Part shown: positions 1 to 64,000 of the stretch, piece after piece
Position numbering within the stretch: position 1 is the stretch's first letter
Layout of the letters: the number at the start of each line of letters is the position of its first letter
Source: Geosiphon pyriformis uo1
Lineage: Eukaryota > Fungi > Glomeromycota
Reading direction: 5' to 3'
DNA length: 64,000 bases
Assembly (NCBI GenBank): GCA_016748015.1
Contig: JAAOMT010000082.1
Span: 48,857 to 112,856 of the forward strand
Notes under the pieces: model-generated
Told to the model about the DNA's origin: nothing
The model's database searches: none
Seen by the model: the letters and a program-made list of their open reading frames with translations, nothing else
Translations under genes and position numbers: made by a program

Positions 1-160
1 ATAGAAAGAAATAGGCGTTATACACCAAATATTCTCTTAAATATGGACATTCCTTCCATAAAACGCATGTAATTACAAAATGAATGAATAGTTATGGATG
101 GAAAACTGATTTACAAATTTGTTAAGCTCTACTCTATGTCTCAAGTTACAAAGTCATTAC

Positions 161-449
161 CTGTCTTATTAGTTTCTATAAAGTGATCTTGTAATTTTTC
201 AATCTGCAACTCCCATCTATCTTTACTCTTTTTTAGCTCTTTCACTTCTTCTTGCAACTCTTCCTTTTCTTCTATCCACTTCTTCCTTTGCTTTTCGTCT
301 ACATCCTCCTTCTCTCTCAGATTCTTCTTCAACTCTTCTAATCTATATAGCTTCTCACCCTCCATAAACTTCTCTAACTTCTCCAAGCATTTCTCATAAT
401 GGGTTGTAGCCACCTCTAATTGATGTTTAATATCTTCAACAGCAGACAT
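161..449 (-). CDS. Probable first exon of a host gene with an N-terminal Glu/Lys-rich coiled coil; gene likely continues leftwards after an intron
   Basis: Intact ATG-initiated ORF 141..449 with no decay stops and heptad-like E/K/L pattern. Canonical donor ACAG|GTAATG on the minus strand at 161/160, just before the in-frame stop. Confidence 0.6.
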
Positions 450-1149
450 GGTGTTTTGCGTGTTTGTTATGGTTTGAGAAGATATGGCCTAATATATGTT
501 TGGTTCGTGTCAATGACGTTTCAGATATTTGATTTATCAGTATAAATTTATTATTTAGGTAACAAACCCACCTTTGTTAAATTACTAGAGTTTTTACTCT
601 ATAATATAATTGTTTTTTTAATAATTATTGTATTATGCAATATTCATTAAATTAAAATTCGTTTTATTATTTTAAAATAAAAATAATTATAAGTTTTAAA
701 TTTAGAAAAAATTAAACCAGTATTAATATATTTTTATTATTATTTTGCATATATATATGTAACTTTATATTAATTTTAAACTTTTTAAATAAGTTTATAT
801 ATTTAATTAAAACTTAAAATATGTAACAAAAATATTACTTGCACATTTTTTATATATAATCAATAATTTAAACTTATATTAAGCTATATAAATTAAAAAA
901 ACTATTTGTTTTTATTTTATTTATGTTTTTAGCAACTTTTATTTAAATATTAATTTAATTTTTATTTTAAACATTATATATTTAAGTTTTAATACTTTAT
1001 TATTACTTTTATATTAATATTTTATATTTTTACAAAATTATTAATTAATTATTTTTATTTTTATTAAATAAATTTATTATTTTTTATTATTTAAAAAACA
1101 TATATTATAGTTTTTATAAATTTTTAAACAATAAAACAATAATATTAAT

Positions 1150-2192
1150 AAAATTTTTAATTTAAAAAAATTTTTAATATTTAATTTCAAATAAAACTAT
1201 TTTTAAAAAAGTAAAAAAACAGTTTTTAAAAAAAAATTCTGTTTTTGTTATATTTTTATTACTATTTTACAAGATAATAATTTTTTTGACTTAAATTTAA
1301 TAGCTATTATTAATAATACAATGATTAAAAAAAGTCAATAAATAGAACTATTTATAGTTTTATAAATAATATTTTTACACAAAAATTTAAAGTTTTGGTT
1401 AAAAATATTAAAAACTTAGATAATAAAATAAAATAAATTTTAAAAAAAATTTTGGATAATATTTGTATTAAACAATTTAAAAACTATTTTGCAAAAAAGA
1501 TAAAATTTTTTTAAATATTAATATTAATTAAAAAACAAATAATAAAAATAAAACTTTTTTATACTTTTAATCAAATATTTTAAATCTAAAAAAATAAATA
1601 CAAATAAAATAATAGTTTTTTTATTTTATATTTTATTGCTTTAAATTTTAAATATTAATTTGTTAATAATTGTTAAAAAATTATTTTTTATAATAAATAA
1701 TTTTAAAAAATTATTAGATTTATATTATCTTTAAAAATAAAAAATCTAAATAAACAATAATCTTGAAAAACAAAAAATATGTTTAAATTAAGTTATAATT
1801 TTCAAAAAAAAATTCATAAATATTTTTAAAAAAATAATTATTTTAGTTTTATTTAAATTTAATAAAATTATATTAATCTAATAATAACTCATTAGATTAT
1901 AATAAAATAAAATTTGTTAAATTTAATTATATTAATTTATTGGCTTTAAAATATTTTTTTAATTAATAAAAATTTTATATATATAATTAAGACTAATAAA
2001 ATTAGACAATATAAAAACAAAAAAATAAATTTAAAATTATATTATTTATTTTGTTAATATATATTATTGTTTATAATAATCTTTTAAATAAATCTAAAAA
2101 AATTTACATTATAAATTATATATATTATTATAAAATATAATATATAATTATTTATATTAAGAATAAAAAAATTTGAATTAAATTTATTATAT
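1150..2192 (+). pseudogene. Extremely AT-decayed 'ghost' LINE 5' end/ORF1 (part 1)
   Basis: Residual translations: KVLVKNIKNLDNK at ~1390 (cf. ISVSNIKHSDNEK and LKNVKHSDNKK in other ORF1s) and FNKIILI***LIRL**N at ~1860 (cf. FDKIVSIRMQLIGLWQK). Differences are mostly G>A/C>T. Confidence 0.55.
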
Positions 2193-2322
2193 ATTTTTTT
2201 TTATGTTTAATGAGTGAAGTCCAAACACTATCTAATACAATACATCATACATATAATCTAAATTAGGTACAAATCATGCTTTTGCTACACGTGACTAGCC
2301 ATTCGGACCAAACAGAATGACA

Positions 2323-5300
2323 CTAAGCACTTATCAGAACAGAAACCATGTTACTGATACTTGAAAAGAACAAGCAAGAACTACGAAACTTGAAGCTGAT
2401 ACCAAGTGCATCAGTGATACCTAACAACTTAACGACACCAGCCGAAAGTCACGCAGACAAACCAGAAACAGATATAGGAATAGAGCCATCATGTAGAATC
2501 AGACCATTCTTTTCCATAACAGTCTGGTGTTTTGCATGGACCAACCAAACATTATCCTGAAATACAAGACAAAACTCGTGGACAAAGATCACAATATTGG
2601 AAGCTGCCACCTCAGGATCCTTGTAAACAGAGACAACTTTGTGATATCAATCACTGAAAACAAAGTCTTTACACAGAACTGTACTAACTGTAACATCAGA
2701 AATGCAAGTTGACAATAATTACAATACATATGAAGAAGAACAAGACAAGCCAGAACGCATTTCCCAGGCAGCTGCGTAGATATCCAACAAACAAACATGA
2801 CAAACAGCATCAGAAGAACAGGAAAAGACATGGTCTGAAACCTTAACATTGCCACAAAACAAACAAATCACACTGGAATAATATCTATTATATAAGTGCT
2901 TATGCACAGCCACAGGGAGTCGATGATAGAAGGCTTTTATGAAGTACATCCGAAAGCCAGCCATCTGCATACTAATAAAACCAGCAGCTATGTAAGAATC
3001 TGGGTGCCATACCAAAGAAGACCGAAGCCAATTAATATTATCACGCAAACTATTTACCATGATTCTGGAACCTGTTTCCACCTCTCAATGTGCATGATGA
3101 ATAGACTGATAAACTCCACAAACAAAATGTCTCAAATTACCAGAAATAACACCACCACCAGCCCTCAAAAAACACTCACTAATCACATGGAGTAATCACC
3201 AAGAAGAAAAAGTAGCATCCTTAGCAAGTGCATCTGCATGCTTATTGCCAGAGACATTCGAATGCCTCTTAACTTTTACCCAATTTACATTCAAATTCTT
3301 GTGACAAATAATATTAGCAATGTGGTGACACTCAATCCAACACCAATTCCTGAAATCCAGATGGACCAACAAAAACTCAGATTTGCATGCATCCAAAGCA
3401 GCTTGACTGTTAGAAAACAAGTCAACTGAATGAAAAGCAGGAACACACTCAAGAGCTAAAGCAATGGCCTGCAACTCAGCCAAAGTAAAAGAAACCAAAC
3501 CAGAAACCCTTACACCCAGACCTGAATTAATGTCCTCAAAAAAAACTGCAGCACCAGCCAACATGTCAACAGCACCCAAGTTACTTAAAGATCCATTCAT
3601 GTACACAAATAGACAGGTGGCACCAATATTCAACAGATTATTACAAATAGCACCAAAACCAAGAGACTGACAAATGTCAGAAGGGCCACAAACATCCTCA
3701 TGAGGAGCACAACCAGAAGCAGAAGAAAAAGAAGCAATGTCACCAAGAAAACGAACAGAGAAATCAAACCAGAAGGGAACCGAGCCATGGGGATCCAGTC
3801 TTTTCCAACACTTAAAAGTCTTTTAATCAAAAACAATGCCATTCTGGTCACAAAGCTGTTTCATGAAAGCAATATCATAACGCCTAAGAGAAGAAACACA
3901 TTTGTAGAAAACCACCTCGCCAAGAACTAGAGACATAGGAATACCACTCCGAAGACAAAAAGCACTGTCCAGGGAGCCACTCAGAGATAAATCACATTCA
4001 GAAAAAATACAAATCACACCTGCCAAAAAGTTGTTTGAAGGGCTGACTCTAACATGAACAGGAAACAACAAAGGGTGACAAGGATGCCAGCTGAGAACCT
4101 AAAGATCGTGAAACCTATGAGAAAACAAGTGACCCAAAACACCAAACAAATTCGCAAAAGTGATGACAGAAGCCGACTTGCTTTCAATCTGAATCTGCTC
4201 AAAAGTCTTTAAATTGTACAAGGAAGGATGATGAAGTGCATTATTGGGAAAGTCCAGAGGCAGCCCAGATTTAGATTTCAGGTCTTTGCAAATCAAAGTG
4301 TCCCATTTATTACACACACTAAGAGGAATATAACTGAACTGAGTTCTGTAGCTGATGATAGAAAAGAGAACTGAAGATACCAAATAAGCAAATTGTTTAT
4401 CTAAAACAACTTTTTTTAGAATGAGATTGGTGAAAAACCAAACATCTGAATGCACCTTAACCAAGCTGGGCTTCAAAAGACTTTTAAAAGATAAAAAAAT
4501 CCTTAGATAGTAATGAGGCTCACCCCTTTTGGCAATGGAGATCGGCAGACCACTGATGGTCAAATAAGGAGCAGTGACTTGACAGTTAATGGAAATGACC
4601 ACAGTCTTGTCATTGTTTATCAAAATGTTATTTAAACGAAAGAAATTGCTAGCAACATTGAGGATGTGTTGTGTAGCAGTCTGGCTGTTACTGACCCAGA
4701 TAGTATCATCAACAAAAGCACTAACGGCCAGAAATGACGTCAGCCCAGCCTAAAATTCCACCTGGTCAGTCTTAGAAACAAAATAAGAAATCAACCTGTA
4801 ACCACAAATGCTCTTCTGTCTCTTAACCTTACACAAGAGCAGGTTATAAAATATGCACCAAAGAAGTGGCAAAAAAATCTCCCCCTGATTCAAACCATTG
4901 TGAACATAATATCTATCAGTCAAATCAAAATCTGTCATTACTCTGTTTGTGTGACCATTATGAATACAACCAAAAAATCAGATAAATTTGTTACATATTT
5001 TGATTCTGATCAAACTCCTCCTGAGATGCTCCCAACCCACAGAATCATATGCTTTACACATATTCTGTAAAACTAGCCACAACTCTTGGTTCTTTTCCAA
5101 AGCATCTTCAATTACCAAACCAATAGTGAAGATAGGTGATTGTGTAGACATATCTTTTAGGACAGAGAAATTGTCCTCACAGAGGACATCAAAAGTGCTA
5201 CAAGCCAAAGAGATTTGGTCTGAAAGGATCTTGGAAAGAACCTTGTGAGCTGTCTTAATCAAAGCAATGGGACAGGTATTTATAAGAATCCTCTCTCACT

Positions 5301-7019
5301 CGTAAGGTTTAGGAATCATCGAGATCCATGCTTTTCTCCAAGGTTCAGGCACTGACTCACAATTCAAACAAAAATTCAAGAGCACCAAAAGCATATCCAA
5401 GACTGACTTGTCACAGCGTTTCCAAAGTTCATTAGTGATACCAGAAAGACCAGCTGCTTTCCCATTAGGCAAATTTGAAACAACATCAAACATCTCATTA
5501 AAACTGATTGAATGCATCACATTAGAGAAAACATCATCGAAAACATAATCCAAAGGCTAAAATTGCCTTGCCCAGTCATTAAAGATATCAGAAGCCACCA
5601 CACACTTCCTGGTCCAACCCTTCATGATTTTATCCACCTTAGATTTAACCAACTCAGGCTCCAAAACCAACTCCCCATTATCCACCAAATGATCCAACAC
5701 CATTTTACTAAAAGAATGCTCCAAAACACTCCTAATGATATGACCCTTATCCACCTCAAAACTCTCTATCTTCCTTTCAATAGCCTGCCTCATATGAGAT
5801 TTTTTAGCACACTTAGATTCCAAAGACTTAGAAGAGCAGTAAGACTTTTTTGCCTTAGCCAGCCTAGAATGGATCGCATTAAAACTGGAGCCAGAAAGAA
5901 ACAGAGATCTTACTGGCAAAGCGTCCACAGAATCAAGTCTGTTCCGAGTATTCAACAACAAAACAAAATCCCCACCAGAAACCAACCGAGAAGCCTTCAC
6001 CAGTTTAGACACCAATAGCTTCAGTTTATGAAACCGCAAAGACATCTTATTAAAAACACAATCGAAACCCTTAAACCATTTTTTCTTGAATGTTCCACCA
6101 GCTAAAAGAACCATAATTTTACAAACAATGTTCCACATTGCATCCAGATCAGAAACCACTTAGCTGTAACAAACTCATTTGAGAACATAACAGCATTAGC
6201 AGCCATAGCATCTTTAAACTCAGACTACTTAACCTCATTGGCATTTTTGATATCATACTTCCAACAATCTCTATTTGCTTGTTTGCGCAATAAGTTCAAC
6301 TTGACATTAAGCAGACCTCCCAGTTCCACAAAAACAGACACAGCCTTATGATTAGTATCAAAATAGTTATCAATGCCATCCACACTATGATCTACCACCA
6401 CACCAACCAAATTAGAAGAAATGAGCACATAGTCAATCATTTTAGTGATGCCACGAGAATTGTACCAAGTAGGTGACTTTATAAAGGAGCTCCCCCCTAG
6501 AAAGTTAATTAAACCCAAATCAAAACATTTTTTGAAACTTGCACATTTGTGAGAACCATTCTCATTAAAATCACCACCAAAAACAACAAAGAAAGACTCA
6601 TTCACAGTTTTAGCAATAAGAGAGTTAACCTCGCCAGCCTGAGAAAAACAAACTGCCAAAGATGCACCAGCATACAGCCCCAGAATAGACACAAAGAGTT
6701 TGTTTTTAAAAAGCAATCTAACCAACAGAAGCCGACCAGGCACCTCTGAAACTTTACACACATGTTTCACCAAAGAAGAGTCCAAAATGATTGCAACACC
6801 AGATCTTATGTGACCAGAATCAAGTTCAGAAGTAAAAACATGAACACCATCAAACTTATCAGTGATCCAAGGGCAAATCTTTCCCTTCAACTTTGTTTTA
6901 GTGACAATAGAAACCATATTGTTTATATCTTTATGCCAACAAACAATGTCTGCCTGCTTTGCACAATTGCTCATATCTCTGACATTGCATGTGACAATCT
7001 TCCAAATTAAGTAAGTTAT
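2323..7019 (-). pseudogene. pol: LINE A ORF2: AP endonuclease, reverse transcriptase, RNase H, C-terminal Zn finger (many stops)
   Basis: WKIVTCNVR, GGDFNE, IDYVLIS..DTNH (APE); IPKPYE, KAYDSV, GLNQGE, AFVDDTIW (RT); VYMNGS, AELQAI, VKRHSNVSGNKHADALA (RNase H); CLFCGNVKVSDHVFSC. Confidence 0.92.
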
Positions 7020-8957
7020 TGAAATAACATGGGAGCTGACAGACCCAAACCAGAGCACAGAAGATTCAACTTATCCAAAACTGAACCAACTGAAGCCTCC
7101 AAAGTGACCAATTTTGTCTCCAAACTGCCCACTTTGGCAGTAAGAACCTTGGAACTACTAGTGCTGAAGTCAACAACAGCATCAATAGTGATGAGGGGAG
7201 TAACATCAGAAAAATTCAAAGCATTGTCCACAATTATATCTGAATTTACCTTAGAACTTAAAGCTGCAGAAACAACAGAAGAGGGGGCCAGAAAAGAAGG
7301 AACCAAAGGAACCATACCAAAGAAATCCAACCTAACCAGGATGCCAGAAACATGGTCAGCCAAAAGCTCCAAAGAGTATTTCAAAACCGCTAAACAATTA
7401 CTCAAATGGGAAACAACAAGATAATCAGAGACTGCTGAAGGAGAAACCATACCATAACACAAATCAGAACCAGAAAAACCAAAAAGAGACACATGGGGAG
7501 AGATGCCACTAGCAACTTGGGCCCATGTTTTGCTGCCAAATGAAACTGAACAAGCAATAGGAGCCAACTTCTTCTTATATATACCAGTCAGACAAACCCA
7601 ATCCTGATCAGAAACTACCCTCTTCCCACAAACACCAGAACTTCCACCCACAGGACAGTTGATAGTGGTATGACTGAACTGTTCACACTTGGTACAGTTA
7701 GCCAAAACAAGACTAGCCCAATGCAAACTAACACCCTTGAAAATTGGAATGGTACTAACAGCAGCCAATTTGGCATCCTTATTCTTAAAACAAATGATTG
7801 CATATTAATCATAGACATATGAACCAGGATTGTGGCCAATGAAACAAGTTTTCTTATCATATAATACCAACAAATCTGACAGATCATGGGCTAAAATACC
7901 AACTGGAAGAGTATAGAGCAAAGCCTGATGACAATCTCTTGACACCCACATTTGTTTATCATTAACAGCTAGCGCTACACAAACCAAATCTTTTTCTACA
8001 AGAACAGACCACTTAGAAGTGACTAAACCAGCAACTTCTGATGATTCAAATTCAATTAGAGCCTTTTGCCAAAGACCAATCAATTGCATCCTAATGGAAA
8101 CAATCTTGTCAAATTTAGAAAAAACTGATTCCATAGCCAACTTTGGAAGATCAACTGGGATTTCCTTAACAATCACTTCCCAATTTGAATGAATGTTTGT
8201 TTTTTTGAGATTACTATTGACAACAATTTTCTCATGGACTGCCATTTCTCTGGCCTTAATCAAACTAGACTCACTTGTGAAAGTTGAACGAATCATACCA
8301 GGAAATTTTGAGGGAGTTGAAGCTCTCCCAAACCATCAATTTTGTAAAAAATTTTTTGATTGAAATGAGCTTATCACTATTAGTCCTGCCAAGAACAGCT
8401 GACAAATTCACATCCAGAGCAAATGATTTCACTGGCTTGAAACTACAACTCTCGAGAACACGTGATTTAGAAGAGAGCAGCTGATTGGACCCACTGATTT
8501 TAGGAGGCAGCAACACAGGATCATCATCATTATTATTCATAGTAGCAAATAGAGGCACCTTAAGAGATTGTTCTAACACATACGTCCAAATGTGAGTCTT
8601 TCGTGACATAGTCTCATCTATTTTGTCATCCTCACTTGAATCAATATAGCTTGTCTCCTCGGCAACCAAGTTTTCCAAGTTCTCAACATTCAAAAGATCA
8701 CTCACACTGCTAGAAACGCTACCCATTCTGCTACCCCAGAATGCTGCCAGCTTACCATTGACACCACCCAAATCTTCCAAATGTAGAGGACCAGCGGACA
8801 ACTCAACCAAAACACCAGCTGCAGGCTTTTTAGGTTTCTTGTAAGACACACCATAGGAGTAGACTGTATCAACATGCATGTTTTTGGCACTCTGGCAGGT
8901 CTCCAAACCAGCCGTATTTAAGCCAGAACCACCAGCAGACAAGCCCACCAGTTCCAT
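7016..8957 (-). pseudogene. LINE A ORF1 (RRM-like repeats, CCHC knuckle, coiled coil)
   Basis: VIVKEIPVDL..FSKFDKIVSIRMQLIGLWQKALIEF (RRM-like), CTKCEQFSHTTINC (CX2CX4HX4C), C-terminal LETKLVTLEASV heptads. Confidence 0.85.
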
Positions 8958-9095
8958 CACAACAAATAAAAGTAAGTTAGAAGAAATATTTAACAAGAAT
9001 TGAGGGGAGAAGGAAAAGGAAAAGCAATTTCTTCAAAATTATCTTTCACTTTCATTGTGGTCAAGGGATTGATGAGAGAAAAATAAATATCTAAT

Positions 9096-9590
9096 TTTAT
9101 TATATTATTTGTGTTTTTAGTAAAAATTATAAATATTTTAAATATTTTAAATTAAAATATAAGATTTTTTAATAAATTCTAAAAATATATGTTTTTTTAA
9201 ATTAATTAGTCTTATTTTGTTAATTTTTATGTTAAAAAAAATGTTTTATTTTTTATATAATCATTTATAATAGTAAATTATAAATTTAAATAGTTGTTTT
9301 TGGCCAAATATTTGGTTAAAATATATTTTATTTAAATATATGTACAAGATTTTAAAAATAAATTAATAATTATTATTATTTAAATTGTCTTTTAAATATA
9401 TTTAATTTGCTATTGTTTTAAGATTAAATATTAATATTTTTTTAAATATATAATTGGCTTAGATAAATAAAATTAATTTATAATCAAAACTGTAAATAAA
9501 TTTTTTTTGTTATTTTAGATAATAATTTTAATAAAAATAAATTTAAAAAAATATTAGTTTTAAAAAATATTTTAATTTAAATTTGATTAA
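9096..9590 (+). pseudogene. Ghost LINE ORF1 (part 2, continues 1150-2192 after the LINE A insertion)
   Basis: Residual FVNFYVKKNVL..YNSKL*I*IV, matching the ORF1 motif LANLYAKKNVP..FGGKSWAQVV. Confidence 0.45.
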
Positions 9591-11843
9591 TTTTTTTTTA
9601 TTAAATTTAATAAGCAAAATCTAATCACTATTTAAAAATTAAGAACAAACTAAATGTTCTAGTGTTAAATATAGTTTATGTACTTTTTATATGTAATTAG
9701 CTACTTAAGCCAATTCAAACTATGCTATATTAATATAACAAAAAAAAATTTATTCAAAGACAATATTTTCTAAATAACTTTAAACAAAATAATACCATAA
9801 CAAACCAATTTAATCAGCCATTTGGCTGTCTTTAAAGAGTCAGTTTTAATACTAATAGGCTCATATGCTTAAAAAAACATCAAGTTAAAAAACATATTAT
9901 TATTTATGTCAATTAAACACTTTAAATTATCAGACATATCAATATTATTCATGCAATACTCTTTTTTCAAAGAAATCATTTTTCTTTTTAACTTATCAAT
10001 AATCTTGTTAAAAAAACTCAGATGAATTATAAACTTATTAATTTTTAAACTAAGAACACTGCTAAAAGTAATATTGTTTTTAATAAAATATTCAAATACA
10101 GTAACTAATGTACCAATAAGTTTAACAATTAATTTAACCAAAGCTAACAACTTAACCAAATCAGATTCCAAAAATATCAGTCAAAAAAAAAACAGAAGAT
10201 TAACAACAATTACAGAAGAAAAAGCAGAAGCTGCCAAAAAAAATTCAAAAAAATTTGAATAAACAAAGATCTTAGCATAAAAAACATTATTCATAAAACA
10301 TAATTTGAATATCTTAGAAGCCATAAAAAGGAAAAGTAAGAAAACAGTATAGTTTGCAGCCAGATGGCCTATCTTTTGGCATTTAAAGCCGCATTGACAA
10401 CTAGGGGTTTTTTTACCAAATACAGTATTTTTTTAATGTACCAGTCTTGACAATTGCAGAATTCAAATTAACTTAAAAGCCAAATATAATCAGAGCAAAC
10501 TGAAAATAACAACCAGAATCAAGTGAATAAAAAATAAAACAAGTTTGACTACCAACTAAAAAATCATATTATTAATCTCAAAAGCAGTACAGCCAGAAAG
10601 AAGATTGACCAACTTAATTTTAAACTTATTATGAAACAGAATGATCTCTTTTTGATTTATAAAAAAAAAAATTCAAATACTATTTTTGTCTACCAATATT
10701 AACTAATAATTGAGAATAGATGTAACAGTTTTTAATTTATTAAAGTAAACAACCACATATTGCCAAATACCAATAAGATTTCATTAAAAACACCAAAAGC
10801 TGATTTAATATTGGCAGCAGACATATTCAAAAACACATTATATAGTACAATAATAGCAGAAAAGAAACCAGACTCAGAAACTACCAAAGACTTGACAATA
10901 TTAAAAATAGCAAAACAAACAAAACTTATAAGTTTAACCAGAAATACAGCATCCAAAGAACTTTGAGAAGCAAATTCTATACAGAAAAGCTTTATATTGT
11001 CTTTTGTTATTAACTTTGCATCCAAAAAACCATATACAAACCAAAAAACAGCCTTAATATAAACTAATTTAATCTTGAAAATATTACTAAGTACTAAAGT
11101 AAAGGCCATCCACTCATTAAACTTTTGACAACTAATAATAATTTTCTAAGTATTATTAGTAATAGCACTAAAAATCAGAGGAAATAATTCAATTTTTATT
11201 TGATTAGCCCAGTTCTTAAAAACAGATAACCCAATAGGAAATAATTATTTTACTTTTAGAACTGTCAAGAATTTGTCAGAAGACATTACATTAACAACAC
11301 AGCCAATAATTGATTTTAGTCTATCTTAGATAACATGCTAGATAATATAGTAGAGATTTTACTTAAAATCTTAGTTGAAATTACAAAAAGATTTAGTATA
11401 ACAATAGCAAAAGCAAACAATTGTTCCTATTTTTTTAAGACATTAGTCTTTTGACTATTTTGTTTGAAAAAGTAATGCTAACAGCACCAGATATAAAAGC
11501 AATAATAAGGAAGACTAGTTTGTTAACTAGTCTGTTATTAAAAATCTTTGGGCTCTTGAAAAAGGTAAAGACAATACTAGAATTAACTCAAATGTATTTT
11601 TTTGAAGAAACTTTGATTAGTAAAAAACCAGCCAAAGATAAAAAAAATGTTTTAGCAGTCATTAAAGCAGTTTTTTATTATTAATATTTAAAGAAAATAT
11701 AGTCAAGATATTATGTTTAATTGTTTTAAAAGCAAAAAGATTTTTTCACATTAAAACTTTATTAGTTACTATAGAAAAAGTAATAATTATAGCCTTTTTA
11801 CTTTTTGCTCTAATTGTGGTTATAAAATTAAAAAAACAAAAAG
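9591..11843 (-). mobile_element. ORF1-only non-autonomous non-LTR element (Half-LINE-like), copy 1
   Basis: Single decayed ~700-codon ORF (9725-11823) colinear with copies 2 and 3; knuckle remnant FKCQKIGHLAAN; LINE-type 3' UTR and poly(A) at ~9591-9720; no EN or RT motifs. Confidence 0.85.
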
Positions 11844-14059
11844 TTTTTTTGAGTTTTTTAATTTTATAATCAATAATATTACTTATAAAATAATAAATAA
11901 ATTAACAAATAATATAATATTAAAATTTTAAAAAACCAAAAAAAATTTTAAAAATTTTAAATTTTTCTATTATAAAAATTTATATGATAATAGTAATTTT
12001 AAAAACAAAAAAAATATTAAATTATTAATTTATTTAATTTAAAAGTTAATAAATTTAGTATTTAAATAAAATTTTTATTTAATAAAAACACAATTATTAT
12101 ATTAAATTAAATTAAACTATTTATTAAAATTGTATATATATATAAATCATAATTTACCTTATTAATAATTATTTATTTTTAATATTAAACTTATTAAAAC
12201 AATCAATATTAATAGTGCTTATTTAAAAAATCTAATAATATTAAAAAATAGCTTTTAATTATAATTATTAACAAAATATTAACTTTTTATTTATTTATTT
12301 TTGTATTATGATTTAATTATTTTTTTTACTATTAACAATTTATGTTTATAAACTTCAATACTTAATCACACTAAACCAATAGTTTTTGATCATGGCTATT
12401 GATAAGATACTAATTTTATTTTTTTATTTTTTTATTTTTTTTTATTTTTTTTATTTTATTTTTTATTGTTTACTAATTAATAAAAAAATTAAGTATTGAG
12501 TATTTAACATTAAGAATAGCCTAGTAAAAAACCTAAAAACAAGAATAGAAAAGCTTACCAAAAGAGCATAACTGCCAGAATAAATTAGCCACCACACTAA
12601 AAAAAGAAATTCACAGAAAAAACCATTAATTAAATTTCTGTCTATTATTCAAAAGACTTAACCAAAACTTTCAGACTTCAAAACCTTTAGAAATTACCAA
12701 AATTTTTATCTATTAAACACCAAGTTAGAGATTTGTTATTTGTTTTAACACTTCAAATAATTATTTGTAATATTTGATGCTTTTTGTAAAGTATAATTCA
12801 ACAAAAAACTGTATTAATATTAACTATTTGGAAAAATAACAGACCAAAAAATTATAGAAAAAAATCATTTAAGATTTGCAAAATTCTTATTTTAAAATTA
12901 CCAAACTTATCTTTAATTGACAAATAATCATTGATTAACAAAATTAGTTTTCAACTTTTATGCCAATAAAAAAATTAAATCTTACTTAAGAAACTTAAAA
13001 GATCCAGAACTGCCTTCAAAAATTTCTATAGTAAATAACTTCAAAGCACTATGTTTTCACAAAATTATTTGTTTATTTTACTAATTATAAAGATAAATCA
13101 AAAAATTAAGAATTACATCTAGTAAAGATTTTTTATTATCTTTGCAGACAAAAAAAATTACAAACTTCAGCAAAAACACCAAGAAAAATACAACCACCTA
13201 CTTGAAAAAAACCAAAAGTCATTTTATGTATTCATTTATTATACTATTATATACCAGAAAGTATTATCTATATACTATTAAGATTCATATTATTATTAAT
13301 TATAAAAACACTCTTATTCAAAGTATTATTCTAAAATAATTAAGAGAAAACCAAATTATTAAGAACTTATAGCAATTTTTTTGAAGAATTTAAATTGTAA
13401 TTAACAATATTATTAAGACTTTAATTACTGCTATCTTAATCAAATTTCGAATCTATCAATTATTAAGAAAATACCAAATCAGAAAAAAAAGACAGTAATC
13501 AGGAAAATAATAATCAAAATTTGATCTTAGATAATTTGAAAGTACAAATTCTGATTGTTTAAGCTTCATAAAACCCAAACAATCTAAATTTGCTCCTATT
13601 ATTTATAAAAACCTATCTTCAGTTATTGTGATAAATCCATTAGTTGTATCAATTACTGTATAATAACAGTTTTAATTACAATTTTAACAACACTTACAAT
13701 AACAATTACTACTAGCACTAATGGTCTATATACTAATTATAAAACTCAAAAAGTTTATCAACAAAAAAGACAATATCTAAATATGGTTGAATAATATAGT
13801 AAAAACCATTGCAGCCAACAGATGGGATAACATCAAAGCCTTTTAAGCAATTTTTTACTTCTTATAAGATGCTGCCAATTTATAATATCAAAATTTTGTA
13901 AATAAACTTCAAGATTTTGATGCATTTAAAACTGCATTTTTTTAGTATTTTAGCAATAACAATAACATTAATTATTTGTTAATTAGCTTTATTACCATCA
14001 AGCAAGATAATATTAAAACAGTTACTACTTACTTAAGATGCTTCTATAAAAATCTGTGC

Positions 14060-14922
14060 TGTTACTCATAAAAAAAAGTACAAGAAAGAAAGTAAAAAAA
14101 ACAGCCAGAAAAATAAATTAATAAAAGAATAGTATTTAATAAGTGAGCACAATATTACTAAATTATACTATACTGCTTAGCAATAAGCACATTGTTATAA
14201 AATTATAACACATTGCTTAAGAATATGTAAGATCTTATATAATAAGAATTATATATATATAGCAAAAGTATTAAAAGCAGAAAAATAAAAATTAATCCAA
14301 ACAAGTTAATTAGAATTCATTAATTATTTAATATCTCTTTTTTTAAAAAATAGTTTTCTACAACTTGAAAAAAAATCAAAACACATTTTAATAAAAATAT
14401 TAATTATTATTTAAATTCATGCTATTATCATTTGATTAAGAAATATTAATTAATTCTATACTCTTAACATTTTATGTTAATAAAATTTAATACTTAACCA
14501 TACTAAACTAATAGCTTTTGATTATAACTATTGACAAAATACTAATTCTTTATTTTTTTTCTTATTTTCTTTATTTTTTTTATTTTTTTTTGTTTCATTT
14601 CTTTGTTGTTTATTAATTAATTAAAGAAATTAAGTACTAAGTATTTGACATCAAAAATAGTTTAATAAAAGACTTAAAAATAAGAATAGAAATTTAAGAA
14701 TAGCTTACCAAAAAGGCATAACTGTCAAAATAAATTAGCCAGCATACTGAAAAAAAAAATTCATAAAAGAAACTATCAATTAAATCTCTATTTATTATAC
14801 AAAAAACTCAACTAAAACTTTTAAACTCTAAAATCTTCAAAAAATACCAACATTCTCAGCTATTGAGTTTTAAGTTACAGATTTGTTATTTGTTTTAATA
14901 TCTCAAATAATCACTTGTAATA
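14060..14922 (+). repeat. Gypsy LTR (family B type), array unit 2
   Basis: Starts TGTTACTCATA, ends TGTAATA (decayed TGTAACA), followed by TTTGGTGCTC. Its 3' half is homologous to the LTR at 27241-28109. Confidence 0.85.
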
Positions 14923-14924
14923 TT

Positions 14925-14940
14925 TGGTGCTCTTTATAAA
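14925..14940 (+). promoter_or_regulatory. Primer-binding site (TGGTGCTC...)
   Basis: TGG-initiated tract 2 nt after the LTR end; repeated at ~12775 (TGATGCTT) and ~17045 (TGGTGCTA). Confidence 0.65.
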
Positions 14941-16191
14941 ATATAATTTAACAGAGAATTGGCATTAACATCAATTATCTAGAAAAGTGGCAGACCAAAA
15001 AATCATAGGAGAAAATTATTTAGGATTTGTAAAATTCTTATTTCAATATTACCAAATTTACTTTAGACTAACAAGTAATTATTGGCTAACAAAATCAGTT
15101 TTTAACTTCTATGTTAATAAAAAAATTAAATTATATTTGAGAAATTAAGAAGATTTAGAAGCTGTCCTCAGAAATTTCTATAGTGAATTATTACAAAGCA
15201 CTACACTTCCACCAAACTATCTGTTTGTACCACTAATCACAAAAATTACATTTAGCAAAAATTTCTTATTACTTTTGCAGACAAAGAAAAATTACAAATT
15301 TTAGCAAAAACATCAAAAAAAATACAACTATTTACTTAGAAAAAACCAAGAGTTATTTTACTTATTCACTTATTATACTATTATACATTAGAAAGTACTA
15401 TCCATATATTATTAGAATTTACATCACTATTAATTGCAAAAATACTCTTATTTAAAGTACTATTCTAAAATAATCAAGAGAAAGCCAAATTATTAAAAAT
15501 CTATTACAATTTTTTTGAAAGATTTAAATTGTGATCAACAACACTATCAAGACTTTAATTACTGTCATCTCAACCAAATTTTGGATCTACCAGTTATTGA
15601 AAAAATACTAAATCAAAAAAAAGACAATAATTAGGAAAATAATAATCAAAACCTAATTTTAAATAACCTAAAAGTACAAACTTTGATTGTTTAAGCTTCA
15701 CAAAACCCAAACAATCTAAATTTGCTTCTATTATTTACCAAAACTTATCTTCAGTTATTGTGATAAATTCACTAGTTGTATCAATTATTGTATAACAACA
15801 GTTTTAATTACAATTTTAACAACACTTACAATAACAATTACTACTAGCACTAATGGTCTATATACTAATTATAAAACTCAAAAAATTTATCAACAAAAAA
15901 GACAATATCTAAATATGGCTAAATAATGTAGTAAAAACCATTGCAGCCAACAGATAGGATAACATCAGAGCTTTTTAAGCAATTTTTTACTTCTTATAAA
16001 ATACTGCCAATTTATAATATCAAAATTTTGTAAATAAACTTCAAGATTTTGATGTATTTAAAACTACATTTTTTTAGTATTTTAGCAATAACAATAACAT
16101 TAATTATTTGTTAATTAGCTTTACTACTATTAAGCAAAATAATACTAAAACAATCACTATTTATTTAAGATATTTCTATAAAAATTTGCAC

Positions 16192-17042
16192 TGTTACTTA
16201 TAGAAAAGAGTACAAGAAAAAAAATAGAAAAAACAGCCAGAAAAATAAACCAATAGAAGAATAATATTTAGTAAATAAGCACAATATCAGTGAATTATGT
16301 CATACTGTTCAGCAATAAGCATATTGTCAAAAAAATTAAGGTATACTGCTCAAAAATATGTGAGATTTTATATAATAAGAATTATATATATATAGCAAAA
16401 GTATTAGAAGCAGAAAAGTAAAAATTAATTCAGACAAGTTAATTAAAACTTATTAATTATCCAATATTTTTTTCTTTAAAAAGTAGTTTTTTACAACTTA
16501 AAAAAAAATCAAACCACATCTTAATAAAAATATTAATTATTATCTGAATTTATGCTATTATTACTTAATTAAGAAATATTAATCAATTCTATACTATTAA
16601 TACTCTATATTAATAGAATCTAATACTTAACTACATTAAACCAATAACTCTTAATTATGATTATTGACAGAATATTAATTTTTTATTTTTTATTTTCTTT
16701 ATTTTTTTTTATTTTCTTTTGTTTTATTTTTTTGTTGTTTACTAATTAATTAAAAAAATTAAGTATTTAACATCAAGAATAGCCTAATAAAAAACTCAGA
16801 AATAAGAATAAAAATTTAAAAATAGCTTACCAAAAGAGCATAACTGCTAAAATAAACTGGCCAGCACATTAAAAAAAAATTCATGAAAAAAACTATCAAT
16901 TAAATTTCTGTTCATTATACAAAAAACTCAACTGAAACTTTTAGACACCAAAATTTTCAGAAAGTACCAATATTTTCAGCTATTAAGTCTCAAGTTACAG
17001 ATTTGTTATTTGTTTTAACACTTCAAATAATTATTTGTAATA
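16192..17042 (+). repeat. Gypsy LTR (family B type), array unit 3
   Basis: TGTTACTTATA...TGTAATA; colinear with 14060-14922. Confidence 0.85.
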
Positions 17043-17285
17043 TTTGGTGCTATTTGTAAAATATAATCTAACAGAAAATAAACATTAATATCAATTATCT
17101 AAAAAAGTGGCAGACCAAAAAATCATAGAAGAAAATTATTTAAGATTTGTGAAATCTTTATTTCAATATTACCAAATTTATTTTGAACTAACAAATAACT
17201 ATTGGCTCACAAAATTAGTTTTTAATTTCTATGTCAATAAAAAAATTAAATCATACTTGAGAAATTAAGGAGATTCAAAAGCTGC

Positions 17286-17420
17286 TATTACTAAAAATTT
17301 TTGGTTTTTTTTACTGAATGTTGTTAATGTTTATTTGCTGTGAATTCATGTTCTTAGGAAATATTTAAACCTCTGATAACTAAATTTATCTTTAAATTAT
17401 TTTTTATAATTTGAACTGCT
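17286..17420 (-). repeat. Decayed LTR end related to the Gypsy-A LTR; interrupts array unit 3 (may extend to ~17830)
   Basis: TATTACTAAAAATTTTTGG..TTATTTGCTGTGAATTCATGTT..TATAATTTGAAC aligns with 30440-30575. Confidence 0.7.
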
Positions 17421-17835
17421 GAAAAATACTGTTTTTAAAACACTTTTAAAATCAAATTAGTCAATTTTTTTGGATTATATAGCTTATAATTAAATTTTTT
17501 TATTGTTATTTTGAATTTAAGAAAATTTTAATGCTGTTTTTAATAAAATTAATATTTAAAAAAACTAGATTTGGTTAAAAATACAAAATATGTAAATTTA
17601 ATAAATAGACAAAATTAACAAAAATTACTAAATTACCAAATTTACATATGTAATTTAAAAAATATTAAATATTAAGAATAGCTTTATAATATTAACATAA
17701 TTTCAAACACAAAACAAATTATATTAATAATTTATTTTAATATTTATAATATTTGTACATTATTAAAATTATGTAATAAATAATATATAATATTTAATAA
17801 TAATATATTATATTGTTAATTAATAATTTAAAAAT

Positions 17836-18680
17836 AATTGGGATATTACCACTAAGGTATGGCATTCTAATTCACATATGCTTGCTGGTTTTACTAGTCG
17901 GAGGTTTTTCTGTCTTCACACATACTTGATGAAAGCTGTGCATCGATGGCTTCTTGTAACAGTTAGAAAATAGTTATATAATAGATTTTACCCTGGTGTG
18001 CTTTGTTTACTGTGTCATGAAGTAGAATTATCAGATCATGTTTTCACGTGTTCTTATGATGTGGAGATTTATAGAGAAGTTTTGGCTGTGGCATCTGCGG
18101 ATTGGCTTTCCATGGTTGGTCTTTGTGGCTCATTGTCTTCTGCTGTTTTGCGATTTCTTGGTTGGTGTTCTGTGGATATTAAATTATATTCAGTTTTGTG
18201 TAAAGGGTTTGTGTTGAGGGAATAATGTGCTGAAGCTGTGGGAATTTTTGATAGTAAAAAGGAGACTGTCAGTGCTGTGGTAGGCTTTGTTGAGCATTTA
18301 GTTGAGCTGCATTATTCTAAGGCCTGGTTGGTGAGGTTGGTGTTTAGAGTGAGAATAGAGAAAGCTGGTTTGGTTGGAGATGATAGTTTGTTTTCAGGTT
18401 TGTTTCGCTGCTTGGGTTTTTTGTTGTCCAATAAGATGGTAAGAATGCTCAGTGTTGCTGGCTTTTTTGCTGTTAGTTTTGGCTGTTGCAGGTCTTGTCT
18501 CTTTTTCTCTGGTTTGGATGGTAGTCCGTGTATTAGTATTGGTGTGTAGTATTGTCTTGTCTGGCCTGAATGACTAATTACATGTAAAAAATGTGAGCTG
18601 TATTTAGTTTGAGCCTCTTAGTTTGGTTCTATGTATTAGATAGCAGTTGGACTTCATTCATTAAAAGCATAATAAAAAAA
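17836..18680 (+). mobile_element. 5'-truncated LINE (3' end of ORF2, 3' UTR, poly(A))
   Basis: VWHSNSHMLAGFTS..CLLCHEVELSDHVFTC..SPCISIGV* followed by the shared 3' UTR and an A-tail; tail-to-tail with LINE B. Confidence 0.88.
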
Positions 18681-18754
18681 ATAAATAATAATTTATTATT
18701 TAAAATAAATAAATTCATTAATATTAAAGCTTTTTTATGTAAAATTTTTATTTT

Positions 18755-21700
18755 ATTTTATTTTATTTTAACAAGTGAGGTCCAAACACTACCTAGTGCT
18801 ATACATTAAAGAAATAATCTAAACTAGGCATAAATTATGCACTTTCTATACGTAATCAGCCACTTGGGCCAATCAGAACAATATTATGCAACTATATGAA
18901 CTGAAACCAAGTCACATATACTTGAGAAAAATAAACAAAATTTGCAGAACTCAAAACAAACTCCAAAAGCTTCAGTAATGCCAAGCAATTTGATCACACC
19001 AGTAGAAAACCCCAATATCAAACCAGAAATTGACACAAAAACCAAATCATTCAATAGAATCAATCTAGCCTTCTCTATATAGACACAATGTTTAACACGT
19101 ATTATTCAAATATCATTCCTAAAGATGAGACCAAGAGAGTGCACAAATTTAATAACCTCTAAACTGACAACCTTGGGATTATAAAAGATGGAAATGGCTT
19201 TGTGAAACCAATTATCAAAAACAAAATCTTTATATAAAGTCATGGATATGGAGAAATCAGAAACACAAGATGACAATAGCTGCAACACACTTGAAGAGAA
19301 GTGAGAGAAACCAGAAAGAGCCTTCCATGAAGCCATATGGGAATTTAATATTTGATGTTTAGTAGAATTGTTGACCTCACAAAAAAACACATGATTTAAC
19401 ATCTTTATATTACCACAATACAAACACAACACACTAGAATAATATTTATCATAAAAACATTTCTAAATGGCAACAGACAGCCAATAATGTAAGGCTTTCA
19501 TAAAATAAGTATGTGCACTAGCTGATGATCTGCTAGTAAAACCAGCAGTTATGTGCAAATCAGGATGCCACACCAGCAATGAACAGAGCCAATTGACTTT
19601 ATAAAGCAAGTTATCTGTTAAAAACTTGGAACCAGAACCAACTTCTCAGCATACATAACAAATAAAATGATAAATATTACATATAAAATGTTTATAATTG
19701 CCAGAAACAACACCATTATTAGCCATTATAAAGCATTTATCCAAGCAAAGAAGAAGATTCCAACCAAGAAAGAGGTGGTACCAACAATCATATTAGCATG
19801 CTCATTCTCTGAAATGCCAGAGTAACCTTTTACTTTGTGCCAATTAACTCTTAAATTCTTACTATAAATGACATTAACAATATGCTAATGCTCAATCTAA
19901 TACTGATTGCAAAAGTCAGAATACACCAGACCTAATTCTAACTTACAAGCATCCAGAGCAAATTGACTATCTGAAAACAAATGAACAGAGCTAAATAAAA
20001 GAATACACTTCAGGACCAGTGCAATAGCCTGTAATTCTACTATAGTTGATAACATCATACCCAATATATTAATGCCCAAACCCAAATTAATGTTCTTAAA
20101 AAAAGTGGCAGCACCAGCTTTATAGCCAACTGTGTCCAAATTCTTTAAAGACCTATCCATATATACAGATAAACTACCAGAACCAATCTGAAAGAAATAG
20201 TCACAAACAAATACAAAATTACCAGAGTTAAGAATGTTTAAAAGACCAACTCCACTCAAAACCAAAGGATGAGTAGAAAAGAAAGCCATACCATTGAAAA
20301 ATGTTACAGAAATTTTGAACCACTTGGGAACAGAGCCAAAGAAATCCAGTCTCTTCGACCACCTGAAAATACACCAATCAAAGACAGCATCATAACTATT
20401 ACAAAGTTAATTCACAAAAACTATGCCATATTAATAGAGAAAAAAAAAAAACTTGAGAAATCTTGACTTACCCAAAACAGCAGACATGGAAATCCCACTA
20501 TAACACTAAAAAGAACTGGTCAAAAAGCTGCCCAGAGACAAATTGCAATCAAGAAGAATATGAATCATGTCTGCCAGAAAGTTATTAGAAGCATTGACAC
20601 AAATATGGACAGGATAACCCAATAAATGAACAAAGCACTAATACAGAACTTGTAAATCATAAGACCTGTAAAAAAACAAGTGACCCAAAACACCATCAGA
20701 GTTTACAAAACTAATAAGAAAAGCAATTTTACTCTTAGACTGAACTTGTAAAAAAGATTTCAGATCATAAAAGAAAAAGTGATAAATTGTATCACTAAGA
20801 AAATTGAGTGGTAAACCAGATTTAAGTTTCAAGTTCTTATGAATTAGAGCATCTTACTTGTTGCACATATTAATAGAAACAAAGCTAAACTGCATCCTAT
20901 AGCTAACTATAGAATAGAGAACTGCTAACACCAAATACAAGAGCTGCTTATCTAAGATAACCTTTCTCAAAACCAGATTGGTAAAAAAATGAATGTCTGA
21001 ATTGCCTTAGCCAAACTAGACTTCAAGAGACCCTCAATTAAAAAAATATATCCAAATACTAATAAGATTTACCCTTTTTGGCAATAGAGATTGGTGAGCT
21101 ATTAATAGAAAAAGAAGAATTGTTGACCCTGCTATTGATGGAAATAGCTACTGTTTTGTTATTATTAATTGAAATGTCATTGATCTGAAAAAATTCACCA
21201 GCAATATTGAGAATATGTTGGGTAGCACTCTAACTGCTACCAACCTAAATTATATCATTGACAAAAACACCAGCAGCAAAAAAGAATGAAAGTTCAGTCT
21301 GAGATTCAACATGATCACTTTTGAAAATAAAATAAGAATTCAATCTATACTTATACATACTTTCTTGGCACTTGACTTTACACAATAAAGGATCATAAAA
21401 TATGTGTCACAAAAGAGGAGAAAATACCTCTTTCTGGTTCAAACTATTATGCATATGATAACCACCCATCAAACCAAAATCTGTCATAACTCAGTTGGTG
21501 CAATTTCTATAAATACTACTGAAAAATCAAATGAACTTGCTGCACATTTTAATCTTAACCAAACTCTTTTCAAGATGCTTTCAGCCAACTGAATTGTATG
21601 CTTTTTGCATGTCTTGTAAAACTAATCAAAGCTTCTAATCTTTTTTCAAAGCATTCTCAATAACTGAACCAATTGTGAAAATGGAAGACTAAGTTATTAT

Positions 21701-24700
21701 ATCCTTCAAAACCAAAAAATTGTCCTTACAAAAAATGTCAAAAATACTGCAAGCCAAAGAAATCCTGTCAGAAAAAATCTTGGAAAAAATCTTACAAGCC
21801 ATTTCAATTAAAATAATAGAACAGATATTTGTCAGAACACTTTTCCACTCATATGGTTTGAAAATCATCAAAACCCAAGCCTTCTTCTAAGAGCTGAGCA
21901 CCAATTTACCAGACAAACAAAAATTCAAAAGTGCCAAAAGCATATTCAAAACTGTCTTATTACAATGCTTCCAAAACTCATTTAATACACCTGAGAAACC
22001 AGCAGCTTTGTCATTAGGCAGATTAGAAACCACTCTAAACAATTCATCAAATTCAAACAAACACATAACACCAGAAAAGAGTTTATCAAAAACATACTCC
22101 AAAAGTTGATATTGATAATGCCAGTTACCAGAAATATTATCTACCACTCTATACTTTTCAGTCTAACTCTCCATGATCACATCTATCTTAAACTTAACCA
22201 AATCAGATTGCAGAATCAGTTCATCATTAACTATCAAATGATTAAGTACCACTTTGTGAAACAAATATTCTAGCACACTTCTAATCATATAATCTTTATT
22301 AACTTCAAAGCTTTCTATTTTCTTATTAATATTAGATCTGATGTTTGCCTCTTTAGCCCTCAGAGATTCAGCAAGCTTGGCAGCACAGTAAGATTTTTTA
22401 GCACTCAAGAGAGCAGAATAGATATGATTAGAGCCAATATCAGAGTTCACTACATTCTAAATAACTAAAGCCTTAATATTGTTTAAAGAAATCCAGCATT
22501 TCATAAAAGAATCAAAATTCACAACACTTTCCTCATGCGAGGCCTTAACAATTCTAAAAACCAAAAGTACCAATTTGTGAAATCTCAAAGATTTCTTGGT
22601 GAAGACATCATCAAAGTTCTTGAACCATTTCTTCTTAAACATCTTATTAGCCAAGAGAACCATTATTTTGCGAACAATATCTCACATTACATTTAAATCT
22701 GAAAACCTTGTGAAGATGGCAAACTCATCTAAAAACATTGCTGCATTGGCCAATATAGCATCCTTAAAACCATTCTATTTAGTCTTATTGGCATCCTTAA
22801 AATTGAACTTTCATCAATTGCTATTTGCTTGCTTGCAAAGAAAGTTTAGCTGTGTATCCAAAAATTCTCTCAAACCCACAAACACAGAAATGGATCAGTG
22901 ATCTGTATCAAAATGCTTGCTGACTTTTGAAACATCATGATACACTATTACATTAATCAGATTTAGAGAAACAAACACATAATTAATTATTTCATGATGC
23001 CTCTAAAATTTGCCCAAGTAGGCTCTTTTACAATTGGGCTGCTGACCAAGAAATTAATTAGTTCCAAATCAAGGCATTTTTTAAAACTTGCACACTTATG
23101 GGAACTATTCTCATTAAAATCACCACTGAAAATAACAAAAAAAATTCATTGACAGCCTTTGCAATAAGAAAATTGATATTATCAGCCTAAGAAAACTGAA
23201 CTGCCAAAGAAGTACCAACATAAAGCCCTAAAATCAACACTGAAAGTTTATTCTTAAAAAGCAACTTGATAGACAGAAGCCAACCAGGCACCTCTAAAAC
23301 CTTGCACACATGTTTTGTCAAAGAAAAGTTTATGATAACCACAATATTAGCACCTAGATAACCAGATTCCAAACCAGAGATAAACATTCACACACTACCA
23401 AATTTGTTGACAATCCAGAGGCAAACTTTTTTTTTAACTTTGATTCCATAAAAATAGAAACTAAATTGTCTTTGTCTCTATGCTAACAAATGATATCATT
23501 TTGTTTTGCAGAATTGTTCATTTTTCTAATATTACAAGTAGCAATTTTTCAAACCAAACCACTCATTGAGAAGAAAAAAACATTCGAAAACTTGAGCCAA
23601 CACACAACTGATCCAACTTCACCAAAACTGAACCAATTGAGACTTCCAGAGCCACCAACTTGGATTCCAAACAGCCCATCTTAGTTGTCAAAATTTTTAA
23701 GCTACTGAGACCCAGAGCCAAAACAACAAAGGGAGGTGTAGGCACTACTACAAAACTATTCAAAACCATATCTGAGTTCAAATCCAAGTCAATATTTATT
23801 AGGACAACTGAATGACCAGAAAAAGGAGGGAGGGCCAAAGGCACCAATTTCATGCCACTGATTTTGCACACAATACCAGAAACTTGATCACTCAAGAGCT
23901 CTAAGAAATGTTCCAAAGAGGCCAAACAAGCACTCAAAAATGAATTGTTGATCAAAACAAAAAGAGAATTACCACTCAAATCCAAGGCACCAGAAAGAAA
24001 AAAACCAGAATCAGAATCATAACCAAATTAAAGACCTCCAGAAAAAGATGCAAAAGAAACTATCTAAACCCAAGACTTGCCATCAAAAGCAGCAGAACAA
24101 AAAATAGAAACATTTTTTTTGGCATATAACCTGGTTAACTGAAGACCACTTACATCAGAAGTATTTCTTTTAAAGCTTTTTTTAGAAGGAGCAGACACCA
24201 GAATGTCAAAAGCATCACATTCCAAGACTGAGAGTTCGAACTTCCCATACTTTTTACACTAAACCAAGTTTAATTTGGCCCAAAAAAGTCTTATACCACT
24301 AAAAATTGGCTCAGTGCAAAATGTAGATTCAAGCTCATTTTCAGATTCAAAACCAATAACAGTGCAGTGAATCTAATTGCCAGTTTTCAGTGAACAATTA
24401 ATTACACAAATTTTCTTATCAGTCCCTTTTAAAAAAATACTAAGATTGTACACAGTTGTTCCTATTAACAAAGTAAACAAAAGCACCCTAAAGCAATCTC
24501 TAGACATTCAAGTATTCTGATCTCTTATGACTATAGCTACACACACTGAGTTCTTCTCAATAAGGAATGATCATCTTGATGCCAGTTGCTTTGCCTGTTC
24601 CAATTCGGCAAATTCTACCACAGTCTTCTGTTACATTCCAATTAACTAAATCTTGATCAACTTAATTTCCCTAAATACAGATACTGTAGCAATGATTATT

Positions 24701-25560
24701 TTCTTTGGTGTATTTATAAGAATTTTTTTAATTACTACAGCCCAATCTGAATGAATTTTTTGTTTTTTAAGATTATTGTTTATGGTAATCTCTTTCTTTC
24801 TGGCCAATGATATAGTCTTTTCCATGTTTTTCTCTGAGATAAATGTAGATCTGATGATCTCTTCAAAATTTAAGGAGATAGTGGTCCCCCCAGAACCATT
24901 GATTGTTGAAAAAATTTTTCTGATGAATTAAGTTTTTACCATTACCAATTTTCTTTTCACAGCCGAGAAATTAATGTCCAAAGCAAATAACTTTTTAACT
25001 GAGACCTTTATCTGAATCTTGACAATTTTGGGGTCAAACCACTTTTATCTAGAGAAATTGAGAGATGAGAAGAAAGAGAGACTTCTTCATTATCATTTAT
25101 GTCAAAGTTGAAAGAACTAAGTGAAGAACCAAAAACAGCACTAGTATTGACACACTTTGTTTTAAAAGTGTTGACAGCCAAATCCAAGAGAGACTCAACA
25201 TTAATGCCAGTTATATTAGCATCTTTTTCATTATCAGACAGATTATCCACATCAAAAAACATATTATTACTAAGCTCAGACTTGTTTAGAGAGATATTTT
25301 TTTTATTATCTGAGTGTTTGACATTTTTAAGCACAATTTTTTTTTTTTATAAGAAGAAGCCACTTACTAGACCATGAAAAACACCCTTTAATGTCTTCTT
25401 TTTAGACATGTTGTCACTAAAAGCAGTCTTCAAATCCACGAAAAAAGAGTTATTAGAAAGAAAAATTGTAAGATACTAACAAGAAAAAAAATAAAAAACT
25501 TCTTTTTAGAAAAGCACTTTTTAAGAATTTGTAGATGTAAGAAAAAAAGAAGTTTTCTTA
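18755..25560 (-). mobile_element. LINE copy B, full-length, decayed (ORF1 ~23563-25430; ORF2 ~18884-23566)
   Basis: APE, RT (KPYEW, GVFVNDII), RNase H (VYMDRSL, VELQAI, FSDSQ), Zn finger CLYCG..HVFFC; shared 3' UTR at 18770-18885. Confidence 0.92.
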
Positions 25561-26978
25561 TTAGTTATAATATGTAAAATTGTATTTATTTTAAAGTTTT
25601 ATTTTAGTTAATTTGAAAGTTTTATCTTATTAATAACAAATTAATAAAATTTCTGAAATTAATAATTGTTATAATAAAATAAAAAATATTTTATTGGTAA
25701 AATTATTATTTAATTAAAGTTTTTGTTATAAATACAGTTTAATATCAAAATATTATTAAAAATTATTAGTTTATAAAACTTATATAATTTTTAATGAAAA
25801 AATTCAAAGCATTAGAACAACATATTATAATATTAGTTATTTTTAAATATCTAATAAAGCCTTATTATTGAATTTAAAAAAATTAAAAATTAAAAATAAA
25901 AATATATGTAATTTTTTATTATAAATAGATTAAGCAAAAAATTAAATTTTCAATAATTTGAGTTTTAACAATTTTAAACAAAATAAATTATTATTAAATA
26001 TAATTTATAAGTAATTATAAAAATTGCTAATTATGATGATTAAATAAATATAATTATTTTACATAATTACAAATTATCATTATTTATCTAAAATCTAATA
26101 AAAAACAATTACAAAATATCAAGTAAAATTTTTTTAAAACCAAAAAATTTCTTTTCAGTAGAATTATATTTCAAATAAATATAACTAAATTAATTATAAA
26201 TTGAATATTTAAGTAAATAAGTTCGATTTAAGTTAACAAAGTATTAATATTATTCAAAGCAAATATCTAATTACAGCATTTTTTGAACTTTTTTTTTGAA
26301 TTAAAATAAACAATTGCATATTTAATTCTTATATAAATAATAAAATTCTTTTTAAAAAACAATTATTTTTTAACTAACTTTAAAAATTTTCAGAAAATAT
26401 AAGCATCTGTGTTTAAAAATAAAATAATAAACAAAACTTAATATTTGGTTTTTTTCGTTAAAAGTCTTATTTATATTAATTTTAGTAATATATATAGTAT
26501 TTTTTTAATTAAAACAAACTATTTAAAAGCTACTAAATTAGTTTGGCTTAATTTAATAAATTCAATAACAATTTTTTGCCAAAACCAATAAATTACAGTT
26601 TAATTAACACAACTTGACTAAATTTAAAAAACCAATTATATAGCTATTTTCAAAGTATTAACTGAAATTTTTTAATAATTATTTCTTAATTTGTGTAAAT
26701 TTTACATGTTTAAGATTAGTTTTTGTAATTACATTATTTTTTCAGCCAATTTTTTTGTCTTACTAAGTTAAATTCAAATATAAATAATATTTTTATTTCA
26801 TAAAATTCTAAAAAAAAACTATTTACTAAAAATATTTTTCAGCTATTTGCAATTTTTTACCAACTTTTTTTATTGTTAACAAATTTATATTCAAAGTAAA
26901 AAATTTTTAACAGTAATTTCAATTTTATTTTGATAAAAAACATTAATAAAATCTATATTTCAATTTCTATTTTGAGAA

Positions 26979-27023
<45 letters not shown>
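26979..27023. repeat. (TTA)n microsatellite, ~15 units
   Basis: Perfect TTA run. Confidence 0.95.
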
Positions 27024-27094
27024 CTAAATTAAAACTGGTTTTCTTAATATAATATTTTTTAATATTTTTAATATTAAGTTTAATTTTTATTTTT

Positions 27095-27240
27095 AATTTT
27101 TTTATTATTATTAAATTTAATAAGTTTAGTTCAATTATTATCTAAAAACATATAATTATATAAAATTCTATATTAAATATAACTTATGATTTTTTTATAC
27201 ATGACCAGCCACTTGGATTAATTAAAACAGCACTAAACAT
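27095..27240 (-). mobile_element. Orphan LINE-type 3' end (stop codon and 3' UTR) cut by the Gypsy-B LTR
   Basis: Minus strand TAGTGCTGTTTTAATTAATCCAAGTGGCTGGTCATGT matches the 3' UTR at 48443-48480. Confidence 0.75.
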
Positions 27241-28109
27241 TGTTACAGATGTTTATTTAGGGTCTCAAAACAAATAATAAATCCGTAACTTGGTGCTTGG
27301 TTGGTATTCTGGTGTTGATCTCTGAAGGTTTGATTAATCTGAAAGTTTTGTTGCAGAGTTTTTTGTATAATAGACAGAGATTTTAATAGTTGTTTCAGTA
27401 GCCTCCTGGAATTGCAATTTCATCAAATTTCTTTCTCAGCATGGTGGCTGGTAATCCTCCTGGTAAGCTATTCTCAAATTTATGAGTGTTCTATCTTTGT
27501 TTTACGGGTTTTTTACCAGTCTCTATGACATCTGTAACTCAGTGCTTTAATTTTTAATCAATTAGTCAACCAACAAGAAATACAAAAGAAATAAAAAAAA
27601 TAAAAGAAGATAAAGAAATAAACAAAAACAATTGCAAATTAGTATCCTGTCAATAGCCATGATTAAGAGCTATTGTTCCAATGTAGTTAAGTATTAATTA
27701 CTATTAACATAAAGTATTAATAATGGAAAGTGAATTGAGATAATGAATAATTATTTATTAATATTTGTAAATGGAAGGTTGCTTAAATCAGATCTAAACT
27801 AAGAGGTCTCTAACTAAAAAAATTCTGTTTTTTTTTCTCCTTTTAACACTACTGCTATATATACATAATTGAGATTCTTTGATTCCTCAATTTCTCACAC
27901 CAGGAATTTTGGAATTTCCAGAATCCTGCAATTCTTCTTGAGAGAAATCCTGGAATTCTGGAATCCTGTAATTCCTTATACAAAAATTCTGAAATTTCTG
28001 GAATTCTGCAATTCTTCTTGAGAGGAATCCTGGAATTCCACATTTACTACAGTTATTTCTAATTGGCTAATTTATACTAATATATATTTTTTATATTCTA
28101 TGAGTAATA
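27241..28109 (-). repeat. Gypsy-B 3' LTR (869 bp)
   Basis: Minus strand TATTACTCATAG (decayed TGTTACTCATA)...CATCTGTAACA; directly preceded by the PPT at 28110-28125. Confidence 0.85.
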
Positions 28110-28123
28110 TTATTCCCTTCTTT

Positions 28124-28783
28124 TTAATATTGAGCTCTGTTGAGATTTTCCAAATCTCCTAACTCTAATTCTCTGTTTTTGAGTATTTTTTGAACTTCTT
28201 TTTCGAGAATTACTTGAGTTATTTTGTTTTGTAATTCTTCAAATTGGGTGTTGGTTATTTTTTCCATTTGGTTAACTGTAATGGAGTCCATTTCCAGATT
28301 GAGTAAAATTTCCAGTCTGTCTTGGAATCCAACATGCAATTAATAGATGGCTCTTGCTTGTGTTGTTAGATTGTTTTTGCCCATAAATTGTTTTAGTTGT
28401 TGCAATATTGTTGTGTCAAATAATTGTTTTGTTTTATCCATATATAAGTTCTGAATATTCAAGTGTCATCTTAAATGAAAATAATAAAAGTTTCTTGGAA
28501 ATTCGTGTATCCATCATTTCCAAGTTTTTTTGGTCAACTCTTGATATGTGGTGACAATTGTTGGTTCTTCTATTGTTAATTTTATTTTTAGAACTATTTT
28601 GTTGATAGTGTTTTCTGTTTTTCTTTGACTTTTGTATTTGGGTATCTTTCTGGTATCTCAGTATTTAATAATTTGTTGATTGATAGTAATTTCCATATTC
28701 TGTTGTTGAATCAATTGGAAGATTTGTTGTGCTAATTAGTGGATGTTGTCAGTGATTTCCATTTTTCTGAAGTCTTCTGTCAT
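28124..28783 (-). pseudogene. Gypsy-B ORF3 (post-integrase ORF of unknown function)
   Basis: Reading through stops: HEFPRNFYYFHLR*HLNIQNL...ARAIY*L...EILLNLEMDSITVNQMEKITNTQFEELQNKITQVIL; homologous to Gypsy-A ORF3. Confidence 0.7.
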
Positions 28784-30439
28784 GTCTACTATGTTCTTAT
28801 ATCTTTTTTTTATTGTTCAATTTTATGTGTTTGGTCCAATGATTATGATTGGTTCCAGATCTCATGGAATTTCATTTGGTTGGACTAGTATTCTTTATAC
28901 TCCTAATTGTGAAATATTACTGGTAGATGGTAACACTATATAGTAATATGATTTTAGTCAATTACCATCTGCTGCTTTGGTTAAGATTTTGTTGTTCAAC
29001 CTTAATTTGTAAGCTCCATTTCTAAGAATTTCTTCTATGTGAAATGGTCTGTTCTATTTTAAGTCAAATTTTCTACTCCATTGTTTTTTTGCTTTAATAC
29101 AATGTAAAAATACTTTGTTTTTAATCTTGAATTCAACTAGTTTATCTGGTAGTTGGTTATCATGTCTTTTTTTTTGTTTTTTTTGTGACTTTTGAATGTT
29201 ATTAACTGTTTTTTGCTGTTTGTTTTCTAGTGTTTCCATTAATTCATATGTTCTTCTTAGCAATGTTTCTTGAAAATTGTCTTCTATTATTGGTTCTATT
29301 GGATAAGTGTTGACTTTTATCTCAACTGGTAATGTTGCTGTTCTACCATATACTAATTCAAATAATGTTGCTTGTATAGTGTCTTGTTTCATTGTCCAAT
29401 AAGCAAATAATACTAATGGTATGAACAATTCTCATTTGTCCTGGTTTTCTTGGCTGATTTTGGCAATGACTTTACACAATGTTCTGTTAAATTTTTCAAC
29501 TAGCTCATTTGTTTATAGATAGTATGGTAATAATAATGGTCTTTTTATCCCAAATCTTTGACTTAATTCTGTCAATGTTCTATTCACAAAGTGTGTTTTT
29601 TGATCTGATAATAGTTTTTTTGGACATCTGTGTCGACAGATCAAATCTTGATGAACAAATTTGGCAACAGATTCTGTATCTGCTCTTTGAATGGCTTTTG
29701 TTTTTGGCCATTTGGTGAGATAGTCTATAGCTACTGTAATATATCTGTTGCTTCTATTGGTAATTGTTAATGGTCCAACTAAGTTAATTCCAATGCAATC
29801 AAATAGTTGTCCCACTTTGATTGGTCTTAATGATTCACTGGATTTTGTTCCATCTTTTCTCTGACAACATTACAATTTTGAACATATTAGATGATGTTTG
29901 AATATATTAATGACCAATAATATCTCTTTCTGGTTTTTTCCATAGTTGCTTCTTTATGAAAATGTCCTGTTGTTGGATCTGAGTATATGTTAAATAATAT
30001 TGTCTCTTTTTCTGGTTCTGTAATTACTCTGGTTGATTGATCTGGATTTTCTTTGTTCTTCTAATAAAGTATATTTTAATGGTTGATAAAATATTTTAAT
30101 TGCTGTTTTATGTTGTTTTATTCTTTTTAAGATAATTTCTCCTTGAACAATTGAGTATTTATATAATATTAGAGTTGTTGGTATTTTTGTATATTCATGT
30201 TTTGTTATATTTTTGGGTTGAAATGTTTTTTTAGATTTGTCTTATTTGTGACAAACCATCAGCATTTCTATTGTTTTTTCCTTTTTTATAATGTACTGTA
30301 TAATTGAATAGTAAAAGTTCTATTTTCTATCTGGCATGGCGATCGTCTCTAAATTTTTGCTTCTAGATTGAAGTCAATCCTTTGTGATTAGTGTACATAT
30401 CAAATTTTTGACTCAAATACTCTTTCCACTTGATGACAG

Positions 30440-31425
30440 TGTTACCGGAGGTTTTTGGTCTCTTTTCTGTAATATTGTTGATACTTATTTGCTGTGAATT
30501 CACGTTTTCTGGATGTGATTGAACCTCCAGTAACTGAATTTTTAACTTCAAATTATCTCCTATAATTTGAACTTGCTGGGCTTATAAGTGGAATGACCAA
30601 TTCCGTGCCAGTTGCTTTATGTAGTTATATTGTAATAAACGTCAACTCTTTTTCAGGAATTGCTCATCTGGAAGCTCACTAAAAAATGTGTAGTTACTTT
30701 GCTGTGAAAGTCAACTCTTTTACAAGAATCTTGTCTGTAGACTACCCTAATGATTGTAATAAGAAAAAAAAAGAAAAATAAAAGAAATGTAAAAGAAATA
30801 GGATTTTTATCAAGGGAAAACGTTTTCTATCCAGGCCTGGAGTCACTAACAGTTTACTGAAATTAATAACTAATCAATTTCGAAATGTTAGTTGGGTTTT
30901 GAGGATTTTCCAAGTACAATAATTAAAGAATTTGGTTTTTTAAATTATTTGATATTTATTTCTTTTTGTGTGTGTAAGAATAGTTCTAAGTAATAAGTCT
31001 AAAGTAAGATACATTTTCTCGAAAAGAGAAGCTCTTCTTTTATACAACTTGTCGTAACACTATTCTATGAACTTGAACTTTGCTATTTTCTACAATTTCG
31101 CTGAACTAAAGATACATTTTGGCAAACTACAAGTTATTTCTGCGAACTATTAGATATTTCGGTGAACTATCAATTATTTCAGCGAATTTCTATAAATTTC
31201 GGCAAACTTTTGAATGTTACATAGTTCAGGGTATTGCATGATTGATCATTGCAATTAGGTTATATTTGTGTTGTGTACAATTTGGGTTATTAATAAAATG
31301 ATAATTTCGGACATTCTTTGCTAATGTAATAAGTGATAATTTGAAACGATAATATATGCTAATTAATAATAGAAATTATGAGATAATTTCATGTTAAATG
31401 ATATCTCTAATTTCATCTGGTAATA
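30440..31425 (-). repeat. Gypsy-A 3' LTR (986 bp)
   Basis: Plus strand TGTTACCGG...CTGGTAATA; colinear with 39103-40019. Confidence 0.93.
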
Positions 31426-32070
31426 TAACCTCCTCCTCAAGACTGAGCTCCGTCGAAGTCCAAGTACTGTCTGTTATTTCCAGATAATAATCCAAAATTA
31501 TTGATGAAATTTGGTCTGAAAATTGCTGAAATTTCAGTTCTGTGACTTTCCAATGTATTAAATCTTCAAAGATTGAAAAATTGGGTTTTGTAGTATGTTT
31601 TCACAGGTGTGGAATAGGTCATAAAGTTTAAGAGCAGCTTTAAGCCTGTAGCGACTGTTTGTTGATCCAGCTGTTGTCTTGAATTCGTTGTGGAGTTGTT
31701 TCTGAATAGCTTCTTTTGTGAGATTTGCTGTTGTAAGTTCCAGTTTCTGTTCATAGAGTGTTTTTCCAATGTGAAAATATCTATAAATTGGAGGATATTC
31801 AGTGTTTTTCTCATTGAGACACAATTGAAGTTTTTGTTGAATTGTAGCATTTGGTGGAATACTAATCGGAGTGAGCATTAGGTTTTCTCTTAAAGCAAGC
31901 TTTAAAAGTTCTGGCAGGTGAATTTCAGTATAACTTCTTGTGTTCTTTTTATACAGGTGATGTTTTTGTGAATTTGGGGCTAAATTTGTAACTTCTTCTG
32001 TTTGGGTATAATTTATGTGGTTTCCAGTAACAGTAATGAATAATTCGGGTATTGTTTTTAAAGCTAACAT
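31400..32070 (-). pseudogene. Gypsy-A ORF3 (env position, non-env); 170 aa open, plus ~50 aa after one stop and one frameshift, running into the LTR
   Basis: ORF 31558..32070; continuation (Q)YIGK/VTELKFQQFSDQISSIILDYYLE...EEEVILPDE. Confidence 0.75.
31426..31440 (-). promoter_or_regulatory. Polypurine tract of Gypsy-A
   Basis: Minus strand TTGAGGAGGAGGTTA immediately before the LTR. Confidence 0.85.
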
Positions 32071-32239
32071 TAGTTTTTGGGATAATTGTTAAATGTTTTG
32101 AGGAATAGTTATTATAAGCAATTGAAAAAAATTATTTTTGGTGTATGGATTTTTATGTTATTTTTGTTTTGTTTTTGTAAGATTGTTTCTAAATTATAAG
32201 AGAATAACTAGTAAAATTAAATTAAGTGTTCAGGTTGGA

Positions 32240-33607
32240 AGGTTGTTCAATGACAACTATTGGTTCTAAGTTTTGGGGAATATCTTCGGGACTGACCAAA
32301 GGGGAATGTGTACCAATTTGTGGAATTAATGGTTCAGGATTGTTTCTGGAATGATAGTGTTTCAAATGATCTTCATGTGCAACTTTTGCTAGGATTTTGT
32401 CATCAAGTCTTAGCTTGTATGATCCATTGCCTAGGACTTCATGGATAAAGAATGGTCCATCCCATTTATTTTCAAATTTTCTACTTCATTGTTTTTTAGC
32501 TTTAGTTCTGTATAAGAGAACTTTGTTTCCAATTTTGAATTTATTGGTAACTGAAGGCAATTTGTCATTATGCTGTTCTTTTTGTTGAGCTTGGGAGTGT
32601 TCAATATGAGTGGTTGCTATTCATCGTTTTCCTTCCAATGTGCTAAGCAGAGTGTAGGCTCTTCACTGAAGCATTTCTTGGAAATTGTTTTCATTGATCA
32701 GTTGTGCTGGGTATGTTTCCACTGTGAAACTAATTGGTAATGTTGCCATCTTTCCATAAGTTAAATCAAATAGTGTGTGTTTTGTGGTATCTTGTTTTAA
32801 TGTCCTATATGCTAGTAATACTGATGGAATAAAGAGATCCCATTCTTGCTCAAAATCGGTTAAGACTTTGGCTAATGACTCACACAATGTTCTGTTAAAA
32901 TGTTCCACAAGTCTGTTTGTTTGTGGATGGTAGGGCGAAGACAGAGGTTTTTTGACATTGAATCGTTCACAAATTTCTTGTATCAGATTGTTCACAAAGT
33001 GTGTTCTCTGATCGGATAAAAGTTCAATTGGACATTCATGTCTACAAATAATGTCTTCGTAGATGAAATTTGCTACTGATTTTGCATCTGCTCATTGCAT
33101 GGCTCTGGCTTCAGGCCATTTAGTAAGATAGTCTACAGCTACTGCAATATAACGGTTTCCTTGAGTGGTGATAGATAGTGGTCTGACTAAATCGATACCA
33201 ACTTTGTCAAAAGGCTGTTCAACTTTAATTGGATTTAAAAGTTCTGTAGGGTGAGTTCCTCCTCTTCTTTGACAACTATCACAAGATTCGACATATTTGT
33301 AAATGTCTTTTCTCATTCGAGGCCAAAAGTAGTATTTTAGTGTTTTTTGGGTGGTGCTATCTTTTCCGAAGTGTGCTGATGAAGAATCCGAGTGCATGTT
33401 GTATAAAATGGTCTCTTTTTCCTGTTCTTGTATTAATCTGAGTGGTTTGGTTGGGTTTTTGAAATTTCGATGATAGATAATGTTGTTGTGTAGAAAATAT
33501 TGTTTGACTTGTTGTTGTAACTGATGTTTTTTGTCTGGGGACCAATCTGTTGGGATTGTTAATGTCTCCAAATATTGTTTGAGATTGTTGTAGTTTTCGG
33601 GGTTCAT
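32240..33607 (-). pseudogene. pol: Gypsy-A integrase (HHCC, core, GPF module)
   Basis: MHSDSSSAHFG..CDSCQRR, VGIDLVRPL, AVDYLTKWPEA, SPYHPQTNRLVEHFNRTL, KWDGPFFI. Confidence 0.93.
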
Positions 33608-33719
33608 TGTTTGTTGTTTTGATGCTGTTAATTCAATTGGGTGTTGGTTTTGTTTCTAATCTTGCCTCATCCTTGAGAGACAATTAATGTTGGTGTGGAG
33701 TTTTCCTGGTTTGTGGTGT

Positions 33720-34900
33720 ATGATGTATCGGTAATTAGCTAAAAATTCTGTCTATTGGGTTTGTTTTGCGTTCAGCTGGGTGTTTTTGTTTTGAAGCCAT
33801 TTAAGTTCAATATTATCAGTAATAATATCGAATTCTTTGGGTCTGAGGTAAAGGTTGAAGTGATGTAGGGCCCAGATTACTGCTGCGGTTTCTAATTCTG
33901 TTGTGGGGTAGTTCTTTTTGGCTGGCTTTAATGTTCTACTAGTATAAGCAATTACTTGCTCATTTCCATTGTCATCTAACTGTAATAAGATGGCACCAAA
34001 GGCAGTATAAAAAGCATCAGTTGCTAACTGGAATTGGTTGCTGAAGTCTGGGTAGGCAAGGATTGGGGCTGTTGTGAGTTTTTCCTTGAGTATTTTGAAG
34101 GCATTTTGGTGTTCTTTTGTCTATTTGTATTTGACATTTTTCATAGTGAGCTGGTTGAGGAGTTTTGCAATTTTTGAGAATCTTTTGATGAATTTTCGGT
34201 AATAGGATGCTAATCCAATAAATCCTCTTAATTCTGTGGTATTTCGTGGAGTCTTGAAGTTTTTGACAGTACTGATTTTTCCAGAGTCTGGTTTAATTCC
34301 ATCTTTGCTAACAATGTGACCAAGAAAAGTTAAACTTGTTTTTCCGAAGTAGCATTTTTCAATGTTCAGTTTCAATCCTGCTTTCCGTAATCATTGAAAA
34401 ACTTCTTGTAGATGAATTAAATGTAGCTCGAAAGATGATGAATAAACATCAGTGTCATCAAGATAAACTACTACTGATTTCCAAAGGAGGCTTTTGTAAA
34501 CAACATCAGTCTTTGGAATGTTGCTGGTGCATTGTATAATTCGAAAGGCATTACATTGAACTCATAATTTCCTCCTTGAGTGGTGAATGCTGTTTTGGGG
34601 TGGTCTTTAGGATCCATAGCAACTTGCCAGTATCCACTTTCTAAATCTAATGTTGAAAAGTATTTGGACTTTCCAAGAGCATCCAACATGTCATCAATTT
34701 GGGGAAGAGGGTAGGCATCCCCAATAGTGACACTGTTGAGTTGTCGGTAATCAACACAAAATCGTATCTTTCCATTTTTCTTTTTAACTAGAACCACAGG
34801 TGAGGCCCATAGGCTTATTGATGGTTGAATAAGCCCATTGTTAAGCATCTGTTATACTTCTTCTTGGATAAATTGGTGACTTTCTGGAGCAACTCAGTAG
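33720..34900 (-). pseudogene. pol: Gypsy-A reverse transcriptase and RNase H
   Basis: WASPVVLVKKKNGKIRFCVDYRQLN, LDLESGYWQV, VMPFEL.NAPATFQR, VVYLDD, FLGHIVSKDG, FQLATDA. Confidence 0.95.
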
Positions 34901-35493
34901 GTTTGTTGTCGCCTGGGTTTGGCATCTCCTGTATAGATTTGGTGTTGAACCAAATCAGTTCTTCCTAAGTCATTGTTGTTTTCGGCGAAGATATCAGCAA
35001 ATTCTGCAATTAGTTTTTTGAGCTGGGTCTGTTGTTGTAGTTCAAGTTGTCCCATGTTGATTTGAGATAGTTTTTCCATAACAACATGGTAGTTTTCAGA
35101 GCTAGGATTTGGGTTGATTTTCAGTAGTGAATGTCTAATAATTTCAGAGAAATCAGGAACTGTTTGGGGTAATTCTTGTTGAAATATATTACTGTGAATA
35201 ACTCCAATTTCTAAATTATTTAATAAAATTATGGGATAATTATTGGGGTTGTAAAAAGTAACTCAGACTTTCTTTGTTTCTTCTGGAATATAAATGTTTG
35301 GGATCAAAATATTATGTTCCAAGCAGACTTGTTCATTGGACTCAAAAATTTGTTGTGTGGTTGTTGGCTTTGTGCAAGTGTAAATTTCTGGATGTTCTCC
35401 AAAGGGTAAGATGGTAATTGGTTGTGGAAGTCTGAGAATCTGGTGGGATTCATTCTGTGTGTTAAGAGCTATATTAACTGAAACTGTGAATCG

Positions 35494-35925
35494 TCCAGTT
35501 GAACCAAAACCTTGGGTTCCTCTATTGCTTTTTCCTAATTGTTCTCTTTGATTGACTAGTTGCAAACCCGAAATGTTGATTAAGGGTAAGTAAATAGCTT
35601 GGGCAATTTTTTCAGCATGTTCGATCTTGAATGGTTTGTCAGTCTCATTTTGAAGCATCACTGTTATGTCTCCAGTATATCCAGCATTGATTATTCCTCC
35701 TCTGACATTGATTCTTTTGCTTGCCAAAGAGGACCGAGAGGCGATTTGAACCATTGCTCCTGGCAGGATTTCGAGTGCAATTTTGAGGTTGATTTTTGTG
35801 AGAGATTTGGGTTTGAGAACAAGAGTATCCTTGCCTGGATATCTTAGGTCATATCCAGCATTAATTTCGTGTGCTTTTTCAGGTTTTATTCCTTGTCCGT
35901 TGTTGTTGAAGTATTTAAGTTGTAA
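35494..35925 (-). CDS. dut: Trimeric dUTPase domain within Gypsy-A pol (between PR and RT)
   Basis: All five motifs: AGYDL, ASRSSLA, GGIINAGYTG (D>N decay), KIAQAI, RGTQGFGSTG. Confidence 0.93.
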
Positions 35926-36045
35926 GGCAGGCTGATTTTCAATAAAATAGATGGGTGTTGTTTCAATTTCTTCCGTTTCTTTAGGTTCTCCAAATTCAAT
36001 TTCATTCTCATCATTTTCGTTAGGCAAGGGGGTACTAAGAGCATA

Positions 36046-36665
36046 GCATTCGGGACACCATTGTTCATCGCAAGGCATAATGCATTCTTCATATAGCCTA
36101 ATGTTCATTTGCTCTAATCATTGAATTTGAGCTTCTTGGGTCGGGTAGGTGTGACTTGCAATTTGGTAATAGACTTTTACTTCATCTTCGTAATTGAATC
36201 CAGCTAATTCATAGTGTATTCAATGTATTCTGCTTCCTTCATTTGACGAACATCTTCTTTGGTAGCTCTATTAATTAATGCCATTGCTAAGTCGAAAATC
36301 ATCTCGGCATCATGAGGGTAGTGATAAAGTTTGTTGAGAGCACTGTTGTATGCTGCATTAAAGGGTGTTCCTCTTTTTATTTTTTCTGAAATTGATAAGG
36401 CATATTGGCAGGTCTGATTGCAAACACTTCCTCTCATTGCTACATCAATCCAATTGCATTCTTCTAATAGCATATCTCCACAAGTCAAACAAGCAGTGTT
36501 GTCCCATTTTCTGCTCCTTTTTATTAGATGGCCCCATCGCTCTCTGTGGCAAGCCTTGCAGTAATAACAAGTGTGATTCTCATATTCTTCTTCAGGTGAA
36601 ATGCAGGCTTCCATTGATGATAGTTTCTTGTGGCAGTCCTTACATTTAAGGGGAATATAGGGGCA
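36046..36665 (-). other. Cys-rich (multiple CxxC) inserted domain between protease and dUTPase
   Basis: CKDC..CYYCKAC..CLTC..C..CNQTC, a helical stretch, then ECIMPCDEQWCPEC. Confidence 0.7.
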
Positions 36666-36879
36666 TTGTTTTCTTGGTTCGGGTTTTGAGTAAGGTATAT
36701 TCCATCCAGAGGTTTCAGGTTTAGTGTGTGGGGTAAAATGTTCTTGTTCTGTTTCATCAGCCCAGTTGGACATTGATTCAAGAACCATGAATGTTTCGAT
36801 TATTGGTTTTTTTTTTTTTGGTTCAAATTCAAAAGCCGGGGCTTTTTCAGAGCATTTGTTGAATGTACCACAAATGGCA

Positions 36880-37230
36880 AGTACCCAGGCATGTTGTCCT
36901 TGGTAGGAGATTGTTAATTCTTGTGTTTCCCAATTCAGATTAGCATTGGCTTTTTGAAGCCAATCATTTCTGACGAGAGCTTGGTACTGGGGTGCATTCA
37001 TTACAAGAACTTTGACTAGAATGGTGATTCCATCAAGAGTAAATAGAAAATTGTCAATTTCTCTCACTGGTGTCTTTTTCATGCCATCGGCAATAACAAT
37101 TACTGTTTGAGCTGGTCAGTCGACATTTCTTTTCAACTGTTGCATTAACTGGTAGGTAATAATGCTTCCGGCGGATCTGCTGTTTAGGATCAAGCAAATT
37201 GGCTTTCTTTTTACTTCAGCTTCTGTGTAC
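36880..37230 (-). pseudogene. pol: Gypsy-A aspartic protease
   Basis: ICLILNSRSAGSII (decayed LILDSGSAGS), VIVIADG, QALVRNDWLQKANA. Confidence 0.85.
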
Positions 37231-37449
37231 ATTGCAGTAATGGCTTTTTGCTCATTAGCCACTGCATTGCTAAGCAAGAATGGTGATTCATTTGCTTCAA
37301 ATTCAAAAGGAAAGATATCAGAGAGATTGGCGTTTTCAGCAATTCGGGCTGGTGGAATAGTGGTGTGGTTATGAGAAGAGTTTCGTTGTTGTTGTGCTGC
37401 AGCTCTACCTTCCAAGAGTACAGTATGGTAAAAATTCTGTTCTTCCAGC

Positions 37450-38646
37450 ATTGTTAAATAACTGGGTTGAGTGTGATAATGGTTGGGTCTTGATTGAATG
37501 ATATTTCAGGGAACCAATTGGTTGTTTGAACTGATTCTACTGTTGTTTACTTGGTATCGGTTTTGTGGTGTGAATTGATTTTGTGTAATCAGTCTTTGAG
37601 CAGGTACTTGATAATGTTGTATGGGTGGTTGTTGGTATTGCTGTTGGATTGGTTGTGGGGTGGGCTGATAATAATTATTTTGGTATTGGGGTCTTGGTGG
37701 ATAGTAAGCTGGTGGTAATGGTTGATAATAAGATTGCTATGGTGGAGAGTAACGTTGATTACCCCTATTTTGTTGGTCTCATTGCAACTTTCTGCAATCT
37801 CTTTTCCAGTGGCCAGAGATTCCACAGTAATGGCAATTTTGGGGCTGGTTATTGGAAAGTGGTGCAAAGTTATTTTGATTTCATTTTTGGGGTGGTTGAT
37901 ATCTTTGGGGTTGTTGTTGTTGGTTGGTAAAATAGTTTTCGACCTTCTTTGTGAGTTGGTCAATTTTTTTCTCAGCTTCTGAGCTGGTTTCTCCAATTGC
38001 CAAATTTACAAGTTTTGTACAATTGGCTTCTTCTATGACCATTTTGTATCTTTTTGCGTGCTGTATTGCAGAGTTTAAATCTTCTGGCGCATATGGGCAA
38101 ACCTTTTTAATTAGTTTATCTTTTAGACCAGCAATAAATTGATCCAAGATTTGAGCATCGGAATAATAATTGTTTGTCTCGAGTTGGTGAATCCATCTGA
38201 GAAGTTTGTTGAATTTCCCAATATAAGTCATAACGGATTCAGAGGGTTCTTGTTTGATATTTCGAAAATGATTGCGAAGAGTGATAGAGGTATTATTGTC
38301 AGTGAACTGTTCAAGAAAGGCTGCTTTGAAAGCATTCCAATTATTGAATGGGGCGGCAAGGTTTTCAAACCATTCTCCTGCTGTTCCTTTGAGAAAGTAG
38401 GGAATTGTTCTTAACATTCTGGCAGCATTCCATCCATTTGCATCTCCAGCTTTAGTAACTTGGTCAAGCCATTCTTGGGAACTGGTCTCAATATCTTTTC
38501 CATTGAATTCAGGGATTTTTGCGATGTATGTTGTCATTTTGTTTTCTTCGTTTTCACTGTCTATTGATTCTTCTTCGGTTATTTCAGAGTTGTTTTCTTC
38601 GTTTGCTGCTGTCTCAAAGTGTTCACTTTGATTTTCAGCTAGAAAA
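37450..38646 (-). pseudogene. gag: Gypsy-A gag (capsid domain and intact CCHC); N-terminus lies in the gap
   Basis: IPEFNG..EWLDQV..YFLKGTAGEWF..FKAAFLEQF..QFIAGL; CHYCGISGHWKRDC at ~37793-37835. Confidence 0.92.
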
Positions 38647-39102
38647 NNNNNNNNNNNNNNNNNNNNNNNNNNNNNNNNNNNNNNNNNNNNNNNNNNNNNN
38701 NNNNNNNNNNNNNNNNNNNNNNNNNNNNNNNNNNNNNNNNNNNNNNNNNNNNNNNNNNNNNNNNNNNNNNNNNNNNNNNNNNNNNNNNNNNNNNNNNNNN
38801 NNNNNNNNNNNNNNNNNNNNNNNNNNNNNNNNNNNNNNNNNNNNNNNNNNNNNNNNNNNNNNNNNNNNNNNNNNNNNNNNNNNNNNNNNNNNNNNNNNNN
38901 NNNNNNNNNNNNNNNNNNNNNNNNNNNNNNNNNNNNNNNNNNNNNNNNNNNNNNNNNNNNNNNNNNNNNNNNNNNNNNNNNNNNNNNNNNNNNNNNNNNN
39001 NNNNNNNNNNNNNNNNNNNNNNNNNNNNNNNNNNNNNNNNNNNNNNNNNNNNNNNNNNNNNNNNNNNNNNNNNNNNNNNNNNNNNNNNNNNNNNNNNNNN
39101 NN
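38647..39102. other. Assembly gap (456 N)
   Basis: N run covering the end of the 5' LTR, the PBS and the gag start. Confidence 1.
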
Positions 39103-40019
39103 TTCTGGATGTGGTTGAACCTCCAGTAACTGAATTTTTAACTTCAAATTATCTCCTATAATTTGAACTTGCTGGGCTTATGAGTGGAATGGCCAATTCT
39201 GTGCCAGTTGCTTTATGTAGTTACATTGTAGTAAACATCAACTCTTTCTCAGGAATTGCTCGTCTGGAAGCTCACTAAAAATGTGTAGTTACTTTGCTGT
39301 GAAAGTCAACTCTTCTACAGGAATTTCGTCTGTAGGCTACCTTAATGATTGTAATAAGAAAAGAAAGAAAAATAAAAGAAGTGTAAAAGAAATAGGATCT
39401 TATCAAGGGAAACGTTTTCTATCCAGGCCTGGAGTCACTAACAGTTTACTGAAATTGGTAGCTAATCAATTTCGAAATGTTAGTTGGGTTTTGGAGATTT
39501 TCCAAGTACAATAATTTAGAGAATTTGGTTTTTCAAATTATTTGATATTTATTTCTTTTTGTGTGTATAGAAATGGTTTTTAAAAGATAAATCTAAAGTA
39601 AGATACATTTTCTCGAAGAGAGAAGCTCTTCTTTTATACAACTTGTCATAACACTATTCTATGAACTCAAACTTTGCTATTTTCTACAATTTCGCTGAAC
39701 TAAAGATACATTTCGGCAAACTATAAGTTATTTCGGCAAACTATTAGATATTTTGGTGAACTATCAATTATTTCAGCAAATTTCTACAAATTTCGGCAAA
39801 CTTTTTGAATGTTACATAGTTTGGGGTATTGCATGATTGATCATCGCAATTAGGTTACATTGGTGTTGTGTACAATTTGGGTTATTAATTAAATGATAAT
39901 TTTGGACATTTTTGCTAATATAATAAGTGATCATTTAAAATGATAATATATGCTAATTAATGATAGGAATTATAAGATAATTTCATGCTAAATAATATCT
40001 CTAATTTCGTCTGGTAACA
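39103..40019 (-). repeat. Gypsy-A 5' LTR (last ~67 bp hidden in the gap)
   Basis: Colinear with 30507-31425; plus strand ends CTGGTAACA. Confidence 0.93.
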
Positions 40020-41730
40020 ACATCAAATTTACAAAGCTTAATTTTTGCACAATATTTGACACTTAATCTGTTAAAAGTTCTAAGAAATATTTTAAAAACA
40101 CTATATAAACACTAATAGATGAATTATTTTAAACAACCAGAAGACTTTTTTTAATATATATTAGACCAGAAAAAAAGAGTCTAGAACTAGAACCAGAACA
40201 AATATTATCAGAAAAAGCAGTAAGCAAAACTATCTAAGTTCAAAATTTGTCATAAAATATAACAGAGCAAGAAATAAAAACATTTTTCTTAGCATATAAT
40301 CTGGCCAACTAAAAACAATTCTTTTTTAAAGCAACTTTTTTATAAAAATTTTTAAAAGGCAAAAGTAATACATTAAATATATTATATTTTAAAACAAAGT
40401 GTTCAAAATATCTATATTTTTTATATCTAATTAAATTTATTCTAGTCCAAAATAGTTTTACACCACCAAAAATTGGCTTTATACAAAAAGCAAATTCTAG
40501 CTTCTTATCTGATTTAAAACCAATTACAGCACAACAAATTCTGTTGCCAGTTTTAAATAATCTATTTATAATATAAATTTTTTTACCAGTCTTTTCTAAT
40601 AGAGCACTAAGATTATGAACAGTTGTTTTCACAGACAAAGTAAAACAAAAATATTTTAAACCAATTCCTAAATATTTAAATATTACAATTTCTTATAGTT
40701 TTCATTACATGTACTAAATCTTTTTTGATTAAGAATAACTATCTAATTACCAACTAATTTGTTTGACTTAATTCAACAAATTTTACTATAGTCTTTTGTC
40801 ACAGCCCAATTAATTACAATTAAATTGGCACAATTTAACTAAACTCAATTATTGCAGTAATGATTATTTTTTTTGGCATATTCATAAAAATTTTTTTTAT
40901 TATCAATTTAATTTGATTTAATTTTTTGTCTTTTAAGATTGTTGTTTATTTTGATTTTTTTTTAACCAATAATATGATCTTATTTATATTTTTCTCTAAT
41001 ATAAATATAGATTTGATGATTTTTTCAAATTTTGAAAAAATAATAACCCTCTTAAAACCATTAATTAATGAAAAAAAAAATTTGATTACTTAAGTTTTTG
41101 CAGTTGCTAATTTGTTTTTTACCACTAAAAAATTAATATTCATTGCAAAAAAATTTTTGACAGCAACTTTAATCTGAGTTTTTATTATTTTAAGATTGAT
41201 TTATTTTTTGTTAAAAGAGATATTAAGAAAAAAAAAGGGGAGTCTTATATCTTTATTTATTCTATAGTTAAATATAATAATAGGGAAATCACAATTCAAT
41301 TCAGTATTAAATTTTTAGCTTTGGAAGTTATTGCAGCTAAACCAAAAAAAAAACCACTACCAGCACTTATTAATATATTATTAATATTTCCATTACTTAA
41401 TTTACTGTTTATATTCAAATAAATATTATTGTCTAGACCAGATTTGACCAAAAAAAATTTTTTTTCATTATCAGAGTGCTTAATATTACTTACAGATATT
41501 TTCTTTTTCTGAGAGAAAGTATCATTAACAAAACTATAAAAAGCTTTTTTAAGCACATTTTTTTTAAACATATTGTCATTAAAAGTAGTTTTCAGATCTA
41601 TTACAAAAAAATTATTAACTTGAAAAATATTAAAATTAATATTATTAAAAGAAACAAAAACAAAAAACAAAAAAACTTTTTTTTTAAAAATTGTTTTTTA
41701 AAAAATTTTAAATATAGAAGAAAAAAAGGT
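40020..41730 (-). mobile_element. LINE 5' fragment (5' UTR and most of ORF1), heavily decayed, cut by the Gypsy-A LTR
   Basis: TTVHNLSALLEKTGKKIYIINR..GNRICCAVIGF; colinear with LINE B ~23840-25560. Confidence 0.85.
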
Positions 41731-41839
41731 TAATATATATATATATATATAAAATAACTTTTTTTTATTTTTATTTTTTAAAACAAAAATATATTTTGAA
41801 AAAAATTAACAAAGTCATTAGAATTCTTAAGATAATATT

Positions 41840-44800
41840 AAATTTTTTCTTTTTTTCATCCAAAATTCCCAAAAAAGAGTCCAGAGTTTTTTTGAAAGAA
41901 GTTTTTTACTATTCAGTACAATAAATCAAAACTATTTTTCGATTACAAGGCCACTGTTGGCTCTGTTATTGCTGTTATGAAAAAGACTATTAAAGTTTCT
42001 GGTTCTGAATATGGTTTCAAGGTGGTTGTGTTAAGGAAGAAAAGGAAAGAAGGTGTATTGGCAGAGAGTATTGATAATAGAAGGGTTGCTGCTGAAGCTT
42101 CTGGTGCTCATTCATGGAGTTCTGAGACAGGTGACACTACTGAATCTGAGAGTATTGACATGAAGAAGGAGTGCTTGGTTAAAAAAACCAGTGTTGACTA
42201 TGGTGAGAATGGTGCTTTCACAGAAGAGGATCCTAATCAGATGCCAAAGGATTTGCATGTAAAAACCAAAAAAGTGTTAGGGAAGCCTCTGGGTGTGATT
42301 GATTATGATACTATCAATACAGATGATGACGTGTTAGATAATTCTTTTCTTCTTCTGCCCTCTCTATCTATCAAACCAACTGTTCAAGTGTCTGTTTGCA
42401 AATCTTTCACTTTAAATATTGATCTTATGGTCATTGCTGAGAAGTTCTTTCAGGAAAAATTGAGTTTTATCAGGAAAATTTTTTCAAGTGTAAATGGTTT
42501 TAGGGGGGCTTCTACTCTCTCAATATTTGTTAGAATTATTTGTGCCACTTTCACTTTGGAAAAGGCAATGATGGCTGCTGAAAAGTTGGCAAATAATCAT
42601 GGTGTTGTGGTAAACACTGATCTCAAGTGCCCTATAAACAATTATACAAATCGGGCAATTGTGATGAAAGAAATTCCTGTGAAAACTTCTGTGGAGGCTG
42701 TGCATGCTGCCATGTCCGAGTTTGGATTGATTAAGTCAATCAAGATGCAGCTGGTAGGTCTGTGGCAAAAGGCAATTGTTAAATTAGAAGATCAGAATTA
42801 GGCTGATCTCTTGACATTCAAATGATCTATCCTTATTGGAAAGGATGCAGTACATGTGGCCAAAGCCAATGTTGACAAACAAACGTAGGATTCCAGGAAT
42901 GAATTCAGGGCACTGCTATACACTCTTTCTGTTAGAACAAATGCTCATGATCTTTGGGATTTTGTTGGTTCAGTTGGTGGGAAAACATGTGTCATTGATC
43001 GTAATCCTGTTAGCTACATCTATGCTCGCTGTGCTACTGTTTGCTTTGGGTCTGAATCTGATCTGGTTAGTGTGATGGCTGCAACCCCAGTTATAAAAAA
43101 AATTGGTCTTCACTGGTCTTATCTCTCTTTGGCACTGTGCTTGGTCTGTGGTCTTTCTGGTCATACATCTCTTAATTGTGTTTTAGTTAAAGTTGGTTCA
43201 ACTTTGAGAGACAGAAAGGCATCTCTTTTTGCTTAGGATCAGGTCAGATTGGCAAATATCTATGTTCGGAAGTCTGTGCCCATTTCTTGTCCATTGGCCT
43301 TCAGTGGTAAGACCTGAACATCAGTGGTTGGTGCTCTTCTGGTGCATAATTTTCATGGTGCTGGTTTGATTTTTGGTTCCAACAAAGTTGGTAAATCTCT
43401 TCCTCCTGTTGCAAGTAATTTGGAAAAGCGTTTAGTGAATATTGAAAGCAGTCTTATTAGCCTCACGGGACAAATTGGTGAGTTGGCTAAGAGGTTGGAT
43501 TCACTCATGCTGGCAGTTCCCCAGCCTAGCCCTGAATGTCAGCTGTTGGTAACCTTCCCCCCCTTCATCACATAATCAAGGGGAGAATATGATGGGAATG
43601 GGTTTGGGTAATGCCACTGGTAACAAGACTACTGCCATTCTGGATTCAACTGCCTCACCTGAGGTTGTAAAATTGGAAAACATATTGGAAGATCTTTCTG
43701 CTTTGGTCATAAGCCTATTAGCACGCTTGGATGGTTTGGCTTTGGCAGGTAGTGTTCCTTCTTTACCTCTTTCTCAATGAGTGGTCTGGTATAGAAAATT
43801 GCTATGTGTAATGTTCATGGATTAAATAATTCTGCGAAGCAAGATGATGTTATTTGTTGGCACAAGGATATGAACAATTTGGTTTCTATTTTTACGGAGT
43901 CAAAGCTTAAAGAGAAAGTTCATCCATGGTTGGCCAACAAATTTGATGGTGTTTGGGTTTTTACTTCTGGTCGGGATTCTGGTTTTTTGGGTGCTGGGGT
44001 GTTAATTGTTATGAATTCTTCTTTAGCAAAACACATCTACAAGGTCTCTAAGGTGCCTGGTCGGCTCCTATCCATCAAATTGCTTTTCAAAAATAAACTT
44101 TCAGTGTCTATTTTGGGGCTTTATGCTGGTGCTTCACCAGTGGTTCAGTTTTCTTAGGCTGGTGAGATCAACTCTCTCATTGCTAAAGCTGTTAATGAGT
44201 CTTCTTTTGTTGTTCTTGGTGGTGATTTTAATAAGAATGGTTTGCACAAATGTGCCAATTTCAAAAAATGTGATGATTTGGATTTGATTAACTCTCTGAG
44301 GGGGAGCTCTTTTGTGAAGTCATTTACTTGGTGCAATTTTTGTGGTATTACTAAGACACTTGACTACATGTTCATTTCTTCTAATTTGGTTGGTGCAGTG
44401 GTGGGTCATGGTATGAATAGCATTGAGGACTATTTTGATACTGATCATAAGGCTGTTTATGTTTCTGTGAGACTGGGTGGCCTGCTAGATGTCTGGTTGA
44501 ACTCACTGTGCAAACAAGCAAATAGAAATTGTTGGAAGTATGATATCAAAAATGCCAGTAAAATTAAGTGGTCAGAATTCAGGAATGCTACAACTGCTAA
44601 TGCTGTTATGTTCTCAGATGAGTTTGTTACAGCTAAGCAGTTTTCTGATCTGGATGCAATGTGGGACATTGTTCATAAGGTTATGGTTCTTTCGGCTGGT
44701 AGAACATTCAAGAAAAAATAGTTTAAGGATTTTGATTGTGTTTTTAATAAGATATCTTCCTGGTTTTATAAATTGGAGCTACTTGTGTCTAAACTGGTAA

Positions 44801-47800
44801 AGGCTTCTCAGTTAGTTTCTGGCAGGGATTTTGCCTTGTTATTGGATACTTGGAACAGGCTTGATTTTGTGAGCACTTCACCAGTAAAATCTATGTTTCT
44901 TTCTGGTGCTGGTTTTGATGCAATCCATTAAGTCTTACCATTCTTCTAAGTTGTTGAAATCTAAGCATGCTGAAGAATCTCGTATAAGGCAGGCTATTGA
45001 GAGGAGAATGGAGAGTTTTGAAGTGGATAAAGATTACACCATTAGAAGTGTTTTGGAGTGTCCTTTTCATAAAGTGATATTGGATCATTTGGTAGATGAA
45101 GAGGAGTTGGTCTTGGAGCCTAAGTTGGTAAAATCTAGGGTGGATGTGGTTATGGAGAGCTAGACACAGACACATGGAGTGGTCTCTGATATGTTTGATG
45201 TTTGGGTTCATCAATATCAACCTCTGGATTACGTCTTTGATGGCACTTTCTCTGATGTTATGTGCTCAATCAGCTTTGATAAGATGTCTGCAGTCATTTC
45301 GGATTTACCTGATGGGAAAGTGACCAGTCTCTCTGGTATTTCAAATGAATTGTGGAAGCACTGTAACAAGTTGGTTTTGGATATGCTGTTGGTTTTTTTG
45401 AATGCTTGTTTGGTTTGTGAATTGGTCCTTGGACCTTGAAAGGAAGCTTGGGTTTCCATGATTTCTAAACCTTATGAATGGGAGGGTGTTCTCACGAATA
45501 CCCATTTTATTGCTTTAATTAAGACAGCCTGCAAAATTCTGTCCAAGATTCTGTCAGATAGGATTTCTTTGGCTTGTAGCAAGTTTGACGTTTTGCGTGG
45601 GGACAATTTCTCAGTTTTGAAGGGTACAACAACACAGTCTCTGATCTTTGCTGTTGGTTCTGTGATTGAGAATGCCTTGAAAAAGAATTGTGAACTATGA
45701 TTGGTTTTACAAGACATGTGCAAAGCCTATGATTTTGTTGGTTGGAAACATCTTAGGAAAAGTTTGGTTAGAATCAAGATGTGTGATAGTTTTATTAAGT
45801 TCTTTGGCTCCATCCACAATGGTCGCACTAACAAGGTGATAACAGATTTCAGTTTGACAGACAGATATTATGTGCATGATGGCTTGAATCAAGGAGAAGT
45901 TTTCTTGCTGCTTTTGTGGCACATATTTTATGATTCACTTCTTTGTAAGATCAAGAGGTAGGAGGCTGTATGTGGCTATAGATTAAATTCTCATTTCGTT
46001 TCCAAAACTGGCTGGGTAGAATCTCAAGCTGGACTGATATCATTTCTGGCCACTGGTGCTTTTGTTGATGATACAATTTGGGTAGGCAATAACCAGTCAG
46101 CTATTTAACACATTCTCAATGTCACTAGTAATTTCTTCAGGATTAATGATATTTCAATAAATAATGAAAAGACTGTGGCCATCCCTATTAACTGTTGAGT
46201 AGTGAACCCTACTCTTAATATCAATGGCTTGCCTATCTCTGTTGCTAAAAAGGGGGAACCTCATTATTATCTGGGAATTTTTCTTTCTTCTGAAGGTTTG
46301 TCTAGGCCTAGCTTGGTTAGGGCGTATTTGGATGTTCGGTTTTTTACCAATCTTGTCTTGAGAAAAACAATTTCAGATAAACAATTTGCATATTTAGTGT
46401 TAGCAGTTCTTGTTCCTATTGTCAGTTACAGGATTCAGTTTAGTTTTGTCTCTACTAGTGTGTGCAACAAATGAGATGCTCTCATTTGCAAGAGTTTGAA
46501 ATCTAAGTCTGGTCTGCTTCTCGATTTTCCCAATGACACACTCTATTATTTTTCTTAATATAGTTTAAAAACATTTAAGCAGATTTAGGCTGAAAGTAAA
46601 TCAGCTTCTATTGTTTTTTTTGTAAATTCTGTTGGTGTTTTGGGTTAGTTGTTTTCTCACAGATCTTACGATCTCCAGATTCTTAGCTGGTGCCTGCGAC
46701 ATCCATTGCTATTTCCGACTCGTATTAGGGTCAACTTTTTAAATAATTTTTTGGCTGATGTGGTCTGTATTTTTTCTGATTTGGATTTGTCTTTGGGCAG
46801 CTTGGTGGCCAGTGCTTTTTGCCTTCAGTCCAGAACTCTTTTGTCTCTTGTGCTTGGTGATAGGATGTTTTTCAAGTGTGTTTCTTTACTCTGCTGGTAT
46901 GATGTTGCATTTGTGGAACAACTTTGAGACTGTAATGGTGCTGTTTTTAGTTGGTCAGCCTTCAAGCAGTGGAAGAAGTTGGACCTCCATGGCCCAGTTC
47001 TATTTTGGTATGATACTGCTGTTTGTTTTCTTATAGATATAACTTTCCCTTTTATTGGTCTACTGTTCTTGGATGGCAGTATGCCTCATAATATTCTTCA
47101 GTTCTGTGAGTTTGGTGTGGTCAGTTTCGGTCTGTTGAATGCTAATTCTAATCATCTTTCTGTGTATACGGATGGCTCTTTGTGCTGGCTAGAAACTCGT
47201 GATATGAAAGCTGGTGCTGCAGTGTTTTTTAAGGACATTAATTTGGGTTTGGATGTGAGTGTGTCTGGCTTGGTTTCTTCTACATTGGCCAAATTACAGG
47301 CCATTGCTCTGGCTCTTGAGTGTGTTTCTTCTCTTAGTTCTGTTGATTTGTTCTTAGACAGTCAGGCTGCTTTAGATGTGTGTGTCTCGGAATCTGTTTT
47401 GTTTCATCCGGATTTCAGGAATCGGTGCTGGATTGAATGCCGCCACATTGCTAACATCATTCATCATAAATGGTTGGACATAAATTGGGTTAAAGTCAAA
47501 GGTCATTCTAGCATTATGGGCAATGAGCACACTGATAAGTTTGCTAAGGCTGCTGCTTTTTCTGACTTTTGCCTGCCTCTGTCGATCGATGAATGGTTCC
47601 TAAAAGCTGGTGGTACTATAGTTTTTGGTAATTCTAGACACTTTGTCCATGATGTTTTCCAATTAGTTCATTGTGTGGGTTGGGAGGTAGATTCAGGCTT
47701 TCGGGTCATATTGTGTAACTTGCGTTCTGATGTGGATTGGTTCAGATCTTCTTTGGTGTGGCATCCGAATTCTCATTTGGCTGCTGGTTTTACCAGTAAA

Positions 47801-48578
47801 CATACTGCCGACTGTCGAACATATTTCATGAAGGCATTGTATCACCAGTTTCCTGTAGCTGTGTGTAAACATTTGTATGATAGGTGCTATCCCAGCATGA
47901 TATGTCTTTATTGTGGTGATGTTGAGATCTCTGACCATGTGTTTTCTTACCCATCTGATGCTTCCGCCCATGCTCGGTTGGTTGATGTTCCTGTATCTGC
48001 TTAGGAGGCTCACACTGGTTTTTCTCGTTCTTTTTTGTGTGTCTCACAATTGTTGTCAAATTGTGTTTCTGATGCTACAATTGGCACAGCTCTGTGTAAA
48101 AGTTTTGTTTTTAATGATTGGTACCATGAATCAGTTACTGTTTTTAAGGATTCCAAAGTGACAGCTCTGACTGTTGTGGACTTTGTGCGTAAATTTTGTC
48201 TTGCTTTTCAGGAGGAGATTTGGCTGGTTCATGCCAAACACAGGTCTCTTATGAAGAGAAATGGTCTAATTCTGTGTGATGGTTCTCTTCCTCTTCCTGT
48301 TATAGGCCCCTCTAAGTTACTTTCAGCTGGTGTGGTTAAGTTATTAGGTGTTACTAATGTCTTTGGTATTAGCTTTGGGTTTCATAAATCTTGTCTGTTT
48401 TTTTCTGATGTAGGTGATATGGTTTCTGTTTATATAGGTGTCTAGTGTTGTTCTAATTAACTTGAGTGGCTGGTCATGTGTAGAAAATACATGATTCGTG
48501 CCTAGTTTAAATCATTTGTATAATGTATAGTAGTAGGTAGCGTTTGGACTTTACTCATTAAATTGTGAAAAAAAAAAA
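41840..48578 (+). mobile_element. LINE copy C, full-length (ORF1 ~41977-43780; ORF2 43777-48445)
   Basis: APE (KIAMCNV, GGDFN, LDYMFIS, DTDH), RT (AFVDDTIW), RNase H (VYTDGSL, DSQAAL, VKGHS..GNEHTD), Zn finger, 3' UTR and poly(A) at 48568-48578. Confidence 0.95.
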
Positions 48579-48594
48579 TAATAATAATAAAATT

Positions 48595-49885
48595 CAAAAA
48601 AACAAACACATAATTAATTGTTTTTTTACATCTCTAAAATTTTTTATGTTAAAGTTTTAGTAATTAAGCTTTTTATTAAAAAATTAATCTGCTTTAGATC
48701 AAAACATTTTTTAAAATTAGCACACTTATAAAAACTATTTTTATTAAAATTACTATTTAAGATTATAAAAGAAGATTTATTTACAGTTTTGTAATTAAAA
48801 AGTTAATTTTTTTAGTTTAAATTAAACATATTACCAAAGTAATATCAGCATATAATTTTAAAATTAAAACAAAAAGCTTATTTTTAAAAAATAACTTAAT
48901 AAACAAAAATCAATTAGCAATTTTAGTAACTTTATATATATATCTAATTAACATATTATTTATAATAATTATAACACCAAAATTTAAATATTTAATTATA
49001 GATACACTTTATTTTTTAATTTACTCTTAATAACAATAGAAATTAAATTGTTTATTTTTTTATGTCAATAAATAATATTTTCTTGCTTAATAAAATTATT
49101 TATATTTTTTATATTATATATAACAATTTTTCAAATAAAATTGGTTATTAAAATATTAAAAAAAATTTATTTTAAATCAAAATCAGACTATTTAACTTTG
49201 TAAACAAATTTATAACTAAACTAAACAAATTTTTTAATAAAGTTTTTAACTTAATCATATTTAAAAGTATTAAAAAACTTAGTTTTATAGTAGTTTTATT
49301 GCTAATAAATGTATTTAAATCTTTTTATATTATTATTTTATCTATTAAATTTTGTAATAAAAAATTATTAGCAGCTTATATTTAGGGTTAGATTAAAAAA
49401 CTACTAATATAAATATATATAATATTTTAATCAATTTACCAATTTGTTCTATAAAACTAATATAATTGTTTTTAATTTTATTAAAATATAAATTCAAATT
49501 ACTAATAACTATTAAAGAAAATTTAACTTTATTCAAAAAATCAAACTAAAAAAAAATACCAAAAAACATTTAAAAGAAAGTTTTATCAACAATACATGCC
49601 CAAATTTACCACCAAAAACTACCAAACAGACAATAAAAACAGATTTTTATATATAAATTTAAGTCAATCTAAACTAATTTAAAGTTAAAAAAAAGTTTTT
49701 TTTCTTTTTAGTATTAGTTTATTATTAATTAAACTGCATTCAAAAAAAGTATAACCAAATTTATTACAGACTAAACAAAGAACTAAAGACAAATAAAATC
49801 AATAAAAAGTAATATTTTTTATAACAGAAACTATAACCAATATTTTAGTTAAATTTTTTTTAAATTAAAATACACAGTTGTATAT
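48595..49885 (-). pseudogene. Ghost LINE (endonuclease start and ORF1 3' half), part 1
   Basis: 48600-48800 aligns with the LINE B endonuclease (22970-23170) with near-saturating C>T/G>A changes. Confidence 0.7.
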
Positions 49886-52157
49886 ATTTTTTTTTATGAA
49901 TTTAGCAAGTATGATCCAACCACAATCTAGAAATTAGAACCAAACTAAGTAATCTAGGATTAAATATGGCTCACATACTTACTATATATAACCAATTACT
50001 CAAGCCAGTTTAGACTATACTATGTTGATGCACCAGAAGAAAACTTATCCAAAAAAAACATTTTTTAAACAATCTCAAACAATATAGCACTATTATTAAC
50101 CAATTCAATTAACTACTCAGCTGTTTTAAAAGCATTAGTTTTTACAGCAGCAGATTCATGTTTCCAAAGAGACATTAAATTAGAAAACATAGCATCATCA
50201 AAAGATAACAAACTCACATGGAAGCCAGACATATCAATGTCCTCAAAATCACACTTAGTTTTTAGAGCAACCACTTATTACTCCAATTTATCAATAGTTC
50301 TACTAAAGGTACTTATGTAAACCAAAACTTTGTTGATCCTAAGGCCAAGAGTTGTACTTGAAACCAAATTACCATTAACAAATTGTTCAAAAATTTTGAT
50401 CATAGAGCCAATAGGCTTAACAATAGATTCAACCAAAACAGAAAGCTTGGCCAAATCAGATTCCAGAGACACCAGCCAAAAAAACACCAAAAAATTTTTA
50501 ATAGCCACAAAAAAAACAAAAGCCACCAAAAAAAGAAACTCAGAAAAAACAGAGGGAACAGATGTCTTTACATAAAACAAAAAACCAACTAAATGCGATT
50601 TAAATACCTTGGGAGCCTTAAAAAAAAGAGGTAGAACAATCTTGTAGTCTATAGTCAAGTGGTTTATCTCTTAACACTAAAAACAATACCAGCAACTAAA
50701 GGTTTCTCACCAAATATGGCATTTTTTTAGTGTATTAGTTTTTAGTACTGCAGCATCCAAATTAACCTAAGAACCAAATATAATTAAAGCAAACTGAAAA
50801 CAATAACCAGACTTAAGAGAATGAAAAATGAAACATGTTCAACTATCAACTTAAGAAATTATGTTACTAATTTTAAAAACCATGCAGCCAGAAGAGAGAT
50901 TGATCAACTTGGTCTTAAATCTATTATGAAACAGAATAGTTTTGTTTTGATTCACTAAGAGAAAGATCCTAATACTATTCTTGTCCACCAAAACTGACCA
51001 ATAATTCAAAGTGGACACAACAGAGTCCAACTTTTCAAAATAAACAACCATATATTGCCAAATATCAGCAGGCTTCAACACAATATAAGTGATTCTACCA
51101 AACATACTAAGAGCTGTTCTAATGTTAGCAGCAGACATATCCAAAGACACATTACACAGCACAACAGTAGCAGAAGGGGAACCAGACTCAGAAATCATCA
51201 AAGACTTGACAATTTTGAAAGTAATAAGATAAATAGAGCTTGTAAACTCAACCAAAAATGCAGCATTTAGAAAACTTTAAGAAGCAAATTTCATACAGAA
51301 GAGCTTCATATTGTTCTTAAAAACAGATTTTGCACCCAAAAAATCATATACAGATTGAAAAACAACTTTAACATAAGTTAATTTGATCTTAAAAGTAGTA
51401 TTAGACACCAAAGAGAAGGTCATCTATTCAGTAAACTTTTGACAACTAGTAATAGTTTTCTAAGCACCACCAGAAACCAGAAGAGAAGATGAGTCAGTTT
51501 TCATCTAATCAGCCCAGTTCTCAAAAGCAGATGACCTAATAGGAGATGGTTGTTTTGCTTTCAAAACTGGCAAAGATCTGCTAAAAGACACCATATTTGG
51601 CAACACAGTCAGTGGTTGATTTTGGCCTATCTTAGATAATGTGCTAAATAATACAGTAGAAATTTCACCTAAGATCTCAGTTAGAACCACAAAGGAGTGT
51701 AGTGTAACAATAGTAGAGACAAACAACTGCTCTCACTTTTCTAAATTTTTGGTCTTTTTAATCATTTTTTTTGAAGAAAAAATGCTAGCAGCACCAAATG
51801 TTAAAGCTATGGAAAGAAATACTAGCTTGTTAACTGGTCTATTATTAAACATTTTTGGGCTCTTAATAGAAGTGAAAACAATACTAAGACTAATCTAAAT
51901 GTGTCTTTTTAAAAAAACTTTGACTAATGAAAAACCAGCCAAAGATGAAAAAGTTGTTTTAATAACTATTAAAGACAGCTTTTCACGATTATTAGATAAA
52001 GAAAAGATTTTTATAATGTTTTGTCTAATTGTTTTTACAATAGAAAAAACTTCTCTGGTTAAAATTTTATTAAATATCTCAGAAAAAATATTAGATGCAG
52101 TTTTCTTACTCTTTGCTTTGATTATAATCATAAAATTAAGAAAACAAAGAGAGTATT
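49886..52157 (-). mobile_element. ORF1-only non-autonomous element, copy 2, with poly(A) and perfect 10-bp TSD
   Basis: Decayed ORF 50020-52131 starting MIIIKAKSKK and ending DKFSSGAST*; LINE-type 3' UTR; TSD AGTTGTATAT at 49876-49885 and 52158-52167. Confidence 0.92.
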
Positions 52158-53330
52158 AGTTGTATATTTAGTATAAATATAATTAATTGAATTATAAATA
52201 ATTACACAAAATTTTTCATCAATTAAACCAATAAAATTTTAAAGTTTATAAGTATTTGTTTTTATAAAAAATATATAAAGCAAAATTAAAACTTATTTTT
52301 AGAATCCTATAATTGTTTATTAATATTAACTCTGGTTATACAAACTGTATTTTTTCTAATAAAAATAAATTATTTAAATATTAAAAGATCAGTTTAATTT
52401 TAATTATCTAATTTAATGATTATTTTTTGTTATAATTTTATTAATTATATTTTAATTAACTTAATAATATTAAAATTAATAAATATAACTTGTATAATTT
52501 TTATAGATATTTTTATAAGAATTTTTTTTAAAATAATTGCTTAATTTATATAATTATTTATTAGTTTTTTGAAATTAGTATTTATTATAATATTTCAATT
52601 ATTTGTCAAATTTGTTATAATTAACTTTTTTTTTTAAAAAATAAAATATGTTTAAATTATTTACATTAAAAAAAAATTTTTAATGATTTTTAATTTGTTC
52701 TAAAAAACTTTTATTAATAGTCAATAAATTTATATTTAAAACAAAAAAATTATAAACCAGAATATTTACTAGTACTTTTAATAATAATAATAATAAAAAA
52801 GTTATTTAAAACATTATTGTTACTGTTATAATTGTTATTAAAATTAATTATATTCAAAAAATTTTTTAATATTTGTTTTATTACAATTTTTTTTGGCATT
52901 TTAGAAGTTTTGATAAATTTATTACTACTTTCAATTTAAAAACTCATTTTTTTAATTAAAATTTTCTTTTTTATGTTTATATTTTTTATTTTAATGGTGT
53001 TTTTAGTTTTAAAATCAATTATTTTTTTAAGTGATAAGTTATTCTTAAAAGTATTAGTATTAATAATTACAATAAGTTTCTTTAATATTCTATTTTTACA
53101 TTTTTTTAACTAATAAGTCCATAGTAATTGAACTAAAACCAGATTTTATTTGGTTTTTTTAATACTTAAACTGCTATTTGTATTAACAACTCTATATATT
53201 TAAACAAAAAAAATTTAAATATATCTAACTAAATAATAAAAAATAAAAGAAAACAAAAAATATTTTTTTTAAAAATAATGTAATTTTTTAAGAATTTGAA
53301 ATATAAAAAAGAAAAAAGTTTTTTAATATA
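52158..53330 (-). pseudogene. Ghost LINE ORF1 5' half and 5' UTR, part 2 (continues across copy 2)
   Basis: LLYIFFIKTNTYKL*NFIGLIDEKFCVII matches LLYTL.V.TNAHDLWDFVGSVGGKTCVID of LINE C; 5' end resembles 25480-25560. Confidence 0.7.
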
Positions 53331-53489
53331 TAAATTATACAAATTAAAATTAGATAAAAAATATTAAAAAAAGCAGTACATAGTAATTAGCTAAAATTAT
53401 ATTATAATAAATTAATATTAATAACACAAATACTTAAAATTAAAACATAATTACTATTAATATTACTAAATAAGATTTTATAAAATTTA

Positions 53490-54540
53490 ATATTAATTGA
53501 TGACTTGGCTTTGATTTCAGCTAATTCAAAATTTTTGACATATATAACTGTGTTTTAGAGAGTATTTAAATACAATAAGTGTATTTGTTACAAAAAACTA
53601 CTGTATAATATATAAATAAACTGATTCAAAATCTGTAATACTGTAAAATAATCAGCTTCAATTGCTTGAATTTGGCACAGATTTTGATGAAAACATTTTA
53701 AATACATGGTAATTATTTTAGTATTGCTTTGTTTAATGGTGGTAAATTCAGTTAATAACCAATTAATACTATTATGATTGCTAAAATATTGTAAAAATGC
53801 AGTTTTAAACATGTCAAAATCTTAGAATTTGTTTACAAGAAGTATAAAATAACTTGAAAAGCTTTAATATTGTCTTATTTATTAGTTGTAATGACTTTTT
53901 TTATATTATTTAGCTATGCTTAAATGTTGTTTTCTTTATTGGTAAATTTTTTAAGTTTGATAATTAATGTGTATATTATTTGTGCAAGTTGTTATTATTG
54001 TGGTTATTAAGGAGTGGCAATTGGTGTTATTGGCAATTAATTAATCAAAATAATTAAAAATAGGTATTATTAAAAAATAAAAATAAAATTTAGATTGTTT
54101 AAGTTTTGCTAAGTTTGAACAATCAGAGTTTGAACTTTTAGATTATTTGAAATTAGGTTTTAATTAATATTTTTCTGATTACTGTTTTTTTTTTTAAATT
54201 AGTGTCTGTTTAATTACTGATAGATTTGAAATTTGGTTAAGATGGTAGTAATTAAAATTTTAATAAAGTTGTTAATTATGATTTAAATTTTTTAAAGAAA
54301 TTGTTATAGATTTTTAATAATTTGGTTTTTTCCTGGTTATTTTGAAATAGTACTCATAATAATAGTGTCTTTACAATTGATAGTAATATAGATTCAGATA
54401 GTATATAAATAATATTTTTTGGTATATAGTAATAAAATAAATATAATGAAAAAATAATTCTGGATTTCTTCTAATTAAGTAGTTGTATTAATTTAGATAT
54501 ATTTGCTGATGTTTTTATTTTGTTTTTGTCTTTTTTCACA
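53490..54540 (-). pseudogene. gag: Gypsy gag fragment (same family as the tandem array)
   Basis: FKTAFLQYFSNHNSINWLLTEFTTIKQ..FHQNLCQIQAIEADYFTVLQILNQFI; colinear with 13150-14059 and extends beyond it. Confidence 0.8.
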
Positions 54541-54795
54541 AATATTATTGAAAATTTTTGTTTACATATATTAGCCATTAATATTATATAATTTTTTATA
54601 CTATTTTTAAATAGTAATTATTAACTTAATCAATGATTTAATTGTTAATCTAATTAATAATTTGATTATTGACTATTTTTAATAGCTATATAAGCAATAA
54701 GTTTTTTAAATATAAGAATATATGTAAAAAATCAAAAGAATAAAACAATATCTATTAACTTAATCTTTCTTTTATTGTTTATTTTTTTTTTCTCA

Positions 54796-57088
54796 TTTTT
54801 TTTATTTTATTTTTTTATTTATTGTTTAACAAGTGCAGCCCAAAAGCTACCTAGTACAATACATCAAACTAAGTAATCTAAACTAGGTGTTAATCATGTT
54901 TTCTATACGTAACTAGTCACTTAAACCAATCAAAAACACACTATGTTAAAGTCTTAGAAGAAAACTTATCCAAAAAAAACATTTTCTGAACAATACTAAA
55001 CAAAATAACACTATTAAGAACCAATCCAACCAGCTATTCAGCTGTTTTTAAGAGATTAGTTTTAATATGAACAGGCTTATAAGCCTAAAGAGACATCAAA
55101 TTAGAAAATATATTATCATCTACACTAATTAGATGTTCCAAATCATCAAACATATCAATATCTTCTATACAGCACTCTTTTTTCAAAAAAACCACCTCTT
55201 TTTTCAGCTTATCAACAGTCCTATTAAAAGAACTCATATGCACCAAAACTTTATTGATTTTAAAACCAAAAGCATTACTTAAAACTAAATCACCATTAAT
55301 AAATTGTTTAAAAGTTGTAACCAAAGAGCCAATAGGCTTAACAATAGATTCAACCAAAGCAGAAAGCTTAGTTAAATCAGATTCTAAAGAAGACAATTAG
55401 AACAGCACCAAAAGATTACCAACAACAAATAAAGAAGAGACAAGAGGTGACAGAGGTGGAAATTCAAAAAAGCTTAAAGGAGCAAAAGTCTTGGCATAAA
55501 ACTTAAAACTAACAAAGCATAGTGTAAACATCTTGGAAAACTTGGAAGAGAGAAATAAAGAAACTTTACAGTCCACAGCCAAATAGTCTAGCTCTTAATA
55601 TTTAAAACAACACTGACAACCAGAAATTTCTCACCAAATATGGCATTTTTTTAGTATAACAGTTTTAACAATAGCAGAATTTAAATCAGCTTGGAAACCA
55701 AATATAACTAGAGCAAACCAGAAACAATGACCAGACTTAAGAGAATAAAGAATAAAAATATGTTTGACCATCAACTTAAGAAATCATATCACTAATTTCA
55801 AAAACTATGTATCTAGAAGAAAGATTAATCAATTTGGCCTTAAATCTATTATAAAACAAAATAGTCTTATTTTAATTCACCAAAAAAAAAATTCTAATAC
55901 TATCTTTGCCCACCAAGACTGATCAATGATTTAAAGCAGACACAGCAGAGTCCAACTTCTTAAAATAAACCACCATATACTGCCAAATGCCAGCAGACTT
56001 CAGTACAACACAAGTAACATTACCAAATACACTAAGAGCTGTCTTAATATTAGTAGCAGACACATTCAAAGGCATATCACATAGCACAACAATAGCAGAA
56101 AAGAAACCAGACTCAGAAACCACCAAAGACTTGGCAATTTTAAGGGTAGTTAAATATAGAGAGCTTGTAAGTTCAACCAAAAATATAGCTTCCAAAAACA
56201 CTTAAGGAGCAAACTCCACTCAAAACAGCTTTATATTGTCTTTTAATACTGATTTTGCATCCAAAAAACCATGTATTAAGTGAAAAACAGTCTTAATATA
56301 AGCCAATTTGATCTTAAAAATAGCATCAGGCACCAGAGTAAAGGCCACCCATCCAGCAAATCTTTGATAATTAGTAATAGTTTTTAAAACACCACCAGTG
56401 GCAGCACCAGAAACCAGAGGAGAAAATGATTTAGTTTTCATTTGATCAGTCCAGTTCTCAAAAACAAATGACACTATAGGAGATGGTTGCTTTGTTTCTA
56501 AAACTGGTAATGACCTGTCAGAAGACACTATATTTGACAATATAGTTAGTAGTTAATTTTGGTCTATTTTGGATAACATGCCAAATAATACAACAGAGAT
56601 CTTATTTAAGACCTTATTTGGAACCACAAAGGAGTATGGTATAATAATAGCAGAAGCAAACAACTGCTCCCACTTTTTTGAACTTTTGGTCTTTTTGACT
56701 ATTTTCTTTAAAAAAGAGATGTTAGAAGCATCAGACATTGAAGCTATGGAGGGAAATACTAGCTTGTTAACTGGTTTATTATTAAATACTTTTGGGCTCT
56801 TAGTAAGAGTGGAGGCAATATTAGAACTAACCTAAGTGTGTCTCTTTGATGAAACTTTGACTGGTAAAAAACCAGCCAAAGAAGAAAAATTGCTTTAATG
56901 GCTACTAAAGACAGCTTTTTCACAATTACTGAGTAAAAAGAAGACTTTTAAAACGTTTTGCCTAATAGCTTCTACAACAAAAAGAGCCCTTCTAGTTGAA
57001 ATTCTATTAAATATCTCAGAAAAAATATTAGGTACAGCTTTTTTACTCTTTGCTCTGATTGTGGTTATAAAATTAAGAAAACAAAAAG
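54796..57088 (-). mobile_element. ORF1-only non-autonomous element, copy 3
   Basis: Decayed ORF 54941-57068; best-preserved 3' UTR (54826-54940); T-run-CTCA-T-run at both ends (54783-54800 and 57089-57106) as probable TSD. Confidence 0.9.
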
Positions 57089-57662
57089 TTTTTTTTCTCA
57101 TTTTTTACTTTTAAATATTTGAATATTTTGAAATAAAAAATTATTTGTTGATATTTATCTATCTTTTTCTAATCTGTATAATTGTAATATTTGAAAATTA
57201 TTAAATAAAATATGATTAAAAAATATATTTAATATTTAATATCAAATTCTAAAAATGCTAATATAAGACATAAAATTGTATTAATATGTTATTATTTGTT
57301 GACAATACAGATTATCTCTTTACTTTTAAATTTCTTAGTTATCTTTTGGAAAAATTAACAATTAAGATATTTTATAAGACTAATTTTACATATTAAATTT
57401 ATATTCATTTAATTTACTCTTTAAAATTAAATTCTTTTTAATTAATTTTATTATTTTATAATTCTGTTTTCCTTTGTTATTTGTTAATTTGTTACTTTAA
57501 TCCATAATAATATTTTTAATTTGCCAAAATATTAGAAAAAAATACTAAATTATTAATAGTATTATAATAAATAGTATAAAAAAAGGCTTTTTTTTTAAGA
57601 AAATATATTTTTTATTAGATATTTTATCTTAAAATTAATATAAATCTATTTAATAAAGTTAT

Positions 57663-60600
57663 CTTTTTTTTTTATTAGTTTAATGAGTAAAGCCTAATCA
57701 CTATCTAATACAATACAACTATCTAAAGTTCTAAATTAAATATGATTTACACTTTTATTACATGTGACCAGTCACTTGGCCAATCAAGACTACACTATGC
57801 AACTATATTTACTGTAACTTTATTAGCAGCACCAGCAAAAAACAAATGGCCAATACTCAGGCCAAAGTTGGTGGCATAACCTCTCTCAATCCCTAACAAA
57901 CAAGTAACACCATCTGAAATCTTAACAAGAAGACTCCAAATAATATTATATAAAGATCCATCTGCTTGTAGCAACCTATAATGCTCCATCTTAGCTCAAA
58001 GTTTTGAATTAGGCACCCAAATTTGCTCCCTATGGCCAGCAACCATACTCTGAACAAATTTGATCAGATTTGACATTGCAAGCTTAGTATCTACAAAAGA
58101 TGCTTTAGCATCTGTCAACCAATTTTCAAACACAAAACCCTTACACAAAATTGTATAAAGACCAACATTAGAGACAGAAGAAGCCAAACACTGCAGAACT
58201 GTAGATAATGACAAGGTAGTCTTAGTAAGAGACTTCCAAAGAAAAGAATGCTCACTTAATAAGCTCTAATGCATCAAAAAATCCAAACTATAAACAAAAC
58301 TATGATCTGAGAAATCTACCTTCTTGCAATGTACACATAACACATTAGAATAACTTCGATTATATAAGTGCTTTCTAACAGTCACAGGTAGTCTTCTATG
58401 TAAAGCTTTTATCAAATATGTGCATAAACCAGCAGTGGCTTTGCTCGTATATTCTGCAGACATGTGGAAGTTAGAGTGCCAGACCAAGGCAGTACAAACC
58501 CAATTTATGTCACTGATTCACAAAGGATTTACAATACTCAAGCCAGGTCCAAATTCCCATTGAAAATGTCTAACAATATCATTTGTTGTCCTAATAAAGT
58601 GGTGTGTATTGCCAGAAATTACCTTACCTTTTGCTATTAAGATTTTTTCTCTGATGTTTGCTAAAAAAACAAGCCCTAACAATATGGCCAGATTAGCCAA
58701 CTAATTAGTGCACTTGTTGTTCAACACATTAGAATGACTTTTCACCTTTGTCCAAGTGACAGAAATGTTTTTATATTTGACCAAATTGTAAATATAATGG
58801 TGTTTTATCTAATATTTGTTGCAAAAATCAGAAGCTACCAATCTCAACTCAGCTTTGCAAGCATTTAAAGAAGTCTGACTGTCAAAAAAAACTGTAACAT
58901 TTGAGAAAACCAGAATGTATTTGAGAGCCAGTGTAACAGCCTGCATTTTAGTTAAGGTAGATAATAGCAAGCCATAAACTTCCACACTTATGTGTAAACC
59001 CAGATCAGAAAAATAGGTGGCAGTCCCTCCGACAGCATTAAAAGTACTAAAGTTTTTAACAGAACTATCAGTATAAACTGAAATCACTGGCAAAGAAGCG
59101 TTTTTCAAATTAAAATGGACAAAACCAAAGCTGTTCATATTAGAAACATCTAACTTGGAAGGGAATTCTAAAATAGAAGACAAACTTTTAACCAAACCAC
59201 CACTCTTGACAAAATCTATAACCAGTGTGAACTATAAAAGAACTGGACCTCTGAGATCCAATTGTTTCCAACAGCAAAAATCCTTCCAATTAAAACATTC
59301 TCCATGACTGTTCAATAATTGGTCTGCAAAAATAATTCCAAAATGCTTCAGTAATCTGCAAATCCAGAGATACAGTGCTTGGCCTAAAACATTCAAAACA
59401 GGAAAACTATACTTGAAACAAAAGGCATTGGGCAAGCAATTAGATAAGAAAATCTTATTATGCAAAAAAATTTTAATAACACCAGCCAGAAAATTGTTCA
59501 TCAAATTGACCATCAACTTAACAGAAAACTAAAAAGGGTTCTAAGGTACTTAGCCCAAAACCTGCAGATCCATTAATCTATGCCCAAATAGTTGACCTAT
59601 TATTCCTCTATCATTAGTGAATTATAATGCTGATGAGACTTTTGCCTCTGCCTAAACTTGTTCAAAGGGCTTCAAATTGTACAAAGAAGGATAGTGCACC
59701 ACCTTATTAGGAAAATCCCTAGACAAACTGGCTTTAGACTTTAACTCTTTCCTAATTATATGGTCTTATTTCTCACACGTGCCTCTATTAATGAAGCTAA
59801 ATTGAGTTCTATATCCTACTATGAACTGCAAAACAGTTGAAACCAAATAAGAGAACTGCTTGTCCATGATAGTTTTGTGCAAAACCATGAATAAAAAAAA
59901 CTTGACATCTGAATTTACCTTCTTTAAACTTGGACCAAAAAGACTTTTAGTCAACAGAAAAATACCCAAATACCGATGAACCTCATCAGCCTTTGTGATT
60001 GAAACTGGAGACCTGCTTACTTCAAAAGAGATATTGCTGAACCTTGGGTTAATAGGGATGGCAACTGTCTTTTCCATGTTGATCAATATATCTATTAATT
60101 CAAAGAACTTATTAGCAATGTTTAAAATGTTTTGTGTCACTGTATGACAATTTCCAACCTAAATAGTATCATCCACAAAAGCACCAGCAGCCAAATAAGA
60201 AATCAGATCAGTATTTGATTCAATTTTGCTTGTTCTGGCCACAAATTTGGAATTGACCCAATACACAAAAAACGACTCATGTTTCTTCACTTTGTACAAC
60301 AGAGGATCATAAAAAATTCTCCACAAAAGAGGAGAAAAAACTTCCTCTTGGTCCAGACTATCATGAACTTTGTAATCCTTGGACAAACCAAAGTTCATCA
60401 TAATCTTATTCATATGGCCATTGTGAATACTACCAAAAAACCTGACAAACTTATTACATATTTTGATTCTCTCCAAACTACTTTTCAAATGTAACCAGTC
60501 TACTGAATTATAAGCTTTGCGCATGTTCTAAAGTATCAGCCAGAGCTTCCTGCCCTTTTTCAAAGCATTTTTCACAACAGATCCTATAACAAAAATAGGG

Positions 60601-63600
60601 GACTGAATAGAAGTGTCTTTTAATACTGAAAAGTTGTTTCCACGCAGAATGTTATTTGTGCTGCAAGCTTTCAAAATACAATCAGACAAGATCTTTAAGA
60701 GAATTTTCCTAGAAGTCTCAATAAAAACAATAGATCTGATGTTTGTTAGAACTTCTTCCCACTCATAAGGTTTTGGAATCATGAATATCCAGGCTTCTTT
60801 TCAGACATCTGAAACAGATTCACATACCAAACATAAGTTGAGCAAATGCAATAAAAGAACCAGAACAAACTCATCACAATGTTTCTATATTTCATTAAAA
60901 ATACCAGACAAACCAGCAGCTTTGCCATCAGAAAGATTCTTAACCATTGACAAAAACTCATTAAAATTAATTCGCTTTATTACACCAGAAAATGCACTAA
61001 TATTGACATAATCAAGAGGAGAAAATTGTTCTTGTCAATGGAAAAGAGCAGAAGATTTAACTGTGTATTTCCTAGTCCAATTTTTTATAATTAAATTTAC
61101 TCTGTTCTTGACTAAATCAGACTCTAAAACCAAATCTTCATTATCAACCAGATGGTCCAATATAACTTTTCTGAAAGGCTTTTCCAATACACTCCTGATT
61201 ATTTGATCTTTGTTGTTTACAAAAGCTTCTATGTACTTAGCAATGGCTGCCCAGATCTGTGAATCTTTAGTAGCCTTGGAGTCCAAAAACTTGCAAGACT
61301 TATACAATTTTCTAAAACAAGCCAGTGATTGTTCAACCAACATTTTGCCATAACCATTGCCCAAAGAGCTCTTGAACTCTACAACTTAGTCAAAATTCAA
61401 GTCAACTCATTTATTAATTAAAGCCTGAAATCTTCCCAAATCTTCTGATTTATATTTACACAAAATTTTTGTCACCAAAAGTTCTAACTTGTGAAATCTA
61501 GAAGATACAGCAGTTTTGACCAACCTGTTATCTTTAGACCATGTTTTAACAAGAGTAGCTTCTACTGCAAAGCATACCACCCAATAGAGCAGTGTCCACA
61601 TTCCATTAATATTATCTTTAGTTCTGTGGTATTCAAAATTATCAGCAGCCTTTGAAGCAGCAGCCAATGATGCATCCTCAAACTTTTTCCAAATCTCACT
61701 ACTGATGTTATTGACTTTGTATCTCCATTTTTTTTTGCAGCCTGTTTGTGTATTGAAGTAAGCTGAGAATCAAAAAGGCCCCCCAAACCAATATCCATTG
61801 ACACAACCAAGTAGTTAGAATCAAAAAATTCATCTGGACAGTAAACTTTTTAGTTAAAAGAAAAGCTGTAAAGACCATCATTAACTAAAATAAAGTTTAT
61901 ACACTTCTTAACACCCTTCAAATTGGACCATGTGAGAAGCCTATACAAAGAAGAACCATGCAAAAAATTAAGCAAACCCAGATCCAAACATTTCTTGAAG
62001 CTTGCACTGCGACCAAAATTATTTTCATTAAAGTTACTACTACTAACAACAAATGTACTGCTATTTAAAGCCTCAATCACTATTAAATTAACAAAATGTG
62101 AGTGAGCCAGCCTCTTTTCCAAAGTGGCACTTGCATACAAGCCTAAAATTGTTACTGAACACTTGTTTTTGAAGAGCAGCTTTACAGAAATGAGTCAACT
62201 AGGCACCTCAGAAACTTTACACACATGCTTTGCTAGAAAAACATCCAAAATTATGGTGACATCTAAACTTAAATAACCAGACTCTAAACCAAAGATAAAC
62301 ACTCAAATGCCATTAAATTTATTCACAATTCATGAACAAACTTTGCTTTTCAACTTTGTTTCAGTAACTACAGAAATTACATTGTCCATATTTTTGTGCC
62401 AGTAAATAATATCTTCCTGTTTGGCAGAATTGTTTATGCCTCTGATGTTACATGTAGCCATTTTCCATACCAAACTACTCATTGAAATGAAAAAAGAGCT
62501 GAAGAATCTGAACTAGAACACAAATGATCCAATCTTTTTAATATTGAGCCGATTGAAACCTTAAAAGCTATTATTTTCAATTTCAATCCATCCACCTTGG
62601 AGATCAGAATCTTAGAAAAACTTAAACTAGAGTCACAGACCATATCATCAACAACTAAAAGAAAAGGAGCAGATGTCAACATCACATTATCTAAAACCAT
62701 ATTCACATCCAAAATGTGACACCATAGGGGTGTAAGTGACCAGAGGAGGAACATCAAAAGAGAGTACCATTGGTGCCAGTTCCACACAACTTAACTTTTT
62801 CAATATATCAGACACCTGATCCATCAAAAGCTCCAAGGAGCATTCTAAAGAGGCCAAACAGGCATTCAATAAAGAGTTGTTAGCTGAAACAAGAAAGGAA
62901 ACACCATTTAAATCTAAGATATTAAAGGAGAGAGGCCAGAACTGAAACCAGAACTGAAATGAAAACCACCAGAAGGACCAACAAGTGAGACTACCTGGGC
63001 CCAAGTTTTACCACTAAAAGCAGCAGAGTGAGAAATCAGAACACTTTTTCTTTTATACAATCTTGTCAACTAAAGACAATACATATTAAAAGCATTTCTT
63101 TTAAAGTTTTTTTCAGGAAGAACAGGAACCAGAATGTCAGAAACATCATATTCTAAAGCTGAATGTCCAAACTTCTTACACTTTTCACACCGAACCAAGT
63201 CTAATCTTGTCCAAGAAAGTCTTATACCACCAAATATTAGCTCAATGCAAAATGCAGATTCAAGCTCATTTTCAGATTTAAAACCAACAACAGCACAGCA
63301 AGTCTGGTTGCCAGTCTCTAGAAAATGATTGATCACACAAGTTTTCTCACCAGTCCCTTCCAAAAGAGTATCAAGATCATGCACAGTTGTTCCTACTGAC
63401 AAAGTAAACAAAAGCACCCTAAAGCAATCTCTAAACATCCAAGTATTCCAATCTCCTATGGCCATAGCCACATGTACTGAGTCCTTTCTAATGAGAAATA
63501 ATTATCTTGATGCCAGCTGTTTTGCCTGCTTTAATTCAGCAAATTTCACTACAGTCTTCTGCCACATTCCAATCAGCTGAATTTTAATCAACTTAATATT

Positions 63601-64000
63601 ACCAAACTCAGATACTATGGTAACAATTATTTCTTTTGGCATGTCCATGAGAATTTTTTTGATTACTATGGCCCAATTTGAACAAACTCTTTGTTTCTTG
63701 AGATTGCTGTTTATATTGATTCCCTTTTTCTTGGCCAATAAAGCAGTCTTATTCATGTTTTCTTCAGATGTAAAGGTAAATTAGATAATTTTTTCAAATT
63801 TTGAGGAAGTAGTGATTCCTCCAAAACCATTGACTAATGAAAAAATTTTTCTAATTAACTGAGTCTTTGCCATAACAGATTTGTTTTCTACTGCCGAAAG
63901 GTTGATATTTAAAACAAAGGATTTCTTCACTGAAACTTCTATCTGAGTTTTTATAACCTTAGAATCAATCTACTTTTTGTTAAAAGAAACACTGAGAGAA
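57663..64000 (-). mobile_element. LINE copy D (ORF2 57795-62482; ORF1 runs off the window), divergent ORF2 subfamily
   Basis: WKMATCNIRG, AAGAFVDDTI, VYTDSSV, FDSQ, CVHCKKVDFSDHSF; shared 3' UTR and poly(A). Confidence 0.92.

Follow-up and report, generated by a model that had tools for sequence, protein, structure and literature searches.

A Shared Non-Envelope Gene Between Integrase and PPT in Ty3/Gypsy Elements of Geosiphon pyriformis

Introduction

Two Ty3/Gypsy families in a 64,000-nt stretch of the Geosiphon pyriformis genome (the window) each carry, between the integrase and the PPT, a decayed copy of one gene, ORF3; comparison of the two sequences and of their intact paralogs confirms this identity. 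Extra ORFs are known from Ty3/Gypsy elements, among them the ORF3s of bdelloid rotifers (PMC5408684) and the aORFs of plant Athila/Tat/Retand elements (PMC11728184); they resemble the gene reported here in being conserved, lineage-specific, located between pol and the 3′ LTR, and mostly of unknown function. Unlike them, the Geosiphon ORF3 has no detectable GDSL esterase, DEDDy exonuclease, membrane or transposase domain, and no Pfam family above noise; it encodes a small, predicted helical protein and belongs to a fungal lineage in which the integrase is a separate ORF. Our literature searches found no description of this gene; its novelty may also depend on what the paper on the G. pyriformis genome, or the supplements to it, contain.

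Two Elements and Their Third Reading Frame

The features of Gypsy-A and Gypsy-B are as follows:

39103..40019, minus strand: Gypsy-A 5′ LTR, starting TGTTACC; interrupted by an assembly gap (N) at 38647-39102
33656..38597, minus strand: Gypsy-A gag-protease-cysteine-rich segment-dUTPase-RT-RNase H, decayed, with a stop after RNase H
32222..33607, minus strand: Gypsy-A integrase, with an ORF and an ATG of its own; its end leaves no space for a chromodomain
31394..32112, minus strand: ORF3-A, an accessory gene (239 aa when intact) in decayed form, its final codons spanning the PPT into the LTR
31429..31438, minus strand: Gypsy-A PPT, GAGGAGGAGG, preceded by the motif GAGCTCA
30440..31425, minus strand: Gypsy-A 3′ LTR, 986 nt, terminal GGTAACA
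31095..31206, minus strand: family-A U3 array, six TT(C/T)GCCGAAAT-like sites spaced 20-21 nt, about 50 nt upstream of TATAAA
28825..30439, minus strand: Gypsy-B remnant with the RNase H end, a stop and a separate, decayed integrase ORF (Pfam rve, E=7e-7)
28124..28783, minus strand: ORF3-B, decayed, single frame with 5 internal stops, ending just before the PPT
27241..28109, minus strand: Gypsy-B 3′ LTR, about 870 nt, its end inferred from the terminal GTAACA
27905-28038, minus strand: Gypsy-B U3 array, GGAATTCC/AATT(C/G)CAG repeats, inside the Gypsy-B 3′ LTR

The Ty3/Gypsy domain order gag-PR-RT-RH-IN is present, with the dUTPase before RT (Pfam, tblastn); the Gypsy-A segment at 33656..38597 contains Pfam Retrotrans_gag, dUTPase and RVT_1 and was further assigned from its translations and by tblastn with the RT/RH of L001, a near-intact metagenomic locus described below. 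Gypsy-A has both LTRs, bounded by TGTTACC...GGTAACA and 92.4% identical (5′ versus 3′) over 920 nt, and a PPT; of these, Gypsy-B retains the 3′ LTR and the PPT only. The GAGCTCA motif before the PPT is common to A, B and L001. The elements depart from a single Pol polyprotein that includes the integrase: in A, B and L001 alike, a stop follows RNase H and a new ATG opens the integrase. The Gypsy-A integrase is 57% identical to that of L001 over 443 columns and about 52% identical to that of Gypsy-B. No tRNA genes were found in the 64-kb window, nor any additional ORF3 copies in its six frames.

An earlier, sequence-only reading of the window had placed both ORFs between integrase and PPT. They are indeed there, minus-strand ORFs that follow the integrase stop and precede the PPT/3′ LTR, and they contain the peptides it quoted. 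Its limits for ORF3-B (28783-28124, ending at the PPT) hold: the gene occupies one frame and stops just before its PPT. For ORF3-A, which crosses the PPT and ends near 31394, the start lies at 32112, about 14 codons further upstream than the 32070 it gave. The intact ORF3-A paralogs, 239 aa long with an N-terminus MTIPQ, expose the damage: the window copy has ATA at the start position, is interrupted by two stops (32091, 31560) and shifts frame near 31546, and it reads through the PPT and then about 9 codons of LTR. It is 85-90% identical, in two frames, to the intact paralog P0003, and ORF3-B is 64% identical to the intact paralog P0123; such intact paralogs are annotated as hypothetical proteins in G. 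pyriformis.

One Gene in Two Families

The same reading had proposed that the two ORFs are homologous as proteins while lacking DNA similarity, and both parts are borne out. At the DNA level, the best blastn match has E=0.074, and a T-rich stretch of about 40 nt is the sole common part of the A and B LTRs. At the protein level, the match of the two window copies on their own is borderline (BLASTP E=0.016, 25% identity over 80 aa, with the 170-aa open part of A); the intact A and B paralogs match each other at E=6e-7, and a profile of 61 A proteins aligns end to end with one of 22 B proteins, giving an HH probability of 83% and a score of 42.9 over 182 columns that include the N-terminus. Shuffling, which the sequence-only reading had proposed as a check, never reaches this score, either by single columns (0/100, maximum 21.3) or by seven-column blocks (0/100, maximum 31.1), and the reversed-profile control scores 14.2.

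Could ORF3 nevertheless be a passenger without function, or could its AT-rich, helical composition have produced a spurious similarity? The marginal score of the window copies alone would fit, as would the fact that every window copy is broken; against this stand the shuffle controls, the intact frames in groups that are 21-37% identical and the neutral simulations and site-specific conservation described below. We regard this explanation as largely refuted and extremely improbable.

Spread and Layout of the Family

At least six element families share ORF3: it occurs in Geosiphon in five groups (A, A2, B, C, and D) and in two soil-metagenome families, with identities between families of about 21-37%. 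An HMM search of 1.84 billion representatives gave 35 matches, and in a second search 66 of 2342 candidates matched; among all 66 names and about 14-15 of the 35 that were checked, 13 of the latter being G. pyriformis proteins, there is no named protein outside G. pyriformis. A search of viral contigs gives no relative for the ORF3 alignments or the L001 integrase, tblastn of phages yields no match, and 36 bacterial and archaeal genomes yield a single one, at E=0.09 and containing stops. The best ORF3 match among PDB sequences is importin-5 (E=0.07), and Pfam, PHROGs and NCBIfam hold no convincing match.

The near-intact locus L001 displays the whole arrangement: the RT-RH stop, the integrase, a 316-nt spacer, an intact 230-aa ORF with its own ATG, the PPT, and TGTTACC. 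A second metagenomic locus, L002, has the same layout; an extra 128-aa ORF in it was considered as an ORF3 paralog and rejected (probability 0.1%). In groups A, A2, E, and F, the ORF3 frame crosses the PPT into U3, whereas in groups B and D the same DNA motif is read in another frame, with a stop before the PPT; the tail therefore lies outside the conserved function of ORF3. The reading frame of lentiviral nef also crosses the PPT into U3. It is like ORF3 of groups A, A2, E, and F in this respect only, the proteins being unrelated.

An integrase piece is joined to ORF3 in 36 of the 290 retrieved gene models, and precedes it in all 36. The junctions vary among these models, so no single integrase-ORF3 fusion product is indicated and a single spliced fusion was rejected. 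This result bears on the view that ORF3 is an integration cofactor, which would anchor either the cDNA ends or the independently encoded integrase on chromatin and so do a chromodomain-like job. Most fungal Gypsy elements carry a chromodomain (PMC3248453), while here the integrase, which A, B, and L001 all encode as an ORF of its own, ends soon after its SH3-like domain and leaves a chromodomain no room; the weak fold matches of ORF3 include the C-terminal domains of CHD1 and Orc6. The scattered junctions speak against such a partnership, and so does the pace of change, since ORF3 diverges far faster than the integrase (about 21-33% versus 50-57% identity). We consider a cofactor role unlikely. 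Across five groups, the divergences of integrase and ORF3 show no significant rank correlation (Spearman 0.44, p=0.2), the Pearson value being driven by the A-A2 pair.

Selection on ORF3

ORF3 is apparently kept by purifying selection, as comparison of its copies suggests; site-specific conservation, codon-position identity and open frames support the accessory gene under selection that the sequence-only reading envisaged. Majority differences between A and A2 occupy 6 of the 53 columns conserved in the other families, compared with 41 of the remaining 126 (Fisher p=0.003). When neutral evolution is simulated, 0/2000 pairs remain free of stops, even at 61% identity. When L001 and L002 are aligned as DNA without regard to frame, identity at codon positions 1/2/3 is 53/63/48%, and five of the seven gaps are multiples of three; this codon-position asymmetry is clear only in the L001-L002 pair, and the other four alignments have frame-breaking gaps. 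The fraction of conservative substitutions is only modestly above neutral in some pairs and not above it in A-A2 and F-A.

A Helical Protein with a Basic Core

The description of ORF3 as non-env is upheld by hydropathy: in 7/7 family representatives, the 19-residue Kyte-Doolittle maximum is 0.27-1.29, and these windows reveal no hydrophobic or membrane segment. Its predicted helical character also holds. The AlphaFold model of P0232 consists of an N-terminal helix and β-hairpin, a basic linker, a confident helical core at residues 80-160 (pLDDT about 90) that ends in a conserved basic helix-G(K/S)TN-helix, and a long C-terminal helix; a model from the narrow A alignment alone is poor (pLDDT 47). 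Segment 124-161, with conserved G142, N145 and R155, is net basic in 7/7 representatives, as is linker 36-56, while over their full length the proteins show no strong basic character (pI 5.4-9.7). On these models, nucleic-acid binding is plausible.

What kind of fold might this be? The comparison of the AlphaFold model by Foldseek that had been suggested gives a confident core to search with but no match at E 0.001; likewise, no fold search reaches Z 8, and the N-terminal 75 residues are barely covered. The longest alignment among the 50 matches listed is that to Spo0J/ParB (1vz0), which extends through the core for 95 residues (Z 4.7, rmsd 5.2) and is tied with unrelated helices; other weak matches include sigma-factor, Orc6, CHD1 C-terminal and repressor domains. 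ORF3 resembles the ParB/Spo0J-type HTH families (HTH_ParB PF17762, DUF3102 PF11300, DUF1016_N PF17761) in the order of its helices and in a G-K-T turn before the best-conserved helix; it differs in lacking the ParB N-terminal or nuclease domain, in its eukaryotic retroelement setting and in reaching no significant score. When profiles are compared locally, the top alignments with ParB, DUF3102, and DUF1016_N are in the expected register. Their scores do not rise above those of block shuffles, which reach them in 26/40, 2/40, and 10/40 cases, respectively, and in global mode in 33/100, 4/100, and 68/100 cases; known relatives also score low in this test (DUF3102-ParB 19%, DUF3102-DUF1016_N 1%). 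Pfam reports DUF1016_N in 5/70 members (best E=0.0039), with noise as strong (Glypican, E=3e-5 in 4/70).

A basic linker and basic helices could also serve RNA. In a Rev/CERV-like role, ORF3 would export unspliced genomic RNA or set the output of the separate integrase; the expression of three separate ORFs has to be regulated, a precedent exists in CERV of Cer1 (PMC10309623), weak fold matches include PNPase helical and NS1 RNA-binding domains, and a translation-repressor family appears at 0.90 in the ESM Atlas. No known RNA-binding family in Pfam, PHROGs, or NCBIfam matches above noise, however, and the family-specific U3 arrays described below would be left unexplained; we judge this role improbable. 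The env position and the long C-terminal helix have also led us to consider a protein that serves the virus-like particle in structure or transport, aiding movement between nuclei in coenocytic hyphae. A filamentous-virus coat protein at Z 5.2 points this way, as does the Atlas with a cluster of closterovirus coat proteins at 0.93, but coat-protein matches are at noise level for helical models, the Foldseek viral library gives none at E 0.001, and hydropathy reveals no signal or membrane segment; we hold a particle protein to be quite unlikely.

A Possible Regulator of the Element's Own LTR

Repeats are common in U3 of LTRs and may bind host factors. In the three LTR families compared (A, B, and L001), a repeat array particular to each family lies 40-90 nt upstream of the TATA, that of family A recurring in its 5′ LTR at 39689-39800. 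Each motif, as defined after inspection, is missing from the LTRs of the other families; the B motif is not enriched window-wide (9 versus 8.4 expected).

The reading we favour, with somewhat less than even confidence, is that ORF3 is a Tas/VANC-like DNA-binding regulator of its own LTR. On this view, the third, non-envelope gene that a Glomeromycotina-type Ty3/Gypsy lineage carries between integrase and PPT encodes a predicted helix-turn-helix-type DNA-binding protein. It would be expressed from its own internal promoter or from a spliced RNA; the protein would enter the nucleus and bind the repeated motifs of the U3 arrays in its own LTR, and the LTR would then be switched on or protected from silencing, through activation or demethylation.

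Both halves of the comparison have a basis in known systems. Tas (Bel1) of foamy viruses is encoded by an accessory gene near the 3′ LTR and trans-activates its own LTR (PMC8670036, PMC13220597); the gene position is shared with ORF3, and own-LTR activation is the role proposed here by analogy, whereas no sequence or fold link is found and ORF3 occurs without env. VANC proteins counter the silencing of VANDAL transposons, which are plant DNA transposons (PMC6719617); like ORF3, they are fast-evolving accessory proteins of elements that contain short repeats peculiar to each family, in a genome that is methylated, as that of Geosiphon likely is. Unlike VANC, ORF3 is a retrotransposon gene, its motifs lie in U3 and no VANC family match was found.

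Should ORF3 regulate LTRs family by family, fungal retrotransposons would have a counterpart of VANC or Tas, one that could help explain the expansion of LTR elements in a likely methylated genome; LTR sequence makes up 41% of the G. pyriformis genome (PMC11952901). An intact metagenomic ORF and three distinct U3 arrays open the idea to direct testing. A more specific version, in which ORF3 of Glomeromycotina Gypsy elements would be a ParB-type HTH of bacterial ancestry and a family-specific trans-activator or anti-silencer co-evolving with CpG-containing LTR arrays, its elements seeding a large orphan family of AM fungi, we hold to be distinctly doubtful.

Orphan Proteins and Gene Counts

The sequence-only reading pointed to a motif as expanded in arbuscular-mycorrhizal proteomes, and the link of ORF3 to such a family is unproven, its only support coming from a language model. 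An ESM Atlas feature search with the ORF3 core has two Mucoromycota orphan clusters as its top matches (0.95 and 0.94); these clusters, for which the Atlas gives no sequences, may or may not be the family meant by that reading. A full-length search returns weak, mixed matches only. Within G. pyriformis, 286 of the 290 retrieved ORF3 proteins belong to the five Geosiphon groups, and several hundred "hypothetical proteins" are therefore copies of one transposon gene, which bears on gene counts and on claims of orphan families in mycorrhizal fungi.

An accessory gene family of Gypsy elements

In Gypsy elements of the Glomeromycotina type, ORF3 is a real family of accessory genes, and apparently one so far undescribed. 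The window holds it in two decayed minus-strand elements, Gypsy-A and Gypsy-B, each time between integrase and polypurine tract (PPT). Gypsy-A reads 5′ LTR, gag, protease, cysteine-rich segment, dUTPase, RT, RNase H, stop, integrase, ORF3, PPT, 3′ LTR; Gypsy-B starts inside RNase H, directly behind the Gypsy-A 3′ LTR, and its own LTR, about 870 nt long, differs from that of Gypsy-A. In both, and in the metagenomic locus L001, a stop ends RNase H and a new ATG opens integrase as a separate ORF.

Features of the host elements (window positions unless L001 is named)
40019-39103, minus: Gypsy-A 5′ LTR, followed by an N gap
about 36250-36700, minus: Gypsy-A zinc-finger-like cysteine-rich segment, between protease and RT
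about 35500-35900, minus: Gypsy-A dUTPase, between protease and RT
33658-33605, minus: Gypsy-A RNase H stop and integrase ATG
33607-32222, minus: Gypsy-A integrase, separate ORF
31441-31450, minus: GAGCTCA motif, Gypsy-A
31425-30440, minus: Gypsy-A 3′ LTR, 986 nt
about 30235-30195, minus: Gypsy-B RNase H stop and integrase ATG
28783-28124, minus: Gypsy-B ORF3, between separate integrase and PPT
28131-28137, minus: GAGCTCA motif, Gypsy-B
L001 772-801: RNase H stop and integrase ATG
L001 about 3091-3098: GAGCTCA motif

Are the two ORF3s kin? The sequence-only reading held that they are related as proteins without obvious DNA similarity, and the peptides it quoted are present in the window; its locus for ORF3-A stands, with the start moved to 32112, and the intact paralogs of A have 239 aa. 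The window copies align marginally (E=0.016), intact A and B paralogs at E=6e-7. A profile built on 61 A proteins matches one built on 22 B proteins across 182 columns, N-terminus and last helix included (probability 83%, score 42.9); of 100 shuffles by column and 100 by block, not one reaches this score. No DNA similarity was found between the ORFs, and the two LTRs have in common only a short T-rich stretch.

Transitions dominate the decay of the copies (55 of the 62 substitutions between the two Gypsy-A LTRs). ATGT flanks both the Gypsy-A 5′ LTR (40020-40023) and the Gypsy-B 3′ LTR (27237-27240), which may be chance or a composite insertion; CTGT (30436-30439) lies directly behind the Gypsy-A 3′ LTR. 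The outer flanks match different parts of another repeat; given this and the N gap inside Gypsy-A, its two LTRs possibly do not stem from one insertion.

Spread of the family

The best 120 of 176 ORF3-A matches (203 candidates) are all Geosiphon pyriformis hypothetical proteins, as are all those listed among the 86 ORF3-B matches (176 candidates); one Geosiphon protein is nearly identical to the window sequence, which makes this Glomeromycotina fungus the very likely source of the window. An A profile recovers 35 proteins among 1.84 billion representatives, adding Geosiphon families C and D and two unnamed metagenomic proteins, and a wider profile yields 66 matches from 2342 candidates; two of these 66 are ENA proteins and the rest belong to Geosiphon. 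The HMM searches gave no named non-Geosiphon protein among the matches whose names were examined. The 290 ORF3 proteins fall into A (104), A2 (42), B (86), D (52), C (2) and the metagenomic families E (2) and F (2); identity is 21-37% between families and 65% between A and A2, and the tree, which carries long-branch warnings, sets (A, A2, E, F) apart from (B, C, D). In Geosiphon, an integrase piece is found in 36 of the 290 gene models, always before ORF3, with scattered junctions.

A metagenome scan covering 31 of 64 parts reduced 593 candidate stretches to two loci, whose hosts are likely related fungi. The element in L001, nearly intact, runs from RT-RH and a stop through an integrase that shares 57% identity with that of Gypsy-A and an AT-rich 316-nt spacer to an intact 230-aa ORF3, the PPT and the start of an LTR. 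In L002, the end of integrase is followed by an additional ORF of 128 aa and then by the beginning of ORF3. This family E ORF (L002 425-811, plus strand) was considered as an ORF3 paralog and is not one.

Selection on ORF3

Three substitutes for dN/dS support purifying selection on ORF3 in active lineages, in line with the selected function inferred in the sequence-only reading. Majority residues of A and A2 differ at 6/53 columns conserved in other families vs 41/126 elsewhere (p=0.003). Under simulated neutral evolution of the L001 ORF, 0 of 2000 pairs were stop-free once identity had fallen to 61% or below. When L001 and L002 are aligned as DNA without regard to frame, identity by codon position is 53/63/48%, with five of seven gaps in threes. 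On the other side, four other ORF3 DNA alignments are uninformative, and the share of conservative substitutions in A-A2 and F-A is not above neutral. Integrase evolves much slower than ORF3; fast evolution is likewise reported for Arabidopsis accessory transposon proteins (PMC13547354).

Protein, fold and C-terminal tail

ORF3 is without a membrane segment, in keeping with its description as non-env, and family searches return no convincing match. AlphaFold, run on a 70-sequence alignment, predicts a helix plus beta-hairpin, a basic linker, a helical core and a long last helix (mean pLDDT 72; about 90 over residues 80-160). The most conserved positions are Y102, Y104, I107, G108, G142, N145, A152, R155, F160 and L167, and the seven family representatives are without exception net basic across segment 124-161. 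A likeness to ParB-type helix-turn-helix domains was our hypothesis ahead of the fold search, which aligned Spo0J across the core (95 residues) at Z 4.7, level with unrelated rows. Against profiles of 26 ParB, 18 DUF3102 and 74 DUF1016 sequences, the local register is as expected and scores are not above shuffles, known relatives scoring low too; the predicted fold thus does no more than lean towards helix-turn-helix.

Where does the protein end? A peptide encoded by the PPT region is contained in 90 of 146 A/A2 proteins, and 45 of 138 B/D proteins terminate in one encoded just before the PPT. There, GAGCTCA is conserved as DNA in Gypsy-A, Gypsy-B and L001, although A, A2, E and F share one reading frame across it and B and D use a different one; the tail therefore reflects a DNA constraint, the motif possibly acting in cis during plus-strand priming or integration, and the conserved protein stops at the last helix.

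Candidate function and targets

ORF3 might be a DNA-binding regulator of its own element's LTR, a reading we favor tentatively and at somewhat less than even chances: it would bind DNA and act on the LTR in the manner of foamy-virus Tas (PMC8670036, PMC13220597) or, alternatively, VANC (PMC6719617). Two other roles seem unlikely, to a similar degree: an integration cofactor in place of a chromodomain, and a regulator of RNA export or translation, for which CERV (PMC10309623) would offer a precedent. That ORF3 is a particle protein is more doubtful still. In the related fungus R. irregularis, CG methylation and small RNAs are documented for Gypsy elements (10.1101/2021.03.30.436303).

Candidate targets for an LTR regulator are repeat arrays. 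Each Gypsy-A LTR has six TT(C/T)GCCGAAAT-like sites spaced 20-21 nt, about 50 nt upstream of TATAAA; 11 of the 16 matches in the window (6.9 expected) lie within these two arrays. The Gypsy-B LTR repeats GGAATTCC/AATT(C/G)CAG; five of the nine matches in the window fall inside a stretch of 112 nt, with a window total that is not enriched. Four GCCCT(A/T)G sites occur in the LTR of L001. Among the three LTR families compared, none of these motifs was found in another family's LTRs. The motifs were picked after inspection, and LTR arrays of this kind can be host-factor sites; they are thus simply compatible with the regulator model.

Relation to mycorrhizal proteins and novelty

The sequence-only reading had also tentatively tied ORF3 to an expanded arbuscular-mycorrhizal protein family. 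An Atlas feature search with the core of the ORF3 protein P0232 puts two Mucoromycota orphan clusters on top (0.95, 176 shared features, 63 members; 0.94, 98 members). It shows look-alikes of the core within Mucoromycota, by features rather than sequences; the clusters may consist of additional ORF3s, represent that expanded family, or be neither of these. Extra ORFs between pol and 3′ LTR are already known (PMC5408684, PMC11728184, PMC2774666). We found no description of the ORF3 gene in the accessible literature, mostly papers outside subscription, nor in keyword passages of PMC11952901, PMC3248453, PMC13465315 and 10.1101/2022.10.19.511543.

Other repeats in the window

At 12313-17284 (plus strand) lie about 2.3 tandem units of 2.13 kb, without a long ORF, each with an inverted match (65-78%) to the 3′ half of the Gypsy-B LTR; they are possibly tandem non-autonomous LTR derivatives. 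Four related decayed elements (2100-9030, 18680-25050, 41900-48600, 58800-64000), which combine RT with an RNase H of cellular type (PF00075), are likely LINE-type. A 2.2-2.5 kb repeat with broken minus-strand frames occurs in three copies, 70-76% alike (9520-12004, 49810-52291, 54865-57113), and a lone 128-nt piece of an A-family LTR end (77%) lies at 17298-17421.
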